Virus record (IMG/VR): IMGVR_UViG_3300048999_000056 | Coordinates: 32,001-96,000 of that record | Source: a virus | DNA: 64,000 nucleotides | Direction: 5' to 3' (one strand) | Position numbers and translations under genes: made by a program | Notes under the pieces: model-generated | Database searches by the model: none | The model's input: the letters and a program-made list of their open reading frames with translations, nothing else | What the model was told of the DNA's origin: nothing | Shown here: in pieces, positions 1 through 64,000 of the stretch | How positions within the stretch are numbered: the stretch's first letter is position 1 | How the letters are laid out: each line of letters starts with the position of its first letter

Positions 1-68
1 CAAGTTTGAGCTGCAGCAGCAACCGTAATTGCGTAGCTCTGTCACGCCAGTTGGATTAGGAGGAAAGG

Positions 69-512
69 GTGGTTGCATACAGCTTTGTTGACGTGAACGC
101 GACGCTGGTCGGTCCGGGCGGTGTCGTCTCGCTCGGCAACGGTTCGGGTGCTGCCGAGGAAGGCATTACGATCGAGCAGGCAGAGGACAAGGATACCATG
201 ACGATCGGTGCCGACGGCACGCCGATGCACAGTCTGCATGCCGGCAAGCAGGGCACCGTGACAATCAGACTGCTGAAGACTTCACCGTCCAATCAGCTCT
301 TGCAGCTGATGTATGACTTTCAACAGCTGAGTTCGGCGGTGTGGGGGCAGAATGTGCTGGTCATCACGCAGGTTGCGTCCGGTGACGTGACCTCGTGTCG
401 GTCGGTCGCATTCCGCCGTTCGCCGACGTTGACCTACGCGAAGGACGGCGGCACGCAGGAATGGGGCTTCAATGCCGGTCTGATCGACCGTGCGTTGGGG
501 AGTTACAACTAA
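69..512 (+). CDS. Tail tube protein (DUF3277-like)
   Basis: YSFVDV...EEGITI...TMTIGADG..MHSLHA motifs typical of myophage tube proteins; lies just before chaperone and tape measure genes. Confidence 0.8.
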   Translation: MVAYSFVDVNATLVGPGGVVSLGNGSGAAEEGITIEQAEDKDTMTIGADGTPMHSLHAGKQGTVTIRLLKTSPSNQLLQLMYDFQQLSSAVWGQNVLVITQVASGDVTSCRSVAFRRSPTLTYAKDGGTQEWGFNAGLIDRALGSYN

Positions 513-522
513 CGAGGGATGA

Positions 523-1032
523 ATGACAACTGATGTAACGATCGACGGCAACAACTACCGCACCGGGCAACTGAGCGCCAAGCAGCAGTTTCACGTTGCC
601 CGGCGTCTGGCGCCGTTGATCACCAAAATGGGCGTGGCTATGTCGCAGGGCATGCTGACGCCGCAGCAGGCACCGGTCCAACAAAAAGGAACAGCGGAAC
701 AGGACGCGGAGGACCAACAAGCTGCGGCAGCTCGGGAAGCGTTCTTGGCGCTGCCGATATTCGAGGCCGTGGCACAGTCGCTTTCCGAACTTTCGGATGA
801 AGAGTGCGATTACGTCATTCGCGTATGCATGTCCGTTGTGTCGCGCGAGCAAAGCGGTCACTGGATCGGGGTATGGAACAAAGCAGCTGATCAACTACAG
901 TTCACCGATATTTCCATGCCAGCGATGATGCAGTTGACCATGACTGTGCTGCAGGACAACCTCGGGTCTTTTATGCCCGCCCAGCCCGCACCTGGGAACA
1001 GAGCAGCTACTACAGGTCAAAGCGTCCACTAG
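523..1032 (+). CDS. Tail assembly chaperone
   Basis: Y.TGQLSAKQQFHVARRLAP...QDNLGSF; position between tube and tape measure. Confidence 0.75.
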   Translation: MTTDVTIDGNNYRTGQLSAKQQFHVARRLAPLITKMGVAMSQGMLTPQQAPVQQKGTAEQDAEDQQAAAAREAFLALPIFEAVAQSLSELSDEECDYVIRVCMSVVSREQSGHWIGVWNKAADQLQFTDISMPAMMQLTMTVLQDNLGSFMPAQPAPGNRAATTGQSVH

Positions 1033-1043
1033 CATTCGTGCGG

Positions 1044-1214
1044 ATGGCAACAGAGGCTGATTGGTTGATGCGCCCCGTCAAGCAGGGCATGTGCCGCTAC
1101 GAAAGCCTGCTGGACGGAACTGTCGATCTTGCCGACATTGCCGAGATGAACGATTGCCTCGACGTTGATACGGAAAACGAGTTCCGTCTGCAAGAGGCGC
1201 TGAAAGAGCAGTAA
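1044..1214 (+). CDS. Tail chaperone downstream segment (DUF6889-like), probably also made as a -1 frameshift extension
   Basis: Not in the ORF track. Reads MATEADWLMRPVKQGMCRYESLLDGTVDLADIAEMNDCLD...; its frame is open back to the TTTT at 969-972; TAATG overlap with tape measure start. Confidence 0.7.
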   Translation: MATEADWLMRPVKQGMCRYESLLDGTVDLADIAEMNDCLDVDTENEFRLQEALKEQ

Positions 1215-3493
1215 TGGCGACGACGATCAAAGAGTTCCTTGTTGCGCTCGGCTTCAAAGTCGATCCTGCTCAGCAGAATCGCTTTACCGATGCGTTGAAG
1301 GACTCGCATCAGCGCGTCGAGGCGCTCGGTAAGACGTTGACCGGCATGATCAGCAAGTTTGCCGAAATGGCAACTGCTGCGACCGGCACGGCCATCGGTC
1401 TGGCTGCGGCGATGGCCAAGATCAGCGAGAACATTGCAGGCGCTGCCTACGCCGCTGATCGTATCGGCACAACGACACCTAGATTGAAGTCGTTTGAGGA
1501 AGCCATCAGGCAGGTTGGCGGCACGGCCGAACGTGCACGTGGCATGCTTGAGGGCATGATGGACGTGGAGGCGCACCGTCCAGGCACGATATTCGGCACA
1601 TTCGGTATCAAGCCCGGCACCGATCCGGTCGAGGCGATGCGGCTGCTCTCGCAGCACTTCGCCGAGCTGATACGCACTGGTCGGCAGGCGCAAGCCTTTG
1701 CAGAGGGTGAGATCATTCACCTAACGCGGGCGGACATCCTGCAATTGACCAACCCGCTGATGGACCCTGCGTTTCAGCGGTCCATGGGTCGGCGCAACGC
1801 ATTTGGCATCGGACCAGAAGCCGGCCAGATGGCGGAGGAATCTGACCGGCTGATCAAGCAGCTGCACGATCAATTCAACACATTCCTCGAATACCTGCAG
1901 ACGCGGTGGGGGCCAGCCTTCAATGAGGCTATGCGAGCCGCTACCAAATGGTTCGACGAGAATATCCCGAAAATCAAGCAATGGGTGTCCGACGCTGAAG
2001 GCGTTGTCAAATCCTTCATCGAGACATTGAAGCATTGGTGGGATGCGCTGTCGCCGGCCGGCAAGACAACCGTTGAAACCATCGGCGTCATATTGGTGCT
2101 GCGGGCGCTGAGTGCGCTGCCGATTATCGGTCTACCGATCTTGCTTGCCAGCATCGCGACAGCGATCGTTGACCTCGTTCGCGGCTACAACGAGTGGAAA
2201 GCAACCGGCGTCTCCAGTGGTCTGGTGGACTGGACGGTCTGGGGACCGCAGATCGAGAACCTGAAAAGCGGGTTGACGTTCATCAAAGAGAACGTGATCG
2301 ACCCTCTTACCACGGCCTATAAAGCCTACGACGGCGTGCTCGGCACGGTTGCCGAAAAGCTGGCGGAGCAGAAAACCTACGTTGACGGGCTGATTGCCAG
2401 CTATCAGCAATGGAAGGAGACAGGCATTTCCAAGGGTCCTATAGACTGGGACCTGTGGGGGCCACCGATTACGAAGGCAAACGACTGCATCAAGGCTTTG
2501 GTTGCGATATTCCAGAAATGGCAGGAAGTCGGCATCAAGGGCTTCATTGATTGGAACGTGTGGGGGCCGCCTATCGAGCGGATAACGGAGGCGCTAAAAT
2601 ACTTCAACGAGAATGCGATCATTCCGCTTATCGACAACTTGAAAGCGTTGAAGGATTTGGTGACTTTCTCGACGGGCGTAAACGCAGAGGACCTGATCCC
2701 TGGTTGGCTACGCGGCGTGCTCGGCATTCCTGCTGCTGCTGAAGGCGCGCAGCAACAGCAAGAGGAGCCGTCACTGCTCGGCAAGGCCAAGCAGATGTGG
2801 CGCGATCGGCCGGGATGGCTGGGCGGTAGCGGTGGCGGTGCAACTGATGAACGCAAGGCGGATATACGCGACAGGTTGGTCAAGGAGCTGGGCATCCCCG
2901 TAGAGGCTGCATCTGGTCTGGTCAGTAACCTCAACGCGGAGTCCGGCATTGCCGGTATCAACGAGCGCAATCCTGTTGTGCCCGGCAGTCGTGGCGGCTT
3001 TGGTTGGGCGCAATGGACAGGTCCGCGCCGTGTGGCATTCGAGAACTGGGCACGCGCACATGGGCTCGATCCCGCTTCGGACCAAGCGAACATGGGTTTT
3101 CTCGTTGAGGAATTGCGCAACAAATATCCGCAGGTGCTGGCGCAGCTGAAGTCCGGTCAGATCAGCGCGACTGAGGCAGCGAAGATCGTCAGTGATCAGT
3201 ATATCGTGCCGCCGAAATCTGCGACGGCAGGTCATGTTGCGGCAGCGGCGAGCATTGCCAAGCTGGCAAGTGCTGCGAATGGACCGTCGGCCAGTTTGGC
3301 AGCGCCCGCACTCGTGCCGTCACCGGTGAGCTACAACACGTCTGATCAGTCGCGTGACGTGCAGGTCAATGCGCCGACGAATATCAATATCAACGGCGTC
3401 GCCGATCCGCAGCGTGCGGCCGATCTTACGGACCGGCAACGCGACCGGCAGACTGCGAACCTACTACGGCAGATGAAGGCGGTGATCGCGTAA
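1214..3493 (+). CDS. Tape measure protein with C-terminal phage tail lysozyme domain
   Basis: IKEFLVALGF N-terminus, long helical Ala-rich body, C-terminal SGLVSNLNAESG...GFGWAQWTGPRR lysozyme motif. Confidence 0.85.
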   Translation: MATTIKEFLVALGFKVDPAQQNRFTDALKDSHQRVEALGKTLTGMISKFAEMATAATGTAIGLAAAMAKISENIAGAAYAADRIGTTTPRLKSFEEAIRQVGGTAERARGMLEGMMDVEAHRPGTIFGTFGIKPGTDPVEAMRLLSQHFAELIRTGRQAQAFAEGEIIHLTRADILQLTNPLMDPAFQRSMGRRNAFGIGPEAGQMAEESDRLIKQLHDQFNTFLEYLQTRWGPAFNEAMRAATKWFDENIPKIKQWVSDAEGVVKSFIETLKHWWDALSPAGKTTVETIGVILVLRALSALPIIGLPILLASIATAIVDLVRGYNEWKATGVSSGLVDWTVWGPQIENLKSGLTFIKENVIDPLTTAYKAYDGVLGTVAEKLAEQKTYVDGLIASYQQWKETGISKGPIDWDLWGPPITKANDCIKALVAIFQKWQEVGIKGFIDWNVWGPPIERITEALKYFNENAIIPLIDNLKALKDLVTFSTGVNAEDLIPGWLRGVLGIPAAAEGAQQQQEEPSLLGKAKQMWRDRPGWLGGSGGGATDERKADIRDRLVKELGIPVEAASGLVSNLNAESGIAGINERNPVVPGSRGGFGWAQWTGPRRVAFENWARAHGLDPASDQANMGFLVEELRNKYPQVLAQLKSGQISATEAAKIVSDQYIVPPKSATAGHVAAAASIAKLASAANGPSASLAAPALVPSPVSYNTSDQSRDVQVNAPTNININGVADPQRAADLTDRQRDRQTANLLRQMKAVIA

Positions 3494-4509
3494 TGGCACA
3501 GCAATGGATCAGGAAAATCAGTCTCGTGGTCGAGGGTGCCCAAGGCAGTATCGAGCTGAGCGCGTTGCGCGTCCGCTTCCACGTGTTCGCGCATACCAAC
3601 ATCGCGCCAAGCACGCTTGAGGCGCGCATCTTCAATCTCAATCCTGACAGCGAGCAGAAGCTGCTGACACAGATAGTTGATCCTTTGCCGTCGCTGCAAG
3701 GCTCCAATCCGAACAGCGGCGCCGGCAAGGTGACGTTGCAGGCTGGCTATGAAGAAAACTACGGCACCATCTTCAAAGGTGAGCTGATACAGGTCCGCCG
3801 TGGCCGCGAGGGTCTGGATACCTACATCGATCTGTTTGCCGGCGATGGCGACCGATCGCACAACTGGGCGGTGATCAACACGACATTGGCGGCGGGCTGG
3901 ACACCGCATGACGTGAACGATCAGATACGCAAGGCGATGTCAACTTACGATGTCACAGCTGGCAATCTGCCCGACGCCATCCCGGCCACCGCAGCGCCGC
4001 GCGGCAAGGTGGTTATGGGCATGGCGCGCGACACCCAACGCGATCTGAGCAATCAATTCAACGCGGACGGCTTTGTGCGCAATGGCAATCTCGAATGGCT
4101 GGAGCGCTCGGCCTACCGCCCTGGTGACATTGCCAAGATCAACGCGCAAACCGGCATGATCGGTCTGCCGCAGCAAACCAACTTCGGGCTGACGGTGCGG
4201 ATGCTGCTCAACCCCAGCGTCGGACCGGGCACGCTGCTCCAGCTGCAGAACAAGTCAATTCAACAGCTGCAGGCGTCTGGTCAGGTCGGTGCCGTGACAG
4301 AGAACACCTACCTGCAGAAAAACCTCAACTACGATTTCCTGACGGCGGCGGATGGCAACTATCGCGTGTTCGCGGTTGAGCATATCGGCGACACGCGCGC
4401 CAATGACTGGTACAGCGATGCGATCTGCGTCGCGACATCCTCCGGCATTCCGGGCGGTGCCGCCTTCCTCGTGCCGAAGCAGTATCTTGGATCGGAGGGC
4501 GTGCGGTGA
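3493..4509 (+). CDS. Baseplate hub protein
   Basis: RIFNLN...VTLQAGY...IF.G...TGMIGLPQQT...G.YRV..VEH.GDTR..DWYS motifs. Confidence 0.75.
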   Translation: MAQQWIRKISLVVEGAQGSIELSALRVRFHVFAHTNIAPSTLEARIFNLNPDSEQKLLTQIVDPLPSLQGSNPNSGAGKVTLQAGYEENYGTIFKGELIQVRRGREGLDTYIDLFAGDGDRSHNWAVINTTLAAGWTPHDVNDQIRKAMSTYDVTAGNLPDAIPATAAPRGKVVMGMARDTQRDLSNQFNADGFVRNGNLEWLERSAYRPGDIAKINAQTGMIGLPQQTNFGLTVRMLLNPSVGPGTLLQLQNKSIQQLQASGQVGAVTENTYLQKNLNYDFLTAADGNYRVFAVEHIGDTRANDWYSDAICVATSSGIPGGAAFLVPKQYLGSEGVR

Positions 4510-5138
4510 GCGGAAGCCTTGCTGGCAGCTCGGCGACGATCGCCGCACTCATTGGTGCGGACGTTCTTGAGGAAGTGTTCCTGCAGCCTCACAGGACCAT
4601 CGGGACCATCATTCCCGAGTGCGCCGTGGAGGAACATCATTCGGACCGATTACAGGTCACACAGCATCCGATCGAGATCGGCGCCAATATCTCCGACCAT
4701 GCCTACATGCTGCCTTTCGAGGTCACGTTGCGCTACGGTTGGTCGAACGCGTTGATCGGTGGACAGATACAGAACCTTGGCGATCGGTTCGCGGCGATCG
4801 GCAGCGAGAGTTTTCAACAAGTGATCTCGGGCGGCCAGACCGCCGCGATCTACGAGCATCTGCAGCAGCTGCAAGCGTCGCGCATACCCTTCAGGATCGT
4901 GACGGGCAAGCGCACCTATGCCGACATGCTGATTACGGAAATGGGTGTTACGACCGACGCGCGCACGGAGAACGTGCTGATTGTCGAGCTACACTGTCAA
5001 CAGATTATCAGGGTTTCGACCAGCTCTACGCCCGCAGCGGCGGCGCAGGCGATGCCGGAACAGACAGGTGACGCTATCAACACCGGGAACCAGCAGCTTA
5101 CGCCGGTTCCCGGTGGTGCCGTGACGGGTGTCGCTTAG
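4506..5138 (+). CDS. Baseplate organisation / tube-initiator-like protein
   Basis: EEHHSD.L.VT.HPIE.GA.ISDHAY..P and IVTGKRTY..MLI motifs. Confidence 0.7.
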   Translation: MSGSLAGSSATIAALIGADVLEEVFLQPHRTIGTIIPECAVEEHHSDRLQVTQHPIEIGANISDHAYMLPFEVTLRYGWSNALIGGQIQNLGDRFAAIGSESFQQVISGGQTAAIYEHLQQLQASRIPFRIVTGKRTYADMLITEMGVTTDARTENVLIVELHCQQIIRVSTSSTPAAAAQAMPEQTGDAINTGNQQLTPVPGGAVTGVA

Positions 5139-5785
5139 TGGACGAAGTTGCAGGCTAGGTGCGCTGTGCCGTAGTAGTCGGAACCCATGCCGCGATACGA
5201 GCTGAGACAGCTATCCCAGAGCATCTGCTGGCTCTGTGCCGTGGCGCCCGCCGCGCCGCCAGGATGGCGTTGACAGGCGCCCTGATCTCCATAGTAGCAC
5301 GTGATGGCGTCGCGGTTCTGTTGGGCTTGTGCGGCGATTGCGTCCTTCTGCGCCTGAGGCAGACAGCCGGACGGATTGTAGCTGTTGCAGACGTGGTTCT
5401 GATTCGCCTTGTGATACTCGGTTGCCAGCTCGCGATTGTTGATCGTCGCCTTGTCGCTTTCCCATTGCTGGCAGGTCGCCGAGCCTTGGGCGTAGGGGCA
5501 TGACTCCGGAGCAGCCCAGCCGGAGCCGGCATACAGCTTGCGGACTTCAGCGTAGGACATCGTGCCGGTGATCTTCGGCGGGCACGATCCGGCTGGTGGA
5601 CCGCCCGGTTGTTGATGGTAAGGCACTGGCCGCCCGGTCTGTCCGTCAACAACGTTCGTGCAGCCTTTGTCGGCGAAACCGCCCGTGTGGTGCCACTCGT
5701 TCCATGCGGAATACGGGTGACCGAAGCTGCCGTCAGCATTGCAGCCGGCGAGGGTGATGCAGGCGGTGAGGATCAAGGCGCGCAT
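5135..5785 (-). CDS. Cys-rich lipoprotein, antisense moron in the baseplate operon
   Basis: Signal peptide with lipobox LAGC; many Cys; opposite strand to neighbours. Confidence 0.6.
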   Translation of the reverse strand: MRALILTACITLAGCNADGSFGHPYSAWNEWHHTGGFADKGCTNVVDGQTGRPVPYHQQPGGPPAGSCPPKITGTMSYAEVRKLYAGSGWAAPESCPYAQGSATCQQWESDKATINNRELATEYHKANQNHVCNSYNPSGCLPQAQKDAIAAQAQQNRDAITCYYGDQGACQRHPGGAAGATAQSQQMLWDSCLSSYRGMGSDYYGTAHLACNFVH

Positions 5786-5814
5786 AGCGTGGTTCCTTCA
5801 ATACGGTTGAACTC

Positions 5815-6132
5815 ATGGCAACGACGATCTCGGAAATCCCGCTACGTGCTTCATCGCAGACGTTCACGATCTCGCTTGCATCTGTAATATACAAAATGCG
5901 GGTGCAGTGGCGCGACAAGGCACAGGAATGGATCGTTGATCTGAGCGATCAGGACGACAATTTGTTGATCGCTGGCGTGCCGCTGCTGCCCGGCGCCGAC
6001 ATTCTGGGGCAGTATCCAGAGCTGGGCGTCGGCGGCGAGCTATGGGTGGCGTCGGACGGTGCGCCGGACGAACCGCCAACCTTTGCCGGGCTCGGCTCGA
6101 CCCATCACCTGTACTTCGTGGCGAGAAGCTGA
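5815..6132 (+). CDS. Baseplate plug-like protein (DUF6983-like)
   Basis: EIPL...QTF.I.L...W..DL.D....L..G.PL..G.D.L.QY motif. Confidence 0.65.
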   Translation: MATTISEIPLRASSQTFTISLASVIYKMRVQWRDKAQEWIVDLSDQDDNLLIAGVPLLPGADILGQYPELGVGGELWVASDGAPDEPPTFAGLGSTHHLYFVARS

Positions 6133-6882
6133 ATGGACTATCGCGAGCGCTTCCACGACCCGCAGGAAGCCTTACGGGCCGCCCTGGGTAGTCATCAGGC
6201 TTCCGTCTGGACAGCCCTGCCTGGCATCGTCCAGAGCGTGGATTTCGCCAAGATCACGTGCACCGTCCAGCCCGCGATACAGGCCCAGCAGGTCACGCCG
6301 GACGGCGAACGGAACAACGTCAACATGCCGCTTCTGGTTGACGTGCCGATCCACTTCCCCGGTGGGGGCGGTTACACGGCGACGTTTCCGTTGAAGGAAG
6401 GCGACGAATGCGTGGTGGTGTTCTCGTCGCGCTGCATCGACAATTGGTGGCAAAGCGGCGGCGTGCAACCGCCGTTTGAGCAACGCATGCACGATTTGTC
6501 CGATGCCTTTGCCGTTCCGAGGATTTGGAGCCAACAGACCAAGATCAGCAATATCTCCGATAAGACGGCGCAGCTGCGTAGTGACGACGGCACGCGATAT
6601 GTCGAACTGGACACGCCGAACAAGAAGGTTCGCGCGGTCACGGATACCGTTGTGATCGAGCTGGACAGCAGCAGCGGCAAGGTGACGGTGACGGCTCCGA
6701 CTGAGGTTCATGTTGAATGCCCCCTGGTCACGCTGAGCGGCGACCTGCACGTCTCGGGTGCCGTGATCGGTGGCTACGGCGGGGGCGATCAGGTGGGCTT
6801 GCAGACGCATACGCATACGCAGCCAAACGACACGCACGGCGATGGCGAGCTACCAACCAGAGCACCGACGGCAGGCACGTGA
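6133..6882 (+). CDS. Baseplate central spike (Gp138/gpV-like)
   Basis: TALPGIV...VQPAI...LVDVP..FP.GGG...GDEC.V.F..RCID.WW..GG...R.HDLSDAF; C-terminal HTH (His-x-His) metal-binding tip. Confidence 0.85.
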   Translation: MDYRERFHDPQEALRAALGSHQASVWTALPGIVQSVDFAKITCTVQPAIQAQQVTPDGERNNVNMPLLVDVPIHFPGGGGYTATFPLKEGDECVVVFSSRCIDNWWQSGGVQPPFEQRMHDLSDAFAVPRIWSQQTKISNISDKTAQLRSDDGTRYVELDTPNKKVRAVTDTVVIELDSSSGKVTVTAPTEVHVECPLVTLSGDLHVSGAVIGGYGGGDQVGLQTHTHTQPNDTHGDGELPTRAPTAGT

Positions 6883-7019
6883 TGGCAGACGATAACGATG
6901 ACTGGAGAAATCCGTTGCTCGGCACAACCGGCGTCTTGGCTGTCGTCATGGTGATCGGTCTGGCAGCTCTCGGGATCGGCGGATTGACGACGCTTATTCG
7001 TTGGGCGGTGACGCCATGA
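6882..7019 (+). CDS. Small membrane protein
   Basis: 45 aa with one hydrophobic helix; coupled start/stop overlaps on both sides. Confidence 0.45.
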   Translation: MADDNDDWRNPLLGTTGVLAVVMVIGLAALGIGGLTTLIRWAVTP

Positions 7020-7465
7020 GATATCGCAAGTTGACAGCGTCCGGCGATATGCAGTTCGGCCAACAGCAAGCCGACTTCTGGATCAACACGCCTGAAGCGG
7101 TGGCGCAGGCTGTCCAGACGCGGTTGCAGCTGCAGCTTGGAGCGTGGTTTCTCGATACGGATGACGGCATGGACTGGCAAGGGTCCGTGCTCGGCAACAG
7201 AACCTCGCCGATTCGCGACGCCACGATCCGCGCTCGTGTGTTGACGACGTTTGGCGTCAATTCAATCGACGGTTATGCATCAGGCTTCAATCCGAACAAC
7301 CGAGCGTTCGCGGCGCAGTTCTCGTTGGATACCATCTACGGCAAACTCGATCTGTTGAAGACAACATTCTTGACGCCGACCGGCCCACGTCCGCCGATAC
7401 CACCATTTAACGTTGGCGCTAACGTGTTGAATGACACGCAGGTCAACGTCACCTGGAGCGGCTAA
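7016..7465 (+). CDS. Baseplate wedge (gp25/gp46-like) with C-terminal half-FN3 extension
   Basis: MRYRKL...GD..FG...AVAQAV.TRL.L..G.WFLD...G; tail PPIPPFNVGANVLNDTQVNVTW resembles FN3 strands A-B. Confidence 0.75.
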   Translation: MRYRKLTASGDMQFGQQQADFWINTPEAVAQAVQTRLQLQLGAWFLDTDDGMDWQGSVLGNRTSPIRDATIRARVLTTFGVNSIDGYASGFNPNNRAFAAQFSLDTIYGKLDLLKTTFLTPTGPRPPIPPFNVGANVLNDTQVNVTWSG

Positions 7466-9667
7466 ATGTCAGGCACAACTACCTATCAAGTCCGCTACCG
7501 CGTCAAAGGTTCAACGACGTGGATCAACTATGGCCAGCCGATAACGGACTTGACCGAGGTCATATCCGGGCTGAAACCCAACACGACGTATGAAATGGAG
7601 GTTGTCGCAACCAATCCGCAAGGTGCGGTTGCATCGAACATTATCACGTTTACCACTGGCAGTTCGGTGCCGCCATCGGTGCCCGGCCTGCCGATCGCCA
7701 GCGGGATCAGTACGACATCGCTTGTGCTCAACTGGCCGGCATCGTCCAGCGGTGCCCAACCGATTTTGTACCAGCCGCAGTTCCGGGTGCACAATACTGG
7801 TAGCTTCGTCAATGTCGGTCTGCAAAGCCTGTCGCAATCAGTGACGGTCACTGGTTTGTCCGCGAGCACAAGCTACGATTTTCGGGTGATTGCCACCAAC
7901 AGCAACGGATCGGCGACTTCTGCAACCCTGACGGTCAGCACGGCGGCGATCGGCACTGCGCCCAGCTCGCCAACCAGTCTACGGGCAACAAACGTCACGG
8001 CGAGCGGCCTGACATTGTCCTGGGTAGGTTCAACAGGCACGCCACCGATCACCTACCAGCCACGCTACCGTCTTGCAGGCACGACCAACTTCGCCACGTT
8101 CGGCCCGGCGATCAGCGGCACGACCGTCAACATTACTGGATTGGCGGCGAGCACCAATTACGAATTTCGGGTGGATGCAGTCAACTCTGTGTCCGCAACA
8201 CCTTCAGCGATCTTGCCGGTCACGACGATTGCTTCGACCATTGCACCTTCGGCGCCAAGCGGGCTGACTGCGAGTAATCAGTCGCAGACTGGCATAACGG
8301 TGTCGTGGGCTGCCTCGACCGGCACGCCAGCGCCGACGTATCAGCTACAGTATCGTGTCGGCGCGACCGGCGCATTTGCCAACTACGGCGCGCCGATCAG
8401 CGGCACGTCTGTCAACGTGACAGGACTGGTAGCGAGCACGACATACAACTTCCAGGTTGTGGCGTCCAACAGCGCCGGTTCTGCGACCTCGACGGTCCTG
8501 TCGGCTGCGACGACCGGCGCACCTGTAGCGCCATCCGCGCCGCTCAATCCAACGGTTGGCACGGTGACAAGCAGCTCGATCGCGGTGTCATGGACGCATC
8601 CGGCACAGGGCACCGATCCGCTGCAATATCAGTTGCAATGGCGCCAGCATCCGGCGGCAGGTTCTGTCGCCGGCTTGTTCAATGAAGACTTCAGCGCGCT
8701 CGATATCAGCGAAACAGGCGGCGCCGTTCCGTCTGCGACGATTACACCGGCTTCCGGCGGCTCGATCACCGATCCATCCGGCAACGTGTGGACGATTAGC
8801 AGCGGTGCTGTATTCGAGAATGGATCGGCTGCAGGTTTTACGGCCAATGTTGCAGAAGTGGCATTGGTCAACGGCGTTATCTGGCACGAGAACAACACTA
8901 ACCAGTGGTATTCGTGGTCGCCACCTTCAACGTGGAACCCCGGCACCGATCCGACCGGCGGAACCGGAACCGGCGCCTGGACGAATCACTACGCGTTCGG
9001 TGGTTCCGAGTATACGCTATCGGCGAACAACGAGGCTCAGTACTACGCCAGTTCTACGCGCACGCCGGGCTTCAATCCGTTCTCAGTCTCCGGCGGCGTG
9101 CTGACGATCACTGCCGACAGTGTGGCGCATACCGTTGCCAACCCGCTTGGGCTGCCATACAATTCCGGTGCGATCATATCAGCGCAGGAGAGCAATGGCT
9201 CCCCTGCGCCCGGCCTGTTCTCGCACATGTACGGCTACTTCGAGGCGCGATGCCAGCTGCCGAAAGGGCGCGGGCTGTGGCCGGCATTCTGGTTGCTGCC
9301 GTTGACTGGTGCCGGCGAGATCGATATCTTCGAACAGCTCGGCAATGATACAACAACGATCTACTGTTCGCTGCATGCGACGGTGGGCGGTGTCGGCAAC
9401 ACGGTGTCGCTGGGCTTTGATGCGTCGGCGGCAATGCATGTTTACGGCTGCGATTGGCAAGCTGACTTCATAACTTGGTATGTCGATAACGTCCAGGTAG
9501 CGCAGGCGCCGACGCCAAGCGACATGATCGGCAAGCCCTACTATATTCTCTTCAACTTGGCTGTCGGTGCTGCTGGTTCCTGGCCCGGCCCGCCTGACGG
9601 CACGACAGTCTTCCCAGCCCGCATGCAGATCGATTATGTCCATGTCTTCGACAAGAGGCCATTCTGA
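7466..9667 (+). CDS. FN3-repeat virion protein with GH16 (ExsH-like) glycanase
   Basis: Tandem FN3 repeats (W...Y..GL...T.Y.F.V.A.N); GH16 motifs YGYFEAR, GLWPAFWLL, EIDIFE, H.YG.DW, MQIDYV. Confidence 0.85.
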   Translation: MSGTTTYQVRYRVKGSTTWINYGQPITDLTEVISGLKPNTTYEMEVVATNPQGAVASNIITFTTGSSVPPSVPGLPIASGISTTSLVLNWPASSSGAQPILYQPQFRVHNTGSFVNVGLQSLSQSVTVTGLSASTSYDFRVIATNSNGSATSATLTVSTAAIGTAPSSPTSLRATNVTASGLTLSWVGSTGTPPITYQPRYRLAGTTNFATFGPAISGTTVNITGLAASTNYEFRVDAVNSVSATPSAILPVTTIASTIAPSAPSGLTASNQSQTGITVSWAASTGTPAPTYQLQYRVGATGAFANYGAPISGTSVNVTGLVASTTYNFQVVASNSAGSATSTVLSAATTGAPVAPSAPLNPTVGTVTSSSIAVSWTHPAQGTDPLQYQLQWRQHPAAGSVAGLFNEDFSALDISETGGAVPSATITPASGGSITDPSGNVWTISSGAVFENGSAAGFTANVAEVALVNGVIWHENNTNQWYSWSPPSTWNPGTDPTGGTGTGAWTNHYAFGGSEYTLSANNEAQYYASSTRTPGFNPFSVSGGVLTITADSVAHTVANPLGLPYNSGAIISAQESNGSPAPGLFSHMYGYFEARCQLPKGRGLWPAFWLLPLTGAGEIDIFEQLGNDTTTIYCSLHATVGGVGNTVSLGFDASAAMHVYGCDWQADFITWYVDNVQVAQAPTPSDMIGKPYYILFNLAVGAAGSWPGPPDGTTVFPARMQIDYVHVFDKRPF

Positions 9668-12600
9668 TGCCAAATCTGACGATCAACCTCGGGTCGCTGA
9701 CAGGTAAGACTGTCCCGGCTGCTCTGTATGGTTTCTCGACTGGCGCGCTCGCCGACAACGGCTTCGCCAATGCTGCAGCTACTGCCACGAAGAATGCGTT
9801 GACAACAATCAAGCCGACGCTTGTTCGCGTCAATGCAAACCAGCAAATTCCGGAGAAATACGGAACCGGCAACACCGGCTACACCAACAATTGGTGGAAC
9901 AACCGGGCTGCCTTCATGGACCCAAACCATACTTTTGTCATGTCGGCCGGTCCTTCGTCTGACACCGGCTTGCCTTACTCGGCCAGTCAGGAAGCGACGT
10001 ATGCTTCGAATTTCGCAACTGCAATGCGGAATGCTGGTCACGAGATAACAACTTGGGAGATTGGCAACGAGTCGCTCAACATCTTGCCTGATGTTGCGAG
10101 CTATCTGAATTATTACCTGCCGATCGCTCGCGCTCTGCATACTGTTAATGCCAACTATAAAGTTGGCGGTCCTGCCACGACATGGTGGGGCGCCTATGAT
10201 CCGGCGCAGTTTGCCAATGGTGTTGCGGCCGGTGACTGCGACTTCTACGAGTTCCACGCTTACAACTTCCAGGGCGTAACCGATCATGCGTCCATCTACA
10301 ATGGTGCCAAGAACTTCGGCGATGCAGACTCCATTCGGACCGCTCTGCGAAATACGAAGCTGGCGAATGTGCCGATCTTCCTGTCGGAGTGGAACCTCGA
10401 CGGTGACTTCAATACCAATCCTGGCATTCAGATCACCTATGTAGGCGCCATTGCGGACGCATTGCTGTCAACTCGTATGTGGCAAGGCGATCCGAACATT
10501 ATGGGCGCCGCTTACTGGGATGCTATCAGCGATCCAAAGTTCGGCGCGATTGAAACCAACGGACAGATCAACCCGCCTGGATACTACCTAGGCTACGCCG
10601 GTCAGCACATGCCCGGTGCAGAGGTCACGGTCTCCGGTGTGTCTGGCAATCTGCAAGTGCTGGCGACGAAGAACGGCAGTAACGTTGCAATTCAGCTCGT
10701 CAATTACGATACAGCGTCTGCGTCAGCCAACAACATCACCTTGACTGGTGGACAGCCGTCCGGTGCGATTACGCGTTGGGAGATCGGCAAATCTAATCAG
10801 TCAACGCCGAATGTCTCGACGCAAGCCAGCCTGTCCAGCGTCAATGTGCCGTCTGAGCAAATCGTCATTCTGACCTTCAGCACGGCAGCAGCGCAGCGCT
10901 CGTTGACGGTCAACGCGATAACAGGTGCGCAAGTCGGTTCGACATTTACCGTGTCCGGCACACTGACAAACTTCACGTCGGCCCCGACGCTGCTCTATTC
11001 TGACGATGGCGGCGGCACTCAAGCGCTGCCGGCCGGCGCGAATGTGACTGCAACATCATACAGCTTCACGCATCCGGCGCCGACAATTGCCGGCAACCAT
11101 ACGATCGTCGTGACTGATGGCACCAACTCGGCATCCGCGACATACAGCGTCGTTGACATCACGTGGCAGTCGCGACCGTTGACAGGCTCACTGTCCGACA
11201 CCGTGACAGGACTGGCGCCCTCGACCTCCTACGACTTCCGTGTATCGGCGCAGAACTCGCTCGGCAGCGGTCCGTTCTCAACCGTCGTCACGCGCTCGAC
11301 CGGCACTGTCGCGCCGACGTTGCCGGGTGCGCCTGTAAGCGTATCGTCTTCTGCTGTCTCGTCGTCTTCGGTGACGGTGACATGGGGGGCGCCGACGACA
11401 GGCAGCGCGCCGTTCACCTATCGCGTGCAGTCCTCCCCGGCAGGCTTGGGCACCTGGACCAATCGAGGGACAGGGGTTTCGGGCACAAGCCTGCCAGTGA
11501 CCGGTCTGGCAGCCGCTACGAGCTATGATTTCCGGGTATTCGCCACGAACAGCGTCGGCGAGGGTCCGGCGTCTTCGACTTACAACGTCTCGACCACGAC
11601 AGCGGCAGCAGCAGTTACGTGGGACCCAGCCAACATCGGCGGCGGCGCGACTTTGTCCAACAGCAACCTGACGGTGACAGCGAACGGTTCCACGACACCG
11701 GGCACAGCCTTTCAGGGTGTGCGTAGCACAGTCTCTCAATCGGCCGGCAAACTCGCCTTTGAAGTGACGACAAATGCCTTGACGCAGGACATGGAGATTG
11801 CTCTCGTCAATGGCAATCATGCCCAAACGACTGATGCTGGGGAGGATCAGCTCAACGGCATCGCGTTTTATCCCAGCGGCGGCGGTGGTAGTCAGGCGCC
11901 GATGTCGGTCTACCAAAATAGCGTTCAAGTGCTGGTCCCTAGCGGCTCGCCGATCTCGGATAGCCCCGGTTCGATTGTGACATTCTGCGTTGATCTGACA
12001 GCCCGGTTGTTCTGGGTTACGAGTAACGCGATGCGTAGCGTCTACGGCGCGTCAGCCTGGAATGATAGCGCCAGTGCCAATCCGGCAACCGGCGTTGGTG
12101 GCATACCGATCAACATCACGGGTGCATTGTTTATCTGCTTCTTTTCCTCAGAGGGCGGTGCAGTCGTCACACTCAATGCCGGCTCGTCCACATTCTCCAC
12201 TTTTGTTCCGTCCAGCTTCGCGGCCTGGGGCGGAACAGGAGCAATCACCGCTCCTGGTGCTGTGACAAGCCTGAGTGGCAGCCCGAGTTCTACAAGCGTG
12301 CAGCTGACCTGGAGCGCACCAACGATCGGCACAACGCCGTTTACCTACCACATGCAGATGTCGCCGACCGGCACCAACACGTGGTCTGATCAAGGCACGT
12401 CTTCGTCGGTATCCGGCACCGTTGCAGGTCTGACGCCTGGGACTGGTTATGACTTCCGCGTCTATGCTGCGAATGCAGCCGGCAATGGCGGGTTCTCCAA
12501 CACGATCACGGTCAGCACGACTTCCGGCGTCTCGGGCACGACGTTCGACGAAGAGTTTGGCACGCTGAGCCTACTCAATACGCGCAACACGGCGGCGGGC

Positions 12601-14526
12601 GGCACGTGGCAGCCGGCAGTCTGGTATACTGATGCAAACGGCAGTCCTGATGGCTACGGGATCGATGACGGCTGGTTTGTCAATCCATTCAACCCGGCGA
12701 CGCCGATCAACGACATATATACGATCGTCAGTGGCTCTTTGAACCTCGCGATCGAAGCCAAGCCGGCAAGCGTCGCTCCCTCGGCTGTCGGCAACAAGCC
12801 TTACATGACTGGGCAGCTGCAGACACAGCCGACATTTCGGCAAGCAGGCGGCTACTTTGAAGCGCGGCTTGCCTGTCCGAAGTTGGATGGAACCATGTTC
12901 GCGTGGTGGTTCTATTCCGACAACGGCAACCAGATGAACCTGGAGATTCCGACCGTCCAGGGCGGCGGTCAGTTCGCCAAATACAGTCTGTGGAACCAGG
13001 GCTCGCAGGCGATCGTCAACGAGTTCTACAGCTACAACATGGCGAGCCCGATCGACTGCACGCAATTCCACACTTACGGCATCGATTGGAACCCGCCAAC
13101 CGGACTGATGACGTTCTACATCGATGGCGCACAGGTTATGCAGGCGCCGATCCCGGCCGGCTTCACCGATCCGATGTACATGCTCTTGTCGAGCTACACA
13201 GGTTCGGCCGGCTGGTATGGTTCGATCACCAATCCTGCCGGGTTGCCGATCAAGATGCAGGTTGACTACGTGCGCGCATTTCCGATCGGGCATGGTCCTG
13301 GTAGCGGTGTTGCCGCGCAACCTGTCACGACGTTCCTGAGTTCGCTTGGCGTCAACGTCCATATCGATCAGGGTTTCAGCGCGAACTCATATATCACACC
13401 GCTGCAGTTCACCGGGATCAAGAACATCCGCACCGGCTACAGCAACATTGGCGGTGCCGTGACGGCGCACAACTCAGCCGGCGTAATGGTCAACGTGTTC
13501 GGTTCGTCTGATCTCACGAGTCACCTTGCAGCAGCGCGGACTCTTGCCACCAACGGCGCGCTGCTATCAATCGAAGGACCGAACGAGCCCAACAATTTCC
13601 CCTTCAGCTACCTGGGCAATCAGGGCGGCGGCTCGGGCACATGGGTCCCGGTAGCGCAGTATCAACGCGATCTTTATGCAGGCGTCAAAGCCGATAGCCA
13701 GCTGCAGAACTTCCCCGTGTTCCACGTTTCTGAGGGTGCCGGCGAGACGGACAACGTTGGCATGCAGTTCCTGACGATACCGAACGGCGCCGGTATCGCC
13801 ATGCCTGACGGCACGAAGTATGCCGACTATGCCAATCCGCACAACTACGTCTCAGGCAATCTGGGCGGTCAGTATGTCAACAACACGGCATGGAACGCTG
13901 CCGATCCGACATTGAACGGCTCCTGGGACGGGCTCTATGTGGAGTATGGGCGGACGTGGCGCGGCGGCTTTGCCGGCTACAGCAATGCGGACTTGCAGAC
14001 GTTGCCACGCGTCACGTCAGAAACCGGCTGGGACTCGACCTCGCTTGGCGAGACGATACAGGGCAAGGTTCTGCTCAACACCTACCTCGCGCAGTTCAAG
14101 CGCGGGTGGCGCTACACGTTCATCTATGAAATGTTCGACCAGGAAGCGTCATCGGGCAACCAGGGGCTGTATCGCAGTGACAAGGTGACGGCGAAGCTGG
14201 CCGCTACCTACATTCACAACATGACAACGATATTGGCTGGCGGGTCGAACATCGCCACGACGCCGCTTGCCTATTCGATCGCCAACCAGCCGGCGACTGT
14301 GCACGATCTGTTGCTGCAGAAAACCGGCAACGTCTATGATCTGATCGTCTGGGGCGAACAGGTATCCGGTTCAAACAACGTGGTTGTCAACCTTGCGGTG
14401 GCACGTTCCTCCATCAAAGTCTTCGATCCGACTGTCGGCACGGCTGCTGTGCAAACGTTGACAAATGCCAGCTCCGTGACGCTTTCGGTGAGCGATCATC
14501 CCTTCATCATAGAGATCACGCTCTGA
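9667..14526 (+). CDS. Large multidomain appendage: clan GH-A hydrolase, Ig-like, FN3, SPRY-like, degenerate GH16, second GH-A hydrolase
   Basis: WEIGNE / FLSEWN and IEGPNEPNN / TSETGW catalytic pairs; FN3 repeats; GGYFEAR...FHTYGIDW...MQVDYVR. Confidence 0.75.
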   Translation: MPNLTINLGSLTGKTVPAALYGFSTGALADNGFANAAATATKNALTTIKPTLVRVNANQQIPEKYGTGNTGYTNNWWNNRAAFMDPNHTFVMSAGPSSDTGLPYSASQEATYASNFATAMRNAGHEITTWEIGNESLNILPDVASYLNYYLPIARALHTVNANYKVGGPATTWWGAYDPAQFANGVAAGDCDFYEFHAYNFQGVTDHASIYNGAKNFGDADSIRTALRNTKLANVPIFLSEWNLDGDFNTNPGIQITYVGAIADALLSTRMWQGDPNIMGAAYWDAISDPKFGAIETNGQINPPGYYLGYAGQHMPGAEVTVSGVSGNLQVLATKNGSNVAIQLVNYDTASASANNITLTGGQPSGAITRWEIGKSNQSTPNVSTQASLSSVNVPSEQIVILTFSTAAAQRSLTVNAITGAQVGSTFTVSGTLTNFTSAPTLLYSDDGGGTQALPAGANVTATSYSFTHPAPTIAGNHTIVVTDGTNSASATYSVVDITWQSRPLTGSLSDTVTGLAPSTSYDFRVSAQNSLGSGPFSTVVTRSTGTVAPTLPGAPVSVSSSAVSSSSVTVTWGAPTTGSAPFTYRVQSSPAGLGTWTNRGTGVSGTSLPVTGLAAATSYDFRVFATNSVGEGPASSTYNVSTTTAAAAVTWDPANIGGGATLSNSNLTVTANGSTTPGTAFQGVRSTVSQSAGKLAFEVTTNALTQDMEIALVNGNHAQTTDAGEDQLNGIAFYPSGGGGSQAPMSVYQNSVQVLVPSGSPISDSPGSIVTFCVDLTARLFWVTSNAMRSVYGASAWNDSASANPATGVGGIPINITGALFICFFSSEGGAVVTLNAGSSTFSTFVPSSFAAWGGTGAITAPGAVTSLSGSPSSTSVQLTWSAPTIGTTPFTYHMQMSPTGTNTWSDQGTSSSVSGTVAGLTPGTGYDFRVYAANAAGNGGFSNTITVSTTSGVSGTTFDEEFGTLSLLNTRNTAAGGTWQPAVWYTDANGSPDGYGIDDGWFVNPFNPATPINDIYTIVSGSLNLAIEAKPASVAPSAVGNKPYMTGQLQTQPTFRQAGGYFEARLACPKLDGTMFAWWFYSDNGNQMNLEIPTVQGGGQFAKYSLWNQGSQAIVNEFYSYNMASPIDCTQFHTYGIDWNPPTGLMTFYIDGAQVMQAPIPAGFTDPMYMLLSSYTGSAGWYGSITNPAGLPIKMQVDYVRAFPIGHGPGSGVAAQPVTTFLSSLGVNVHIDQGFSANSYITPLQFTGIKNIRTGYSNIGGAVTAHNSAGVMVNVFGSSDLTSHLAAARTLATNGALLSIEGPNEPNNFPFSYLGNQGGGSGTWVPVAQYQRDLYAGVKADSQLQNFPVFHVSEGAGETDNVGMQFLTIPNGAGIAMPDGTKYADYANPHNYVSGNLGGQYVNNTAWNAADPTLNGSWDGLYVEYGRTWRGGFAGYSNADLQTLPRVTSETGWDSTSLGETIQGKVLLNTYLAQFKRGWRYTFIYEMFDQEASSGNQGLYRSDKVTAKLAATYIHNMTTILAGGSNIATTPLAYSIANQPATVHDLLLQKTGNVYDLIVWGEQVSGSNNVVVNLAVARSSIKVFDPTVGTAAVQTLTNASSVTLSVSDHPFIIEITL

Positions 14527-14527
14527 T

Positions 14528-15736
14528 ATGTCCGGCACGATAACAACAACGCCCATCTGCACCGTAGATCGGCTTGGCATTCATGCGCCAAGCTATCAGG
14601 ACGTGCTGTCCTATTTGCAGCAGCAGTACCAAGCGATCTACGGGGCCGATGTCTATCTCGGGAATGACAGCCAGGATGGCCAGTTTCTGGCCGTGCTCGC
14701 GCTGGCTATCCATGACACGAACAGCATGGCAGTCGCGGTCTACGGGGCGTTCTCGCCTGCCACGGCGCAAGGTGCCGGTCTGTCATCGGTGGTCAAGATC
14801 AACGGCATCCGCCGGCTGATCGCGACCAACTCCACCGTTGACGTTGTGCTGGTCGGACAGAACGGCACGACGATCCTCAACGGCATTGTGCGCGATGCGA
14901 ACGGCAACAATTGGCTGCTGCCGCCGTCTGTGACGATCCCCCCTGCCGGACAGGTGACGGCGACGGCGCAGTCAGCCAACCCCGGCGCTGTCTCGCTCGC
15001 GGCGCGCGGCATCGATACGTCGAACGATGCCGGCACGATCCTGACGCCGACGCGTGGCTGGCAGAGTGCCAGCAATCCGTTGCCGGCGGTGCAGGGTGAT
15101 CCGCTGGAATCGGACGCAGCACTGCGCCAGCGTCAGACTGTCTCAACGGCGCTGCCGTCGCAGACTGTGCTCGATGGCATTGTCGGCGATGTTGCCAGCG
15201 TGCCCGGCGTGCTGCGCTATCAGGTCTACGAGAACGATACCGGTGTAACCGATATCAACGGCATACCACCCCATTCGATTGCGTTTGTGGTGGACGGTGG
15301 CGACGCCAGTCAGATTGCCCAAGCCATTGCGTTGAAGAAGACACCGGGCAGCCCGACCTACGGCACCACGACTGAAATCGTCATCGATGATCAAGGCACC
15401 GGGCATTCGATCAACTTCTTCCGGCCGACACCGGTTCCGATCACGGTCGCGATCACGATCGCACCGCTGGCAGGCTTCACGACAGCGACAGAGGCGGTCA
15501 TTGTCCGCGCCGTGGCTGACTACATATCGGCGCAACCGATTGGCATAGACGTGCTGCTGACCAAGCTGTATTCGCCGGCCAATCTGACTCCGCCTGTCGG
15601 CAATACGTTCAACATTGTGTCGCTGGCAATTTCGCGATCCGGCACGCCGACGGCGCAGGACGTGCCTATTGCCTTCAACGAGGCGGCAATTTGCACCACT
15701 GACAACGTAACACTGACAGCGCTGGTCAACCCGTAA
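14528..15736 (+). CDS. Baseplate J-like protein
   Basis: IYG.D.YL..DSQDGQ, A.G.GL...VKINGI.R, ESDA.LR.RQ, VYENDT...D.NGIPPHSI. Confidence 0.9.
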   Translation: MSGTITTTPICTVDRLGIHAPSYQDVLSYLQQQYQAIYGADVYLGNDSQDGQFLAVLALAIHDTNSMAVAVYGAFSPATAQGAGLSSVVKINGIRRLIATNSTVDVVLVGQNGTTILNGIVRDANGNNWLLPPSVTIPPAGQVTATAQSANPGAVSLAARGIDTSNDAGTILTPTRGWQSASNPLPAVQGDPLESDAALRQRQTVSTALPSQTVLDGIVGDVASVPGVLRYQVYENDTGVTDINGIPPHSIAFVVDGGDASQIAQAIALKKTPGSPTYGTTTEIVIDDQGTGHSINFFRPTPVPITVAITIAPLAGFTTATEAVIVRAVADYISAQPIGIDVLLTKLYSPANLTPPVGNTFNIVSLAISRSGTPTAQDVPIAFNEAAICTTDNVTLTALVNP

Positions 15737-17610
15737 TGGCATGGGGCGTCCACAACAGCAACCTGTTGCTATCGAACAGCAACAGGACACTTACGCAGAA
15801 CGGTCAGCAGTTCTCGGTGCTGTCGGCTGCAGGCGCCCGCTTTGTCACGTCCGGCAAGTTCTACTGGGAACTCGTCCTCAACGCTGATTTGTCGTCGGGC
15901 GGCACTCTTGAATCCGGTAACAGCTTCATCAATATCGGTGTCGCCAACCCTTCGTTCGATGCCACGCTCACAAGCCCCGACATTGGCGGCACGACCAACG
16001 CGTATCAGTGGTACACATTCGGCGGTGGCGGCTCTGGCAACTACAACGGCACCTATCAGTTTCCGCTGCCGGCATTTGCGCAGGGCAACACTGCGCAAGT
16101 CGCGTTGGATGCCACCAATCATACGATGTGGCTCAACGTCAATAACGCTGGTTGGATCGGCAACAACGGCAACGCCGGTGATCCGGCTGCCGGCACCAAC
16201 GGTATTCCGCTAGCATCTGGTTTGTATACGGGCGGACTCGCGCCCGCAATCAGCTTCCAACCTTCTACGAACAATCAGGTAACTGGCAACTTCGCACCGG
16301 CCAACTGGACCTACACGGCGCCGTCCGGTTTCGGCTCGATTGACACGCAGACGCTCAACGCGACAGCGGCATTTGCCGGTGCCGGCTCCCTTACGGTCAA
16401 CGCTACTGTCCCTGCTCAGTCGCTCAAGCAGGCGAGCGCGGCACTGGCCGGCATCGGTTCGGTCACGGCAAACGCACGGCTGCGAGCGCGCGGTATTGCG
16501 CTGTTCCAGGGCGTAGGAACCGTCTCGGCAGCGACGCGCGGACCAGTGCCTGCCTCGGCTAGTCCGGCAGGCGTAGGCAGCCTGAGCGTGGTGGAACGGG
16601 TGACGATCCACGGCTCGGCTAGTCTCTCAGGGGCAGGCTCTGTTTCGGTGTTCTTCACACCGATTGCGGCGCCCCCTCCGGTGATCGTGCCACCGCCTGC
16701 CGTGCAGGTTCCCGTTGACGATTATCTGCGGCTGATACCGAGCTACAACGCCATTCAGCCGAAGTTCATGGCGACGTTGCGATCAGTTGTTCAACCATTC
16801 GCCGATCAGCAGGAGTTCCTGTCGTCACTGCCGCAGGTATTCGACCTCGATACGGCGATTGGCGTGCAGCTCGATCAGGTCGGCTTGTGGATTGGCCGTG
16901 ACCGCACCATTGAGACGCCGATCAGCGGTGTTTACTTTTCGTGGGATACGCCTGGACTTGGCTGGGAGCAAGGCACGTGGCAGGGCACCTTCGATCCGAG
17001 CGAGGGTCTGACGGTGCTGGACGATGAAACCTATCGGCAGTTGCTTTACGCGAAGATCGGTTCCAACAACTGGGACAGCTCGCCGCAGAGTATTGTTGAT
17101 ATTCTGTCAACGCTGCTTGAGGGTCAAGGCGCCGTTGCGATAACCGTCACCGACAACAACGATATGACGATATCGGTCAACGTAAGCGGTGCGATCAACA
17201 GCGTTGTGTTTCGCTCGTTGATCCTAAACGGTGAGGTTCCGATCAAGCCTGCGGGCGTCGGTATCACCTACAACCTGCCAGCGCCCGGCGCGACAGTCTC
17301 CTATCCCGGCACGGCCTTCATTGGCGGCTCTGGCGGACTTGTTGCCAACGCTACGGTGCAGCGGCCCGGAACGCAGTTTGCGTCGGCCAATGTAGTCGTG
17401 AGCGGTGTTGTTGTTGCCCGCGCTACCATTCGAGATACGCAGGCGCGCGCAACATTTTCCGGTGTCGGCAACGTCGTGGTGGCGCCGACTGCCAGATTGC
17501 AGGCGCGGACAACGCTTGCCGGTGCCGGCGGACTGCTCGGCGTGGCGACCCTGCGAGCGCGAGCGCAAGTCACAATTCAAGGGGCTGGTGGGCGGACATT
17601 CAACGTATAA
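15736..17610 (+). CDS. Baseplate wedge (DUF2612-like) with N-terminal SPRY-like domain and AGxGS repeats
   Basis: FDLDTAIGVQLDQVGLWIG...LDDETYR.LL.AKI..N.WD; N-terminal SGKFYWE domain. Confidence 0.8.
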   Translation: MAWGVHNSNLLLSNSNRTLTQNGQQFSVLSAAGARFVTSGKFYWELVLNADLSSGGTLESGNSFINIGVANPSFDATLTSPDIGGTTNAYQWYTFGGGGSGNYNGTYQFPLPAFAQGNTAQVALDATNHTMWLNVNNAGWIGNNGNAGDPAAGTNGIPLASGLYTGGLAPAISFQPSTNNQVTGNFAPANWTYTAPSGFGSIDTQTLNATAAFAGAGSLTVNATVPAQSLKQASAALAGIGSVTANARLRARGIALFQGVGTVSAATRGPVPASASPAGVGSLSVVERVTIHGSASLSGAGSVSVFFTPIAAPPPVIVPPPAVQVPVDDYLRLIPSYNAIQPKFMATLRSVVQPFADQQEFLSSLPQVFDLDTAIGVQLDQVGLWIGRDRTIETPISGVYFSWDTPGLGWEQGTWQGTFDPSEGLTVLDDETYRQLLYAKIGSNNWDSSPQSIVDILSTLLEGQGAVAITVTDNNDMTISVNVSGAINSVVFRSLILNGEVPIKPAGVGITYNLPAPGATVSYPGTAFIGGSGGLVANATVQRPGTQFASANVVVSGVVVARATIRDTQARATFSGVGNVVVAPTARLQARTTLAGAGGLLGVATLRARAQVTIQGAGGRTFNV

Positions 17611-17628
17611 CTGCGGACGTATGATCTT

Positions 17629-18816
17629 ATGGCACAGAACGACTTTCTTCTCTGGGCAACTGGCGCGAACGCCAACGTCTTATCGCAGGCGGAGTATGCC
17701 GGCCTTGGCAATCGGTCGTCAGGCGTCGTCGCTGGTGTAGCGTCCGGCAAGCTCTACAATAAACAAAACCGTCAGGCGTCGATAATCTCGTCGATGATCG
17801 CGCAGTTCATCAGCGATCGGCTCAACGCCGACGTGATAGATGACGGCACCATCGCGACGATCGAAGCCAACTTTACCGCTGCCGTCCGCAGCGTCTTCAG
17901 CATTCCGAACACAGGCGTTGTGCCGGGCACCTACGGTCCGACCATGACACTGTCAGTGCAGGCAGACGGTCGGATCACGGCATTGTCGAGCACGGGATTG
18001 ACATCTTCGGGCGTGCCGCCCGGAACCTACGTCGGCACGACGATAACGGTTGCGGCGGACGGCCGCATAACGGCGATCTCTGGCGTGCCGTACGGTCAGA
18101 TCGGTGGCGACAACAACTGGCAAGGTGGCAACACCTTTAATCATCTGGACAACGGTGGCAACGGCGGTCAATTCCGAGCTGTGCAGGGTTCCTACGGTTC
18201 GATGTGGCGTAACGATGGTAGCTCGACGTATCTGCTATCGACCGCTGCCGGGCAGCAGACCGGCATATGGAGTGCCTACCGTCCGTTCTACTGGAATATG
18301 GCGACAGGCGCCGTCACGATCGACGGAACTGCGTCAGGTGTCAACTTCGGTGGCGCGATAAGCACTGGCCAGGGGATCACGGCTGGATCAGGGAACATCA
18401 CAGCCAATTCGGGGCGCCTACGCGCCGGCTTGGGTGCGTTCGGGTCCGGTGATGCCTTTGCTGGCGTCATTCTCTCGGACGTGTTTCTCGGCGGCAATCT
18501 GGGCAACGATGATTGGTCCTACATGCGGCTGCCGAGCGGCTACATCATCCAGACTTATCGCGGCGCGACTACCAACGGTGGCGAGTTCATCACGTTCCCG
18601 GTGGCGTTCCCCAATGCCTGCCTGCAAGTGTTGGTGCATGAGGGAAATCCGCAAGGATGGATTCCGCCGGCAATTTCCTTCGTCAGCCCAACGATCTTCG
18701 GCACGCAGCAGTTGAGCGCAAATGCCTTTGCTCTCTACTGCGTGCGATACAACTCGAATGCTACTTGGTTCCTTGCTGGTGGCATAGCATTTCGGTACAT
18801 CGCCATCGGCTACTAA
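17629..18816 (+). CDS. Tail fibre protein
   Basis: N-terminal NDFL......ANV.SQAEY...G.A.....NK..RQ; RNDG...YLL.T; C-terminal LPSG.IIQ...FP.AFPNAC...Y.AIGY. Confidence 0.85.
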   Translation: MAQNDFLLWATGANANVLSQAEYAGLGNRSSGVVAGVASGKLYNKQNRQASIISSMIAQFISDRLNADVIDDGTIATIEANFTAAVRSVFSIPNTGVVPGTYGPTMTLSVQADGRITALSSTGLTSSGVPPGTYVGTTITVAADGRITAISGVPYGQIGGDNNWQGGNTFNHLDNGGNGGQFRAVQGSYGSMWRNDGSSTYLLSTAAGQQTGIWSAYRPFYWNMATGAVTIDGTASGVNFGGAISTGQGITAGSGNITANSGRLRAGLGAFGSGDAFAGVILSDVFLGGNLGNDDWSYMRLPSGYIIQTYRGATTNGGEFITFPVAFPNACLQVLVHEGNPQGWIPPAISFVSPTIFGTQQLSANAFALYCVRYNSNATWFLAGGIAFRYIAIGY

Positions 18817-18827
18817 GGAGGGAGAAC

Positions 18828-19052
18828 ATGCCGCAATATGCCTACTTCGATCATACTCAACCAGAGCCGCAGCATGTGCTCGGCTGGTATGACACGGATA
18901 TCGTTGACTACAAGGACAAGCTGCCGAAGCCCGATGATCTGTTGGAGTTGAACGCCAACCAATGGGCAAGGCGATTGATCGGGCACTGGGCCGTCAAAGG
19001 TGGCGGTTTGATCCCTTACGATCCGCGTCCAGCGCCAGGAGTCGGCGGATGA
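18828..19052 (+). CDS. Tail fibre assembly-like small protein
   Basis: Strong RBS (AAGGAGGG); YAYFD......V.GWYDT; directly follows the fibre gene. Confidence 0.55.
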   Translation: MPQYAYFDHTQPEPQHVLGWYDTDIVDYKDKLPKPDDLLELNANQWARRLIGHWAVKGGGLIPYDPRPAPGVGG

Positions 19053-19546
19053 AGCCAATCCTCCTCTCATTATTGTTGCTGACTGCATGCGCCAGTCAGC
19101 AGCACGTAGCTCCGCCACTGCCTGCGCCTGCGCCTGTTGCAGACGGCGCAACGACGGTGCCGCCGCCTGATGTCACGGCGACAACGGTCAAGGATGTTTC
19201 CGGTCCAACCGTCGTCATCATGCCGTCGCATACGTTGATCTTGTATCTCTCCGAGGATGCATACAATGGTGACGTGCAGGTCCAGGTGACGATCGGCGGG
19301 GCGAACGTGTTTGCCAAGCCGGTGAACGTGACGGCGAAGCACGCGCTCAACCAGCGCCAAGTCTTCACGATCCTCGGTGCATGGCCGAACAAGCCCCAGG
19401 TGACGGTTACATTCAGCAATGATGCCTACGGCGGCAGCGCGTCGAAGGACCGCAACCTCTACGTGGTGGGCTCGATCTACGACAACGTCACGTCCAAGGT
19501 TTCGCGCACGCTATGCTGCAATGGTAGCTGGACATTCACGCCATGA
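19049..19546 (+). CDS. Lipoprotein with carbohydrate-binding (CBM60-like) domain
   Basis: Lipobox LTAC, Pro-rich linker, SEDAYNGD...F.NDAYGG....DRNLYV. Confidence 0.65.
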   Translation: MKPILLSLLLLTACASQQHVAPPLPAPAPVADGATTVPPPDVTATTVKDVSGPTVVIMPSHTLILYLSEDAYNGDVQVQVTIGGANVFAKPVNVTAKHALNQRQVFTILGAWPNKPQVTVTFSNDAYGGSASKDRNLYVVGSIYDNVTSKVSRTLCCNGSWTFTP

Positions 19547-19734
19547 CAGACACGATAATTGAAGATGTCGGCGGTGTTGCACAGGCTATGAAGTCCATGC
19601 ATATCGCCGATGCCGAAGCGCTTACAGGCGAGTGGCTGGACCGACTGGCAGCGCAATACCGGCTCGACCGTGGGCATCTGGAAAGCGATTACAGCCTACG
19701 CAACCGACTGGTCAACCGTATTCGAGGCGCGTGA
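19543..19734 (+). CDS. Hypothetical protein
   Basis: Coupled overlaps; GEWLDRLA...R...ESD..LR.R resembles a baseplate-J fragment. Confidence 0.45.
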   Translation: MTDTIIEDVGGVAQAMKSMHIADAEALTGEWLDRLAAQYRLDRGHLESDYSLRNRLVNRIRGA

Positions 19735-20153
19735 TGCCGATCGAACTGAAATGGCCGGAAAAGCAGACGCTCGACGCGCTTGACTATGCCTGCGACATGA
19801 CGGGTGATCTGGTATCGGGTGAGACGATTACTGACATTGCCGTATCCGTCAAACCTTCCGGCACGGATGAACTCAACGTGCAGAGCGTGGCGCTGCAGGG
19901 CAATGTGATCGTGGTCTGGTTGACGGGCGGCGTCGGCGGACGCGGCTACCTCGTCCGTATTGATGTCACGACCTCGGCAGAACGGGTATTCGACGTGCTG
20001 GCGGTCCTGCCCATGAGCCGTATCCTGATGCCCTTCCCGGTGCCCGAGCCGACTTCCCAGGATTTCTCGGAACCTATCACCTACCACGAGCCCGTAGCCG
20101 TCCAGGCGGCTGCCACAATCGCCGGGCAGGCACGTCTGGCGTCGGCCCTATGA
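19734..20153 (+). CDS. Fibre/tail adaptor-like protein
   Basis: K...D.LDY..D....L..GETI...VWL.GG..G..Y.V....TT...R. Confidence 0.6.
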   Translation: MPIELKWPEKQTLDALDYACDMTGDLVSGETITDIAVSVKPSGTDELNVQSVALQGNVIVVWLTGGVGGRGYLVRIDVTTSAERVFDVLAVLPMSRILMPFPVPEPTSQDFSEPITYHEPVAVQAAATIAGQARLASAL

Positions 20154-21301
20154 GCGAGAAACCATGGGCGATCATCTGCCGGTTTGGCGGCGTCGGCGAC
20201 AACCTGATTGTATCCTCCGTGCTGCCGCTGCTGGCGCGGAAATACAATGTCGAAGTTATCGCGCAGGCGCCGTTTCACGTCGTCTTCGAGAACAACCCGC
20301 ACGTGGCGCGGTTGACAGTGCGCCAGCGCTCCGACCTGCCGAGCGATGCCATGCCCTGGCAACGCTGGTTTGACGACAGAGCGATCGGCGCCGACATGCT
20401 GGTCAACCTCTCGCATTCCTGCGAGTCCATGCTGTGCCTGTTTGAAAGCCAGACGCAGTATCGTTGGCCGGATGCATGGCGACGCCAGCACTGCGGGCGC
20501 AACTACTTGGAGCACACGCACGACATCGTCGGCGTGCCGCACGAGTTCGATCCGCGCTTCTATCCGACACGCGAAGAATGGCAACGTGCGGAGGAGGTTC
20601 GCCGGACAGTCGGCGGACGCTATGTTGCGTGGTGCCTGTCCGGCACGCGCTACGACAAAATCTTCCCGTCAGCCCCGATCGCGATAGCGCGCATTATCAA
20701 CGAACTGCAAATGCCTGTCGTGATGCTGGGTGCTCCTGGCAAGGATTCCGATCTCGGCAAGAGCATTCAGGAGCACGTCAAGAAGCACAACGGCACCGAT
20801 CGCGGGCTGCATCTTGCGGTGTCTGCCGACGCGACGAAGACGGCGCCCGAGCTGCGCGATGCCTTGGGCCTGCGCGAGAACGTCGAGGCTTGGCCGATCA
20901 GGCGCGTGCTGACACAGACCATGCTGGCTGATCTGGTGATATCGCCTGATACCGGTCCGGCGTGGGCAGTGGCCATGTCAGCAATGCCGAAGATCATACT
21001 GTTGAGCCACGCCTCGCCGGAGAACATCACGAAGCACTGGCGCAACACGGTGACGCTGCATGCTGATCAGCAGCGTGTGTCGTGCTGGCCGTGCCACAAG
21101 TTGCACGAAGGACCGCACACGTGCCGGCCGAACGCCGACAACAACGGCGCCTCGTGCATCAGTGACATCAGCGTGGAGACGATCGTGTCAACCGCTGATG
21201 CGTTGTTAACCCAAGAAAGGAAACCCGACCAATGGCAGGTATCTCAGCTTATCACGAAAAGCAGCTGCTGGACTTCGGACTGGGTGGTGCAGGCGCCGTA
21301 A
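20150..21301 (+). CDS. Glycosyltransferase family 9-like
   Basis: RFGGVGD.L, FENNPHV, ADLVISPDTGP, C.PC motifs. Confidence 0.8.
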   Translation: MSEKPWAIICRFGGVGDNLIVSSVLPLLARKYNVEVIAQAPFHVVFENNPHVARLTVRQRSDLPSDAMPWQRWFDDRAIGADMLVNLSHSCESMLCLFESQTQYRWPDAWRRQHCGRNYLEHTHDIVGVPHEFDPRFYPTREEWQRAEEVRRTVGGRYVAWCLSGTRYDKIFPSAPIAIARIINELQMPVVMLGAPGKDSDLGKSIQEHVKKHNGTDRGLHLAVSADATKTAPELRDALGLRENVEAWPIRRVLTQTMLADLVISPDTGPAWAVAMSAMPKIILLSHASPENITKHWRNTVTLHADQQRVSCWPCHKLHEGPHTCRPNADNNGASCISDISVETIVSTADALLTQERKPDQWQVSQLITKSSCWTSDWVVQAP

Positions 21302-21636
21302 GCCAGCCCGCATCAGGCTCGCACGGTGTCGGACTGTCGCTTGGTGCGCCGACCTCGATTTCTGCATCCGAGATCGCAACCGGTTCCGGTTGGACACGTC
21401 AGCCGATCGGCTTCGCGGCGGCGGCGTCACCGGCCGGTTCGGCGTCGAACAACACCGCAGCGACATTCGGACCAGGGCTGACCGGTGCGACGTTCTCCGG
21501 TCTGCAAATCTTCGATGATACGCGGTCCGGCACCGGCAACATGCTCTGGTATGGCAACCTCGCCACGCCGCGCACGCTGGGCGTCGGCGACAGCTTGGTG
21601 ATCGCAACCGGTGCGTTGACTATTACCCTCGCCTGA
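21232..21636 (+). CDS. Virion/fibre structural protein
   Basis: S.Y.E..LLD...E..TG.G..RQ...N.....F...GN.L.YG.L...RT...GD......G.LTITL. Confidence 0.65.
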   Translation: MAGISAYHEKQLLDFGLGGAGAVSQPASGSHGVGLSLGAPTSISASEIATGSGWTRQPIGFAAAASPAGSASNNTAATFGPGLTGATFSGLQIFDDTRSGTGNMLWYGNLATPRTLGVGDSLVIATGALTITLA

Positions 21637-21696
21637 TCTGTCGGGTGCAGTCCAACGGTCTGCACCCCACGGACTTCCTAAAGAGCGGCTTCGACA

Positions 21697-24600
21697 ATGG
21701 CGTGGTCCTTCGTCGGTGCCGGCGCTTTAGCGTCCGTCACCACCACAGCGATATCGGTAGCAGAGCCCGCTGGTGTACAAGCCGGCGATCTTCTTGTTGC
21801 GCTCATATCGCATCGTGCCGCGTCGGGTGCCGCTTCGGTGGTGCTGCCGACTGGTTGGACTCTCGTTACTGAGCAGAAGGTCGGCAACACCACCGCCGCC
21901 AGCACGTTAGGCATCGGCAACGGCGTCATGGCCTACCGGGTCGCGACCGGAGCCGGTGGGCCGTGGAGCTTCACGGTTCCGACCGCGAACGTTGCGCTCG
22001 GTCGCATTCTTGTCTACCGCGGTCAGGACAAGCTCGCGTCGCCACTGTGTATGACACGCAGCACGACGACGGCAACCGCCACGACGAGCATCAGCGTTAC
22101 TGGCCTAACAACGCCGAACGCCAACTGTCTGATCATTCACGGTCTATGCGGCGCACAGAATGGCGCGATGTCGGCATTCGACGCCGCGACCGATCCAACG
22201 ACTGCTAGCGGCACGGGCGGTCAAACAGGCGCTCCAACTGCCGGGACATGGCTGGAGCGAACCGATGACGCTACCGCGAATGGTTCCGATTGTAGTCTGG
22301 CAATTGCAGACGCGGTTCGGGCCACGTCGGGCGCCACAGGCAATTTCACCGCGACGGCGGCGCTGGGTTGTGGCTACGCCTCGCTCGTCGGCGTGTTCAA
22401 ACTCGACGTTGCAATCCCAGCCGGCCAACGGCTGGTCACGCATTACATCATCGGAACGGGAACCGGCAGCTTCACGCCGCCGTCCACCGTCAACGCGATC
22501 GTCGAAGTATGGGGCGCGGGCGCCACTGGAAACACCGCGAGCGGCGTGGGCGGTAACGGTGCTGGTTGGTCACGGGATAGTAGCTACGCGCTAACAGCGG
22601 CAACGCCGGTCAACTTTTCGCTCGGTGCTCCCGGCGCGACCTCTGCGGCGGCCGGTGGCGATACTTGGTGGGCAACATCCGGCACGCTGATAGCGAACGG
22701 CGGCGGGTCCGCTACCGCGCGGATCGGCGACGTGACGTTTGTCGGTGGCGTGGCGAGCACCAACTCTGCCACCGGTAACACCGGGGGCGGTGGCGCAGCC
22801 GGTCCGTATGGACCTGGGCGAGCCTCTGGCAGTGCTGGCAGTGGTGGCGGAACGGGTGGCGGTGGTAACGGCGGCGGCACCGACTCAACAGCTTCCGCAA
22901 CGGCAGCTGGCACCGCTGGCGGCAATGGTTTCGCTGGAACGGGCGGCGCTGCTGGCGTTGCAAATGGTAATGGTTCGCCGGGCGGTCCGGGCGCGGGCGG
23001 TGGCGGTGGCGGTAACACGACAGGTCAAGGCGCTCGCGGTGGTGATGATTGGAGCAACGGCGGCGGCGGTGCGGGTGGCACAGGCAGCCTCGCCAATCAT
23101 CCTACAACGGCGGTCGGCGGCACGCCGGGTGCTGGCGGTGCGGCGGCAAATGCGGCACTTGGGCGCGGCGGTTACAGCCTCGTCAAACTCAGCTATGTTG
23201 GGACCGACGATGACAGCCTGACAGTTGTCGGCTCGCTGTCGAACATCGTCTTCGCGCGACCGGGTGCAGCTCATATTGCCGGCACCGGCTCGATATCGGC
23301 CAATGCAACAGTCGTCAGTGGCGGTCCGACTACTTGGCAAGGGACTGCAACATTTGCTGGCGTAGCGTCGGTTAGTGCTGTCACTGCCTACGTCAAACCG
23401 CAACAATGGGACATCGGCAACTACTATCATCCCAACGTCACGCTGTCGGGCACGGGCGGAAACTTTACCGCGCTGCAGACGGGGAGCAGCGGCAACCGTG
23501 CATCGGTGGTTGCGACTGAGTTTTTCAATACCGGCAAATACTACTGGGAACTGCAGATCGATTCCACTGGCGGCGGTCAGTATGTCGGACTGGCGCGTGC
23601 AGCGTTCGATCCCAACGGCTTCGATTCCGCCTTGTATGCGACTGAGGTTACGTGGTGGACCTTTACCGCTGACTCATCCGGTCATATAGTTGCTGCTAAC
23701 GTCGAGATCAGCGCCGGGGCACCGTTCTACACGACTGGCGATCGTGTCCAGTTTGCCTGGGATGCTACCAATCATCTGATATGGCTTAGAGTCAACAATG
23801 GCTCTTGGGCGAACGGCGGTGATCCGGCAGCCGGGACCAACGGTTACGATATCTCGTCCGTGACGGGACCTCTCGCTCCGGCGATCTCGCTGGGCGGCAC
23901 GAATGATCAGATATCAACCAAGTTCGATCGTGCCTCGTGGTCCGGCACGGCGCCAGCCGGTTTCGCTCAATTCGACCCTGTCATTCTACAGGGAACTGCA
24001 ACGCTAGCCGGCACGGGCTCGCGGACCTTTAACGCCACGCACACACCGGCAGGCACAGCAACAATTGGCGGTGCCGGTTTGCTTAGCGTCTCTGCGCGGA
24101 TCATTGACCGGATCGACCCTGTCACGCTGGCAGGTATCGGCTCAATTACTGCAAACGCTACGCATACGCCGGCAGGCACAGCCGTTTTCGCCGGTCTAGG
24201 TTCGTTAACTGTTGACGCAACTGTTGTTCTCGGCACTGTCACGTGGCAGGGCTCGGCAACGTTTGCAGGCGTCGGCACGCTCAGTGTCAATGCGACGCAC
24301 ACGCCAGCCGGACAGGCGACGATCAACGGCGCCGGTTCGCTTGCTGTCACTGCGACGCTGATCGATGCTATAGACGCTCTTACGCTGCCAGGTGCCGGCT
24401 CTCTCAGCGTCAACGCCACGCATACGCCGGCTGCGGCTGCGACGTTTGCCGGTATCGGCTCGGTCACGCTCAATGCGACTTTGACTGCTCCGGTCACGGC
24501 GAATATCAACGGCACCGGATCGGTCACTGCCAATGCTACGCACACGCCGGCTGCGACGGCATCGCTCAACGGTGTCGGATCGATAGCAGCAACCGCGACG

Positions 24601-26043
24601 GTCATCGCTCGTGCCTCAACAACCTTGGCCGGAACAGGCGGGATATCGGCGACGGCGACGGCGATAGAGCAAGCCTCGTCAACGATCGGCGGCACAGGCA
24701 CCGTCACGATCTTCGTCGTCGAAGGCGAGCTAGGTATGGCGTCGCTCGCGGGTGTCGGCTCGCTTACGATAGACGCCACGCACACCCCGATCGGCACGGC
24801 GACCTTCAACGGCATAGGCACGCTGGCGACGGCTTCCGCGGTGCTGGCAGGCGGTTCGGCGATGCTGGGCGGCATCGGTGCGGTTTCGGTCGCGGGGGCT
24901 GCCCAGGCCGCTGCCAGCGCTGCCCTGAGTGGCATTGGCACGCTAACCGTCAGCGGCATTTCGGCGTCTCAGGGAACGGCGGCGTTTGGCGGTGCCGGCT
25001 CGATCTCGGCGAGCGCCACGCATACGCCGGCCGGACAGGCGACGATAGGCGGCACGGGATCGGTGACGCTCAGCGCCCGCGTGGCGGCGATCAGCTCCGC
25101 GACGCTGGCCGGTGTTGGTTCCGTCACAGTCACAGCGACGGCGATCGAGCAGGCTGCCGCGACAATCAACGGCGTAGGCTCGGTTGCGGCTGACGGGCTG
25201 ATCCGTGGTCGGATCGACGCAGCGGCAACGCTAGGCGGCACGGGTGCTGTCACGGCAACCGCGACGATTATCGAGCGCGCTACCTCTGCGATCAGCGGTA
25301 GCGGCTTGCTCGCGGTCAACGCAACGCATACCGGTCAAGCTGCCGCGGCGATCGGCGGAACGGGTGCCCTGGTAGTCAACGCGGTCCATACGCCGCAAGG
25401 CGCTGCGGCACTGCACGGCATTGGTTCGATTACTGTTGCGGCAACGCATACGCCGAATGGCAGCGCCTCGATCTCAGGCGCCGGTGTGTTGACAGTGAGC
25501 GCCAGTCTGCGCCTGCCGGCGATTGCGTCAATCGGCGGCGTCGCTTCGTTTACAGCGATGGCGGATCATACTGCACAAGGCGCTGCGACGTTCGACGGCA
25601 TCGGCACTCTGACGGTTGACGAAAGTCTCGCGCTGGCGACGGGCGCCGATCTTGCGGGCGCAGGCGATGTCACTGTCGAGGCATCGCTGATCGTTCAAGC
25701 TGCCGTCGATCTGGTCGGAACCGGCGCTCTGTCGGTTGACGGTAGCGTATTCAGTCCTGAGCCGGGCTCGGTCACACTTTCCGGTATCGGGTCTGTCACG
25801 ATCAACACGCGGCTTGTTGCGGCGATACACGCGACGATCGGCGGTCAAGGCATCCTGGCTGCCGACGCGGTTGTTGTGACGAGTATCCTGCCGCCGCCGG
25901 AGCGGGAAATCCACGTTGTCGGGCAGTCTCGTGTCGTGACAGACAGCCGCGATCGATCGCTTACGGTTGCGCCTAGTCAACGTGCTGCGTCGGGCGAATA
26001 CAGCCGACTGATCTCCGATCGGCGCGGCGGAAGGAGGATATGA
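21697..26043 (+). CDS. Giant Gly/Ala/Thr-rich fibre protein (Gly-rich segment, SPRY-like domain, many AGxGS.ATHTP repeats)
   Basis: GDLLVA N-terminal domain, EVWGAG Gly-rich region, TGKYYWE domain, long imperfect ~20-aa repeats. Confidence 0.7.
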   Translation: MAWSFVGAGALASVTTTAISVAEPAGVQAGDLLVALISHRAASGAASVVLPTGWTLVTEQKVGNTTAASTLGIGNGVMAYRVATGAGGPWSFTVPTANVALGRILVYRGQDKLASPLCMTRSTTTATATTSISVTGLTTPNANCLIIHGLCGAQNGAMSAFDAATDPTTASGTGGQTGAPTAGTWLERTDDATANGSDCSLAIADAVRATSGATGNFTATAALGCGYASLVGVFKLDVAIPAGQRLVTHYIIGTGTGSFTPPSTVNAIVEVWGAGATGNTASGVGGNGAGWSRDSSYALTAATPVNFSLGAPGATSAAAGGDTWWATSGTLIANGGGSATARIGDVTFVGGVASTNSATGNTGGGGAAGPYGPGRASGSAGSGGGTGGGGNGGGTDSTASATAAGTAGGNGFAGTGGAAGVANGNGSPGGPGAGGGGGGNTTGQGARGGDDWSNGGGGAGGTGSLANHPTTAVGGTPGAGGAAANAALGRGGYSLVKLSYVGTDDDSLTVVGSLSNIVFARPGAAHIAGTGSISANATVVSGGPTTWQGTATFAGVASVSAVTAYVKPQQWDIGNYYHPNVTLSGTGGNFTALQTGSSGNRASVVATEFFNTGKYYWELQIDSTGGGQYVGLARAAFDPNGFDSALYATEVTWWTFTADSSGHIVAANVEISAGAPFYTTGDRVQFAWDATNHLIWLRVNNGSWANGGDPAAGTNGYDISSVTGPLAPAISLGGTNDQISTKFDRASWSGTAPAGFAQFDPVILQGTATLAGTGSRTFNATHTPAGTATIGGAGLLSVSARIIDRIDPVTLAGIGSITANATHTPAGTAVFAGLGSLTVDATVVLGTVTWQGSATFAGVGTLSVNATHTPAGQATINGAGSLAVTATLIDAIDALTLPGAGSLSVNATHTPAAAATFAGIGSVTLNATLTAPVTANINGTGSVTANATHTPAATASLNGVGSIAATATVIARASTTLAGTGGISATATAIEQASSTIGGTGTVTIFVVEGELGMASLAGVGSLTIDATHTPIGTATFNGIGTLATASAVLAGGSAMLGGIGAVSVAGAAQAAASAALSGIGTLTVSGISASQGTAAFGGAGSISASATHTPAGQATIGGTGSVTLSARVAAISSATLAGVGSVTVTATAIEQAAATINGVGSVAADGLIRGRIDAAATLGGTGAVTATATIIERATSAISGSGLLAVNATHTGQAAAAIGGTGALVVNAVHTPQGAAALHGIGSITVAATHTPNGSASISGAGVLTVSASLRLPAIASIGGVASFTAMADHTAQGAATFDGIGTLTVDESLALATGADLAGAGDVTVEASLIVQAAVDLVGTGALSVDGSVFSPEPGSVTLSGIGSVTINTRLVAAIHATIGGQGILAADAVVVTSILPPPEREIHVVGQSRVVTDSRDRSLTVAPSQRAASGEYSRLISDRRGGRRI

Positions 26044-26044
26044 C

Positions 26045-26533
26045 ATGGGCACCTTTTACAGCGACCATATTCAACAGTCCTACTACTATAACTCGCCATC
26101 GCGCGTTTACGATCTTGGCATGCTGGAGCCGGGTACGCGCGCAGCTGTCGAGGCGATCTTGAAAGAAGCGGCGAGCATAGGCCAGCCGCTGCTTGTGTTT
26201 GAGACGTATCGTAGTCAACAACGTCAGGAATTGCTGTACCAGCAAGGCGCCACGCAGCTGCGCGTTGTCGGTTGTCACCACTTCGGTCTGGCCGCCGATC
26301 TCGTGAAGAATGTCGGCAATGAGCCGAGCTGGAAAGGCTCGTTTGACTTCCTCGGTCAGCTCGCGCGCAAGCATGGCATGTTGTGGGGCGGTGACTGGGG
26401 TCAGCCGAACATGCGGCATAGCTTCATCGATGCTGATCATGTGCAGCGTGTCACGCTCGCGGACGAGAACCGCGTATTTGCTGGCGAATTTTTCCCAGGT
26501 GTGGACTACAACCCTTATGTTGCGGTTGCCTAG
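26045..26533 (+). CDS. Endolysin, M15-family peptidase
   Basis: ETYRS..RQ..LY.QG, H.FGLAADL, WGGDW...D..H. Confidence 0.85.
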   Translation: MGTFYSDHIQQSYYYNSPSRVYDLGMLEPGTRAAVEAILKEAASIGQPLLVFETYRSQQRQELLYQQGATQLRVVGCHHFGLAADLVKNVGNEPSWKGSFDFLGQLARKHGMLWGGDWGQPNMRHSFIDADHVQRVTLADENRVFAGEFFPGVDYNPYVAVA

Positions 26534-27045
26534 AGCCATTGCCATGTTTTGCGGTGTTTGATTGCATGAACGGTTGCGACGCAGATATTGTATGAGCCGG
26601 CAATCTTGGCAAAAGATAACTGTCCTGCCTGTAGAAGTGCGCGGATTTCTAGGACATCAGCTTCGCTCAACTTGGATTGGCGTATCTCGGTTCCGTATGC
26701 CTGTTTACCGTGCCGTTGCTTGTCTAGGTTATTTTGGCGTCTAGTTGCCCATCTGACGTTCGACGCTCTATTGTTCATTCTGTCGGAATCCCAGTGTGCC
26801 ACTTCATGTTTGGTCGATGGTCGCGGACCATGGAATGCTGTGCATACGAGCACATGGATGCCAACGTGCTGTTTTCTGCCGTTTACGTCGATGATGTTCG
26901 TGAAGAGGTAGCCGTTATTCTGCGGAATAACTGGCGCCAAGGGTGCTGAGTGATAAGGACTCCTGATCCGACCATAGCTGCTTGCTTCGTAACCGGGAAA
27001 TCCCGGAATTGATCGCCACTGCTCCGGCAATGCGCGTCGTATCAT
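26530..27045 (-). CDS. NUMOD4-HNH homing endonuclease
   Basis: EQWRSIPGFPGYEASSYGRIRS; H.LV..AF.G; H.D....NN...N..W.T...N. Confidence 0.85.
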   Translation of the reverse strand: MIRRALPEQWRSIPGFPGYEASSYGRIRSPYHSAPLAPVIPQNNGYLFTNIIDVNGRKQHVGIHVLVCTAFHGPRPSTKHEVAHWDSDRMNNRASNVRWATRRQNNLDKQRHGKQAYGTEIRQSKLSEADVLEIRALLQAGQLSFAKIAGSYNICVATVHAIKHRKTWQWL

Positions 27046-27081
27046 GGCTTCCCTCCGTTCTCTGAATAGGGTATACCACGC

Positions 27082-27537
27082 GTGAATCCTAATACCATCG
27101 ATCTCACGCCGATCATCAATGCGCTGATCGCTGTCGCAGCGGCGATGATCGCGCCGTCAGCCGCGCTGCTCCTGGCATGGCTGCGCTCGCGCAAGCATTG
27201 GAAAATTCTTGAAGACGCGCAGATGAATCAAGTGATCACCGAGTCAGCGCAACGCCTCGGGGCAGCGTTTCTGACCAAAGTACAGAAAGCAGGAGAATCC
27301 GTCCATGATGTTGACGTTGGCAACCCGGAGCTGGCGCTGTTCGCCAACAGGATCATCAGCGGCTATCCTGGCTTCGTGGCAAGGCTCGGCTACACGCCGG
27401 ATAAAGTGGCTGCAGTCATCCTCGATGAAGCGCAACGCCTTGGGCATCTGTCGCCGACCGTGCCTGCGCCCGCGCCAAGCGCGCAAGGCGCCATGCGTCT
27501 AGCTGCCGCCGCCCCCAACATTCAGGCGTATCCATGA
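27082..27537 (+). CDS. Holin-like membrane protein
   Basis: IDLTPII N-terminal transmembrane helix; lysis-module position. Confidence 0.5.
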   Translation: MNPNTIDLTPIINALIAVAAAMIAPSAALLLAWLRSRKHWKILEDAQMNQVITESAQRLGAAFLTKVQKAGESVHDVDVGNPELALFANRIISGYPGFVARLGYTPDKVAAVILDEAQRLGHLSPTVPAPAPSAQGAMRLAAAAPNIQAYP

Positions 27538-28049
27538 AACGCCGCAACATCCTTTCATTGCCGGTCAGTATCGCGCTGACAACATGCGCGGGCAACCTGA
27601 CGATCAGTCAGGCCGTCGAGGACGTGGCGCTGATCGCGGACGGCTTTCTCGGGGTGCTGCCGAACATTGTCGGCATAGCCGGTCTGAGCACAGACGATCT
27701 AACACGCGCTGCAGGCTGGATTGCCGACCTCCACACGCTCGCGGTGCGGCTCAGGGAAGCCACCACAGCTGCCGAGGCGGCGCCGATCGTCCGACAGGTC
27801 CAAGGGACGCTGGGACGGCTCGCGGGCATCCTGGCGTTCTTCCCCGTGCCTGCTCCGGTGGTGCTGGCGCTGCAGATGGCGCAGGCGCTGGTGCCGCTGG
27901 TGTACGCCGCATTCAACGTGCCGCAGCCGCAGGCGCCGAACCGGGCGCTTGCCCGCTTCACCTCGCCATCGGTGACGCCTGATCAGGCGCGGGCGACTCT
28001 GAAACAACTAGCCACGAGGTCACACAATGCCAGCGATGAAGTTAGGTAA
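27534..28049 (+). CDS. Putative lipoprotein / membrane protein
   Basis: KRR + hydrophobic stretch + LTTC lipobox-like motif. Confidence 0.45.
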   Translation: MKRRNILSLPVSIALTTCAGNLTISQAVEDVALIADGFLGVLPNIVGIAGLSTDDLTRAAGWIADLHTLAVRLREATTAAEAAPIVRQVQGTLGRLAGILAFFPVPAPVVLALQMAQALVPLVYAAFNVPQPQAPNRALARFTSPSVTPDQARATLKQLATRSHNASDEVR

Positions 28050-28797
28050 ACGCGCCGCTGTTGACGATCCGCGCATTCCGCGTATGTCAGTAGCGACGCA
28101 AGGCAAGCTGCCGTTTCCGCCCGCCAACGTGAACTGGTATGCGGCTGTCGGCGAGTGGGGCATGCTCGGCAATGACACGGTCGGCGATTGTGTCGAGGCC
28201 GCTGGCCTGCACGCGATGCTGCAGATGTCCACTTACGCTGGTGATCGGTCGATACCGACTACTGCGGACGCGTTGAAGTGGTACGAGGCGACCGGGTGGC
28301 GACCGGACGATCCATCAACCGATCAGGGGAGCTACGTTCTAGGACCAGAAGGTATGCTGCCCTGGTGGCATCTCAACGACGTTCCTTGCGGCGGACGGAC
28401 GACGCGGCTCGACGCATTCATGCAGATCAAGCAGAAGAACGTGACGGAATGGCGCCAAGGCATCTGGATATTCGGCGGTCTGCTGCTCGGCATACAGCTG
28501 CCGGAAGCGATTGTGTCCGGTATTCAAATCCCTTATGTCTGGTCGGAGTTCGGCGGCCCGATTGCTGGCGGTCACGAAATCTGGGTGCCTGGCTACCAGC
28601 AAAACGGATCGAGCCGGCTCTACGACCTGATCTCGTGGGGGCAGCGGTTCCGTGCTACCGAGGAGTTCCTGCTCAATTGCGTTGACGAATGCGTGGTGAT
28701 CGTGGACAACCGCGAGATGAACAAGCGCGGCGTCAATGCAGCTGGTCTGAGCTACACGCAACTGACGAATGACCTCAAGCTGATCAACAGAGGCTGA
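28027..28797 (+). CDS. Papain-like cysteine peptidase
   Basis: GND..GDC, GGH, ISWG motifs. Confidence 0.6.
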   Translation: MPAMKLGKRAAVDDPRIPRMSVATQGKLPFPPANVNWYAAVGEWGMLGNDTVGDCVEAAGLHAMLQMSTYAGDRSIPTTADALKWYEATGWRPDDPSTDQGSYVLGPEGMLPWWHLNDVPCGGRTTRLDAFMQIKQKNVTEWRQGIWIFGGLLLGIQLPEAIVSGIQIPYVWSEFGGPIAGGHEIWVPGYQQNGSSRLYDLISWGQRFRATEEFLLNCVDECVVIVDNREMNKRGVNAAGLSYTQLTNDLKLINRG

Positions 28798-28799
28798 CC

Positions 28800-29255
28800 A
28801 TGGCAATTCTCAACGCAACAGCCGGCATATCAGGTGTCGGCAGGCTGACGGCAATCGCTGCGGCAAAGGAAACAGCGACGGCGGTCCTGTCGGGCAATGC
28901 CAGCGTATTTGTCAACGCTGTCAATGCGCTGCATCTGGCGAGCCCGCCAAACTATCCGATTCCGCCGCAGGCGGATGACGCTGCGCCTGTCTTTCTTGTC
29001 GATCCGGCAACCGGTGCCGCAGTCGGCGCAACAGGACCGTACGCAAACGCACTGCCGGTGACGCCGGCCGATGTCGGCTCACTGCCGGCAACCACGCGTG
29101 CGTTGTGGATCGGCGGTGCCGGTAACGTGACGGTTGACACTCTTGGCGGACAGACAGTCACGCTGACCGCAGTGGCAGCAGGAACATTGCTGCCACTGCA
29201 AGTCTCGCGTGTCCGTGCGGCGACAACGGCGACGTTGGTCGTCGCGTTGTGGTGA
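28800..29255 (+). CDS. Head spike-base-like virion protein
   Basis: VTP.D...L..TRALWIGGAGNV.V......V......G.LLP..V.RV....TA...VALW. Confidence 0.6.
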   Translation: MAILNATAGISGVGRLTAIAAAKETATAVLSGNASVFVNAVNALHLASPPNYPIPPQADDAAPVFLVDPATGAAVGATGPYANALPVTPADVGSLPATTRALWIGGAGNVTVDTLGGQTVTLTAVAAGTLLPLQVSRVRAATTATLVVALW

Positions 29256-29256
29256 T

Positions 29257-30263
29257 GCCTGCGCTGACGGGTCGCACCCTGCCGCGCCTAACCGTGTCGG
29301 GCGATGCCTGCCAAGCCCTGACAATCCACGTCTTGCGTTGCCGTGCCGTGCCGGGCCTGCCGGGTCAAGCCGGGACCTTCCGAGCGTTGCGATGCCGCGT
29401 CTGCCCCGCCATGACATGCCTTGCCGTTGCGAGCGTAGCCTTGCCTGCGCTGTCTTGCCGTGACGGACCTAGCCGCGCTCTGCCCTGTCGAGCCTGCCAT
29501 GCCATGCCCTGACGATCTATGCCATCCCGAGCCGAGCCTAGCCAGCCACGTCAAGCCGTGCCTTGACACGTCTTTCCAAGCCTAGCCGAGCCGAGTCTGC
29601 GTTGACCTGCCAATCGATACCTCGCCGTGCCAAGCCGCGTCTGCCCTGCCTCGGCCTGCCGAACGATACCATGCCCTGCAGACCCATGCCTGCGATGCCG
29701 GAACGTGCCCTGCGCTCTCGTGCCACGTCACCACGTACCCTGCCTGCGCCGCCTCAACGCGTCCTACCGAGCCAAGCCGAGACAAGCCTGCGATGCGGCG
29801 CCTAGCCTCGCCTCGACGGATGTCGCCTCGCCTAGCCTGCGTTGCCACAACCAGCCCCCCGAGATCAGGCGAACCCAGCGTGTCCAAGCCTGCCACGCGC
29901 CGCCCGGACTGCCCTTGCCTATCGGTGTCGCCCCGAGCCGGCCGCGCCCTGCCTCGCCCAGTCTCGTCCTGCCAGGACGTGCCTTGCCTGCCCCGTCGTG
30001 ACGTGCCCAGCGCGGCGTAGCCGAGCCTGCCATGCCATGACCGGTCTAGTCCCGCCTAACCATAGCGGGCCGCGCCTGCCCCGCCATCCGGGCGTCGCCT
30101 TGCCGAGCCTTGTCGAACCATGCCTGCGACGCCTTGCCACGGCGTTACGCGTCTAGCCGCACCTTGCCGAGCCTGCGACGCGATGCCTTGCCAAGCCACG
30201 TCGCAACCCGCCAAGCCTGCGTTGCCATCCCTCGAATTGCCCAGCCAACGCTAACCCTGCCCT
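29257..30263 (-). ncRNA. Array 1: 21 non-identical units of (NN-GGY)n pentamers with GCAGGC junctions; candidate guide-RNA array
   Basis: GCCTGC-type junctions on + at 29257, 29306, 29355, 29399, 29443, 29492, 29541, 29595, 29639, 29688, 29742, 29786, 29835, 29888, 29937, 29986, 30025, 30074, 30122, 30171, 30215; 18 of 20 spacings equal 5n+4; no credible ORF. Confidence 0.8.
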
Positions 30264-30276
30264 GTACACAAGGCGA

Positions 30277-30292
30277 GGCGGCCGAAGCCGCC
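30277..30292 (-). other. C(UUCG)G tetraloop hairpin in the array leader
   Basis: Minus strand GGCGGC-TTCG-GCCGCC, perfect 6-bp stem. Confidence 0.7.
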
Positions 30293-30317
30293 CCGTTAGT
30301 GTTAGATATTATGACTG

Positions 30318-30839
30318 CTACTGTCTGCGGCGCTTTCGCCCTGCCTTGCGGTCGGGGCCTTTGCGTGCTGGCGACTTCACCGTGCCACCTTCCAGCTGAT
30401 CCTGCCGGCGCCGCTCCAGTTCGGCAATCCGCTGGCCTTCATCGAACAGGCGCGACATTTCGGTCAACCGCTGATACTTGATATGGAAGCGGTTGAAGTC
30501 ATCTAGCGCGTCCTTCAACATGACGCGCCGCAAGTCACGATCGGGCAGAATGCGATCAAGCGGACGATAACCGCCGCCCGCGTGACGATCGATACTCAAC
30601 GAGATCATGGTGCGCTGCCCGGTATCGTCAACAACATGAATGGCAATCAGGCGGCGTATCTGGTCGAGCCGATAGCGGTATCCTGCCTTGGCGTCTTCCC
30701 ATTCGAGTTCTTCATGCAGTGCCGAGCTGGGATGCGTAGCAGCCCAGTCGTGCACCACCTTGACGTAGAGATTGCCATCGGGATCGAGCCGGCGCAGCGC
30801 CTCCAGTTCCTGCTGGATGCGCGCCGTGGATTCAAGCAT
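30318..30839 (-). CDS. Accessory protein adjacent to the array
   Basis: GGAGG RBS; start MLESTAR; S.LH..LEW.D.KA...YRL.Q.R.LI motif; basic C-terminus. Confidence 0.7.
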   Translation of the reverse strand: MLESTARIQQELEALRRLDPDGNLYVKVVHDWAATHPSSALHEELEWEDAKAGYRYRLDQIRRLIAIHVVDDTGQRTMISLSIDRHAGGGYRPLDRILPDRDLRRVMLKDALDDFNRFHIKYQRLTEMSRLFDEGQRIAELERRRQDQLEGGTVKSPARKGPDRKAGRKRRRQ

Positions 30840-31080
30840 TGTTCGGCCTCCTGGTTGAACGCGCGGCCCAGCCGATAGCGTTCGCCAGATCGCCTTTTTC
30901 CATTGCCAGCTCATACTTGTTGAGTGCGAGCATGTGTTGCGTGAACTTGCGCTCGCGCCGTGCCCATGTGCCAATACGCCGCTTCCTCCGAGGCGGCGTT
31001 TCCTGCAATGCTTTCTCCTTCAGCGCCTCTTGTGCGAGGCGCTGCCCTTCACGGGTTATGTTTTTCAACCGGCTAAGCAT
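30832..31080 (-). CDS. Small basic helical protein
   Basis: 82 aa; overlaps both neighbours by 8 nt, suggesting translational coupling. Confidence 0.55.
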   Translation of the reverse strand: MLSRLKNITREGQRLAQEALKEKALQETPPRRKRRIGTWARRERKFTQHMLALNKYELAMEKGDLANAIGWAARSTRRPNNA

Positions 31081-32083
31081 TGCTGTTGACTACGTCCCAC
31101 AAGCCCCAGTCCAGACCGTTGGAGTTCGGCGAGGAGGGCCGCCCCTCGCCGACGCCGACCTGCATACCGGCAATCGCCATCAGGTTGACCACGTCGGTTG
31201 CCGAGAACTGCCGCGCGTCCCAGCGGACGGTCACGGCGGCGTTCCACTTTTCCCACATAGGCCGGTGGCGGATATCGGCAACGCCTGATGCGTTGCGGGC
31301 TGGCGCCTCGTGCAGCCGTGGCGTGCCGTTGATCTTGACGAGCGGCTGCCCATCCTGATCGAGTCCGTCCGGCACGATGAACAACGACAGCTTGGCGCGT
31401 GTCATCGTGAAGCCGGCAAGGCGGCACGCGTCAATCATCGCGTTGCGGAAAGCCGGCGCCGGAATGCCGTGCCATCCGTCACGCGCGATATGCTGCGCCA
31501 GACGGTAGATTTCTTCGAAGTCCTTCGGCTCGCGACGGCGGCGTGACTTTTCGCCCTGCGAACCCGCCTTCTGCCGCTCCACCATCATGTTGACGGCTTT
31601 CTGGCTGAATTTGTGTTGCACGTAAGGCGTAGAGCCTCTGATGTAGACGATGCCGCGATCGAACTGCGGCGGTTGAATGACGACGCGCGTCACCTTGCCG
31701 CTCAACACGCCAACCGTGCCTTGCTCCATGGTGCTGTCGAGCGTTTCGATCGGGATCGGCGAGGCGGGTATCCTGCCGAAATTGTCGGTGTTGCGCATTG
31801 ACGGCCCGGCTACTGCACCCTTGCCGTTCTTGCCCTTGCCGTTCCGACCGATCGTCGCCTCACGTTCCGCCAGCAGGTCCGCAACCGGATTGCCGCCAGC
31901 GTGCGCCGCCTCGAATGCGGCTTTCTGCTGTCTCTCGTCGCGTGACATAGGTCCGCGCTTGCCGGGCTCGCGTGCCCAAACGGCCGGCTCAACGTCTTCG
32001 ACTGCGGGAGCTGTCCCCCTCTGCGCCAGCTTCTTGGCCTTCAATGCCTTCTTGGCGCTTTTCTTGTCCTTCAACGTCGTCAT
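31073..32083 (-). CDS. Stand-alone RAMP/Cas7-like protein, candidate RNA-guided effector
   Basis: IRGSTPYVQH first strand, GIPAPAFRNAMIDAC helix, RPMWEKW, terminal Gly-rich loop AGMQVGVGEGRP...WG.W; start MTTLKD with GAGGGA RBS. Confidence 0.7.
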   Translation of the reverse strand: MTTLKDKKSAKKALKAKKLAQRGTAPAVEDVEPAVWAREPGKRGPMSRDERQQKAAFEAAHAGGNPVADLLAEREATIGRNGKGKNGKGAVAGPSMRNTDNFGRIPASPIPIETLDSTMEQGTVGVLSGKVTRVVIQPPQFDRGIVYIRGSTPYVQHKFSQKAVNMMVERQKAGSQGEKSRRRREPKDFEEIYRLAQHIARDGWHGIPAPAFRNAMIDACRLAGFTMTRAKLSLFIVPDGLDQDGQPLVKINGTPRLHEAPARNASGVADIRHRPMWEKWNAAVTVRWDARQFSATDVVNLMAIAGMQVGVGEGRPSSPNSNGLDWGLWDVVNSNA

Positions 32084-32134
32084 GTCGTTTTCCCTCATGT
32101 ATGCGATGGGCGCGGCTTTTATTGCCCGCCATCC

Positions 32135-32166
32135 TATATATACAAAACGCCTATTCGTGTTGAACT
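32135..32166 (-). promoter_or_regulatory. Phage promoter-like motif TCAACACG-N12-GTATATAT
   Basis: Recurs at 34886-34917 and 39742-39774; here it lies upstream of the RAMP-like gene. Confidence 0.6.
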
Positions 32167-32732
32167 CGCGCAATGGCGGCGTCCATTTCTTCTTGGCTGA
32201 CCATGTTGCTTTGCTCCTCGATCCATTCCTCGCCGGGCTTCGTCGGCGGTATCAGCAACATGGCGCTTTCACCCTCGCGGTTCGTCGTGCGGACCGACGC
32301 CGGAATCCCGTGGCGCTGCCATATCTTCAACAGATAAGCGCGCAATGTCGGGTCGCGGTGTGCGTCAGGACGCGCGGGATCGAGCCATATCTGCAGACTG
32401 AGCATTGGCTGCTCGTTGATCGTGAATGCCTGCAGATCGGGGCTGATGATGTAACCGCCCTGGTCGGGGCGCTGCAGGCCCGAGGTATCGGGATCGAACA
32501 GCCAGCGACAGGACCACGCCATACAGACGCGTGGCCGGCTGGCGTAGATGCCGCAGCGTCGGTGATCGGACAGATGCGGGCAGGGCACTCCGGCCGGTTT
32601 CTCGCCTACCGGCGGGGGCAATGAAACCGGGACATGGGTGCAGCACATGGTACACGGACCGCAGCGCCGCTGCATGCCCTTGACCTTGATACGATCGCCG
32701 AACATCGGCATGTCGGGGTGCGCGCCAATCAT
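32151..32732 (-). CDS. YkgJ-like CxxCxxCC (Zn/Fe-S) protein
   Basis: CGPCTMCC...CPHL....CGIY..RP..C....C.W. Confidence 0.75.
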   Translation of the reverse strand: MIGAHPDMPMFGDRIKVKGMQRRCGPCTMCCTHVPVSLPPPVGEKPAGVPCPHLSDHRRCGIYASRPRVCMAWSCRWLFDPDTSGLQRPDQGGYIISPDLQAFTINEQPMLSLQIWLDPARPDAHRDPTLRAYLLKIWQRHGIPASVRTTNREGESAMLLIPPTKPGEEWIEEQSNMVSQEEMDAAIARVQHE

Positions 32733-33011
32733 TCAATCCTCTCCTTCGCGGATATGGTCAACGTAGTCGATCAGCTCGTGCGCCGACAACCGAGTTTCCG
32801 GTATGTCATGCTTCGTCCAGAACTCAACGAGGATATACCGTGCGCCCGCTACAGGGCGGCTGTGAGGCTGCGGGATCGTGGTGAGGACACGAATGCGGGC
32901 GCACGACATGAGCGCCCTCCAGCGACTCGCGTCGCGTTGCTCGTCAGTCTCTGCAAGCGGCAACCGCCGCAGTCGTTGTCCTGACTGCGGCGGCATAGGT
33001 TTTCTAGCCAT
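32733..33011 (-). CDS. Hypothetical protein
   Basis: ORF tiling with neighbours. Confidence 0.45.
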   Translation of the reverse strand: MARKPMPPQSGQRLRRLPLAETDEQRDASRWRALMSCARIRVLTTIPQPHSRPVAGARYILVEFWTKHDIPETRLSAHELIDYVDHIREGED

Positions 33012-33041
33012 CTGCGACCATCCCCTATCATGCGGTATCGG

Positions 33042-33551
33042 CTAGTCTCTCGTTCCGTCCCAGACCGCGTTAACCGGATCGGTGCTTTCGACAGCGCAAG
33101 CGTCACGCACGTTCGACCAACGGGCAGCGAGGTTCCGCACGTAGTTTTCTGCCTCCTCCTTGGTGGCATAGCGCTGCGCGTTATTGTAGGGCAGGCCGTT
33201 GATAGTAACCTGCGCCATCCACGACCGGTTTGCGAGCATGGCTTTCGAGTGGAAGACGTAGCCTTTCGGGTCATCGTCGTGGGTGAGGAAACCCCTGATA
33301 CGCCGGTCACGAATGTTGATAGCGGCGGGCATGGTGAAGTAGGTGTCCGCCTCGCCTGTCACGTAGACCGTCCGACACCTGCCATCGGGACAGGGGCAGT
33401 TACGGACGCCGGCAAGCGACGGTCCGCTGTCCCAGTCAGTGAACATCGGTATCGAGCCGTTAGGCTCTGCCTCGCCGGCTCGGTCGAAGCGATATTTCTT
33501 CATGCCCATCAGCTGTTCCAATCGATCTGAATTTCGCCGAATACCCACCAT
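33042..33551 (-). CDS. Hypothetical phage protein
   Basis: TGEADTYF..PA and N.QRYATKEEA motifs; start uncertain. Confidence 0.5.
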   Translation of the reverse strand: MVGIRRNSDRLEQLMGMKKYRFDRAGEAEPNGSIPMFTDWDSGPSLAGVRNCPCPDGRCRTVYVTGEADTYFTMPAAINIRDRRIRGFLTHDDDPKGYVFHSKAMLANRSWMAQVTINGLPYNNAQRYATKEEAENYVRNLAARWSNVRDACAVESTDPVNAVWDGTRD

Positions 33552-33621
33552 ACGAGAACCGCGCCGCCGAATACCAGACCGGCCATCAGTCCGTTCCGCC
33601 GGAATGCCTTGACGTTGGCGC

Positions 33622-33912
33622 TCACGTCTTCCTCCCCGCCCCCTGCAGAAAGCGATCGGTGCGGATCAACGACGCTATGATCTTGTAGCGCTCGCCAGTG
33701 TCATAGCCGCGTCGCACCATCTTGTGCTCGCCATCTGTCAGGCGTGGCTCCTCGTTGTGCTTCGCCAGGAAGTCGCGCACGTTCTGGGTGTAGCGCCGTA
33801 GTGCCTCCGTAGCAGTGACAGAGCGCTCAGGCTCCGGCTCGTCTTCGAAGATTACGCGTGGCGGTGTCGTAAAGCGCTCGGGGATAGTCACGTGTTTGAT
33901 CCTTTCGACCAT
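33622..33912 (-). CDS. Hypothetical protein
   Basis: ORF in operon direction. Confidence 0.45.
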   Translation of the reverse strand: MVERIKHVTIPERFTTPPRVIFEDEPEPERSVTATEALRRYTQNVRDFLAKHNEEPRLTDGEHKMVRRGYDTGERYKIIASLIRTDRFLQGAGRKT

Positions 33913-33930
33913 TTGCAGCTGAGTTGTAGC

Positions 33931-33963
33931 AAAAGAAATGGTCCGCCCCTTGCGAGGCGGACC
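33931..33963 (-). terminator. Rho-independent terminator
   Basis: Minus strand GGTCCGCCTC-GCAA-GGGGCGGACC followed by ATTTCTTTT. Confidence 0.75.
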
Positions 33964-33986
33964 GAGTTGTTAGGCTGGGCTTATGC

Positions 33987-34772
33987 TCAGACGGACGACG
34001 CCGCGATCAACACATGCACGTCAGTTGACGACAGCATGTGCCCGGTGCCGCCCTGGAATACGGCCTCCTTGAAGTCCCACTGCGTTCCGGCAGCGGTCAT
34101 CCCCGGCAAGGTGCCAAAGCCATCAGTCGCATTGGCGCCCTGCAGGAAGGCGACGTTTTCCGAGTTTTCGGTGACGTGTGACTGCACGCCAGTCGGTGCG
34201 AGATTGCCCGGCGCGAAGTCGTCACCACCGAAAGCCAGCTTATTGACGCCACCTGCGTTGAGCGTGTTCTCCGCGGTCCACACGTGATTTGCCGAGTTGA
34301 AGTCGAAAACGTCACTGTGGATGAAGCCAGGACGCGACTCGGTGATCAGCATCTTGAGATCGTACTGACCCAAGTCCGGCAACGCCGCGAGCCCGGCGCT
34401 GTCGCTGGCAGGCGTGCCGGCGGCAACGTTGTCAACGTAATTCCAGTTCCACTCGGCACGTGCCGGATTGCCGATCTGAGTGCCGGCATTGACGGTGTAA
34501 TCGGCGCGCCCGTTGTCAGGGTTGATTGTCGGTGTGTAGTCACCATCCGTGCGGTGGTTGATCTTTTCCGCCGTCTGGATATTGCCGTCGGTCGAGCTGA
34601 CATAGCCAGTGTTGGTCTGACCGGTTCCGGTCCACATGAAGCCGGTAGTCGGATTGAAAGCCGGCGTGGCGACGGCGCCGGGTCCACCGAATACGTCGCC
34701 TTCCAAGTGTCCGTTGTTGTCCTGTCCAATGATGTTGTTCTGTGCGTTGTTGACGCCTTTGTTTGTAGCCAT
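33987..34772 (-). CDS. Asn/Gly/Asp-rich beta-protein resembling bacterial extracellular domains
   Basis: 261 aa; has its own promoter motif upstream and terminator downstream. Confidence 0.6.
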   Translation of the reverse strand: MATNKGVNNAQNNIIGQDNNGHLEGDVFGGPGAVATPAFNPTTGFMWTGTGQTNTGYVSSTDGNIQTAEKINHRTDGDYTPTINPDNGRADYTVNAGTQIGNPARAEWNWNYVDNVAAGTPASDSAGLAALPDLGQYDLKMLITESRPGFIHSDVFDFNSANHVWTAENTLNAGGVNKLAFGGDDFAPGNLAPTGVQSHVTENSENVAFLQGANATDGFGTLPGMTAAGTQWDFKEAVFQGGTGHMLSSTDVHVLIAASSV

Positions 34773-34885
34773 AGGTTAATACGCCCTTTCGTGACGTTGC
34801 CCCAGCCCACCATAGGCTAGGCGACTGCAGCCGATGCTGCACTCGTCTAGGCTTGGTTTCGGCGACGGGATTTTTGCCCCGTCGC

Positions 34886-34917
34886 ATATAATATACGAAA
34901 CCGCGTTTTCGTGTTGA
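34886..34917 (-). promoter_or_regulatory. Phage promoter-like motif TCAACACG-N13-GTATATTATAT
   Basis: Second copy of the repeated motif. Confidence 0.6.
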
Positions 34918-35297
34918 TCAAACGACATCCTTCAATTGAACAACGCGAACATCCTTGATCCAGACCGCGAACCGATCCCGTGGCGGTCTGGGCAACGGCA
35001 TGAATGATCCAGCCGTCATGGCTGCTTCCGACGGCAGCATCAGTCCTGACACTTGTTGAATATCGCCGAACGGTGCGGCGATCGTCAGCAAGACGTAGCA
35101 GTTGCGCTCATTCATGTTGATTTTTTCTCCTTTGCCTTGCGTACTGCTGCCCAGTGTGCGGCTTCCTCGTCTCGGTCGGCCCGTTCCCATTCCGCGCCGC
35201 GCGTGTGATTGAGTGCCCATGCCCAGCCGGCAACGAAGACTGCGCACAGAGCTGCCCATCCGAGGCCCCACCACAACCAGCTCATTGACCCTCCTGT

Positions 35298-35801
35298 TTA
35301 CTGATCGACGGTATACACTTCGATAAGCGTGTTCATGTCAGAAAACTCGCGCTTGCTGCACTTGGCGAGTACGTCCTGCCAGGTCGGCTGGCGCCCTTCC
35401 TCCGCCATGAACTCGTGCGCGAGCCGCACCATTTCCTGCATGCCCTGATAGTAGACGATCGGCCTGCTGTCGGAGAACAGCACGGCGTTGTAGAAGCGAT
35501 CGGTTCTTTCTCCGCCGCGCAAGGCCATCGGTAGCAGCGGCCAGTATTGCCACTCGAACGGCGTATCGACAATCTTGCGATCGTGTTGCTTCACGGCGTC
35601 ACATAGGAACGGATAGGCTGCCAGCAGGTCCGGCGCCTCGTGACGATAGGCGTGGCAATAGCGCATATACAGCGCCTTGAAGCGTTCATCGGACAACGTG
35701 CGCCAATCGTCGCCGATCGCTGAGCCTACGCGCTGCCGCAACTGCGCCACCATCTGCTGCGGCAGGATGTCCAACAATGCATGGACCGAACGGACCGCCA
35801 T
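35298..35801 (-). CDS. Hypothetical protein
   Basis: 167 aa ORF in operon direction. Confidence 0.5.
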   Translation of the reverse strand: MAVRSVHALLDILPQQMVAQLRQRVGSAIGDDWRTLSDERFKALYMRYCHAYRHEAPDLLAAYPFLCDAVKQHDRKIVDTPFEWQYWPLLPMALRGGERTDRFYNAVLFSDSRPIVYYQGMQEMVRLAHEFMAEEGRQPTWQDVLAKCSKREFSDMNTLIEVYTVDQ

Positions 35802-35814
35802 GTTATCTGCCCCT

Positions 35815-36171
35815 TTATCTCAACTCGTTCGGATCAGTAAGAGTGCCGTTTTGCAGCGAGGCGCTGCGGACGATGTTGCACTCGTCCTTCCCCGGAAAAT
35901 ACACGACACCAGTTGTCCGCAGTTCGACGTAGACCATGACGATTTTGCCATCGCTGTCACGCTTGACCATGGTATCTTTGAACGTTCCCGTTTCGCGGTT
36001 TGAGTGCTCAAGCGTTGCCGGTGATGCGAATGAGTCCAGGCCGGGTCGGGCAGCAAGCACCTTTGCTGCTACGCACTGCTTGGTATCACCGCGGAGAATG
36101 TACCAGTCCGTCGCCGAAGCGGTCCCGGTGAATGCCGCAACAAGTGCTGTGGTCAACAATAACGTCTTCAT
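35815..36171 (-). CDS. Secreted protein
   Basis: Sec signal peptide ending ASA; GGAG RBS. Confidence 0.55.
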   Translation of the reverse strand: MKTLLLTTALVAAFTGTASATDWYILRGDTKQCVAAKVLAARPGLDSFASPATLEHSNRETGTFKDTMVKRDSDGKIVMVYVELRTTGVVYFPGKDECNIVRSASLQNGTLTDPNELR

Positions 36172-36228
36172 CTTACTCTCCTGTTGATTTGGCAGACTGG
36201 CAAATGCCAGCCTGCCGTTGAAATGGTA

Positions 36229-37311
36229 TCAGGCGTGAAGCAGCTCGCCAGCCTTGCGCTCCAGATCGACGCGAGCGTCCTGATGCGGAATGCCGCGCGC
36301 TACCGCTGTTGCAGCCACCACGACATCCCAGCGGTTCTCGATCGGACGCCCCTCCTCCAGCTTGTGCACGTTCTGCATGTTCCACGCGATGGACTTCGAG
36401 AACCGCTGCGTCAGGAACTCGTTGAGTTTGTCGCCCATGCGGTCCTTCCGCGCATCCTCGATCGCCTGCACGATACCGCGCGTGCTGGACTTGGCGTAGG
36501 TCTGCAATGCCGGTGTGACCTCCTCCAGCCAGCGATCAGGTGCCGATACCGTGTGGCGGATGCGGATTTCGTTGTATTCCTCCGCGCCCCAGACGATCCT
36601 GTTGCTGCATGCGTAGTCGAACAGGAATGTTGCAATGCCGAGCGTCTGCGCCCCGACCTCCGAGTTCCACACGAAGAAGCCACGCGCCAGCGAGCCGGGC
36701 TTGCCGTTGCGGCGGTTCTTCAGCTCGATACGGTGATCCTCGTCGGCCAGGAACACGAAGAAGTCACGGTCCGACGCGAACAGCGTCGTGTTCGCCTTGC
36801 TGATCTCCACGCGCTTGCCGAACTCGCCGGGCACACGCCATTGACCATTGGCACCGTCGCCGAACCGGTCAACAAGTCCATTCAGAATGTCACCATTCCA
36901 GACGCGTCCATATCGCGGTCCTGTCGCGGCACGCAGCATCGGCGAATCGCCTTTCTGCAGCAGCACGCCGAACTCGCCAATGTCGCGCTTGAACGCCAGA
37001 CCGAAGTTGAGGCAGTCCGCCGCCATTGGCGCTGGTAGTGTCCGGAGATACCCGCCAGGGGCTTCAGCGAGCGCCGCAAGCTGCCCGAAAGCCCAGTGCG
37101 TGGGCACATACCCGCCGCCGTTCGGCCCCCGGATTTCCAGCCCGCGATGGTTATCGAGCGGCACGGCCTGCACCTGTCGCGTCGAAACAACCAGCTCGCG
37201 CGACATTTCGCGGACGCTGTTGAAGTGGTCGCGCATGTCGAGCAGATTGGTGTAGCGCTCGTCATCAGGCCGCGTTGCCCACTGGTTGGACGCCTGCATG
37301 AGTTCGGTCAT
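36229..37311 (-). CDS. DUF932/DUF945-family protein
   Basis: QWA.RP.DER, THWAFGQL, ASDRD.FVFL, RGFF.WNSEVG, C.NRIVWG, I.IRHT. Confidence 0.8.
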   Translation of the reverse strand: MTELMQASNQWATRPDDERYTNLLDMRDHFNSVREMSRELVVSTRQVQAVPLDNHRGLEIRGPNGGGYVPTHWAFGQLAALAEAPGGYLRTLPAPMAADCLNFGLAFKRDIGEFGVLLQKGDSPMLRAATGPRYGRVWNGDILNGLVDRFGDGANGQWRVPGEFGKRVEISKANTTLFASDRDFFVFLADEDHRIELKNRRNGKPGSLARGFFVWNSEVGAQTLGIATFLFDYACSNRIVWGAEEYNEIRIRHTVSAPDRWLEEVTPALQTYAKSSTRGIVQAIEDARKDRMGDKLNEFLTQRFSKSIAWNMQNVHKLEEGRPIENRWDVVVAATAVARGIPHQDARVDLERKAGELLHA

Positions 37312-37418
37312 TTTTGAAGTCTCCTGGTTATGGTGGACTGGCGTAGGTGGAAGCAGCGGAAACGGTTGCTTCCGCTGCAACCATATGCGTCAGTCAATGA
37401 CGCCTCCCCCGCTTTTCG

Positions 37419-37658
37419 TTAGCTTGCGGGGGCGGTTTGTGCGCGGGCTGCAGGCCGACGTGGAGCTGAACGAGGCTCGGTCCCTTCCGTGTCGAGCGTG
37501 ACGCTGATGCGCGGCGGTGAACCGGTAAACGCCTTCTTGCGGACGTAGAGCGTGCCGATCTTGGCGAGTCCGAAGTCGATCACGTTGCCGCCGTTGTCGA
37601 TCTCCTCGTAAACCAACGCGCCTTTGGTTTCCTTCTTGAACTGCATGCTAATTTTCAT
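37419..37658 (-). CDS. Small phage protein
   Basis: KETKGA..Y.E...IGTLY.RK motif; GGAG RBS. Confidence 0.55.
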   Translation of the reverse strand: MKISMQFKKETKGALVYEEIDNGGNVIDFGLAKIGTLYVRKKAFTGSPPRISVTLDTEGTEPRSAPRRPAARAQTAPAS

Positions 37659-37758
37659 CGTAAAGTCTCCGGTATGTGTGTTGCGTGTTGTCTGGTTGGT
37701 TCCCTGGCTCTGGTCCAGGTAGTTGCAGCGGTTTGTCGGACGCTGCAACTATCTCGGA

Positions 37759-38079
37759 TCAGAAATTTCCGTTGATTACGTCGCTGGATTGTAAGCGCCG
37801 CCATCCAACCGTATCACAATAATATATACGATCCTGATCGAGCGCCACAATGTCTGCCATCGACATTGAGTAACTATTGAAGTTTCTCGGGTGCGCCGTG
37901 TTGAAGATCAGATACAGCCATTTCAACGCGTCGTCATCGGTGCTGCTATGCTCCTCTGCGATAATACCGTTGAACGTGTCGCGGTAGTCGCACCGATCGA
38001 TCTTGCGGCGTGGATTGAACGGGCGGAACGCGACCTCGCATATGCGCCCGATGCGAACCTGATATAGCGTGAACTTCAT
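37759..38079 (-). CDS. YodL-like protein
   Basis: L..LY..FN..HP..F..YSMS..DIV.L.....YYCD.VGW. Confidence 0.7.
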   Translation of the reverse strand: MKFTLYQVRIGRICEVAFRPFNPRRKIDRCDYRDTFNGIIAEEHSSTDDDALKWLYLIFNTAHPRNFNSYSMSMADIVALDQDRIYYCDTVGWRRLQSSDVINGNF

Positions 38080-38291
38080 TTTGTTGCTTTCCTCATTGCG
38101 CGATAAAGCGCCTGGATTTCTTCATGGGATATGCTCAGGCGGAACGTCACTAGTTCCCCTCCGGACAATCCTGCCGCTTCGATTGTTATGCAGAACGCGT
38201 CGCCACCGATGACGTGCATCGACGCTGCCTGCGCGAGCCGGACAATGCTGTCTTCTGTGACCTGATCGATAATCACTTAGTTGATCCTTCC

Positions 38292-38672
38292 CTACAATGG
38301 CATACGTTGATCGCTGGTAGACAGCACGTCGCATTTCTGCAATGTGACGATGATTGCGTTGCCGCCATGGTGCGCGTTGATCCGACAGACCTCCCAGCCG
38401 TGCCGCTCGCACAGCTCGCCGAAGTGCCTGCGCACCGCTCGGACCGCAGCGTCTTCGACGAAACACGCAAACTCAAGCGCCACATAATCGAAATAGGCGG
38501 TTGAGTGCCGGTGGCTTGCCGGCGCGAGATGCAGCGCCTCCAGCACGGACAGGACCGTTGTCCGCAACGCGCGCTGTGTCAGCTGCGGCACGGCGCCGTT
38601 GGTGGCGTGCTTGGCTTCCAGCGCAAGACGCCGCTCGCGAGCGGCCATGAGTAGCCTGTTGGATGTCGTCAC
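38292..38672 (-). CDS. Hypothetical protein
   Basis: ORF tiling in the early region. Confidence 0.4.
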   Translation of the reverse strand: MTTSNRLLMAARERRLALEAKHATNGAVPQLTQRALRTTVLSVLEALHLAPASHRHSTAYFDYVALEFACFVEDAAVRAVRRHFGELCERHGWEVCRINAHHGGNAIIVTLQKCDVLSTSDQRMPL

Positions 38673-38931
38673 GTGTCGTTTTCCCCGGAAGTGACAGCGG
38701 CACGATTGCCGCTGCTATCGTCACAATGCGATGGTTTTTGCTTTTGCCAACGCGGCGTCCAGATCACTGGCAGCGGCTTGTCGATCCCTCTCCGCTGCCT
38801 CCAGCAAGCGGTCGAACTCGAACGGAGCCGGTGACAGTGGAACCGTGAAACGCTGCGGCTTGCGATAAGCGTCAACCGCCATGATCAATCGAGACACGAT
38901 CAGCTTTTCGGTATCAGTCATTGTTCTCTTC

Positions 38932-39705
38932 CTATTGCAAACGGTAGTGCCCATTGGGCAGCGTCAGCAGGTTCTTCTTCAACTTGGTGGCTTGCCGCTG
39001 CAGGAAGTTCCGTCCAGCGGTCCAGCCGGTGATCGTGTTGACTTCCTCCAGCGTGCAACCGCCTTTCCGCTGCAGCAGCGCCACCACCTGATCGGACTTG
39101 TTCGGTGTGCCGGGTGCAGGCTTGCTGGCAGCCTTGCGCGGCGGCGTGGCGCCGTTCGTCGTAGCGGGCTTGGCGGCAGCCTCCGGTGCCTTGTTGTCCG
39201 TTTTCCAGCCTTCCCAGCGGGTATCCCAGTTCGGCGCCCATGCGAAGCCGAACGGACGATACTCGGCATGTTCGGCATTCAGCTTGTCGAAGCGGATTTT
39301 CGTGCCGTTCTTGAAGTGCAGCACGACCGGTGTCGCCATGCGCGGCGCGTAGTAGCGCGCCCATTCCTCCGCCTGTTGGCGCGGTACCCACTTTGCCATC
39401 ATCACCATGCACAGATCATCACCGGCAACCGCCCGCTCGGATGCCTCAGACGCGGCTGGGGCGGTTTCCGGCTCGGACCCGGACGGCAATGGCATCCGAC
39501 GCCGAACCGGCGCTGACGGCGCTGCCTGAGGCTCGGTCTGTGTGGCCTCGCGCACCTTGTCCGGCTCGGGCTTGAATCCGACGCCTCTCGCGATCAACAC
39601 GGCACCTTCCGGAATGCCCGGATTGAGCCGGCGCATGGTTGTAGCGAGCGTCCGGCTTGCCTTGCCCTGGCTGAGCGGCGGACGTGACGGCATTGGCTTG
39701 CGCAT
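38932..39705 (-). CDS. Protein with C-terminal DUF3489-like winged helix
   Basis: KSDQVVALLQRKGGCTLEE....TGW. Confidence 0.6.
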   Translation of the reverse strand: MRKPMPSRPPLSQGKASRTLATTMRRLNPGIPEGAVLIARGVGFKPEPDKVREATQTEPQAAPSAPVRRRMPLPSGSEPETAPAASEASERAVAGDDLCMVMMAKWVPRQQAEEWARYYAPRMATPVVLHFKNGTKIRFDKLNAEHAEYRPFGFAWAPNWDTRWEGWKTDNKAPEAAAKPATTNGATPPRKAASKPAPGTPNKSDQVVALLQRKGGCTLEEVNTITGWTAGRNFLQRQATKLKKNLLTLPNGHYRLQ

Positions 39706-39741
39706 GGTCTGTTTCCTTTCCGTGATTCATTCGGCTATCAG

Positions 39742-39780
39742 ATATATACAAAAGCCGCTAGTCCGTGTTGAACTAGCGGC
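39742..39780 (-). promoter_or_regulatory. Promoter-like motif overlapping a terminator hairpin
   Basis: Minus strand GCCGCTAGT-TCAACACGG-ACTAGCGGC-TTTT-GTATATAT. Confidence 0.6.
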
Positions 39781-39792
39781 TCATGTACCCGT

Positions 39793-40023
39793 TCATGCAG
39801 CCTTCATCAGCCGGAAGCCGATCGAGCCGTTGCGCCGTGTGATGGGCTTGGACACGTGCAGCCCCAGCTGCTCCGCCAGCCGTGTCACGCGCCACTGTGC
39901 CGAACCGCCCGGCCAGCCTGTCGCTGCCATGATCTCCTGGCTCGATACGCCGTTGATCCGCTTGGCGAGCCGCACGACCTCGGCAGTCTTGGCGCCGTGT
40001 GCCATCTTCACTTTCTTCGCCAT
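39793..40023 (-). CDS. DUF3489-like small DNA-binding protein
   Basis: KTAEVVRLAKR.NG.S..EI..ATGW. Confidence 0.6.
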   Translation of the reverse strand: MAKKVKMAHGAKTAEVVRLAKRINGVSSQEIMAATGWPGGSAQWRVTRLAEQLGLHVSKPITRRNGSIGFRLMKAA

Positions 40024-40445
40024 GTCCAGTCTCCTGTTGGTTTGTTGTCCTGTCTGATACAGGCGACGCCAGCGCCGTAGCGCTGGTATCGTACGCATCA
40101 GCGGTCTAGATCGTTTGCCAGCCCGCGCAGCTTGGCACAGATGAAGCCGAGTTCATACTGCGTCGTGTAGGCATCGCGTGACCACGACGTTGGCGGTGCT
40201 TGGTTGTTCCCTTCCGACTCTAGCGCTTTCATCAGATCACTTGCAGCCATTCCCAACGCGCGCAATTTGCGGATAGCTTCAATACGCTTCATCTGATTTG
40301 CTCCAACGGGTTAGGGTTTGTTCGTTGACGCCGAAGTCCTGCGCGATTTCCGACGTGCAGACTGGATTGTCATCGGGCTCGATATTATCCAGTAGCAGCT
40401 GCGTCAACGGAAAGCGCACTGGGCGCCGTGTATAACCAATTGTCG

Positions 40446-40670
40446 TCATCGACTGTCTCCTGACCGGCGCTTAGGCTTTGTTGCGTGCACAATGATGGTC
40501 CTGTTCCGCTTGGGCAGCGGTGGCGCCCGAGTGCCGAGACTGTCGAGCGCTTCGGCGATCAGGTAGGCGTCGGGAATGTCGTTGAGCGGGATCATCGCTT
40601 GCAGGTATGCCCTCACGTCCGGGTCCAGCTTGGCGAGTTCGCGTCGCAGATTGTATTCGGTGATCTCCAT
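40446..40670 (-). CDS. Hypothetical protein
   Basis: AAGGAG RBS; start MEITEY. Confidence 0.45.
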   Translation of the reverse strand: MEITEYNLRRELAKLDPDVRAYLQAMIPLNDIPDAYLIAEALDSLGTRAPPLPKRNRTIIVHATKPKRRSGDSR

Positions 40671-40833
40671 CGTCCTGCTCCTTATATATCGACGAAGTAG
40701 CCTAGCATGTTCAACACGCCATAGGCAATCGTCAGTGCCGTGATACCCATGGCGCCGGCCGCGAGAATGACCAGCGCCAGAGCGAGGATGCGTTCTGCTA
40801 TCCAGCCGACCTGACCGCGTTTGAACATGAACA

Positions 40834-41049
40834 TCAGAGGCTGATGCTTGCCAGCTTGTGGCGGTTGTAGGCATTGTTGCGGCTGATGTCGCTGTTGGTC
40901 TGCTCGCCCGTGCCTTTGCACGAATGGCAGGGACCTTCCTTGCCGGTGAACTTGCCGTTGACCACGGCGCCGCCCCAGCGGTAGGTGCCCGAGCCGTTGC
41001 ACTTGGCGCACCTGCCCGGTGCGGCGTTCGGAATTGCGAAATCATACAT
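40834..41049 (-). CDS. DnaJ-type zinc-finger small protein
   Basis: CAKCNGSG...CHSCKGTG. Confidence 0.65.
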   Translation of the reverse strand: MYDFAIPNAAPGRCAKCNGSGTYRWGGAVVNGKFTGKEGPCHSCKGTGEQTNSDISRNNAYNRHKLASISL

Positions 41050-41297
41050 GATTGAGTTTCCCCTGATTAGGTGATCGCAGCGTCGGTTGAACGCTGCGCT
41101 CATATAGTCAGGTTGAATTGTTGTTTGGGGATGGTCGCAGGGCCTCTGAGCTATACCGAGGCGCATCACACAACCGGCTTATGGGTTGTAAGCGCCTGCC
41201 TCTCAGCGGGTGCATGTTCGCTGGCGTTTATGTTGCCAGCCTGGGGCTCGTTGGAGCCGGGTGATCCCCCTGAGGCAGCGCCCCAGGAACGAGCTAT

Positions 41298-41327
41298 GTA
41301 TAGGGGTATCCGACACGCGGATGCAAG
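41298..41327 (-). promoter_or_regulatory. Sigma70-type early promoter
   Basis: TTGCAT-N17-CTATAC, close to the alphaproteobacterial CTTGAC-N17-CTATAT consensus; IHF-like site TTTCAATGACTTA at 41343-41355. Confidence 0.55.
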
Positions 41328-41372
41328 AACTTTCTTCAACGCTAAGTCATTGAAATCGTTATGGGCGGGCAG

Positions 41373-42920
41373 TTACGCCAACAATTTTCTCGCTTTGGCG
41401 CTGCTCAGTGCCGCCAGCAGGTCCTGCCCCTCGGCCAGATAGTGAAGAATCCGGCGCTCCACCCCGCTACAGACCAGATCGTCTACTGTGACGGAGCGGG
41501 CGCCCCGAGCCATGGGGCGGTCCTGCGCCTGTTGCCGCTGGATCGGCGATACGGGCGATTCGTAGAATATGAGGTAGTCCGCCGTGCTCATGTCGATCGA
41601 CATGCCGCCTTTCGTCGCATTGGCAACGAGAATATGCGTCCTGCGGTCCTGGAAGTCGCTGATGATCTGCCGGCTGTCCTTGCTGCCGCCGTATAGCCAG
41701 CCGAACGCGATGCCCCGGCGTCGCAGCATATCGGTGATCAGCTTGCCGGTATGGATGTAGTGGTGGAAGATCACAACCTGTACGTCGGCCGGTGCGTGCT
41801 GGGCGAACTCCTCCAGCCATTCGAGTTTCGGGTTGCTGCGGAAATGGACGATCCGCTCAACGCCCGTGCGATCCTTGAACGGCAGGTATCCGCTCGCGAC
41901 CTGTCGCAGCCGGTGAAACGTGTTCTGGATTTCAACGCTATGTCGGTCCAGCTTGACCAGCTTGTCAACCACGTCGCGGTAGGCGTCCAGCTGATCTCCC
42001 CACATATGCAGCTCGACCACGGTGGACAGCACGGTCTGCTGCTCGACCTCGCTGCGTTTGTAGATCATCGCCAGCGATGACATTTTCCGCTCAAGCTGCG
42101 GCATCTTCTTTTTGTCGAACTTGTATTCCTGCTTGCCGCTAAACCAGTTCTTGCGGCCGGTGCCGAACGCCTGCTCGAAGAAGTAATAGTTGTAACCAAG
42201 CGTCTCGCCGCGATCGACAAGAAATGCCTGCGACCACAACGCAAACGGATTACGCCCGAACGGCGTGCCGGTCAACCCGAGCCGGAACTTGCACTCAGCC
42301 GTCATGGCTGCAGCAATGTTGAAACGCAGCGATAGATGGTTCATGCACAGATGGATTTCGTCTATGATGCAGAGCCCGAGAAAACTGCCGGCATCGGCAA
42401 CTACGTCACGCTGCGCGTAGACCTTCGCGTTGCCATAGCGATTGATACCACGCTTGCCGAACATTTCCTGCAGCCCCGACCAGGGCACAACGATCAGATC
42501 CGTTTCGTTGTCCTCCAGCCCGTCAATGAACTCGTCGAGGTCCAAATGGCATATCTTGACGCGAAGATCGGAACGCAACGCTGCCTCGCGTTCCCAGACC
42601 GGTAGACCGTCCGGTGAATGCGCGATGACCAGACCCTTGTTGAGCCATAGCTTCGACTTGCGTAGATGCTCAGCCCAGTTCAACGCGATCGAGGTTTTCC
42701 GCATACGTGGCTCGAAATAGAGCAACGCGCGGCGCTGGTAGAGCGCGAACGCAATTCCTTCAAGCTGGTGCTGCTGCAACTCGGTCTTCGGCTTGAAGGG
42801 TTGCCCGGTGCTGTTATAGATCGACAACTCAAGCCGCTGCCGATCCATGCCTTTGAAGGCTGGGATGCGGACCGGCAGCCGGCTCAGAAAGCGATCGATA
42901 GCTTGCGCGGCAACAACCAT
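41373..42920 (-). CDS. SNF2-family helicase
   Basis: HQLEG, IIDEIH, LTGTP, LRQVASG, Q..DR motifs. Confidence 0.85.
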   Translation of the reverse strand: MVVAAQAIDRFLSRLPVRIPAFKGMDRQRLELSIYNSTGQPFKPKTELQQHQLEGIAFALYQRRALLYFEPRMRKTSIALNWAEHLRKSKLWLNKGLVIAHSPDGLPVWEREAALRSDLRVKICHLDLDEFIDGLEDNETDLIVVPWSGLQEMFGKRGINRYGNAKVYAQRDVVADAGSFLGLCIIDEIHLCMNHLSLRFNIAAAMTAECKFRLGLTGTPFGRNPFALWSQAFLVDRGETLGYNYYFFEQAFGTGRKNWFSGKQEYKFDKKKMPQLERKMSSLAMIYKRSEVEQQTVLSTVVELHMWGDQLDAYRDVVDKLVKLDRHSVEIQNTFHRLRQVASGYLPFKDRTGVERIVHFRSNPKLEWLEEFAQHAPADVQVVIFHHYIHTGKLITDMLRRRGIAFGWLYGGSKDSRQIISDFQDRRTHILVANATKGGMSIDMSTADYLIFYESPVSPIQRQQAQDRPMARGARSVTVDDLVCSGVERRILHYLAEGQDLLAALSSAKARKLLA

Positions 42921-43143
42921 GTTAGTGCATCAACGTGCAGACCATGAATCCGGCGAAAAAGCCGACTGCGCCAACGAATGAACAGGTGATCAATGGTACT
43001 ATCATTTGCTTGCCCCCTCCGGCATCTTCATCCGTCGCGGCAGATCGTGCAGGCACTTGTCGGACGGCAAGAGGTATTGGCAATCGCCAGGGCACAGCCT
43101 GTCAGGGTGACGGTGACAGGCTGGCAGCTCCTGGCATTGCGGT

Positions 43144-44580
43144 TCACTTGCCGTGCTCGGCTTCGTCTGTCTCCTCGGTCTGCTCTTCTGCGGGTTGTTT
43201 TCCGGTGACACGGTCCAGCTCACTTTCTGTTGCCTGATCCATATATACGCTCGATAGGTGGAATTGCCCAGTGACGTAGGATTGCGAGATAAGCACGCGG
43301 AACTTATCCTCCTCGTCACGTGCGGCATCAACGAGGATACGCGCGAGGCCCATCTTGCGTTCCTCGTCGGTGCGGTTGAACGTCAGTACGGTATCAGCTG
43401 TGCCGACCTTGCTCCAATCCTCCGACACGCCTTTCGAGCCGAATAGCTTGGCGCCCTCGGTCGCTCGATTGCCCTGCGTCGGCGCGCACAACGCCATGTC
43501 ACGCCGTACGCACAGACCGCGCAATTGCTGATACAGCCGCCCGGTGTCGATCCGCAGATTGTCGGCATTGATCGACATGAGATCGGGATAATCGATGATC
43601 AGCAGGTCGGGCACGAAGTTCTCTTCGCGCGCAAGCATGTCGAGATAGGCATCGAGCTGCGGAACTGTCAACGCTCCTGTCGGCCATCCTTTGATCAACA
43701 GGCGCGGACGCAAGCCGAATGACTGCAGCCGGCGGACGATCTCCTGCTTGCTGGCGGTCATCAGGCCCATCGCCTGATACTCGTGCAATGTGATCATGCC
43801 GGACAGCCTGCCGGTCTGCGGATCACGCGACAGCTTGGGCAACTGCACGGTCTGTGCCTCGCGCTTGGTCCAGGCATTGAACGCTTGTACATACCGGCGC
43901 TTCGTCAGTTTCTCCGAGTTCTCCAATGTCATGTGCAACGTCGTATGCCCATCGCGGAAATTGGCCTTGCCGAGATTGACGCACCACCAACTTTTGCCTG
44001 CCTTCTTGGGAGCAATGAACAACGTAAACGTGCCGCGCTCCGGGCGGATGCCGCGTATGTCCAGTTCTTCCACACCGGACGAGAACCGCTCGCCGCTGGT
44101 CTGTTCAACGAAACTGAGATCGGTATCGTGCAGCCACGTGCCGCGCGTCATGCGCGAACGGAACGCCGGTTGCCCCCAAATCAGCTCGTCAGCCTTTGTC
44201 TCGTCACCGGCCTGCAATACCTCCAACGCGTTCTCCAGCGCATTCATCTTGGATTGCCGCCGCATCCAGTCGTCGAGGCCGCCAATGACGAAATTTGGAT
44301 CGAGATCGGCCTGCACGCGTTGCGTCTCGTCAATTATGGACGCCATGAACTTGCCTTCGCTGCGCTTCAGCTCGTTCTCCATCACGTCGCGGATATGCCC
44401 CTGCGGTGCGTGCCTGTAATCAACGATGAACTTGATTGCGGCTTCCGCTATGCGTTGAAAGGCTCTGGTGCTGAATATCTCCGGCTCCAAGATCGATGCG
44501 AGCATGCTTGCGTGCTCGTTGTTCCAGATCAACAGGGTGATAACGTTTTCCTCGGCAGTGCCTTGCAGTTGATTAGCCAT
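43144..44580 (-). CDS. DnaB-like replicative helicase
   Basis: APKKAGKS Walker A, TLE, IIDYPD, TQGNR, SEDWSK. Confidence 0.85.
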   Translation of the reverse strand: MANQLQGTAEENVITLLIWNNEHASMLASILEPEIFSTRAFQRIAEAAIKFIVDYRHAPQGHIRDVMENELKRSEGKFMASIIDETQRVQADLDPNFVIGGLDDWMRRQSKMNALENALEVLQAGDETKADELIWGQPAFRSRMTRGTWLHDTDLSFVEQTSGERFSSGVEELDIRGIRPERGTFTLFIAPKKAGKSWWCVNLGKANFRDGHTTLHMTLENSEKLTKRRYVQAFNAWTKREAQTVQLPKLSRDPQTGRLSGMITLHEYQAMGLMTASKQEIVRRLQSFGLRPRLLIKGWPTGALTVPQLDAYLDMLAREENFVPDLLIIDYPDLMSINADNLRIDTGRLYQQLRGLCVRRDMALCAPTQGNRATEGAKLFGSKGVSEDWSKVGTADTVLTFNRTDEERKMGLARILVDAARDEEDKFRVLISQSYVTGQFHLSSVYMDQATESELDRVTGKQPAEEQTEETDEAEHGK

Positions 44581-45136
44581 TGCTGCGCTCGTCGTTGCTG
44601 TTGTGAAATTCGCCAAATAGCTGCCGTGCTGCTTGTTCGTAAGCTGCTGCGGCATCCTCGGGTGTCTTGAAGTATCCCAACGACTTGCGTTTGCCGTTGA
44701 TATTTATGTACGCGATCCATCTAGGTGGTAGCTTCGGGCGATGCTTACCATTGTAGCGAGCCACTCCTCGGTATCCAGAAGTGTTATTAGCATGGCGACG
44801 GCGGTTCTGCATGTTCTGCGAGTGGGTAGCCTCTCGCAGATTGTCGTGTTTGTCGTTGATTGCGTTTCGATTCCGGTGATCGATCTCCTGTCTCGGAAAC
44901 CGCCCGGTTGTGAGCGCCCATATGATATGTGAAGCTAGGTAGTTCTTGCCTGCAATCTTCACTAAGCGATAGCCATTGCGATTTATACATCCGGCGAGCA
45001 TGCCTCCTCGTACGCGACCGTGAAGTCCTTTTCGCCATCGTAGAATGCCTGTAGATGGGTCGTACATAAACAGCGACCGTAAGATTTCAACGGCATCCGA
45101 TTCTAGATTAGCAACGCCAGTAAGCTGTTGCGGCAT
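44573..45136 (-). CDS. HNH-AP2 homing endonuclease
   Basis: YDP.TG...W, IDH.N....N....NLR.AT..QN..N, NNTSGYRGV, LG.F.T.EDAA.AY. Confidence 0.85.
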   Translation of the reverse strand: MPQQLTGVANLESDAVEILRSLFMYDPSTGILRWRKGLHGRVRGGMLAGCINRNGYRLVKIAGKNYLASHIIWALTTGRFPRQEIDHRNRNAINDKHDNLREATHSQNMQNRRRHANNTSGYRGVARYNGKHRPKLPPRWIAYININGKRKSLGYFKTPEDAAAAYEQAARQLFGEFHNSNDERSNG

Positions 45137-45168
45137 ATAGACTTCTCCGTTTGCTCTTGGTCCTAATG

Positions 45169-46962
45169 CTACCGAAGACGGTTGATCGACGTTCCCTCTT
45201 GCTCCCGTGTGCACACCCAAACTTCATCGAATGGGAATGTCATTGAGCGGTGGTCCAGCAACCAGACGGCACGTGCACTCTGTTCCGTGCGGTCCTGCAG
45301 GCACGTCAACAAATCATCGATGCCCTCCGGTGACAGCCAAGCCGTCGGTTCATCGAATACCTCTACCGAGTGATATACGCCGGCCATGTTCTGTATCAGG
45401 GAAGCCAGTCCGAAACTCACTGCCAGCTTGACGCGTTGCGCCTCGCCGAACGAGTAGGACTTGTATGTGCCCTGCCCGAGCGCGTTGACGGCGTGCACGT
45501 GGATACCGGGTGAACGCGTGCCGGACTCGATCTCATAGCGGATGCGCCATGCCCCGATGCCGAGCTGTGCGGCTGCCGATGCCGTCTCGATCTCCAGCAA
45601 TGCCAGGATGCGGCGGATCAGGAACAGCCGGACCAACCGAAAACCGCGCTTCCAGTAGTCAACCTTGATCTGATCCTCGGCCAGCGTCTCGATCGCAAAT
45701 TGCAGGCTCTGGACGGTTTCGGCGAGCTGGTCAGCCTGCTGGCGGACCGACGCGATACGGTCTGCCAGGGGCGCTGCCTGGCTGCCACGCTGGGCTTCCT
45801 CCAGCCGCTGGCGGGCTTGTGCCAGACCGCGCTGGCAGGCTGCCACGTCGGCCCGTGCGGCGGTCTGTTCGTGCTCGCATCGCACGCGCGCTTCACGGGC
45901 TTTCTTGGCTTCGACTTCTACCTCCACCATGACCCTACCGGCATCGCGCCAGTCGCGCTCCAGGTGGTCGAGTTTTACGCCCGTATCGTCAGCCTGTAAT
46001 TCGAGTTCTCGCATCCGACGTTGCGCGAACACCTGATCGATCCGTTGCTTGCACGTTGGGCATGACTTGTGGTCGCGCAGGAAGTCGCTGTCTCCGAGGA
46101 TGTCCTTATGCCGGAATGCCGCCTGCGTGTGATCGGTGCGGATGACTTCGATAATGTCCTGCAGCTCGCGTAACTGCAGATCGATGTCCTGTTCCGCCTG
46201 CTGCCTCGCCGTCAATGCCTGAGCAATGCCACGGGCACGCTGTTCGGCAGCACGCAATGCGTTGTCGGCCTGCACATAGTCATTCTTCAAGCCTTCCTCT
46301 GCGCGCGCATGATAGTCCTGCCATTCGGCTTGTGTCGCCGTGAGTTCCTGCAACAGTTTGTCGAGCCCGCTCGCGCGGCCTGCCTCGTGGGACTTGGTAT
46401 TGTTGAGTTCGCTCAGGCTCTTCGTCATTTTCGCCGACTGCTCGCCGGCAAAGTCTGACAATTTCAGCCAGACGCCCAGTCCCATGATCTCGTCCATCAA
46501 CGCGCTACGTTCTGGTATCGACAGGTCCATGAACAGCGGCGCCGACTGGCCGAAGATCACCGAATGCACGAAGCGCAACCGCGTCATGCCCATCAGCGCA
46601 TCGACGGCAGCCTGCGGCACCGGCTCATTGTTCAACAGTAGCGTATCAGGCGAACCGGTGCGATCGATGATTTGCGTTTCACCGTCAACATTATACTGCG
46701 CGATGACATGCGGACGTTGCTTGAGTTCCCACGTGGCGAGGTCCGACGCGCGCTCGCCTCGGATCGAGGTCCCATAAAGGCACCACGTCAACGCATCCCA
46801 CAACGATGACTTGCCGCTGCCGTTCGATCCGAGCGCGGGCTCGACCTTGTTGATTCCAGTGATGAAGCGGAACCCGCCCTCGGTCGGAAATTCGATCCGT
46901 GTCTCCTGGCTGAAGCAACGAAACGCGGTGATCGTCATTGCCTCCAGCACGATCAGCCGCAT
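45169..46962 (-). CDS. SbcC/Rad50-like (gp46) recombination ATPase
   Basis: SNGSGKSS Walker A, coiled coil with CPTC hook, S.GE..R signature, FDEP Walker B. Confidence 0.9.
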   Translation of the reverse strand: MRLIVLEAMTITAFRCFSQETRIEFPTEGGFRFITGINKVEPALGSNGSGKSSLWDALTWCLYGTSIRGERASDLATWELKQRPHVIAQYNVDGETQIIDRTGSPDTLLLNNEPVPQAAVDALMGMTRLRFVHSVIFGQSAPLFMDLSIPERSALMDEIMGLGVWLKLSDFAGEQSAKMTKSLSELNNTKSHEAGRASGLDKLLQELTATQAEWQDYHARAEEGLKNDYVQADNALRAAEQRARGIAQALTARQQAEQDIDLQLRELQDIIEVIRTDHTQAAFRHKDILGDSDFLRDHKSCPTCKQRIDQVFAQRRMRELELQADDTGVKLDHLERDWRDAGRVMVEVEVEAKKAREARVRCEHEQTAARADVAACQRGLAQARQRLEEAQRGSQAAPLADRIASVRQQADQLAETVQSLQFAIETLAEDQIKVDYWKRGFRLVRLFLIRRILALLEIETASAAAQLGIGAWRIRYEIESGTRSPGIHVHAVNALGQGTYKSYSFGEAQRVKLAVSFGLASLIQNMAGVYHSVEVFDEPTAWLSPEGIDDLLTCLQDRTEQSARAVWLLDHRSMTFPFDEVWVCTREQEGTSINRLR

Positions 46963-47171
46963 GTTGAATCTTCTTCATCTGATAATTCGATAGAAGCCTT
47001 CCGTGCTTTTTGGGCTACCATCCGGCAGAATCGTTTTATTTGCTCCTGTGTACAATCGCAGTGTTTCATCGTCATCAACGCGAAAAAAAGCGATAGTTCG
47101 GCGGGCATTCCGTTTAGAATCCGCTCTACAACTCTGTCGGCAAGCCCGTGTAAATTATACTGCTCGGCCAT
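46953..47171 (-). CDS. Small AT-rich inserted gene
   Basis: Lower GC than neighbours; flanked by a 12-bp direct repeat. Confidence 0.45.
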   Translation of the reverse strand: MAEQYNLHGLADRVVERILNGMPAELSLFFALMTMKHCDCTQEQIKRFCRMVAQKARKASIELSDEEDSTCG

Positions 47172-47184
47172 AACATTCAACCTT

Positions 47185-47364
47185 TCAGCCGCATGTGGCG
47201 CCATCCGGCATGCTGTCAACGACCTTGCCGAGTTCTTCTATTATGTCGCTCATGGCATGCGGGTAGCGTGTCTTGTCGAGTTGCTGGATGCCGAGCCGCC
47301 GTGTGTTGCTGTAGACTTGGAATAGGATCGTCTTTTCGGTTTCCTGTATCTCGATACGCAACAT
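47185..47364 (-). CDS. Hypothetical protein (59 aa)
   Basis: AAGGAGG RBS; MLRIEIQETEK...; below the ORF-track length cut-off. Confidence 0.5.
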   Translation of the reverse strand: MLRIEIQETEKTILFQVYSNTRRLGIQQLDKTRYPHAMSDIIEELGKVVDSMPDGATCG

Positions 47365-47379
47365 GCTTTCCTCCTTCGT

Positions 47380-48393
47380 TTATAGCACGATGCCTTTTGC
47401 TTCTTCCAACAAATCAAATCCGGCTTCAAGCAATGGGATGTCGATACCCTCTGCTTCGGCGAACGCCATCATGGCTTCCTCGGGATCAGTCAGCTCTGCT
47501 GCTTCGCCGCTTGGCTGTGGCGAGGTCTCAACGATCGGCTCGATACCGGCCAGAGACACGCCATGCTGTTGCGCCCATTGCGTGATAGCCGCCTGTTCCG
47601 CCGGCCATTGCTCGACACGATCAAGCGGCATGACAAGACGCACCCTGGCGGAATCACCGTGGCGCACATAACCGCGCTGCAGATCGGCGGCGCTTGTGAT
47701 CTCCAGCACGTGTTTGCGGATCGGCATCAACGGAACTTCGCGGATGATCTCGCAGCTCTCATTGTCAATGACCAGGAACCGGCAACGATGATCGTCGCCG
47801 AACCTGACAGGATGCGGTGCGCCGACGTAGGTCCAGATGCCCGAGCCGACCGGTATCGTCTGCGGCGTATGGATGTCGCCCGAGTAGAACTTGAAGCCAC
47901 GCGGCGCCTCGATTGCCAAAGGCTTGTTGCGCGATCGGTAGCGCTTGCCGTGCCCGATGTCGGCGCCGTCCAGCGACTGATGCAGGAAGGCAGCGCGGTA
48001 GAGCCGAAACTCGATACCCTGCCAATCCTCCATCGCGCGAGCGGTTGAGGGTAGCATGAGTTGCCTGCCGCGTGCGGTAGGCTCGCGGATGAAGGTGATG
48101 CCGGGCATGGCGTTGAGAAACGACCAGAACGGCTTTTCTTCGTAAAGCGGCCGATCGTGGTTGCCGGCCAGTATGGTGACTTCCACGCCTTGCTTGGCGA
48201 ACTCGTTGGTTAGCGTGTCAACGAGACGGTTGACCAGCGCTGCCGGATGCCGGTCGCGCCGGTCGCCCAGATCACCGAGAATGTAAAGTTGTTGATCATC
48301 CTTGAGCAGAGGGTAAAGCCATTCGACGACCTGCCACCGGTATTCTTCGTCCGGGTTTGACGTTAGATGCCAGTCGGCGGTTAAGATTGTCAT
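47380..48393 (-). CDS. SbcD/Mre11-like (gp47) metallophosphoesterase nuclease
   Basis: ADWH, LGDL, GNHD, HQ, SGDIH motifs. Confidence 0.9.
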   Translation of the reverse strand: MTILTADWHLTSNPDEEYRWQVVEWLYPLLKDDQQLYILGDLGDRRDRHPAALVNRLVDTLTNEFAKQGVEVTILAGNHDRPLYEEKPFWSFLNAMPGITFIREPTARGRQLMLPSTARAMEDWQGIEFRLYRAAFLHQSLDGADIGHGKRYRSRNKPLAIEAPRGFKFYSGDIHTPQTIPVGSGIWTYVGAPHPVRFGDDHRCRFLVIDNESCEIIREVPLMPIRKHVLEITSAADLQRGYVRHGDSARVRLVMPLDRVEQWPAEQAAITQWAQQHGVSLAGIEPIVETSPQPSGEAAELTDPEEAMMAFAEAEGIDIPLLEAGFDLLEEAKGIVL

Positions 48394-48871
48394 AAATGGC
48401 TCCGTAATGAGCGATCAGCGCTGCTTCTGCTTTGCCATCGTCTTTCACACGGCTCCACATGCGCGCGTTGAGTGGGAACAGCTCACTCGCGCGGCGCCGT
48501 GTTGCGCCCTTGTCCTTTGGGCATCTCAACGCCTTCTTCCACTCCTGCGGCGTGACGAATGTATGCGGCAACTCCAGCGCCGCCACGACACCTTCGACAA
48601 TACCGCACGCCTTGCCAAAAGCGTAGGCGCTCGCAACACCTTCTTTCGGCAGTGAGCTGACATTCTCAATGTAGACGTGGCACTTGCGCCCGTTGGCGAT
48701 TACGGCAACCGCCTTCAGAAACGTTGCGAGGCGAGGCGCGTTGACACGCATTCGCTTGCTCTTGCCGACCTTTACTTCATCGGCGGGCATGGGCTCGATC
48801 TGCTCAAACTCCCCGTCGATCGAGACGGCGATTGCGCCGCGTGCCCCCGGATCGATGCCGATGATGATCAT
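48296..48871 (-). CDS. RuvC-like Holliday junction resolvase
   Basis: IIGIDPG..GAIA, IE.V, FG...G, P..WK, DG.AEA.LIA. Confidence 0.85.
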   Translation of the reverse strand: MIIIGIDPGARGAIAVSIDGEFEQIEPMPADEVKVGKSKRMRVNAPRLATFLKAVAVIANGRKCHVYIENVSSLPKEGVASAYAFGKACGIVEGVVAALELPHTFVTPQEWKKALRCPKDKGATRRRASELFPLNARMWSRVKDDGKAEAALIAHYGAIYDNLNRRLASNVKPGRRIPVAGRRMALPSAQG

Positions 48872-48959
48872 CGCTTCCTCCTGGTCAGCCATAACCAGAC
48901 CCAGGCCGGCACCGTCAGTCCGATGCCGACGAGCGGGACGATCAACCAGTAATCTAGCT

Positions 48960-49949
48960 TCATGCATATTTCCTCATAGGTGGGGCGGTTGCGCGCTCTA
49001 CCGCCTGCCAGTGATCATCAACGAGTTCGCACAGTAGCGCGTTGATCTCTTTCAGCCAGTTTCGATCCTGATGCCGTCGCGCCTCGCCGACCTGCTTGCG
49101 GATGTCGTTAAGATCAACGCCGTTTGCCGCCTTGTGCTTTTCGAGGTAGTCGAGACAGGACCCTTCATCGTCAATGCCGTATTCAAACCAGAGCGTCACG
49201 TCGGCTTCACGGAACGGCTTGCCGACCTTGTTTTTCTTGTTACGAACTCTGACATTGGTGCCGACGATACGATCAACACCTTTGATCCGCCGCTCGATCT
49301 TGCGTAGCTCAGACAACCAGACAACCTGCGATGCGTAGAAGTCCAGTGCCCGCCCGCCGCTGCGCTTCTGCCGTTCGCCGAACATGACGCCGATCGTGTC
49401 CCGCAACTGAGATACGATCAGCAACGCGCAGTTGGAGTTGTGAATGTCGGCAGCGGTGCGGCGGAACAGCTCCGACATCAACTTTGCCTTGCCGGCGCCG
49501 TAGGTGCCCTTTTCGATCGGCCGCTCCATTTCGTCGGCATCGGACAATGCGTCGAGTGAGTCAACGACATAGAGCGCTGGCGTGCTCCGCTTGCGCCGGA
49601 CAAACTGCTCAAGGTCGGCGAACAGCTGCTCGACGGTATGGATGTTGTCAACCGGGTGCACGCCGGGCGGCATGCCGATCTGTTGTCCGTATGCTTCGTC
49701 ATAGGCGGATTCCGCTTCTATGTAACGGATATCCTCCAGGCTGCGGCAGACACGCGCAAAGTTCGCACATGCCTCAACAGCAATCAGGGTTTTGCCGGCC
49801 GCCTTGTCTCCTACGATGTTGCTGACACGACCGACAGCCCAGCCGCCACCAAGCACCTGATCAAGCAGATGGCAACCGGAACTGACGAAGCGAACGCCCT
49901 CCCGTGCCGGCGCTGGACCGGCACGGGTTGCGAGAGGTCGCCGTGGCAT
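48960..49949 (-). CDS. recA: RecA/UvsX-like recombinase
   Basis: G...AGKT, VVDSL, SQLRD.IG..FG......GGRAL.FYAS, KNKVG.PF. Confidence 0.9.
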   Translation of the reverse strand: MPRRPLATRAGPAPAREGVRFVSSGCHLLDQVLGGGWAVGRVSNIVGDKAAGKTLIAVEACANFARVCRSLEDIRYIEAESAYDEAYGQQIGMPPGVHPVDNIHTVEQLFADLEQFVRRKRSTPALYVVDSLDALSDADEMERPIEKGTYGAGKAKLMSELFRRTAADIHNSNCALLIVSQLRDTIGVMFGERQKRSGGRALDFYASQVVWLSELRKIERRIKGVDRIVGTNVRVRNKKNKVGKPFREADVTLWFEYGIDDEGSCLDYLEKHKAANGVDLNDIRKQVGEARRHQDRNWLKEINALLCELVDDHWQAVERATAPPMRKYA

Positions 49950-51145
49950 CAGTGGCGCCCGTAGCGGTCACGCAGCGACTGAGCACGTTGCGCGCCCGAT
50001 GGCGGTGGTCCGCTGTTACCGGCCGGCGGTGCCTGCCGCTGTGGTGGTGGTGCCTGCCGCTGTGGTGGCGGCGCCTGACGGTTTGGCATTGCCTGCCGCT
50101 GCGGGGGCGGTGGTTGGCGGCGCTCATAGTTCTGTTGCACGGGCGGGCGGCGATCGTTCTGTGGCCGCGCGGAGTATGAATCCTGCTCGGGCGGCGGTCT
50201 GTCGTCGTAATTCGGATCGTAGCCGGGGTCGCCGGCATCGTAGCTCTGATCGTAGCCGGGATCGTAGCCAGGATCATAGTTCGGGTCGTAACCCTGATCG
50301 CCCTGGTCCGGCTCTTGGGAAGGCGGTGGAGCGCTGCGCCGTGCTGGCGGCGTCCATCCGCCGCTGGTCCGCTGCGGCGGCTGCCTGTCGCGCTCCTGTG
50401 CCTGCCGCGGGGGCGGTGCGCGGCGGTCATCGTCACGGCTCGGGCGCTGATCTTGCTCGCCATCCGCCCCGCCGCTGTAGATCGTCTGTATCTCGTTGTA
50501 GTCGCGCCAGAGCAAGGTGGACGGCACCGGACACTCATTGATGTATTGCAGGATGTCGCGGTCGACGGAAGTCGGCCGGCGGGCCAGCGCGACACCGGCA
50601 TATTTGACCTGCACGCCCTCGCCCTCGCGATCGAACGAAATATCGTAGCCTTCATCCGGTTCATCGATGATGAAGAACTCGCCGGTCTGCCGGTCCTGCG
50701 ACTGCTTGGCGATCTCGCGATCAAGCGTCCAGGGCATTGCCCAGAGCTGCGGTCCCTCGCGCTCGTTGCGCCGATCGATCATCCAGACCAGGGCGCGGCG
50801 GCGTGTTGCAAGCTGTTTCGCCTCCTCGTCGTCACCGCTCCTGGTCAACCCCATCGCCGCTTCGCATATCGGGCAACGCTGGCCGCGCATCTGGTTGATG
50901 CAGAGTAGCGCTGTCCCGTTGCCCGGTCCGATGCGGTAGTGCGCCCAGACATCGTACGCGTAATGTGTAGCGCCTTCCCACGTCGGCGGCAGGATGCGGA
51001 CGTAGTTTTCGCCTTTCTTCGGTTGATACACTTTGAACTCGTCCAGAATGAATCCGGAGAACTCGCTGCCGGTCTGGGTTGCGCGACGATGCAGATGCTC
51101 GGGATCGCGACGACGGTAGACGTATGGCTGTTGTGCCATGGGCAT
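49949..51145 (-). CDS. gp32-like single-stranded DNA-binding protein with repetitive C-terminal tail
   Basis: G.N.VRILP, H....C......CPIC, D...GYD....R.G; YDPG and PPQRQA repeats. Confidence 0.75.
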   Translation of the reverse strand: MPMAQQPYVYRRRDPEHLHRRATQTGSEFSGFILDEFKVYQPKKGENYVRILPPTWEGATHYAYDVWAHYRIGPGNGTALLCINQMRGQRCPICEAAMGLTRSGDDEEAKQLATRRRALVWMIDRRNEREGPQLWAMPWTLDREIAKQSQDRQTGEFFIIDEPDEGYDISFDREGEGVQVKYAGVALARRPTSVDRDILQYINECPVPSTLLWRDYNEIQTIYSGGADGEQDQRPSRDDDRRAPPPRQAQERDRQPPQRTSGGWTPPARRSAPPPSQEPDQGDQGYDPNYDPGYDPGYDQSYDAGDPGYDPNYDDRPPPEQDSYSARPQNDRRPPVQQNYERRQPPPPQRQAMPNRQAPPPQRQAPPPQRQAPPAGNSGPPPSGAQRAQSLRDRYGRH

Positions 51146-51164
51146 GCTCCGTTTGGTGGTTGCT

Positions 51165-51659
51165 TTAGTCCAGGCCCAGCGGTCCGCGACTATTCGGGCC
51201 GCCAACACGCGCTTGGCGCTTTTCGTTGATCTGAGCGCGTCGTTGTTGGTAGATGGCAGTCGGTGAAGTGTAGCCGGCTTCGATCAAACGAGAGATCGTG
51301 GTGATAGCAGTAGACTTTGCGCGCATCCCATCCGCCAGCGATTTCCAGAGCGCCAGTTCGTACTCGGTTTCGCGTAGCGTTGCGAGCGCGTCACGCACAT
51401 TGTCGTCGAGCAATATCTCCGATGTTATCTGTGCCTCTGACGGCTGTTTCTTCAAGTCAGGGTCATTGCGGATGCTGTCGGCGGTCTGCGCCTTGGTCTG
51501 ATCAAGAATGTCCTTTGCCTCGTCACGCAATCGCTGCGCGTCGGCGGCGCCCTCGGATGCCTCCTGCTGATGTTGTGGCAGTTCGATCAGGTCCTCGGTC
51601 AACCGCATCGGATCGATGGTCAGCCGTGCCCGGATGAAATTGTAGCGCTCCTCGTCCAT
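51165..51659 (-). CDS. UvsY-like recombination mediator
   Basis: Helical; L.ID...L...L..P; position next to SSB and RecA. Confidence 0.5.
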   Translation of the reverse strand: MDEERYNFIRARLTIDPMRLTEDLIELPQHQQEASEGAADAQRLRDEAKDILDQTKAQTADSIRNDPDLKKQPSEAQITSEILLDDNVRDALATLRETEYELALWKSLADGMRAKSTAITTISRLIEAGYTSPTAIYQQRRAQINEKRQARVGGPNSRGPLGLD

Positions 51660-51706
51660 CTTGGTTCTGCCTTTGAATTGGTAGCTTCCCTACCCCCTAT
51701 ATACGA

Positions 51707-52654
51707 TCAGCCGAAATGCAGCCTGGAGAGGGCAGCGAACAACACAACTTTCGGGTCGTAGCTCTGATGAGGAAACGTCAAAGCCTCAAGGATCGTCCAA
51801 GCGCGGCGCGCGTCCGCCTCGGCTTTTGCGTGTATGATGACCTTGACCGTGTAGTTTGCAGCGCGGATCAACGTTTCTCCGTAATCGGTTTCTTCATCGT
51901 CCATCTCGGCAAGCATTTCCTGCACGCGGTTCCAGGCTTTGCCGCCCTGGAGGATAAATCGCAATAACTTGATAACAGGTTCTTCCTCGTCTTCCAGCTG
52001 GAGGGCAGCGATACGGTGGACCTCGTCTTTATCCTGGCAGTCGTGTACGCCCTGCAGGACCGTCAGCCCGACGCGCATCGAGCCGCGCGCTGCAGTGACG
52101 ACGGCAGCCATGATTTCCGGCCTGACCGTCCAGCCCTCCATATTGGCGACTTGCCACAGGTAGTCTTCTACAGGCTCACGCCGTATGGGCCGCAACTGGA
52201 TTGAATAGCAACGCGAGCCGATCGTTGCTGGCACACGGCTTCGGTTGGTTGTGCAGAGCGCGATGTAAAGATGCTCAGGCGGTTCCTCGATTAGCTTCAA
52301 CAAAGAATCCCACGCGTTGGCGCTCAACCGATGGCATTCATCGATCAGGAACATACGATGCCCGGTGCCGGCCAATGACATATGCTGCGCGTCGTGCACG
52401 ATGACGCGCATATCTTCAACCTTGCTGTAACTGGCTGCATCGATCTCTTCGATCCGACAGTTGAAATACTTGCCGATCAGCCGTGCAATTGTCGTCTTGC
52501 CGACACCCTTTTGCCCAAACAGCAGATACGAGTGTGGATGGCTGTCATTCGCCATTGCGCGCTGCAGTGCATCAACAACTTCATCGTGTCCGTATACGTG
52601 CCCGAACGTTTCGGGTCTATATCTCGTAATAAGCGGCTTTGCGGAATCAGACAT
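51707..52654 (-). CDS. Clamp-loader ATPase (DnaX gamma/tau-like)
   Basis: YRP.TF..V.G, G.KGVGKTT, IDECH.LS..A...LLK..EEPP, SRC. Confidence 0.9.
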   Translation of the reverse strand: MSDSAKPLITRYRPETFGHVYGHDEVVDALQRAMANDSHPHSYLLFGQKGVGKTTIARLIGKYFNCRIEEIDAASYSKVEDMRVIVHDAQHMSLAGTGHRMFLIDECHRLSANAWDSLLKLIEEPPEHLYIALCTTNRSRVPATIGSRCYSIQLRPIRREPVEDYLWQVANMEGWTVRPEIMAAVVTAARGSMRVGLTVLQGVHDCQDKDEVHRIAALQLEDEEEPVIKLLRFILQGGKAWNRVQEMLAEMDDEETDYGETLIRAANYTVKVIIHAKAEADARRAWTILEALTFPHQSYDPKVVLFAALSRLHFG

Positions 52655-52665
52655 TGCAGCTCCTC

Positions 52666-55215
52666 TCAGTGTCTGTAATTGCCCTCGAATGTAGCGACCT
52701 CGTCCAGATCGCACCAGTTCTCGCCGACCTTCAATTCGACATTGAGCGGCACGATCTGAAATGGGAACCGGACTTTTGTCAACACCGGATAGATCGCATC
52801 GATGTACTGCTCGGGGTTGTCCTCCGGTATGAAGAAAGTCAGGTCATCGTGGATTTGCAGGCGCGGATGCAGGAACATATCGCGCTCGCGTCTGGCAGCC
52901 GCTGCGATGTCATTCATGGCCTCGATAACGATGTCGGCGGCGGTGCCCTGGATAGGCGTGTTGATAGGCTCATTGCCGGACAGGATGCCGCGCCGCACGC
53001 GCTTGGTCAACGTCGTGATCGCGCCAGTGTCGCGGTATTCGTTGCGCCGATCCTTGTGCCAGCGCTTCACGCCTTTGTAGGTTTCCCAGAAGAAGCCGAG
53101 TATCTCCTGCACGATGCGCAACGGGATGCCGGTGCGCTCTGCGATGCTGTCGGCGGCGCCACCGTATAGTGCGTTGAACACAAGATCGGACTTGATGCAG
53201 TCACGACCGTATTTGCGAATGCGCTTTTCGTCTTTCTCGCCGGTCAGGCTGGCGAGGCGGTCAATGTAGTCAGCATGAATGTCGAGCACCTGATCAAGCC
53301 AGTAGGAATGAATGTCGAAGCGGCTGATGATCGACGAGCAAAGGTTGCGGTCCTTCGATGCCATTGCCAGGACGCGCGCCTCCAGCTGTCCGTAGTCGAA
53401 CTTGGCCATGATCAGCGGGCGCCCGTAGCGGCGGATCATCTCCTCGCGGATCAACGCGATCATACGGCGTATCTCGCGGTGCTTGCGTATCGGATAGTTC
53501 TGAATGTTCGGCTCGCGGCTGGACAGCCGCTGTGTCGATACAAACATGGTCGTATACGTCGGATGCAGCAACCCGTCAGGGTAGCGCTCCTCGGCTTCCA
53601 GCGTCGGATCGATGTAGCTCAGGACCTTGCTGATCTCGCGATCGTCCAGCACGGCCTGCGCCAGCGGGTTCTGCTTGGCAAACTTCGACAGTGTTTCAAC
53701 ATCCGTGCTGTATTGCGTCTTGGCAGATTTCGCGCTGCCTTTCGTGTAGGGCAGGTCCAGCTTGCCGTAGGCAACCAGAGCGATGCCGACCTGCTCCGGT
53801 GATGTCAACTTGAACTCTGTTGCGCGTTCGTCCTCGAAGCGCCGGACCTCGTACAGCTTGCGTGCCTTGGCGCGGATTTCCTGTTGCTGCTCTCGCAGAT
53901 TCTGTTGCAGCCGCAAGGCTTCCGCCTTGTCGGTCGGCAATCCCTCCAGCTCCATGTATGTCGTGGCGTAGATCGATCCAATGATGCGGTCATAGTTGTC
54001 ATCGTTGACCTTGCCGTCCAGCCGTTGGTAGATCAGCGCCGATGCCAGCGCGTCCAGCCCATTGTACGGCAGCACTTCATTGAGCGGATACTCCATGATC
54101 CGCTTGGTATCGATGTTGCAGATGCGTTTGACATTGGTGCCAAGGTGGATATGCGAAGCGTCACCGAGATCGAGCGCGCTTTCCCGTTCGTGGTAGAGTC
54201 GGACCAATGCCATCGTGTCGTCGAACGGCGCCAGCGGTCTGTCGGTTTTGTTGTAGTAGGTGAACCACGCCAGTTCGTGCGCGGCGTTGTGCGCTATCCA
54301 TCGTCGCTCGCGGACAACCTGCATGCTAAGATCAACGCCCCAGTCGGTGGCGCCGCCCGGATGATTGCAGGGGAACGCAATCGTCGTCTTGCCGTCGCTG
54401 AAGGCAGTCGTCAACCATTCGGCGCCACGCTCGTATGGGCGTAGTTTGGAAGATTCCGTATCAACCGCAAGCGGATCACGCATGCTCGACAAGAGATTGA
54501 CGGCCTCCTGGCGGTTCTGCGGAATGATGACGTTCTTCCTGCTGATCGGCACCACGCGTGGCGGCGGATAGTGATCAACGTTCTTGAAGAAATTGCGGAC
54601 ATCGTTGCGGAATACCGGCATGGCCGGATTCTCGTAGCGGTCCTCCCGCTGCGTGTGCAGGATGAACGCAGGATGCATGACAGGAAAATACCAGTAGGAT
54701 TTTCCGTTGATCTGCACTGGGAACTTCAAGCCGTGCACGCGCATGATCGATGCGCCGGGGAAGAACCGCCTGAGCGGCACCGCGCCAACACCGAGAATTG
54801 CTTTCAGCCCGCGCATAGAAGCGATGTCGGCGTCAAGATGTCCTGAGCACGCATGCGCTTCCTGCAATGTCGGCGTGCGATTGCTGGCCGGTCGGCAGCG
54901 CACCATGTTCTGATAAGCAACACGGTCGAGGTGCAGTCGGGGTATCTGCTCGCGCAAGAGGCTGCCAGACGGTCCGATCAGCGCCGCGCCCCTACGGTCC
55001 TCCTCCTCGCCCGGACCCTCTGCCAGCGCCAGGATATCGCCTGCCAAATTGCCCGTCAGCGGCATCTCGGGTGTGGTGATCGTGCCCCACGTCTTGCTGA
55101 GCGGGCACGCCTGACAGCCGATCGCCTGCGGATCGAGGATCGGCTGCGGCTTGGCGGCCCGTGCGGCAGCTGGACGTACGCCCTCGTGCACGTCCAGCGT
55201 CTTCCAGAAGCCCAT
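52666..55215 (-). CDS. Family A DNA polymerase with N-terminal uracil-DNA-glycosylase-like domain
   Basis: C..CPL, EGPG.EED..G...IG.SG, CRP..NR.P, HPA; exonuclease DTES/HN; RLSS..PN.QN, DYGQLE.R, N.PIQGTAAD, QIHDDL; start MGFWKT with GGAGG RBS. Confidence 0.9.
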   Translation of the reverse strand: MGFWKTLDVHEGVRPAAARAAKPQPILDPQAIGCQACPLSKTWGTITTPEMPLTGNLAGDILALAEGPGEEEDRRGAALIGPSGSLLREQIPRLHLDRVAYQNMVRCRPASNRTPTLQEAHACSGHLDADIASMRGLKAILGVGAVPLRRFFPGASIMRVHGLKFPVQINGKSYWYFPVMHPAFILHTQREDRYENPAMPVFRNDVRNFFKNVDHYPPPRVVPISRKNVIIPQNRQEAVNLLSSMRDPLAVDTESSKLRPYERGAEWLTTAFSDGKTTIAFPCNHPGGATDWGVDLSMQVVRERRWIAHNAAHELAWFTYYNKTDRPLAPFDDTMALVRLYHERESALDLGDASHIHLGTNVKRICNIDTKRIMEYPLNEVLPYNGLDALASALIYQRLDGKVNDDNYDRIIGSIYATTYMELEGLPTDKAEALRLQQNLREQQQEIRAKARKLYEVRRFEDERATEFKLTSPEQVGIALVAYGKLDLPYTKGSAKSAKTQYSTDVETLSKFAKQNPLAQAVLDDREISKVLSYIDPTLEAEERYPDGLLHPTYTTMFVSTQRLSSREPNIQNYPIRKHREIRRMIALIREEMIRRYGRPLIMAKFDYGQLEARVLAMASKDRNLCSSIISRFDIHSYWLDQVLDIHADYIDRLASLTGEKDEKRIRKYGRDCIKSDLVFNALYGGAADSIAERTGIPLRIVQEILGFFWETYKGVKRWHKDRRNEYRDTGAITTLTKRVRRGILSGNEPINTPIQGTAADIVIEAMNDIAAAARRERDMFLHPRLQIHDDLTFFIPEDNPEQYIDAIYPVLTKVRFPFQIVPLNVELKVGENWCDLDEVATFEGNYRH

Positions 55216-55250
55216 AGACACCCTCCTGATTTGGTAGCCTCTCAGAAGGG

Positions 55251-55270
55251 ATATACGAAACGCCGAAAAA
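55251..55270 (-). promoter_or_regulatory. Partial promoter-like motif GGCGTTTCGTATAT upstream of the polymerase
   Basis: Matches the downstream half of the repeated motif. Confidence 0.45.
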
Positions 55271-55900
55271 GCCTGCGCTGCCGCTGCCCGCCCTGCCTTG
55301 CCGAACCGGGTCATGCCAAGCCAGCCCTGCCGGTCCGAGTGCTGCCCTGGCTAGCGTAGACCTGCCACGCCGGCCATGCCCTGCCTTGCCTTCCCGGACG
55401 TGCCGAGCGTGGCCTGCCATGCCGAGCGTTGACCTATCTTGCCGCCCTGGCCGTTCCGAGCCAAGCCTGCCGATCCGCGTCGATCCGCGCCAAACCTAGC
55501 CGCGCCTGCCACGTCTCGCCACGGCGGGCGGGTCGATGCCATCCCGCGCCATGCCCGCCATGTCAAGCCTTTACGTGCCCTGCCTAGCCGATACGAGCGG
55601 TGCCTGCGTTGCCGAACGTTTGCATGCCCCGTCTAGCCAATACAGGTCGCGCCTGCGTTGCCAAATCGCACCCCGTCTAGCCGACACAAGCCCCGCCTGC
55701 GATACCGAGCCATACGCAGACTGGCCTAGCCGTGCCCTGACGAGCCTGCCCCGATCAGACCTCGTCGGTCCATGCCTAGCCGAGCGCAGCCTGCGTTGAC
55801 GATCCGCGTCTTGCCCGGTCAACCCGTGCCATGCCTAGACCACCACGCCTGCCAAGCGTTGCCGATACGAGCGCTTCCTTGCCGGGCCGAGCCGCGCCTG
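55271..55900 (-). ncRNA. Array 2: 13 (NN-GGY)n units with GCAGGC junctions
   Basis: Junctions at 55271, 55320, 55369, 55412, 55465, 55504, 55553, 55602, 55651, 55695, 55744, 55789, 55847, 55896; modal spacing 49 nt. Confidence 0.75.
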
Positions 55901-55912
55901 ATTCCTATATAC

Positions 55913-56371
55913 CTATCGCCTTTTGTTCAACTGTTCCATGACACGGTTGAACTTCTGCTCGGCTGTCTCCGGCTTGCCGCGTTCGCGCAGAAACTTGATT
56001 ACGTCCGGTGCAGATTCTTGCGGCACTCTGAAACGGAAATCGGCATATGTGGGATCGTGGCTGCAATCGTTGTCGCCAAGATAACCTGGCAGGGCGCGGA
56101 GGTCGGCATTCCAGGGACCGCGCGGCGGGTCGGCGTCAGGTGCGAAGTACTCGGGATAGCTCCTCCTGCAACGTTCCTCGCTTTCATAGTAGTCGCGATT
56201 GCCGCCACCAGTTCTCGTATGCACGACGATGACAGGCACCGTCTCTGTGTCATCACTCCAGGTGAAGTATGCGTCGCGGAACCGTGGAACGTTGTCGGTC
56301 GTGATACACAACATGGACAATGCCAACGGTGCCACGGGTTCCGTGCCGAACAGATGGTGATAGAGACTCAT
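55913..56371 (-). CDS. Conserved-type phage protein
   Basis: MSLY..LFG, RFRD.Y, V.TRTGGGNR..Y, D.TYA.F.F. Confidence 0.65.
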   Translation of the reverse strand: MSLYHHLFGTEPVAPLALSMLCITTDNVPRFRDAYFTWSDDTETVPVIVVHTRTGGGNRDYYESEERCRRSYPEYFAPDADPPRGPWNADLRALPGYLGDNDCSHDPTYADFRFRVPQESAPDVIKFLRERGKPETAEQKFNRVMEQLNKRR

Positions 56372-56707
56372 TGTGGTTCCTCCTTCGTTGGTCGAATATC
56401 GGGCCATGTCTTGCCGCCACCTTTCCCCACGGCGGACGCGCCGCCAGTGATGGATACGGTGATCAACATTTGCGTCACGCCTTCAGGCACAACAAACCAC
56501 CCGGCCGGCGTCCTGAACTTCGATCCGGGAATCAGATCGGTCATTTGATAGGTCGTGTTATCATAGAGATGCGCTGGCATCTGGCGCTGCCCTCCGCATT
56601 CGTTGCATACGTCTCCATAGCCTGTGCCATGGCCAGAGAACCCGCTGCCTCCGCACCGTGGACAATCAACCATCGACGCTGCGGTTGGTCCCATTGGTAA
56701 ATCCTCC

Positions 56708-59503
56708 TCAACATTTTGAGTAGTCGCAGGACAGACAACGGATACAGCCCTGTTCGTGCACGAGAGGCGTTGCGCCGCATCGCGGGCAGCAATCAGCCAT
56801 GCCCGGTTGACCGCGTGTGATAGTCACCGGCACAACACGAGATTCCGCGATCGGTTCCGGTGTGGTCTGCGTCGTGTCGAGCAAACCGAGTGTGCGGAAC
56901 TCTTCTTCGATGATACCACCGATCGCTGCAACGACGCTGTTGCGGTAGCTGTGTTGCTCGGCAATGAATGCACCACCGGTCGGTGCGTGTACAGCCTGCA
57001 GCTCCTGCACCAGAAACCGCACGTCGCCACCACGACGCAGCACGGCGGTCAGCAACCGCGAGAGTGCCTGGACAAACTCGGCATGCTGCACGTCCTTCGT
57101 CGTGATGAACACTTCAAAAGGCGTGTTGTCAACACGGGTTATCGTAACGTAGTAGTTGTCGCCGGTCTGCGGCCACTTCAACTTGTAACGCCGACCGTCC
57201 ACCACGCGCTTCGGCGGCATGACCTCGACGTTTGACTTTGCTGGCTTCTCCATGATCTCGGCAAGGTTCTGCGCGATCTCGATCGTGATCAGATGGCCAA
57301 GTTTCTCCAGTCCATGCGTGGCAAGATCAACCCAGCGCTCCATGGCGATCTTGTCGAACTTCAAATGCTCAAGTGCACCCTGCGTCGTTATATGGTTATA
57401 GCAGGCATACAGCTCAACCGCCATTGTGTTGACAGTATCTTCCGAGAATAGCGGCGCAGGCTTGACCTGTCCAAAGTCGAGCTGCGGTTTCGGATCGTCC
57501 ACCGTGAATGCCTGCTCGCCGGCTTTCTCAGGTTCGCTCTCCGCCAACACCGAACCGCGCCCGGCGGCCGGATCGAACCGGTAGGTGGTGCAGCCCTTGC
57601 AGCCGAGTTCATATGCCATGTCGTAGACGCATTTGAAGTCGTAATATGACATGGCAGTTGGACAGTTGATCGTCTTGGATATCGATGCGTCGATGTATTC
57701 CTGCCAAGCAGCATGAATGCGGACGTGATCCTCAACGCTTATGTCCATGGCGCCGACGAAGTAATCAGGCAGCTCTACGCCAGGGTACATGTAGCGGTAG
57801 AGGTTCGCCGAATACGGTATCGATGTATACTCATGCGCCGATCCGTCCGGCTGCCGCACCTTGCGTTGCGTCGGCTGGAAGGAGAACACCGGTTCGTGGC
57901 CGGATGCGAGGTTGCCGGTGTAGATCGAGATCGTGCCATTCGGTGCGATCGTGTTGAGCACGCCGTTGCGGATGCCGGTGCTGCGTATCTGCTCGACCAG
58001 CATCGCCGGCAGGTCACGGGTGACGTTGTAGCTGCGGCAGAACTCGGCTGAATCGAACAACGGGAATGGACCGCGCTGCTTGGCGAGTTCCGCCGATGCC
58101 CAGTATGACGACACCTTCAACGTTTTGGCCATCTGCCGTGCCAGCTTCACCGATTCATCCGAACCGTAGCGGATACCAAGCTGTATCAACGCGTCGGCGA
58201 AACCGGTCACGCCAAGCCCGATACGGCGCTTCTGCATGGACTCGTCGCTTTGTGATAGAAGCGGATAGTTGCTTTCGTCCAGCACATTATCGAGGAACCG
58301 CACGCCGATCCGCGTTATCTTGTCCAGCAGGTCAAAGTCGAACCGCGCCAACGGTGTGAATGGTTTGTCAACCATGAACGCGAGATTGACCGAGCCGAGA
58401 CAGCAGCAGCCCTCCGGCGGCAACGGCTGCTCTCCGCACGGATTGGTGCAGCGGATATCCTCGCAGTAATTGAGGTTGTTCCGGTCGTTGACGCGGTCAA
58501 TGTAGATCACGCCGGGCTCGGCATATTTGTAGGTTGACTGCATAATGTCTTCCCAGATACGCCGTGCGCTCACACGCCGGTAGACATACCACGGATGTAT
58601 CTCGCCTTGACGCCGGTAGGGGCGCCCGTTTGCAGCGCAAAAATCATCCTCCGAGATCGGCTTGAGATCGTTGTCGTATTCCTGTTCGTTGTAAGGGAAT
58701 CGTCGCATTTGCACGTCAACATGATTGCCATCTGCGCGCGGCTTATGAAAGCCGAGTTCCCACATTTCATCATTCGCGACGGCAGCCAGGAATGCGTCGG
58801 ATACCAGCACGGACACGTTGAAGCCCATCAGCCGGCCTTTCTGGCGCTTCGCCGATATGAAACTCGGGTGTGTCAGGATCGGATCACCGGTAGCCGGGTG
58901 CGGCGCGACCTCGAATTGGCGTTCGTTCCACAGGTCCGGGTGATCGTCGCGCAACGTGCCCATCATGGCGCCGCGCCGCGTGCCAGCCGACATGATGGCG
59001 CTGCACATACCGTCCTGTTGATCCATGAACTGGATCACGCCAGATGCGACCGAACCAGTGCGCGCGACCAGAGCGCCGGCCGGTCTGATCGTGCTGAAGT
59101 CCGTGCCGATGCCGCCGCCTTGCTGCAATGTCAGAGCGCCCCGCGAGATCGCCCACTGGATACCGGGCATGCTGTCCTGCACGGTGCCCATCACGTAGCA
59201 GTTTATCAGCGTCACTGCACGCCCGGTGCCTGCTCCGGCGTTCTCCCGTCCAGCCGGGATGAACAAGCCTTTCTGGACCGCTTCCAGGGCTGCCTCGCGG
59301 GCATCTGACGACGGGTCGGCGATATAGACCGCCTGCACCACGCGCTCACGTGTATCGGCAACCGTCTCTTCGTCGGATGAACCGTCGGGATGCTTCCAGC
59401 GGTACTTGTCATTCCAGATGTCGCGCACCAGCGGATCAGTAGTCAACAAGTTCCGGCGAAATGTCTCCAGGTCGAATTCGGCGGTGGCGACGGTTTCGTT
59501 CAT
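56708..59503 (-). CDS. nrdJ: Class II (B12-dependent) ribonucleotide reductase with C-terminal TSCPD/Zn-ribbon
   Basis: PAGR...GAG, NCY, GGGIG.DFS, RRGA.M, TNPCGEQPL, TIAP.GTIS, ISKTIN, KGCTTYR, CP.CG..GC..C..C.YSKC. Confidence 0.92.
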   Translation of the reverse strand: MNETVATAEFDLETFRRNLLTTDPLVRDIWNDKYRWKHPDGSSDEETVADTRERVVQAVYIADPSSDAREAALEAVQKGLFIPAGRENAGAGTGRAVTLINCYVMGTVQDSMPGIQWAISRGALTLQQGGGIGTDFSTIRPAGALVARTGSVASGVIQFMDQQDGMCSAIMSAGTRRGAMMGTLRDDHPDLWNERQFEVAPHPATGDPILTHPSFISAKRQKGRLMGFNVSVLVSDAFLAAVANDEMWELGFHKPRADGNHVDVQMRRFPYNEQEYDNDLKPISEDDFCAANGRPYRRQGEIHPWYVYRRVSARRIWEDIMQSTYKYAEPGVIYIDRVNDRNNLNYCEDIRCTNPCGEQPLPPEGCCCLGSVNLAFMVDKPFTPLARFDFDLLDKITRIGVRFLDNVLDESNYPLLSQSDESMQKRRIGLGVTGFADALIQLGIRYGSDESVKLARQMAKTLKVSSYWASAELAKQRGPFPLFDSAEFCRSYNVTRDLPAMLVEQIRSTGIRNGVLNTIAPNGTISIYTGNLASGHEPVFSFQPTQRKVRQPDGSAHEYTSIPYSANLYRYMYPGVELPDYFVGAMDISVEDHVRIHAAWQEYIDASISKTINCPTAMSYYDFKCVYDMAYELGCKGCTTYRFDPAAGRGSVLAESEPEKAGEQAFTVDDPKPQLDFGQVKPAPLFSEDTVNTMAVELYACYNHITTQGALEHLKFDKIAMERWVDLATHGLEKLGHLITIEIAQNLAEIMEKPAKSNVEVMPPKRVVDGRRYKLKWPQTGDNYYVTITRVDNTPFEVFITTKDVQHAEFVQALSRLLTAVLRRGGDVRFLVQELQAVHAPTGGAFIAEQHSYRNSVVAAIGGIIEEEFRTLGLLDTTQTTPEPIAESRVVPVTITRGQPGMADCCPRCGATPLVHEQGCIRCLSCDYSKC

Positions 59504-59861
59504 TGTACACCTTCGGTCGGTTGCGTGGTTGATGGACGAGGGGGCCGTAGCGCATGATCGTCGCATGCGCTGCTACGTGCGGATACTGGTAGCCGGTTTC
59601 GGCGCGGTGCTGCTGGGCGAAGTAATACAGCTCACGCGCTTCAGCTTGAAGTACGGCGTTAATGAGAGCGTTGATCGGCATGCGCTGCTCGTGCAGCGCG
59701 AACAGCGTCTCGACGGCCGAGAACTTGCCGGTCGTCTGCATCAGTATCCATCTGAGCTGCGGCGGCAACGCGTCATAGCAGGCGAAGTCCTGCCCGACTG
59801 TATGGTTCCGTTGAGCATGCCTGCGGGCGAGTGACGAATTGCCGTCGTCTTCCTGTGTCAT
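59436..59861 (-). CDS. Hypothetical protein
   Basis: YD.LPP.LR motif. Confidence 0.45.
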   Translation of the reverse strand: MTQEDDGNSSLARRHAQRNHTVGQDFACYDALPPQLRWILMQTTGKFSAVETLFALHEQRMPINALINAVLQAEARELYYFAQQHRAETGYQYPHVAAHATIMRYGPLVHQPRNRPKVYNERNRRHRRIRPGDISPELVDY

Positions 59862-60277
59862 CGGCGCTCCTCGGGCAGTTCGGGTGCCGGTTCAAACAAC
59901 TTGCCGTCCGGTCCGCACGGGTGCCCTTCCGCGCGCATGATATGGCACAGTTCGGGCGATGACTTGCCGTCTACCGGAGAGAGCGTAACCGGATGTCGGC
60001 ATGTAAGATTGTAGCGCTGCGTGTGGCGGTTCTCGATATGCTGACAGTCGATGCAGAGATTTGGCATGTGTTGATCCTCTCGAACTATGATGCCGAAGAC
60101 AGCGACGATCTTTCGCACTGCCTCGAACTCCAACCGCTTGATCTGAATCGAACTTGCCGGCAAGTTCTGATTACCGGCCTGATCGATCGCGGCGCAGGCG
60201 AAGGAGAAGATACGCCGTGCTTTATTCAACGGCGAACTACCCTCTTGCACCAGCCGCATGACTTCTTCATCGGTCAT
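59858..60277 (-). CDS. Hypothetical protein with Cys-rich C-terminus
   Basis: C.DC.H...C...C...R.....CGP.GKLFEP. Confidence 0.5.
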   Translation of the reverse strand: MTDEEVMRLVQEGSSPLNKARRIFSFACAAIDQAGNQNLPASSIQIKRLEFEAVRKIVAVFGIIVREDQHMPNLCIDCQHIENRHTQRYNLTCRHPVTLSPVDGKSSPELCHIMRAEGHPCGPDGKLFEPAPELPEERR

Positions 60278-60728
60278 TTGTCATCCTTTCATATTCAACA
60301 ACACGGCGATAACCCAAGGCGAAGTAGATTTTCGGCGTCGGGCGGATTCGATAGCGCAGGATATCCCAGATCAACGAGGCGCCGATTTCGTGCTCAAGCG
60401 CCCATTGCCGCACGGACACTTTGCGGCACTCACTACGCAACAGCTCGACCAGCTCGGTTTCGTTGAGACGGTGCTTTGTCTTCATAGCCGAGAGGTCAGG
60501 CGCGGTGTCGCGATAGCGTTTCCACAAACAGCGCGCATCGTTCCGTGCAGTCGCAACGTTACCGACCACGGATAACCTCTCCTGTTCTTCCGCACACCGT
60601 CTCGCCTTTGATCGTGTGCAGCGGCCCCGGACAGTCTTCAGCTTGGCATTGCGTAAGTCTGGGGGGCGCGCCCATGCGATCGTCGTCAAATTCGAGAACG
60701 TCACGCTCAACACGGCAGATTTTATGGT

Positions 60729-60974
60729 TCATGTGGGTTTTCCCCCGAAGTAGCAAAGATGGTTATCGTTGAAGCCATAGTCCATCAAACCTACAGGCAA
60801 CATGAACGGCCAGATGAATATCAACAAATACGGTGTTAGCATATCCTTGAGCAGCACGGTCCTAGGATAAGCTGCCGCCTGACACCATCGTTGATCCTTG
60901 ATATCCACTCCTGCTGCTATGATGCCAACAGTCAGATACAACGCCGCCGCGATGGCGCAAGTCCGGCGATTCAT
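60729..60974 (-). CDS. Small membrane protein
   Basis: Two hydrophobic segments. Confidence 0.45.
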   Translation of the reverse strand: MNRRTCAIAAALYLTVGIIAAGVDIKDQRWCQAAAYPRTVLLKDMLTPYLLIFIWPFMLPVGLMDYGFNDNHLCYFGGKPT

Positions 60975-60975
60975 C

Positions 60976-61548
60976 TCAACGCCTGTTCGGATCGATTTGC
61001 AGGGACGCCGCAGAACCGGCGCGCGGTGTCAGCTTGCCGTTGATCTCCTCCATCGGTCGCAGGAATACAGACACCTTGCGTTCTTCGTAAACCGGCGTGA
61101 TCTTGCCTTTCTCGTCAACACACGGAACCCATGTCCCTTCGGCGCTGGATGGACTAAATAGTCCGTTCGGCTCCTGTTGTTCGATCACCGCTGAAGCATA
61201 ATCGCCTCCTGAGCGCCAGCGCCATTCGGCTGCAAGCGGATTTGTCAACTGCGTGCCGTACGGCAACGGGAAGCCGATCGAATCACACTGCCAGAGCACC
61301 TTACCGGTGTACTCGCTCTGCACGACCGAGAACGTGTTGGTAGCTTTCTGCCGGGCGATGTAGATTTGGATCAGCATATGCCGCTCCAGCGACCAGTCGA
61401 AGCTGGGCACTGGTTGATTGCGTAGGAACTGCTGCATCTGGGTGTCTTGTGCCGCGCGCTCGTTCTCAGCCGCGCTCTTGCTGTCGTCACAACCTCCTTG
61501 TGCACCGGTCAGCAAGACGATCAGCGCCAATCCTGTCAGGGCTCGCAT
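60976..61548 (-). CDS. Lipoprotein-like phage protein
   Basis: Signal peptide + GGC; WSLER, SIG.P.PY..QLTNP, EPNGL......GTWV.C. Confidence 0.65.
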   Translation of the reverse strand: MRALTGLALIVLLTGAQGGCDDSKSAAENERAAQDTQMQQFLRNQPVPSFDWSLERHMLIQIYIARQKATNTFSVVQSEYTGKVLWQCDSIGFPLPYGTQLTNPLAAEWRWRSGGDYASAVIEQQEPNGLFSPSSAEGTWVPCVDEKGKITPVYEERKVSVFLRPMEEINGKLTPRAGSAASLQIDPNRR

Positions 61549-61563
61549 GTCAACCTCCCGTTT

Positions 61564-61731
61564 TTATGGTGTTTCGACCCATGCATCATGCCAATATGAT
61601 TCCAGTCTCGTGCCTCGCCACGGGTTTGAGCTGACCGGCCAGCCGCTGCGCTTTGCGTCCTGCGCGTGAGCGCGAACGTGGTTCACAACGTCTTGTCGCA
61701 ACTCGCCCTTATCATCGAGGGCTGTATCCAT
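61564..61731 (-). CDS. Rmf-like small protein
   Basis: G.P.SSNPW......W...W. Confidence 0.4.
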   Translation of the reverse strand: MDTALDDKGELRQDVVNHVRAHAQDAKRSGWPVSSNPWRGTRLESYWHDAWVETP

Positions 61732-61733
61732 TA

Positions 61734-62072
61734 TCAGTGGCTCCCCAGGAACGCGCGGATGTCGGGTTGCGTATCGTTGGGGATCAGATCGGCGATCTGA
61801 TGCATCTGTCGGACGATGGCAGCGCGTTGACCGTCGCTCTGCGCATCTTCGTAATCCGAGCGCATCTGGCGCAGTGCGCTTTGCTGCGTCGTGATGTAGC
61901 TGTTGGAGTTGCGTATCATGCCGGTCTGCATCTTGACCTGCCAGGGGAACCACGCCAGATCGAATGCGCGGCTGACAACGGTAGCAGCGCCGGTCAACAA
62001 CATCAGACTGATGATCAATCCGAAAAACCAAACTAGCAGGATACGCATAGCTGAACGTTCTTCCTTGTCCAT
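61734..62072 (-). CDS. Membrane-anchored protein
   Basis: N-terminal transmembrane helix; AAGGAG RBS. Confidence 0.55.
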   Translation of the reverse strand: MDKEERSAMRILLVWFFGLIISLMLLTGAATVVSRAFDLAWFPWQVKMQTGMIRNSNSYITTQQSALRQMRSDYEDAQSDGQRAAIVRQMHQIADLIPNDTQPDIRAFLGSH

Positions 62073-62077
62073 TCTTG

Positions 62078-62260
62078 TCACTCCTTTACGTTGAGAACTT
62101 TCACGGCGGCGTAGGCGATTACTCCAAGCGTCCCGAGGCACAACCCGCATACGGCATAGACGAGGTTGTGCTCGACGGTCACTGCAAGGTAGGTCAACGA
62201 GCCAAACATCATCAACATAACAACGATGATGATGACGGCGCACATGGTTTCGAAGTTCAT
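62078..62260 (-). CDS. Small two-helix membrane protein
   Basis: Hydrophobic; GGAGG RBS. Confidence 0.5.
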   Translation of the reverse strand: MNFETMCAVIIIVVMLMMFGSLTYLAVTVEHNLVYAVCGLCLGTLGVIAYAAVKVLNVKE

Positions 62261-63438
62261 GGCAATGACCTCCGTCGGCGGTGCAGCATGATCTCCGCGG
62301 AGGGCTTGTCGCATTTCTCGGTGATCCGCTTGTACGCCATCTGCACATACTTCGGCGATAGGTCGATCAATGTAGAGTTCCGCGATAGTTGGCTGGCAGC
62401 GAGGCCCGTGGTGCCCGAGCCGGCGAACGGGTCCAGCACACGGCATGGTACGCATTCGGCATCTCGGCAGCTGCAGGAGGGCTGCCAGCCGACCTGTTTC
62501 GACACGTTCTTGTGCACACGTGCGACATCGAGGTCAGGGCGGTCTGGAATGCGCGTATGCCCTTCCCCGAGTGCGTGTCCTGATTGCTTCTTGCCGAGCA
62601 TGACCATGTCGCGCGTGTAGGGCGCACCGCATCGCTCGCAACAACCTTTCTCCGATGTTCCGGCCTTGATGCAGCGGATCGGCAGGTCGATCGGGAACGT
62701 GGCAAAATGTGCTTCGGGATACGGTTCGGCGTTGAGCGGCCAGACATCGCGTAAGTTGTGATTGCCGGTTTCCTCGTGCGAGACGGCAGCTTTATCGTAG
62801 AAGTAATGCGGTTTCTTGCTGAGCATGAAAATCTGCTCGTGTGCATTGCCCGGTCGATCGTTCGCGCTCTCCGGCATCGGGTTGGCTTTCGTCCAGATCA
62901 CTTCGCTGCGCAGATACCAGCCATCGTCACGCAACGCGAATGCGACCATCCATGGAATGCCAACGAGGTCCTTCGGCTTGCCGGGGATCACACGGCGCGG
63001 GTGCGCCTTGTCGTTGAGCATTTCACGCGAAAACCGAAATTTGCCGGCGCGCGTGATTCCCATGTTGACCAATTCTCCGCGCAACTGAGTTGACGGATAC
63101 GCGCCCGAGTAACCGGTCTGGCCTGCATAGCAGTCGCCAAGGTTCAACCAGACCACGCCGCTGTCATGCAGCACGCGGCGGACCTCACGGAATAGCTCGA
63201 CAAGAGAGGCAACATATTCCTCTGGTGAGCCTTCCAGACCGATTTGTCGCTCGACGCCGTAATCACGTAATCCGTAATACGGTGGCGAAGTCACAACGCA
63301 ATGGTGGCTGGCAGTCGGCAGCGCTCTGAGGATGTCGAGCGCGTTGCCCTGGTATATCGTCGCCTTGCCCATCAGCAGATGGAAACCGTCGCTGTGCAAC
63401 AACGGCTGTTCTTCGATATCTTCTTGGTAGAATCCCAT
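62257..63438 (-). CDS. DNA N4-cytosine/N6-adenine methyltransferase (beta class)
   Basis: VTSPPYYGLRDY, WLNLGD, IW.K.NPMPES, HFATFP, LDPFAGSGTT. Confidence 0.9.
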   Translation of the reverse strand: MGFYQEDIEEQPLLHSDGFHLLMGKATIYQGNALDILRALPTASHHCVVTSPPYYGLRDYGVERQIGLEGSPEEYVASLVELFREVRRVLHDSGVVWLNLGDCYAGQTGYSGAYPSTQLRGELVNMGITRAGKFRFSREMLNDKAHPRRVIPGKPKDLVGIPWMVAFALRDDGWYLRSEVIWTKANPMPESANDRPGNAHEQIFMLSKKPHYFYDKAAVSHEETGNHNLRDVWPLNAEPYPEAHFATFPIDLPIRCIKAGTSEKGCCERCGAPYTRDMVMLGKKQSGHALGEGHTRIPDRPDLDVARVHKNVSKQVGWQPSCSCRDAECVPCRVLDPFAGSGTTGLAASQLSRNSTLIDLSPKYVQMAYKRITEKCDKPSAEIMLHRRRRSLP

Positions 63439-63451
63439 TCGCGCTTCCTCT

Positions 63452-63997
63452 CTAAGAACCGGGCAATGCCATGCGCCGTCGCTTCGTCGGTTGCCCCCCG
63501 CCGTTCGACTGAGGGGGCGCCGCGTGTGGATACTGCTTGCCGTCCGAGACATAATGCAGGTTCTCCCGCGCGAGCGCTTCTATGATTTCAGCGGCCTCCG
63601 ACAGCATGATCGACCAGAACTGATTCTTGTGCAGGTCGGCTTGTGCTCGATAGTAGCGCACCATGTCGAACGGATTGCGTGGTGACATTTCGCGGTTCTC
63701 CGAGAACATGATCTCATACATGACGATTTCGCGCTTGGCGTTGCGCCCGATGATACTGTCACCGATCCACTGCGCTGCAGCGCGGGCGGCGCCGAAGTCG
63801 GTAAACGGACCGTGCTGCAGCTTGCCATTGCGGCGGACTGTCCAGTTGATCACGAGGTTATCTCCGTTCTCCAGATCGTCTTGCATGCTCCAGCGTAGAT
63901 TGATCGGCCAGTTGTTCCATGGCAGACCGTCGAGATGTAGCGGACGCTTGCCGTCGATCGCTTCCATAGGATCGTCGTTGAAGGTCGCGCATATCAA
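63452..63997 (-). CDS. Hypothetical protein, possibly truncated by the window edge
   Basis: ORF in operon direction. Confidence 0.4.
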   Translation of the reverse strand: MICATFNDDPMEAIDGKRPLHLDGLPWNNWPINLRWSMQDDLENGDNLVINWTVRRNGKLQHGPFTDFGAARAAAQWIGDSIIGRNAKREIVMYEIMFSENREMSPRNPFDMVRYYRAQADLHKNQFWSIMLSEAAEIIEALARENLHYVSDGKQYPHAAPPQSNGGGQPTKRRRMALPGS

Positions 63998-64000
63998 CGT

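Follow-up and report, generated by a model that had tools for sequence, protein, structure and literature searches.

A conserved FN3 domain divided between a phage sheath initiator and the neighbouring glycanase protein, a candidate joint for docking appendages on the baseplate

We describe an FN3 domain that is encoded in two pieces by adjacent genes of the baseplate module in a soil phage. Strands A and B close a gp25-like sheath initiator, strands C to G open a 733-aa protein with an FN3 array and a GH16 glycoside hydrolase, and the boundary between the genes lies in the B-C loop. The split recurs in at least six diverged relatives as separate ORFs in differing relative frames, both halves are constrained, and they are structurally compatible. 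We consider it probable that the two polypeptides complete one FN3 domain in trans, docking six glycanase appendages on the baseplate; from the sequences we infer association in trans, a location at the baseplate periphery and a 6:6 stoichiometry.

The window, by which we mean the whole 64,000-nucleotide stretch analysed (positions 32,001 to 96,000 of IMG/VR record IMGVR_UViG_3300048999_000056), holds the sheath-initiator ORF on the plus strand at 7016-7465. It encodes 149 aa ending in VNVTWSG, with its TAA stop at 7463-7465; a TTG at 7001 was considered as an alternative start, found no support among the homologues and was set aside for ATG 7016. The gene sits after a spike gene (6133-6882; PF18352) and before that of a Baseplate_J wedge protein (14528-15736, plus strand; PF04865, 1.8e-8), and two appendage genes, both on the plus strand, are inserted between initiator and Baseplate_J. 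The first runs from ATG 7466 to 9667 in the same frame as the sheath initiator and encodes the 733-aa protein. The second (9667-14526), whose start overlaps the stop of the first by one base, encodes a 1619-aa appendage protein with GH39-like, FN3 and GH16-like parts.

A preliminary description of this locus labelled the upstream protein a gp25-like baseplate wedge, which is correct and can be narrowed to sheath initiator. Residues 6-115 match phrog_120 (‘baseplate wedge subunit’, 4.6e-23), and the profile of the family alignment, A3, matches solved sheath initiators at E values of about 1e-13 (7kh1 gp15, 3e-13; 9zd7 gp87, 2.9e-13; Pam3 gp21, 2.4e-12). A Pfam-A scan of the window's own protein gave no match, and its homologues bear a precomputed PF10934 label. 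The protein is a member of the gp25-like family with an added tail: the compact single-domain size of the family is about 115–130 aa, whereas here the chain extends to 149 aa and residues 110-149 lie outside the family core. That core (residues 1-109, 7016-7342) has a mean pairwise identity of 64% in the clade. It is followed by a variable, Pro-rich linker (residues 110-126, 7343-7393), which differs in length among relatives and is absent from ordinary 117-aa homologues, and then by the C-terminal tail (residues 127-149, 7394-7462), in which HMM matches and AF2 models place strands A and B and Trp147 (7454-7456) is invariant.

The 733-aa protein begins with the truncated FN3 (strands C-G, residues 3-64, 7472-7657), which matches positions 30-91 of the 92 in a local FN3 HMM. 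Three complete FN3 domains form a flexible stalk at residues 70-349 (7673-8512; Pfam fn3, 1e-38), with full-length local HMM matches at residues 70-160, 165-254 and 260-349. A second half-FN3 consisting of strands A-B-C only (residues 355-398, 8528-8659; HMM positions 1-44 only) then runs into the GH16 glycoside hydrolase, whose best Pfam stretch covers residues 568-724 (9167-9637; PF00722, 9.3e-23; 81 bits, cut-off 22). The 1619-aa protein contains an orphan half-FN3 (strands C′/E-G) at residues 506-543 (11182-11295; HMM positions 53-89 only), a candidate partner for the A-B-C half.

The junction itself (7463-7468) is as first described, with strands A-B ending the upstream protein, TAA followed directly by an in-frame ATG, and strands C-G after it. 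The GGAG ribosome-binding site attributed to the 733-aa gene is also present, at 7455-7458 and 7 nt 5′ of the ATG, and is made of the Trp147 (TGG) and Ser148 (AGC) codons of strand B. That a single FN3 domain extends over both ORFs is borne out by Pfam: when the TAA is read as a residue, PF00041 matches 7370-7660 over profile positions 2-75 of 84 with 37.4 bits (E 3e-9), a score above the 25-bit cut-off that is reached only when the stop is read through. Because this match covers the read-through product, one FN3 domain spans the stop, and the stop falls in its B-C loop. By itself the window's tail falls below the reporting threshold of the small local FN3 HMM, but as part of the read-through product it is included in the Pfam fn3 match; positions 121-152 of the A3 profile weakly match the first strands of solved FN3 domains. 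The hallmark residues are in place, namely the core Trp of strand B and the Tyr residues of strands C and F.

Structure prediction agrees with this assignment. An AF2 model of the natural read-through sequence gives tandem canonical FN3 domains with strands A-G (pLDDT 92), the tail strands lying at model residues 13-19 and 25-30 and the junction forming a loop of pLDDT ~76 between well-predicted strands; in a Foldseek search the model matched FN3 pairs in the PDB (E 4e-13). When strands A-B are removed, the pLDDT of the C-G half falls to 76-91 per block and strand E is lost. AF2 still predicts the lone C-G half fairly confidently, so it may be an independently stable five-stranded module. As a model, the single-chain fold of the read-through product speaks to the structural compatibility of the halves, not to binding.

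The division of the domain is a property of the clade. All of 16 sheath-initiator homologues, 50–91% identical to the window protein, end 0–8 residues past the strand-B Trp. DNA was compared at seven distinct junctions (the window, L002, L003, L004, L007, L082 and L083), and in 7/7 one gene gives way to the next within the B-C loop and the downstream gene has its own ATG, whilst stops and spacings differ. PF00041 domains usually lie on one chain; here the boundary interrupts the domain at every junction, in five of them out of frame. Relative to the upstream gene, the downstream frame is 0 in the window and L082, +1 in L002, L003 and L007, and −1 in L004 and L083; stop-start spacing ranges from −4 to +12 nt, and the ATG is kept 3–8 codons before strand C in every lineage. 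L082 has four extra codons at the junction and L083 has 11 nt from stop to start, and the B-C loop is lengthened to 13–14 residues, as would be expected of free termini. The relatives' tails match the local FN3 HMM from position 2 to 24/29 and their downstream N-termini from 30/33 to 91/92, exact complements in each relative. Since all related loci with a tail repeat this arrangement, the split domain is far beyond chance. The in-frame TAA-ATG of the window is coincidental, because stops, spacings and frames (0, +1, −1) vary among the relatives.

These comparisons bear on the origin of the stop. An error of sequencing or assembly could be imagined, or else a fused gene that acquired a nonsense mutation very recently, given that the stop is in frame and could arise by a single base change. 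Such an origin, of which assembly error was raised as a caveat at the outset, is refuted: two relatives from independent metagenomes (P0002, 91% identical, and P0003, 76%) end at the same residue, another six junctions divide the domain in this loop too, and no fused homologue turned up in a length-open word search or when a profile was run against 1.84 billion representatives. The recent gene fission that was offered as one explanation is likewise refuted, as the same split is present in relatives 50–60% identical and no fused form was found. The suggestion to ask whether homologous loci are fused or split at the same point thus has its answer: split, at the same loop. In the related loci compared, each FN3-tailed wedge is followed by a truncated-FN3 start, and no lineage had kept one half and lost the other. 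Three variant proteins outside this comparison, P0010, P0012 and P0103, keep strands A-B and the Trp and then continue into 45–95 unrelated residues. In ~150 loci with the 117-aa wedge, a Baseplate_J-like gene (390–410 aa) comes directly next. Against cultured phages, tblastn and blastn gave matches to the FN3 array or the wedge core only and no close relative, and among 185,579 reference genomes scanned none had a prophage bearing the FN3 tail; in the scan of viral contigs a single-sequence query matched nothing, and an alignment-based query worked.

Another way to read the junction is that the ribosome makes a functional fusion, by stop read-through in the window and L082 or by frameshifting in the other relatives. 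The ORFs of the window and L082 are indeed in frame with no intervening stop, L003 ends in CCC_TGA_G, the +1 shift site of tsh in Listeria phages, and its downstream gene lies in the +1 frame, and relatives of known recoding cases do swap +1, −1 and in-frame decoding (Atkins et al., 2016; PMC5009743). We nevertheless regard recoding as very improbable. No XXXYYYZ heptamer or homopolymer run occurs at any of the seven junctions, the overlap windows are short (down to 5–23 nt), and the known +1 site is confined to L003, the only exception to a lack of shift- or read-through-prone sites. The window has GGC_TAA_A, and TAA is the strongest and least leaky bacterial stop. The downstream part has its own ATG, kept close to strand C in every lineage, which a pure extension would not need; L082 has its four extra codons and L083 its 11 nt, and the long loop suits free termini. 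The junction may yield a low-level fusion product, but occasional read-through, another of the explanations first proposed, is not supported as a designed mechanism, the in-frame arrangement being one of three frame states without a recoding signal.

The two halves could also be inert, FN3 repeats having served as crossover points when the cassette was inserted, with the appendage anchored by other means or not bound to the virion. The glycanase cassette is clearly inserted relative to Magia-like gene order, the 733-aa and 1619-aa proteins hold several other half-FN3 units, and non-homologous recombination is the presumed route by which phage Ig-like domains move (PMC5009743). Such a scar should decay, however, and the tail, at 48% mean identity, is nearly twice as conserved as the linker (26%), whilst the truncated FN3 equals its intact neighbour in conservation (48.4% and 48.8%). 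In the tail, P127, V133 and W147 are invariant across the 16 sequences, as are Y7, R10, Y11, R12, W19, Y42 and G53 of the truncated FN3, so that core Trp, Tyr and Pro positions are unchanged between lineages only 50–60% identical. Moreover, all lineages break the domain at one and the same HMM position and none has lost one half alone. From these alignments both halves are under FN3-like purifying constraint, and an inert scar is unlikely.

Among the three explanations put forward initially, complementation of fragments is thus the best supported. It is favoured by the conserved split, the complementary HMM coordinates, the constraint, the precedent of phage phiTE and the lack of another anchor, no other N-terminal anchor domain having appeared in Pfam or local FN3 HMM scans of the 733-aa protein. 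In the mechanism we propose, the sheath initiator, by homology present in six copies per baseplate, would offer a variable linker of ~17 residues followed by strands A-B, and in the 733-aa protein strands C-G would begin 3–8 residues past the Met. As the tail is assembled, the A-B hairpin would insert into the incomplete sandwich and complete the FN3, such that each sheath initiator would receive one FN3-stalked, glycanase-tipped appendage. The closeness of stop and start would give translational coupling, and the tight junction and this coupling would therefore supply the two partners in roughly equal amounts.

It might be that the halves are used with different partners, the truncated FN3 being completed elsewhere, for example by the A-B-C half (residues 355-398) of the same or a neighbouring chain, and the hairpin binding another part of the baseplate. 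A spare A-B-C half does exist in the 733-aa protein, and beta-strand exchange is common among baseplate proteins, as in sheath hinge sheets (PMC11972413). Yet in L003, L004 and L007 both the tail and the truncated FN3 occur without a spare A-B-C half, and the conserved pairing is therefore that of tail with N-terminus. In addition, A-B-C joined to C-G would contain strand C twice; the exact complements are A-B with C-G, and A-B-C with C′-G. We think such alternative pairing improbable. The second of these complements raises the tentative idea, which we rate as distinctly less than even, of a daisy chain of split FN3 domains, in which A-B pairs with C-G and residues 355-398 (A-B-C) pair with residues 506-543 (C′-G) of the 1619-aa protein. 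If true, three gene products would be joined only by trans-complemented FN3 ‘snap fasteners’, a previously undescribed and genetically portable docking principle for virion proteins.

To our knowledge, only for a handful of phages is it understood how the baseplate of a contractile tail holds its peripheral enzymes and fibres; there the attachment relies on dedicated N-terminal anchor domains or, in phiTE, on a donated helix. If docking by FN3 complementation is right, a conserved natural split FN3 would offer a novel and very simple means of docking, with a two-strand tag of ~23 residues on a core protein of the baseplate and a five-strand receptacle on the cargo, and would explain how a 7-kb glycanase cassette was plugged into a Magia-like module with the wedge proteins unchanged. 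Such a tag and receptacle would provide a natural pair for fixing cargo to phage tails or tailocins. Because several other tail classes exist, such docking would also point to the sheath-initiator C-terminus as an adaptor site of general use. There is also a warning for annotation, in that a domain shared by adjacent in-frame ORFs does not by itself signify a pseudogene or a recoding site.

We found no direct precedent in the literature for phage baseplates in which an FN3 or Ig domain is naturally split. The closest parallel is the ‘rip-cord bundle’ of phiTE, where the C-terminus of the sheath initiator extends as far as the outer wedge and there adds a fourth helix to the N-terminal bundle of the long tail fibre (PMC11972413; PDB 9CUY/9MJN). 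The initiators are homologous (A3 profile against that of phiTE, E 6e-8), and in both an extension past the gp25-like core supplies, or here is predicted to supply, at the baseplate periphery, the secondary structure that a peripheral appendage lacks in its N-terminal domain. The phiTE element is one helix entering a trimeric helical bundle of a fibre, whereas in the window two beta-strands are predicted to enter a monomeric FN3 sandwich of a glycoside-hydrolase appendage. In the donor-strand complementation of chaperone-usher pili, a pilin lacks strand G at its C-terminus, and the next subunit provides this strand through an N-terminal extension. As is proposed here, an Ig-like fold is encoded incomplete and strands of another polypeptide complete it, giving a very stable non-covalent joint. 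The window's domain, however, lacks the N-terminal strands A-B, the predicted donor is the C-terminus of an unrelated protein, and there is no chaperone, polymerisation or homology. Reassembly with high affinity was reportedly achieved with fragments of engineered human fibronectin FN3 by Dutta, Batori, Koide and Koide in 2005. There too one FN3 is formed from two separate peptides, but that system is synthetic, whilst the split in the window is natural, conserved and genetically encoded, with a predicted role in virion assembly.

Phages T3, A2 and the Listeria phages PSA, A118 and A500 make Ig-like or FN3 C-terminal extensions by programmed frameshifting (PMC5009743). The likeness is an Ig-superfamily domain after the 3′ end of a phage structural gene, with frames that differ between relatives. 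In those cases, however, the whole domain lies past the shift site, which is slippery or CCC_UGA, and has no independent start, whereas in the clade of the window the gene boundary cuts the domain, an ATG is present in every lineage and 6/7 junctions have no shift site. As regards gene order, the Magia/SEN34-like myophage module, represented by Burkholderia phage Magia (NC_070954), has the same succession of hub, spike, sheath initiator, Baseplate_J, gpI-like/DUF2612 and fibre, and its wedge core is ~52% identical to that of the window. The initiator of Magia is 117 aa long without a tail, and the gene abuts Baseplate_J, whilst in the window 7 kb encoding the two FN3/glycanase proteins are inserted at this point. 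Relative to Magia, the window's initiator has gained the linker and half of an FN3 domain.

The upstream gene of the junction runs from ATG 7016 to TAA 7463–7465 on the plus strand, in a window taken from positions 32001–96000 of a viral record (112,818 bp, rated complete by CheckV), and its 149-residue product ends ...VNVTWSG. A start at TTG 7001 was rejected, as the Met of MRYRKL opens all homologues. The protein matches phrog_120 'baseplate wedge subunit' (4.6e-23, residues 6–115), and the profile of its clade matches the solved sheath initiators XM1-type 7kh1 (gp15), Pam3 (gp21), 9zd7 (gp87) and phiTE (E 3e-13 to 6e-8); on this homology it is identified as a sheath initiator, and the preliminary description was right to call it gp25-like. 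Profile positions 121–152 give weak matches to the first FN3 strands in contactins, RPTP-F and titin. The codon straight after the TAA, in the same frame, is ATG 7466, which opens a 733-aa ORF (7466–9667). With the TAA read as a residue, 7370–7660 gives a single Pfam fn3 match (profile positions 2–75 of 84; 37.4 bits, cut-off 25), and thus the gene boundary cuts one FN3 domain in its B–C loop. The earlier claim of one FN3 split across an in-frame TAA-ATG was accurate, and the ribosome-binding site assigned to the downstream gene is present: a GGAG at 7455–7458, 7 nt 5′ of the ATG, built from Trp-Ser codons of the initiator.

The homologues found among 5.8 billion proteins were ordinary initiators of 117 aa and a clade of ∼150-aa forms (53–91% identity), and every one of the latter stops 0–8 residues past the strand-B Trp. 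Two of these, which come from independent metagenomes and are 91% and 76% identical, stop at the very residue where the window protein stops, which excludes an assembly error; the split is not an accident. Scanning viral and metagenomic contigs with alignments yielded DNA junctions from six distinct loci besides the window. All six have strand C starting three to eight residues past the Met of the next gene, so the homologous loci are split in the B–C loop and none is fused. The next gene is in frame 0 in the window (TAA then ATG) and in L082 (TAA plus 12 nt), in frame +1 in L002 (TAG-c-ATG), L003 (TGA-g-ATG) and L007 (TGA plus 4 nt; also L085), and in frame −1 in L004 (ATGA overlap; also L005, L006 and L084) and L083 (TAG plus 11 nt). 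The in-frame TAA-ATG is one of three frame states that are used equally, and among these loci the position of the split within FN3 is conserved but the reading-frame relation is not. Across 160 fetched loci, a truncated-FN3 start follows every FN3-tailed initiator, and the ∼150 initiators of 117 aa have a J-like gene (390–410 aa) directly next to them. Neither a length-open word search, which is weak evidence, nor a profile search without length filter among 1.84 billion representatives turned up an initiator with a complete FN3 fused to it.

Three initiator homologues (P0010, 233 aa; P0012, 246 aa; P0103, 204 aa) keep strands A–B and the Trp and continue for 45–95 residues unlike FN3, which may represent extensions read in an overlapping frame or a C-terminal module of another kind. 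Other initiator homologues have unrelated C-terminal tails: L009/L010/L011/L020 (176 aa), L036/L103/L123 (164–166 aa), L140/L147 (167–182 aa) and L030/L100 (141 aa), and in L036 and L123 a fibre-like protein (846 or 513 aa) lies next to the initiator in place of Baseplate_J. Peripheral proteins in general may use the C-terminus of the initiator as an adaptor site.

Occasional stop read-through had been suggested for the window, and the broader possibility is that a fusion product is made by read-through or frameshifting. Programmed frameshifting is classically found at phage Ig-like extensions, and since relatives of recoded cases may swap +1, −1 and in-frame decoding, differing frames alone are no proof against recoding (Atkins et al., 2016, PMC5009743). 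The junction of L003 (5090–5105; ATC CCC TGA G ATG, appendage gene in +1) holds the only recognised recoding site among the seven junctions, CCC_TGA_G; the tsh gene of Listeria phages uses a +1 frameshift site of this CCC_UGA type (PMC5009743). However, no XXXYYYZ heptamer or homopolymer run occurs in any of the seven junctions scanned, where the overlap windows are 5–40 nt in most and 175 nt in L083, and every lineage keeps a separate ATG in the same position, which would be superfluous for a pure extension. With this ATG in every lineage and frames 0, +1 and −1 among the junctions, read-through is not supported as the conserved mode, although a minor fusion product may be made in some lineages. 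We conclude that this mode is independent initiation of the downstream gene, probably coupled to termination.

The two halves are complementary. On a local FN3 HMM of 92 positions, built from the intact second FN3, the relatives' initiator tails cover positions 2–24/29 and the downstream N-termini of the window, L002, L003, L004 and L007 cover positions 30/33–91/92. Mean pairwise identity is 64% in the initiator core, 26% in the linker (residues 110–126) and 48% in the A–B tail (residues 127–149); it is 48.4% in the truncated FN3 and 48.8% in the intact FN3 adjoining it. Invariant residues are P127, V133 and W147 in the tail and Y7, R10, Y11, R12, W19, Y42 and G53 in the truncated FN3. The natural read-through of 7370–7960 was folded with an alignment that matched initiator tails to the first part of the sequence and downstream N-termini to the rest. 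The model has a mean pLDDT of 92, with tail strands at model residues 13–19 and 25–30, a junction loop of lower confidence (∼76), then strands C–G and a second FN3, and aligns over its full length with tandem FN3 pairs in Foldseek (E 4e-13). The halves are thus structurally compatible as a predicted single chain. When the downstream fragment was folded alone, strand E was missing and the truncated domain had pLDDT 76–91 per block, versus 91–97 with strands A–B, which hints that the modelled C–G half depends on them.

In the 733-aa protein, five units precede the catalytic GH16 domain: the truncated FN3 (residues 3–64), three complete FN3 units and a half FN3 (residues 355–398). The 1619-aa protein that follows directly (9667–14526) has GH39-like, FN3 and GH16-like domains, and Baseplate_J, a DUF2612 protein and a fibre come next. 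The two genes share one base (TAATG, 9664–9669), and this overlap points to translational coupling throughout the appendage cassette. In Burkholderia phage Magia, the closest annotated phage, the genes run hub, spike, 117-aa sheath initiator, Baseplate_J, gpI-like and fibre; the initiator lies directly before Baseplate_J, whereas two glycanase genes separate them in the window, and these genes are thus a 7-kb insertion. Elsewhere in the module, a 216-aa minus-strand ORF (5135–5785), between the hub-region genes and 5815, has an N-terminal signal like that of lipoproteins, with a Cys lipobox at its end, occupies the same place as a small reverse-strand gene in Magia and may be a moron. A 45-codon plus-strand ORF (6882–7019) between the spike and initiator genes has a hydrophobic, membrane-helix-like stretch and no Pfam match.

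The half FN3 of the 733-aa protein (window 8528–8659; strands A–C) matches only local HMM positions 1–44, and residues 506–543 of the 1619-aa protein (window 11182–11295; strands C′/E–G) match only positions 53–89; the halves are separated by GH16, the gene boundary, a GH39-like domain and an Ig-like domain. The pair recurs in L002 (residues 359–396 of 8464–11331 and 115–151 of 11352–14348) and is absent by this HMM from L003, L004 and L007. Within the L002 protein 11352–14348, residues 474–521 and 839–873 are FN3 halves in cis (HMM positions 2–50 and 58–91), 317 residues apart; here a domain is nested in the FN3 C–C′ loop, which shows that these units tolerate large insertions there. The second pair may form another joint in trans, or it may be a nested domain that the gene boundary interrupts.

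Solved baseplates with a sheath initiator of this family contain six copies of it, and the N-terminus of the 733-aa protein has no anchor domain besides the truncated FN3. In phiTE, a C-terminal extension of the sheath initiator reaches the outer wedge and contributes the fourth helix of the bundle at the N-terminus of the long tail fibre, the 'rip-cord bundle' (PMC11972413). By analogy, the variable Pro-rich linker would bring the A–B hairpin to the baseplate periphery, where it would complete the open FN3 of the glycanase protein. The FN3 array would form a stalk with GH16 as its working end, presumably degrading host exopolysaccharide. The data show the anatomy of the split, its conservation, two separate translation units and the compatibility of the halves; we infer that the halves associate in trans, at this location and with a 6:6 stoichiometry.

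In the literature we found no account of a natural FN3 that is divided between two genes and serves to dock virion proteins; the comparative support for such an arrangement here is good. The principle has precedents. In phiTE the sheath-initiator tail completes the N-terminal fold of an appendage, donor-strand complementation operates in pili, and FN3 has reportedly been split by engineering.

Follow-up and report, generated by a model that had tools for sequence, protein, structure and literature searches.

A phage FN3 domain divided between two adjacent baseplate enzyme genes as a probable joint between their products

The DNA analyzed here is from a soil phage and belongs to a metagenomic contig (IMG/VR record IMGVR_UViG_3300048999_000056, positions 32,001 to 96,000); this whole stretch of 64,000 nucleotides is referred to as the window. 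In it, one FN3 domain is encoded as two halves on neighboring baseplate enzyme proteins, P1 and P2, whose genes lie between those of two baseplate wedge proteins, W and J. The features are as follows.

7016..7465, plus strand: W, gp25-like baseplate wedge protein (PF10934 in its homologs; phrog_120)
7463..7468, plus strand: gene boundary of joint 1 (W to P1), in-frame TAA then ATG
7466..9667, plus strand: P1, 733 aa; FN3 strands C-G (aa 1-65), three intact FN3 domains (aa 69-350), FN3 N-half, GH16
8525..8662, plus strand: N-half of the split FN3, strands A-B-C (P1 aa 354-399, strand-B Trp376; profile match)
8675..9664, plus strand: GH16 domain of P1 (payload 1, on the strand-C end), interrupted after its first strand by a ~70-aa beta domain
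9653..9669, plus strand: P1/P2 boundary; AAGAGG Shine-Dalgarno at 9653-9658, then TGATG (TGA 9665-9667, ATG 9667-9669)
9667..14526, plus strand: P2, 1619 aa in a 99%-identical variant; GH39-like part, Ig-like domain, FN3 C-half, further domains
9667..10881, plus strand: GH39-like (clan GH-A) hydrolase with a C-terminal beta-sandwich (payload 2; P2 aa 1-405)
10900..11151, plus strand: complete Ig-like domain (P2 aa 412-495; pLDDT 86-95)
11155..11301, plus strand: C-half of the split FN3, strands C'-E-F-G (P2 aa 497-545; profile match)
11317..11598, plus strand: intact FN3 directly after the C-half (P2 aa 551-644), with it a "one-and-a-half FN3"
11615..14526, plus strand: rest of P2; ConA/SPRY-like domain, FN3 (aa 861-952), second GH16, C-terminal domain
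14528..15736, plus strand: J, gp6/J-like baseplate wedge protein

The J-like gene directly follows W in 12 more distant relatives, so P1 and P2 together constitute a 7-kb insertion. The GH39-like part of P2 is 43% identical to the N terminus of P0226, and P0223, P0225, and P0228 contain the Ig-like unit of P2 aa 412-495 too, where it stands free and is repeated in tandem. A blastn search of positions 6900-11400 against a phage collection gave no match, and viral contigs scanned with the P2 N terminus and with the P1 GH16, one protein at a time, yielded none either.

To delineate the split domain, an FN3 profile was derived from the intact FN3 domains of the two proteins, five in all. Profile positions 1-43 are matched by P1 aa 354-396 (nt 8525-8653) and the remainder of the profile by P2 aa 497-545, and each half in isolation matches with an E value between 1e-11 and 4e-15. 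When the halves are concatenated in silico, they form one gap-free FN3 spanning profile positions 1-92 (78.6 bits; conditional E 1.4e-25), so that strands A to G of the FN3 (PF00041) profile are covered from two chains. The distance from the strand-C Tyr to the strand-F Tyr across the joined halves, 35 residues, equals that in intact domains, and the FN3 core residues are present, namely Trp376 and the Tyr of ..LQYQLQWR in P1 and ..STSYDFRV in P2. The cut falls at profile position 42/43, between strands C and C'/D, and in a PDB profile search solved FN3 domains match the N-half profile over their first ~45 residues.

This anatomy bears out what the original prediction had read from the sequence: the last FN3 of P1 stops after strand C and runs into GH16, while an orphan C'-G half stands in P2 directly after a complete Ig-like domain. 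The GH16 module begins ~8 residues after the N-half match, at ..GLFNEDF... As the prediction also held, the two halves align end to end as one FN3, and GH16, the TGATG gene boundary, a GH-A hydrolase (here GH39-like), and the Ig domain all lie between strands C and C', within one FN3 loop. Its coordinates hold in part. The 41-aa peptide quoted for the first half lies at nt 8531-8653, making its start at 8528 one codon early, and 11301 is correct as the end of strand G, but the 40-aa peptide quoted for the second half already ends at 11280.

P1 and P2 each possess their own Shine-Dalgarno sequence and start; at their boundary, AAGAGG lies 8 nt upstream and P2 is in the -1 frame relative to P1. 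The two could nevertheless be a single polypeptide, made by a -1 frameshift at TGATG or cut into two open reading frames by a sequencing error, in which case the FN3 would simply host a nested insertion in cis, as is found elsewhere in the family (an esterase-like domain inside an FN3 of the P2-like protein P2' of L097, and similar cases in P0297, P0308, P0342, and P0372). We regard this as very improbable, since the P1/P2 overlap contains no X XXY YYZ slippery heptamer, the P2 frame extends just 69 nt farther upstream than its ATG, and the boundaries of relatives, which range from overlap to ~24 nt, include nonoverlapping spacers of 15-24 nt in differing frames, rather than the conserved overlap with a slippery heptamer that characterizes programmed -1 frameshifting. 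A variant from an independent assembly, 99% identical (P0004, 733 aa; P0224, 1619 aa), has identical ORF ends, which makes misassembly or sequencing error unlikely. P1 and P2 are therefore taken to be separate genes, and the frameshift across 9665-9669 or sequencing error that the original prediction had named as its own undoing left no sign.

A second division of this kind, joint 1, lies just upstream. The likely start of W is the ATG at 7016 rather than the TTG at 7001, because its homologs begin MRYRKL, and its C-terminal extension (nt 7391-7462) corresponds to FN3 strands A-B and stops 2 aa past the strand-B Trp; P1 opens with strands C-G (aa 1-65) of the same register. The P1 Shine-Dalgarno sequence, GGAG at 7455-7458, is built from the Trp and Ser codons of W and lies 7 nt before the ATG. 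Conservation of this AB|C-G division extends to ~10 W homologs and to 5 loci, although the geometry of the junction takes five different forms. By sequence, the terminal A-B strands of W fit a pattern in which a hairpin completes the next protein, whereas joint 2, between P1 and P2, uses internal three- and four-strand halves. Stop-codon reassignment or readthrough at joint 1 was considered and rejected, as the window lacks a suppressor tRNA and TAA, TAG, and TGA all serve as ordinary stops in nearby genes.

The divided FN3 of joint 2 is not confined to the window. An N-half/C-half pair on adjacent genes is also found in five other diverged phage loci (L097, L179, L205, L206, and L212), and together with the scores of the isolated halves this recurrence indicates that the split FN3 is not due to chance. 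These six loci, all on metagenomic contigs, are the only ones that give both halves in context, a sample too small for covariation analysis. In the six lineages the N-halves span profile positions 1/2 to 42/43 and the C-halves begin at 43-46, and in silico concatenation within each lineage yields one full domain of 72-102 bits. All six loci that have a C-half have an N-half upstream, while L098 and L020 have neither half and carry an intact FN3 at the corresponding position. The chain break itself is found at three places. The N-half terminates the upstream protein in L179 and L205 (..YRPH* and ..YRPTP*), where this 41-aa stump makes up the whole C terminus; in the window and L097, the break interrupts the payload, on one side of the GH39-like domain in the former and on the other side in the latter; and in L206 and L212, the downstream protein opens with the C-half at residue 2-3 with no Ig domain before it, the payload being tethered to the N-half by a Thr-Pro linker.

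Protein searches recovered the Ig domain, C-half, and FN3 in succession in at least seven further clusters, five of them from a 50% representative library and hence seen as cluster representatives. The matches P0225, P0226, P0297, P0308, P0319, P0342, and P0372 are known as proteins alone, as are P0004 and P0124-P0133. A scan of bacterial and archaeal genomes returned ordinary FN3 arrays, with no split pair and no prophage copy. Large bacterial FN3 proteins also give partial matches to the FN3 profile.

The two halves are as well conserved as the intact FN3 domains next to them. Compared with L097, the N-half is 65% identical (47-62% for the intact P1 FN3 domains) and the C-half 54% (49-52% for neighboring domains); neither half has indels, and the strand-B Trp (Phe in L206), the strand-C Tyr, and the strand-F Tyr are kept across the six lineages. 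L178 and L179 differ at 21 positions in 4452 nt, which is too few for a dN/dS estimate on the halves. This pattern bears on the view that the halves are relics of module shuffling, in which an FN3 coding sequence took up DNA for GH16, the gene boundary, the GH39-like domain, and the Ig domain, and its two stumps became inert linkers that do not pair. Such an origin might be expected where FN3 arrays are prone to recombination, P1 and P2 are themselves an insertion between W and J, and partial profile matches occur in large bacterial FN3 proteins. We nevertheless consider it unlikely, as the stumps have stayed free of indels, with intact core residues, in lineages that share only 40-65% identity, are conserved like intact domains, persist while payload and chain break vary, and in L179 and L205 constitute the entire C terminus of a protein.

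Alternatively, both halves may be functional but have other partners, with the C-half leaning on its own Ig domain or the next FN3 and the N-half pairing with another P1 copy or another protein, as in a strand-swapped oligomer. In favor of this view, the C-half, between the complete Ig and the complete FN3, is modeled in the AF2 monomer with a pLDDT of 74-84, and P1 has a second incomplete FN3 at its N terminus. The C-half shows short F/G-like strands only, and on this model it may have some structure of its own or rest against a neighbor. The N-half is unstructured beside a confident GH16, with a pLDDT of ~25 that may partly reflect homologs in the alignment that are without an N-half. A fold search of the P2 fragment model gave generic titin- and receptor-type FN3/Ig matches only. 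We judge different partners to be improbable, given that the C-half forms the first residues of the protein, with no preceding Ig, in L206 and L212, that the N-half and C-half always occur together on adjacent genes, and that exactly seven strands result only from W with P1 and from P1 with P2, other pairings duplicating or missing strand C. Completion of a half within its own polypeptide, which the original prediction had also named as fatal to it, was not found for either half in the AF2 monomers or the ORFs of relatives; in some of these phages a protein begins or ends with the half itself, so that no such completion is possible, and this favors split-domain complementation.

Our results thus lead us to think it probable that P1 and P2, made as separate polypeptides, connect on the virion through one FN3 sandwich rebuilt from two chains. 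Because the same cut has been kept across diverged phages, the halves most likely snap together and hang one protein on the other; we infer this physical pairing from comparison, that is, from the observed anatomy, exact register, separate translation signals, and conservation and co-occurrence of the halves. Strands A-B-C of P1 (aa 354-396) and C'-E-F-G of P2 (aa 497-545) would form a noncovalent joint that prolongs an FN3 rod, which would itself be plugged into the gp25-like wedge protein by joint 1. GH16 of P1 and the GH39-like and Ig domains of P2 would then hang as side branches off the cut ends of the C-C' loop, the enzymes among them being presumably polysaccharide depolymerases. Both proteins would be located on the virion, and the stoichiometry of gp25-like wedge proteins would allow up to six copies per baseplate. 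The arrangement probably arose when domains were nested into the loop and the gene was later split, at a point that differs between lineages. A chain from wedge to P1 to P2 assembled by split-domain complementation, as originally proposed, is therefore the reading that the conservation of both joints, their exact registers, and the movable chain break favor.

The proposed split-FN3 joint has precedents in the HCF-1 Fn3nc module, the BppU-BppA hairpin of phage Tuc2009, and engineered CD-loop split monobodies, so that the attachment mode is less unfamiliar than the original prediction supposed, but literature searches turned up no phage FN3 divided in this way around a loop payload. According to PMC6582346, the N and C subunits of human HCF-1 are held together noncovalently by a half and a one-and-a-half FN3 (the Fn3nc or SAS1 module; Park et al. 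2012 PNAS; PDB 4GO6), and W384A disrupts the module. Similarly, one phage chain carries half an FN3 (P1 aa 354-396) and the other a half with a full FN3 behind it (P2 aa 497-545, then 551-644), a long variable stretch with the chain break separates the halves, and the N-halves of phage and HCF-1 both contain a Trp, which is critical in HCF-1. The phage one-and-a-half FN3 profile matches 4go6_B (E 1.4e-8) across the half/full domain boundary, and 4go6_A is not among the best 60 PDB matches of the N-half profile; the 4go6_B match reflects generic FN3 similarity and does not imply common descent. HCF-1 differs in that it is a eukaryotic nuclear protein from one gene, cut posttranslationally by protease (OGT or Taspase 1), whereas the phage has two genes with their own starts and no recoding signal, rather than a single precursor to be cleaved, in a baseplate setting with glycoside hydrolases as payload.

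In the baseplate tripod of the Lactococcus phage Tuc2009 (PDB 5E7T), a C-terminal beta-hairpin of BppU completes a sandwich sheet of BppA, and the composite domain resembles a titin domain (PMC4742702). This is the nearest structural precedent for joint 1, with its A-B hairpin from the wedge protein, which is known from sequence. Tuc2009, a siphophage of a Gram-positive host, uses two strands given by a protein terminus, in contrast to the three plus four strands from internal segments at joint 2, where entire enzyme domains and the gene boundary are accommodated within the loop. As for the cut site, PMC11666773, with reference to Dutta et al. 2005 (Dutta, Batori, Koide and Koide), states that an FN3 cut in the C-D loop, at 45/46 of ~94 residues, gave the most efficient complementing pair and that the mixed peptides rebuild a working monobody. 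By that description, the site is the same, the loop after strand C, and the engineered pair differs in being man-made and having no loop payload.

Chaperone-usher pili (Pap/Fim) also chain incomplete Ig-like sandwiches into a fiber, each completed by the next subunit's strand, but there a single G strand comes from an N-terminal extension and a chaperone and usher are required, whereas the phage proteins would trade three plus four strands, have baseplate genes as neighbors, and show no evident chaperone. Genes in pieces created by homing endonucleases, such as nrdA of Aeromonas phage Aeh1, which mobE divides into two ORFs that still yield a functional protein once their products come together, resemble the present case as a possible origin only, and neither joint in the window contains an endonuclease gene. 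In L205, the F|G split of an FN3 is the exact site of an HNH_3/AP2 endonuclease gene.

More broadly, we may speculate, with considerable reservation, that split FN3 domains form a register-coded set of connectors for phage appendages. In that case, the cuts AB|C-G, ABC|C'-G, and A-F|G would act as orthogonal plug-and-socket joints by which depolymerases could be chained, branched, and swapped by recombination, with payloads on either side of a movable gene boundary and homing-endonuclease insertion as one source of cuts.

Some of these findings, if the halves do pair, have the potential to reveal a simple, chaperone-free way to bolt large enzyme proteins onto a phage baseplate and to branch them. 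This would explain how proteins that lack a recognizable adaptor enter the virion, such as P1 with its FN3 repeats and GH16 only, and the parallel with HCF-1 would then mean that phage and human proteins had converged on one and the same cut of this fold. Natural and mutually specific split-FN3 pairs would be useful as orthogonal complementation tags in protein engineering. Annotation practice would change as well, since an FN3 that looks truncated at the end of a gene would have to be taken for a docking signal, and one that identifies the partner protein.

The contractile-tail baseplate block of this virus occupies bases 1-20,000 of the window, which is part of a 112,818-base record rated complete by CheckV. 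Besides the tape measure protein, the hub and a gp138-like spike, the block encodes the following proteins (window positions).

7001/7016-7465, W, gp25-like wedge protein
7466-9667, P1, first large enzyme protein
9667-14526, P2, second large enzyme protein
14528-15736, J, gp6/J-like wedge protein, with fibre genes after it

The W frame opens at TTG 7001 and the homologs all start MRYRKL; by this alignment ATG 7016 is the likely start, giving 149 aa. Because W directly adjoins J in 12 more distant relatives, P1 and P2 constitute a 7-kb insertion (window 7466-14526) between the gp25-like and gp6-like wedge genes.

P1 begins with strands C-G of an FN3 domain, followed by three intact FN3 domains and then by an N-half (strands A-B-C; aa 354-396, nt 8525-8653) whose match is confined to positions 1-43 of an FN3 profile made from five intact FN3 domains of the phage itself. 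GH16 begins about 8 residues later. P2 contains, in order, a GH39-like hydrolase, a complete Ig-like domain, a C-half (strands C'-G; aa 497-545, nt 11155-11301), an intact FN3, a ConA-like domain, another FN3, a second GH16 and a C-terminal domain. The Ig-like unit is an autonomous domain, since other proteins repeat that unit alone, up to ten times. Concatenated in silico, the N-half and C-half form one uninterrupted FN3 (profile 1-92, 78.6 bits), which we call joint 2. The original prediction had set this split FN3 at 8528-11301; its start holds to within one codon, and strand G, not the peptide that it quoted, ends at 11301. Separately, a beta domain of about 70 aa (..GSITDPSGNVWTIS..W..; window 8700-9000, P1 aa ~420-500) interrupts the P1 GH16 behind its first strand; the unit occurs as four repeats in the protein P0007 and three in a protein of the related phage locus L098, and may bind carbohydrate.

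P1 and P2 are separated by the TGATG boundary already proposed for them, with AAGAGG 8 nt upstream. A -1 frameshift or sequencing error that would yield one P1-P2 protein is not supported: there is no slippery heptamer at the boundary, the P2 frame is open only 69 nt upstream of its ATG, and a 99%-identical variant from another assembly likewise has ORFs of 733 and 1619 aa, its N-half carrying one conservative change (Val-to-Ile). No suppressor tRNA was found, and all three stop codons are ordinarily used near P1/P2.

The recurrence of paired halves on adjacent genes in five further loci is the core of the case for joint 2. In L097, whose W is 57% identical to that of the window, the P1 counterpart is collinear with P1 aa 1-403 at 55% identity, and the alignment breaks off precisely where the N-half ends; a full FN3, a GH39-like domain and a stop follow. 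The P2 counterpart starts with a 19-aa linker, an Ig domain and a C-half; at 48% identity it aligns collinearly with P2 aa 412-927. The two GH39-like domains share only 25% identity, and that of the window lies downstream of the gene boundary, that of L097 upstream. In L179/L178 and L205 the N-half is the end of the upstream protein (..YRPH*, ..YRPTP*), and in the downstream protein GH16 or other domains and several Ig domains precede the C-half. In L206 and L212 the N-half leads into a Thr-Pro linker, a payload between the halves (GH16; GH26) and a stop, and the next protein opens with the C-half at residue 2-3. Across these layouts the chain break takes one of three places, immediately behind the N-half, within the payload or immediately ahead of the C-half, and the halves are kept throughout. 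The N-half runs from profile position 1 or 2 to 42 or 43 in 6/6 lineages, the C-half starts at 43-46, and the concatenated halves of each lineage score 72-102 bits as one domain. The order Ig, C-half, FN3 occurs in at least seven further protein clusters. L098 and L020 have the W-P1 joint and no C-half, and in them an intact FN3 stands at the N-half position of P1.

Alternatively, each half could be completed within its own chain. Such completion was not seen for either half in AF2 models of P1 aa 340-733 and P2 aa 310-650. In the former, GH16 and its inserted beta domain are confident and the N-half and linker have pLDDT ~25, a value that may be depressed by homologs in the alignment that lack this segment. 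In the latter, the Ig domain (pLDDT 86-95) and the next FN3 (>90) are confident, and the C-half (74-84) shows only short F/G-like strands, with its C'/E part as coil. More telling than the models are four loci in which a protein ends or starts directly with a half.

The halves are also conserved. Between the window and L097 the N-half is 65% identical (intact P1 FN3 domains, 47-62%) and the C-half 54% (neighbouring Ig, FN3 and ConA-like domains, 49-52%); against L179 the values are 57% versus 42% in the comparison for the N-half and 46% versus 48-53% for the C-half. Neither comparison shows indels in the halves, and the strand-B Trp (Phe in L206), strand-C Tyr and strand-F Tyr are retained. 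Inert stumps in phage genomes would not be expected to look so.

Joint 1 is cut differently, as AB|C-G. W ends ..VNVTWSG, followed by TAA and ATG, and P1 opens MSGTTTYQVRYR; the Trp and Ser codons form a GGAG motif at the junction. About ten W homologs (53-91% identical) share the A-B extension, ending 0-8 residues past the Trp; the extension is absent from most W proteins, which are 117 aa long. The next ORF begins at strand C in five loci. The junctions vary (in-frame TAAATG, ATGA overlap, spacers of 1, 4 and 12 nt), and readthrough is therefore excluded as a general mechanism. P1 contains no other candidate attachment domain.

Most likely, the two joints would build a continuous FN3 rod running from the wedge through joint 1, three FN3 domains, joint 2, FN3, the ConA-like domain and FN3 to the enzymes, with P1 GH16 and P2 GH39-like plus Ig as side branches on the cut ends of the C-C' loop; that the proteins bind, are expressed and become part of the virion is inferred. 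In L179 and L205 the rod is anchored on a protein downstream of the J-like gene (L179:1904-3139, L205:6702-7934) and not on the gp25-like protein. The appendage module has apparently shifted from one baseplate anchor to another. P0319, a P2-like protein of 1227 aa, carries an N-half (aa 1173-1224, profile 2-53) three residues short of its C-terminus, which could be either a joint of a third level or the effect of truncation at a contig end.

A plausible history is nested insertion into an FN3 loop, with the gene later undergoing fission at different points, since the family has nested inserts in FN3 loops within one chain. In the L097 P2 counterpart (L097:13352-16348), one FN3 (aa 473-530 and 828-873) holds an esterase-like domain of ~300 aa (PF00756, weak match) in its C'-E loop; the orthologous window FN3 (P2 aa 861-952) is intact, and similar inserts occur in P0297, P0308, P0342 and P0372. 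An HNH_3 + AP2 homing endonuclease gene (L205:7931-8485, minus strand) occupies precisely the gap of a further FN3 split, which follows strand F; it lies between L205:6702-7934 and an ORF ending at L205:9331. The upstream baseplate protein stops past strand F (..YDFEVVTTNL*), and strand G, MGTSTSPILQVTT, is contained in the ORF that comes next. L179 lacks strand G and has nothing but an in-frame spacer of 9 nt at this position. The endonuclease gene suggests one route to fission.

Split FN3 domains have precedents. As reported in PMC11666773 (citing Dutta et al. 2005), fragments cut in the C-D loop complement best, and a working monobody was rebuilt from mixed peptides. In human HCF-1, according to PMC6582346 (citing Park et al. 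2012), the N and C subunits are held by a half FN3 plus one-and-a-half FN3, with cleavage within the long region between the FN3 parts; the phage one-and-a-half FN3 profile matches 4go6_B (E 1.4e-8) as generic FN3 similarity. In phage Tuc2009 a titin-like composite domain arises when a BppU hairpin completes the sandwich of BppA (PMC4742702). New in the present case are a C|C' cut whose loop holds whole enzymes together with a movable gene boundary, the succession of two joints that differ in register, and the placement of split-FN3 joints on a myophage wedge protein.

What the first reader, a model, noticed from the sequence alone, without database searches (positions are those of the whole stretch)
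29257..32166. Candidate phage RNA-guided system: stand-alone RAMP/Cas7-like gene plus a pentamer-coded (NN-GGY) guide array
Seen: a minus-strand unit of promoter motif (32135-32166), RAMP-like gene (31073-32083), 82-aa gene, 173-aa gene, UUCG hairpin and a 1-kb non-coding array. The protein has a Cas7/RAMP-like layout: an N-terminal strand I.G.TP..H, an IPA.AFR helix and a terminal Gly-rich loop (AGMQVGVGEGRP). No cas1, cas2, cas5, cas6 or cas8 and no CRISPR repeat-spacer array is present in the window. The array has 21 units, all different. Each is a run of pentamers with a semi-constant triplet (mostly GGC) alternating with a variable dinucleotide; for example 30214->30171 reads TT-GGC GG-GTT GC-GAC GT-GGC TT-GGC AA-GGC AT-CGC GT-CGC AGGC. 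Inference: the protein polymerises on processed unit RNAs, one subunit per pentamer, and the variable NN pairs spell a gapped target, making this a programmable interference or repression system with about 34 guides across both arrays. It matches my recollection of recently reported phage VIPR-type systems (RAMP-like protein plus GGY/NN RNAs). I cannot verify that here, so it may be a new member or variant rather than a new class.
Basis: partly seen in the sequence, partly recalled or inferred. Interest (0 to 1): 0.95.

Follow-up and report, generated by a model that had tools for sequence, protein, structure and literature searches.

The report
Phage VIPR system, staggered guide arrays
This uncultured 113-kb phage carries a genuine VIPR system, the CRISPR-related RNA-guided DNA silencer first described in 2026 preprints: a small Cas7-like protein, a partner protein and about 35 five-base-coded guide RNAs in this window, so it is a good new example of a published kind, with targets still unknown.

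Summary
On the minus strand lie a recurrent GTATATA promoter-like motif, a 336-aa gene, an 82-aa ORF, a 173-aa gene, a UUCG hairpin and a 1006-nt array. The array tiles completely into 182 five-base NN-GGY words and 24 four-base junction words (mostly AGGC), giving about 22 units of 5n-1 nt. A second array with the same grammar lies at 55899-55271.

The protein core (137-336) folds as a RAMP: the top 28 structure matches are CRISPR Csm3/Cmr4/Cas7-type proteins, best Z 10.6. Its family profile aligns with the characterised SUSP1 Vipr (hhalign 85.7%, E 5.5e-6). Four of five GG-contacting residues are kept.

In 79 of 80 related viral loci, a same-strand pentamer array sits beside the gene. The 173-aa gene follows it in 66 of 80. 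The 5n-1 spacing recurs across these relatives.

This matches the 'staggered' vrRNA arrays of the VIPR preprints, so it is a new member of a known kind.

Guide searches with the published one-base-skip rule gave only chance-level hits, so targets remain unknown. RNA expression and binding are inferred by homology.

The scan has logged similar VIPR loci in at least 98 other genomes.

The parts
32137..32143 (-). GTATATA promoter-like motif about 55 nt upstream of the vipr start codon, in the 67-nt gap after the upstream 193-aa gene
   Evidence: 7 copies in the window, all on the minus strand, against 0.92 expected. The same motif precedes every orphan array in the genome. No sigma-70 consensus site was found here.
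31073..32083 (-). vipr: 336-aa RAMP protein. Residues 1-135 form a basic, mostly disordered, lineage-specific N-terminal arm. Residues 137-336 are the conserved Vipr core, with beta-1 ending in His157, thumb Arg274 and G-loop GVGEGRP (310-316).
   Evidence: AF2 core pLDDT 80-98. Foldseek top hits are Csm3/Cmr4/type VII Cas7, E 8.5e-5. VIA Z 10.6, rmsd 3.9, 147 aligned to Csm3 9g9a_D, and the top 28 rows are all CRISPR RAMPs. hhalign to SUSP1 Vipr: 85.7%, E 5.5e-6, 165 columns. PHROG 4652 E 3e-14. 1472 homologues. Single copy in the genome; the N-terminal arm has a coding GC3 profile.
30832..31080 (-). 82-aa basic ORF (pI 11.5). Its start overlaps the vipr stop and its stop overlaps the vap start. 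It is a lineage-specific insertion between vipr and vap; function unknown.
   Evidence: Absent from 80 related loci. One 71%-identical homologue in 5.8 billion proteins. No family match.
30318..30839 (-). vap-like accessory gene, 173 aa. Residues 1-97 form a compact alpha/beta domain with weak winged-helix resemblance. Residues 100-151 form a helical hairpin, followed by a Lys/Arg-rich tail.
   Evidence: Found directly downstream of vipr on the same strand in 66 of 80 related loci. PHROG 15946 E 6.5e-11. AF2 pLDDT 91. Foldseek best hit is forkhead/winged-helix DNA-binding domains, only at E 0.17, prob 0.66. VIA found nothing specific.
30275..30294 (-). 8-bp GC-rich hairpin with a UUCG loop between the vap stop and the array. 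No U-tract follows it. It may be a 5' structure of the array transcript or a leaky attenuator.
   Evidence: Present in both the MFE and centroid folds. Not called as an intrinsic terminator. Not conserved: in most relatives the array starts right after vap.
29257..30262 (-). vrRNA array A1: about 22 staggered units of 7-10 NN-GGY pentamers, each closed by a 4-nt junction word (mostly AGGC), so unit length is 5n-1. It abuts the stop of the convergent tail-fibre gene.
55906..55912 (-). GTATATA promoter-like motif 6 nt upstream of the first AGGC of array A2
55271..55899 (-). Orphan vrRNA array A2: about 13-15 units with the same grammar, 24 kb from vipr. It lies between a 164-aa gene and the DNA polymerase I gene and is followed by a T5 run.

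Best explanation
This is a VIPR (Viral Interference Programmable Repeat) system of an uncultured 112.8-kb phage. From a phage GTATATA-type promoter the phage transcribes vipr (a minimal RAMP), a small lineage-specific ORF, a conserved accessory gene (vap-like, possibly DNA-binding) and array A1. Array A2 in the window, and three more arrays elsewhere in the genome, have their own copies of the promoter motif.

By homology with the SUSP1 system, Vipr protomers bind the array RNA one per pentamer. They sequester each GGY triplet and expose the NN dinucleotides. The NN pairs then read double-stranded DNA with one skipped base between pairs, giving programmable binding and transcriptional silencing of a competing element.

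The arrays are of the 'staggered' type. Units of 7-10 pentamers are punctuated only by a 4-nt junction word, a -1 phase slip. There is no structured tail or ribozyme.

Shown here: the array grammar, the RAMP fold, homology to a characterised Vipr with its GG-binding residues, and the conserved vipr-vap-array linkage. Inferred: transcription, processing, filament assembly, DNA targeting and the identity of the targets.
For: Published system and rule.

Array: period-5 signal beyond all 500 resamplings; NN variable with GGY conserved; complete tiling by 5- and 4-nt words.

Protein:
- RAMP fold by two independent structure searches.
- Profile alignment to SUSP1 Vipr over 165 columns. SUSP1 H17, R138, D177 and R179 (GGY contacts) align with H157, R274, E313 and R315. 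R274, E313 and R315 are invariant in 38 family members.

Comparative:
- 552 IMG/VR contigs encode relatives.
- 79 of 80 fetched loci carry a long same-strand pentamer array next to the gene.
- CAGGC spacing is 4 mod 5 in 493 of 690 cases, with modes at 44, 49, 54 and 59 nt.
- vap follows vipr in 66 of 80 loci.
- In the one informative close pair (L002/L004, 94.6% identical), differences are 10 times denser in arrays (14.5% against 1.4%). 31 of 48 substitutions fall on NN positions, and whole units are gained or lost.

Context:
- Complete phage genome, no Cas1, no CRISPR-like repeats.
- No self-target in the phage's own genome, as the preprint reports for other VIPRs.
- The promoter motif precedes the operon and all orphan arrays.
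Against: No natural target was found. Exact 1-nt-skip scans of the viral and metagenome collections gave hit numbers expected by chance, and no contig was hit by two guides.

The tryptophan that stacks on G2 in SUSP1 (W178) is an invariant glycine here. GGY recognition may therefore differ in detail.

Only half of the triplets are perfect GGY; the rest are CGC, GAC, GTC and similar.

In five other close pairs of relatives the arrays are no more variable than their flanks.

The hhalign probability is 85.7%, not above 95%.

The preprint states that the staggered architecture was not among those confirmed by small-RNA sequencing. No RNA or binding data exist for this phage.
Confidence: 0.85

Rival explanations
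1. It is a VIPR-type ribonucleoprotein, but it is used differently from the characterised type II systems. For example, it might repress host chromosomal genes, or bind RNA, rather than silence rival mobile elements.
For: The only perfect 20/20 match found lies in a bacterial LivM-like ABC permease gene. It is antisense, with every skipped base on a wobble position. W178 is replaced by Gly. No mobile-element target was found.
Against: One hit is what chance predicts for 20 specified bases in a collection of 241 million records. No second guide hits that 13-kb locus. The wobble phase has a 1-in-3 prior. The published systems bind dsDNA and aim at phages, prophages and satellites.
Confidence: 0.08
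2. The pentamer tracts act as DNA, not RNA: for instance as binding sites for Vipr, Vap or another protein, or as G-rich structural DNA. The gene linkage would then reflect a DNA-protein pair.
For: No transcript data exist for this phage. Vap has a weak winged-helix-like domain. The arrays are strongly strand-asymmetric and G-rich.
Against: The arrays are co-oriented with vipr in 79 of 80 loci and usually start right after vap, as expected for co-transcription. A promoter-like motif precedes each orphan array in the array's own orientation. The homologous SUSP1 protein co-purifies with array RNA and was solved bound to it. The fold is an RNA-binding RAMP.
Confidence: 0.04
3. The tracts are slippage-generated pentanucleotide microsatellites or mis-called Gly/Ala/Arg-rich coding sequence, with no guide function. 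The RAMP-like gene is unrelated to them.
For: Overlapping ORFs of 50-124 aa can be drawn through the array. One database homologue was called with an N-terminus that reads through such an array.
Against: The period is 5, not 3, with a -1 slip every 7-10 words, so no reading frame is kept. No two units are alike, and NN varies while GGY is kept; slippage would give identical copies. The grammar and the gene linkage are conserved across 133 loci from many phyla.
Confidence: 0.02

Closest known systems
VIPR systems with 'staggered' vrRNA arrays (bioRxiv 10.64898/2026.04.26.720920, main text and legend of fig. S18)
   Same: A stand-alone Vipr RAMP plus one accessory gene in a phage. [quoted passage not shown] That is exactly the 5n-1 unit length and 4-nt junction word seen here.
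   Different: I could not see the figure or the type table, so the type number (I-VII) is unassigned. This phage has an unusually large repertoire: five arrays, about 4.2 kb in the genome. It also has a 135-aa basic N-terminal arm on Vipr and an extra 82-aa ORF inside the operon.
Type II VIPR of Escherichia phage SUSP1 (Vipr 195 aa, vap1, four vrRNAs; cryo-EM in bioRxiv 10.64898/2026.04.26.720927)
   Same: A homologous Vipr core with conserved His on beta-1, thumb Arg-Pro and a G-loop GVG(D/E)xRP. The gene order is vipr-vap-array on one strand. The RNA is GGY/NN pentamers.
   Different: SUSP1 vrRNAs are about 100 nt with 9-16 repeats and an invariant structured 3' tail (pseudoknot). Here there is no tail, only AGGC junctions. 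SUSP1 W178 is Gly here. The two vap proteins show no detectable similarity. SUSP1 has 4 guides; this window has about 35.
Solo/orphan vrRNAs of SUSP1-family phages and satellites (bioRxiv 10.64898/2026.10.15.759431)
   Same: Guide loci placed away from vipr with their own expression signals, like array A2 and the three arrays outside the window.
   Different: Those are single vrRNAs, some in elements that lack vipr. Here the orphan loci are long multi-unit arrays in a genome that does encode Vipr.
CRISPR class 1 backbone subunits (Csm3, Cmr4, Cas7, Csf2)
   Same: The RRM/RAMP fold with a glycine-rich loop and thumb (VIA Z 8-10.6). By inference, the same principle of one subunit per fixed RNA step.
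   Different: No sequence-level family match. No other cas genes and no repeat-spacer array. The step is 5 nt rather than 6, and the guide is non-contiguous.

Membership tests
VIPR system (Vipr + vap + vrRNA) | Vipr protein: a minimal single-RRM RAMP fold with a glycine-rich loop and thumb | tested here: met
   The AF2 core 137-336 is confident. Foldseek and VIA top hits are all CRISPR RAMPs, best Z 10.6. The G-loop GVGEGRP is invariant in the family.
VIPR system (Vipr + vap + vrRNA) | Sequence homology to an experimentally characterised Vipr, including the GGY-contacting residues | tested here: met
   hhalign of the family profile against SUSP1 Vipr: 85.7%, E 5.5e-6, 165 columns. H17/H157, R138/R274, D177/E313 and R179/R315 are kept; W178 is Gly314.
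VIPR system (Vipr + vap + vrRNA) | Flanking non-coding tract of at least four YNNGG / GGY-NN tandem pentamers on the gene's strand | tested here: met
   182 pentamer words in A1 and 113 in A2. The period-5 signal exceeds the controls. 79 of 80 relatives show the same.
VIPR system (Vipr + vap + vrRNA) | Minimal locus with an adjacent accessory (vap) gene, no other cas genes and no CRISPR array | tested here: met
   The 173-aa gene is conserved next to vipr in 66 of 80 loci. There is no Cas1 and no CRISPR-like repeat in the genome. Which of vap1-6 it corresponds to could not be determined.
VIPR system (Vipr + vap + vrRNA) | Virus-encoded context | tested here: met
   The genome is a 112.8-kb virus record with terminal repeats and CheckV completeness of 100%. 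Tail-fibre, DNA polymerase and RNR genes flank the locus.
VIPR system (Vipr + vap + vrRNA) | vrRNAs are expressed, processed and bound by Vipr | not testable with these tools
   This needs small-RNA sequencing and pull-down. Only promoter-like motifs and co-orientation support it.
VIPR system (Vipr + vap + vrRNA) | NN dinucleotides match natural DNA targets under the one-base-skip rule | tested here: inconclusive
   Only chance-level hits were found in the phage's own genome, 133 related loci, IMG/VR, the metagenome contigs and 201 alphaproteobacterial genomes. The searches were exact-match and covered only a few guides.
Staggered vrRNA array subtype | Adjacent vrRNAs share a 1-nt overlap, so the pentamer phase slips by one at each boundary, without ribozymes or long tails | tested here: met
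   Units are 5n-1 nt with 4-nt junction words. The spacing rule holds in relatives, 493 of 690. Rfam found no ribozyme. The description comes from the legend of fig. S18.
CRISPR-Cas class 1 effector (Cas7/Csm3/Cmr4) | Match to a curated Cas7-family sequence model | tested here: not met
   There is no Pfam, NCBIfam or PADLOC match at E up to 1.
CRISPR-Cas class 1 effector (Cas7/Csm3/Cmr4) | Association with a repeat-spacer array and adaptation or other effector cas genes | tested here: not met
   No 20-mer recurs at CRISPR-like spacing. There is no Cas1 in the genome.

The most novel reading that the evidence does not exclude
In this clade the only punctuation between guides is a 4-nt junction word, a -1 slip of the pentamer phase. 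Guide length and 3'/5' end formation may therefore be set by the Vipr filament stalling at the slip, or by Vap or a host RNase reading it. That would be a processing and measuring mechanism different from the tail-pseudoknot and ribozyme solutions tested so far. The phage also deploys an exceptionally large repertoire, roughly 85 guides in five separately promoted arrays, about 3.7% of its genome. This may allow timed or broad multi-target silencing, perhaps including host genes.
Probability: 0.25. Interest if true: 0.55.

Novelty: new member of a known kind. Interest (0 to 1): 0.35.

Why it matters
VIPR is a very recent discovery. Its staggered-array form is described only from sequence; the preprint says small-RNA sequencing confirmed the other two architectures. 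This phage offers a clean, complete test case. It has one vipr, one conserved vap, an operon-linked array and four orphan arrays with their own promoter motif. Mapping RNA ends relative to the AGGC junction could show how tail-less guides are cut and measured. A full target search could show what a soil phage with about 85 guides is fighting. It does not change the picture of what VIPR is.

Tried and rejected
1. Target search under the published one-base-skip rule.
- Own genome: best scores equal those of NN-order shuffles. Only the trivial 3-skip self-match is perfect.
- 133 related loci: chance level.
- Exact scans of IMG/VR: guides with 20 or 18 specified bases gave 0, 2, 0 and 0 hits. Two 16-base seeds of 22-base guides gave 12 and 49 hits, none extending beyond 19/22.
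- The two 18/18 hits lie in unrelated genes, one out of wobble phase.
- Metagenome scans: 0 hits, then 1 hit (LivM-like permease, 20/20). That is about the chance expectation, and no second guide hits nearby.
- 201 alphaproteobacterial genomes: 2 hits against 6 for the reversed control.

2. NN composition against codon-position models. The antisense position-1-2 model fits best (-3.99 bits per NN) but no better than uniform (-4.0). This is inconclusive.

3. Translating guides into degenerate peptides, a lead from earlier scan notes. I recognised no diagnostic motif by eye.

4. Sequence-family searches of Vipr, the 82-aa ORF and Vap in Pfam, NCBIfam and PADLOC found nothing. PHROGs gave only 'unknown function' families. 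PDB by sequence found nothing.

5. The Vap fold gave only weak forkhead/winged-helix resemblance (E 0.17) and generic helical-hairpin matches. I do not claim a function.

6. Rfam and tRNA scans of the window found nothing. The sigma-70 and terminator scans gave nothing relevant.

7. The hairpin after vap is not conserved in relatives.

9. No cultured phage is close: DNA polymerase identity is 31% or less, so the host is unknown.
Full report
WHAT IS THERE

The window is bases 32001-96000 of a single-contig virus record of 112,818 bp. The record has a terminal direct repeat of about 130 bp and a CheckV completeness of 100%. On the minus strand between 32143 and 29257 lie, in order:
- a GTATATA motif (32143-32137);
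- a 336-aa gene (32083-31073);
- an 82-aa ORF whose start overlaps the previous stop (31080-30832);
- a 173-aa gene whose start overlaps the 82-aa stop (30839-30318);
- an 8-bp GC hairpin with a UUCG loop (30294-30275);
- a 1006-nt non-coding tract (30262-29257) that runs up to the stop of a convergent tail-fibre gene.

THE ARRAY

GG dinucleotides recur at lags 5, 10, 15 and 20 (63, 57, 59, 57 co-occurrences), against 5-8 at off-phase lags. Secondary peaks sit at 4, 9, 14 and 19. The lag-5 value exceeds all 500 first-order Markov resamplings (mean 28, max 59).

In register, positions 1-2 of each word are variable. Position 3 is G in 81% of words, position 4 is G in 71%, and position 5 is C or T in 91%. 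About half of the triplets are perfect GGY. The rest are one-off variants (CGC, GAC, GTC), in line with the 'internal degeneracy' the VIPR authors mention.

A Viterbi tiling that allows 3-, 4-, 5- and 6-base steps used only 182 five-base and 24 four-base words for A1. The four-base words are mostly AGGC. They cut the tract into about 22 units, mostly of 39, 44, 49 or 54 nt, that is 5n-1.

A second tract at 55899-55271 has the same grammar, with 113 five-base and 16 four-base words. Outside the window the genome holds three more arrays: plus strand 3531-5430, and minus strand 28318-27829 and 30118-29939, in genome coordinates. Together the five arrays span about 4.2 kb and roughly 85 units.

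THE PROTEIN

The 336-aa product has no Pfam, NCBIfam, PADLOC or PDB sequence match, and only a PHROG of unknown function. It belongs to a large family: 1472 hits in the protein collection, 552 IMG/VR contigs, and 53 genome loci from many phyla. The closest genome loci are Aestuariivirga, Vineibacter and Bradyrhizobium MAGs.

Most members are 205-240 aa. Only the C-terminal 200 residues of the window's protein are shared. The first 135 residues are basic (pI 10.1) and mostly disordered in the model, but they show the same codon-position GC profile as the core, so they are probably translated.

The AlphaFold model of the core is confident, with pLDDT 80-98. Two independent structure searches return only CRISPR RAMPs at the top:
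- Foldseek: Csm3, Cmr4 and type VII Cas7, at E 8.5e-5 and above.
- VIA-align against 48,161 chains: Z 10.6 (rmsd 3.9, 147 residues) to Csm3 9g9a_D. All 28 best rows are Csm3, Cmr4, Cas7, gRAMP, Csf2, Cmr6, Cmr1 or Cas6.

LINK TO THE PUBLISHED SYSTEM

The paper library holds three 2026 preprints on VIPR systems. They describe a phage-encoded minimal RAMP (Vipr), an accessory gene (vap) and vrRNAs made of alternating GGY/NN pentamers. One Vipr protomer binds each repeat. The NN pairs read dsDNA with one skipped base between them.

I fetched phage SUSP1 (KT454805) and located its locus: a 195-aa gene at 28474-29061, a 146-aa gene, and GGT-pentamer RNAs in both flanking gaps. The profile of the window's family aligns with SUSP1 Vipr over 165 columns (hhalign 85.7%, E 5.5e-6).

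The residues the cryo-EM paper names as GG contacts (H17, R138, D177, W178, R179) align with H157, R274, E313, G314 and R315. R274, E313, G314 and R315 are invariant in 38 family members. So four of the five are kept or conservatively replaced, and the stacking Trp is a Gly.

The preprint also describes 'staggered' arrays in which successive vrRNAs overlap by 1 nt. That is the 5n-1 grammar found here. It adds that the ribozyme and single-guide architectures, but not this one, were confirmed by small-RNA sequencing.

COMPARATIVE SUPPORT

Of 80 IMG/VR loci fetched around homologues, 79 have a long (250-1350 nt) period-5 GG tract on the gene's strand. The tract usually starts 400-500 nt after the gene, sometimes also upstream. 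Opposite-strand signals are short and sporadic.

In these arrays, the spacing between successive CAGGC words is 4 mod 5 in 493 of 690 cases, with modes at 49, 54, 44 and 59 nt.

The 173-aa protein is found directly after vipr in 66 of 80 loci, so it is this clade's accessory gene. It has no detectable similarity to SUSP1 vap1. Its model (pLDDT 91) shows a compact N-terminal domain with only weak forkhead/winged-helix resemblance (E 0.17, prob 0.66), then a helical hairpin and a basic tail. A DNA-binding role is a guess. The 82-aa ORF is absent from all 80 loci and has a single 71%-identical homologue.

One close pair of relatives (L002/L004, 94.6% identical) differs 10 times more in its arrays than in the flanks. 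31 of its 48 substitutions fall on NN positions, which make up a third of the sites, and whole units are inserted or deleted. Five other close pairs have arrays as conserved as their flanks. Guide turnover is therefore seen, but not everywhere.

EXPRESSION SIGNALS

GTATATA occurs 7 times in the window, always on the minus strand, against 0.92 expected; none of 100 shuffles reached 7. Across the genome it sits just upstream of the vipr operon and of each of the four orphan arrays, in the array's orientation, and before several genes. No sigma-70 consensus promoter or intrinsic terminator was called in the locus.

In most relatives the array begins within a few tens of bases of the vap stop, with no conserved hairpin. 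A1 is therefore most simply read as co-transcribed with vipr and vap. The UUCG hairpin is a local feature of uncertain role.

TARGETS

I converted well-formed units into NNx patterns as in the preprint.
- There is no self-target in the phage genome, and nothing above shuffled-order controls in 133 related loci.
- Exact scans of IMG/VR and of the metagenome contigs with the longest guides gave hit numbers expected by chance.
- The one perfect 20/20 match lies antisense in a bacterial LivM-like permease gene, with all skipped bases on wobble positions. No other guide scores in that 13-kb locus, and about one such hit is expected by chance.
- Two 18/18 hits lie in unrelated genes.
- A sample of 201 alphaproteobacterial genomes gave fewer hits than the reversed control.
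- NN composition did not discriminate between codon-phase models.

The searches were exact-match and covered only a handful of guides. This leaves the target question open; it is not negative evidence.

VERDICT

The locus meets every defining VIPR feature that can be tested from sequence. It fails the tests for a CRISPR-Cas Cas7 module: no family model match, no repeat-spacer array, no Cas1.

It is a new member of a published kind, of the staggered-array form. The scan's own index already lists comparable VIPR findings in at least 98 genomes.

Particular to this phage are:
- the large multi-array repertoire;
- the orphan arrays, each with its own promoter motif;
- the long basic N-terminal arm on Vipr;
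- the extra 82-aa ORF inside the operon.

Mechanistic steps beyond the anatomy (transcription, processing at the junction word, one protomer per pentamer, one-base-skip DNA binding, silencing of a rival element) are inferred from homology to SUSP1 VIPR.

Noticed in passing
outside the window: genome 3531-5430 (+), 28318-27829 (-), 30118-29939 (-); window = genome 32001-96000: Three further NN-GGY arrays with the same 5n-1 grammar, each directly preceded by a GTATAT(A) motif. The 1.9-kb plus-strand array is the largest. Together with A1 and A2 they make about 4.2 kb, or 3.7% of the genome.
   Followed up: partly
window 12716-12722, 37823-37829, 39743-39749, 43242-43248, 51698-51704 (all minus strand): Further copies of the GTATATA motif. 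They are often preceded by a T-rich stretch and, in several cases, by GAAAAC-like sequence about 15 nt upstream. This looks like a phage-specific promoter class rather than a sigma-70 consensus.
   Followed up: partly
genome 2-130 and 112692-112818: A direct terminal repeat of about 130 bp, so the record is probably a complete genome.
   Followed up: no
phage records H1-H30 (Cyanophage Cy-LDV1; Mycobacterium phages Gorge, Donkeykong, Brocalys, Saal and others; Gordonia phages Pipp, ODay): Cultured phages encode homologues of this Vipr core at 33-53% identity, all annotated as hypothetical protein. They could serve as laboratory models for this VIPR clade.
   Followed up: no
P0087: A database homologue was called with an N-terminal extension rich in Gly, Ala and Arg. 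It is evidently a translation of an upstream pentamer array, so gene callers over-extend into vrRNA arrays.
   Followed up: no
window 31080-31073 and 30839-30832: The two gene junctions (vipr/82-aa ORF and 82-aa ORF/vap) have nearly the same overlapping stop-start sequence (AATGCTTAG and AATGCTTGA). This suggests the 82-aa ORF was inserted at a duplicated junction.
   Followed up: no
L196:936-964 (metagenome contig Ga0137409_10002524): A perfect one-base-skip match of guide 29741-29688 in a LivM-like branched-chain amino-acid ABC permease gene. It is antisense with the skips on wobble positions. It is compatible with chance but worth re-checking in a full search.
   Followed up: partly
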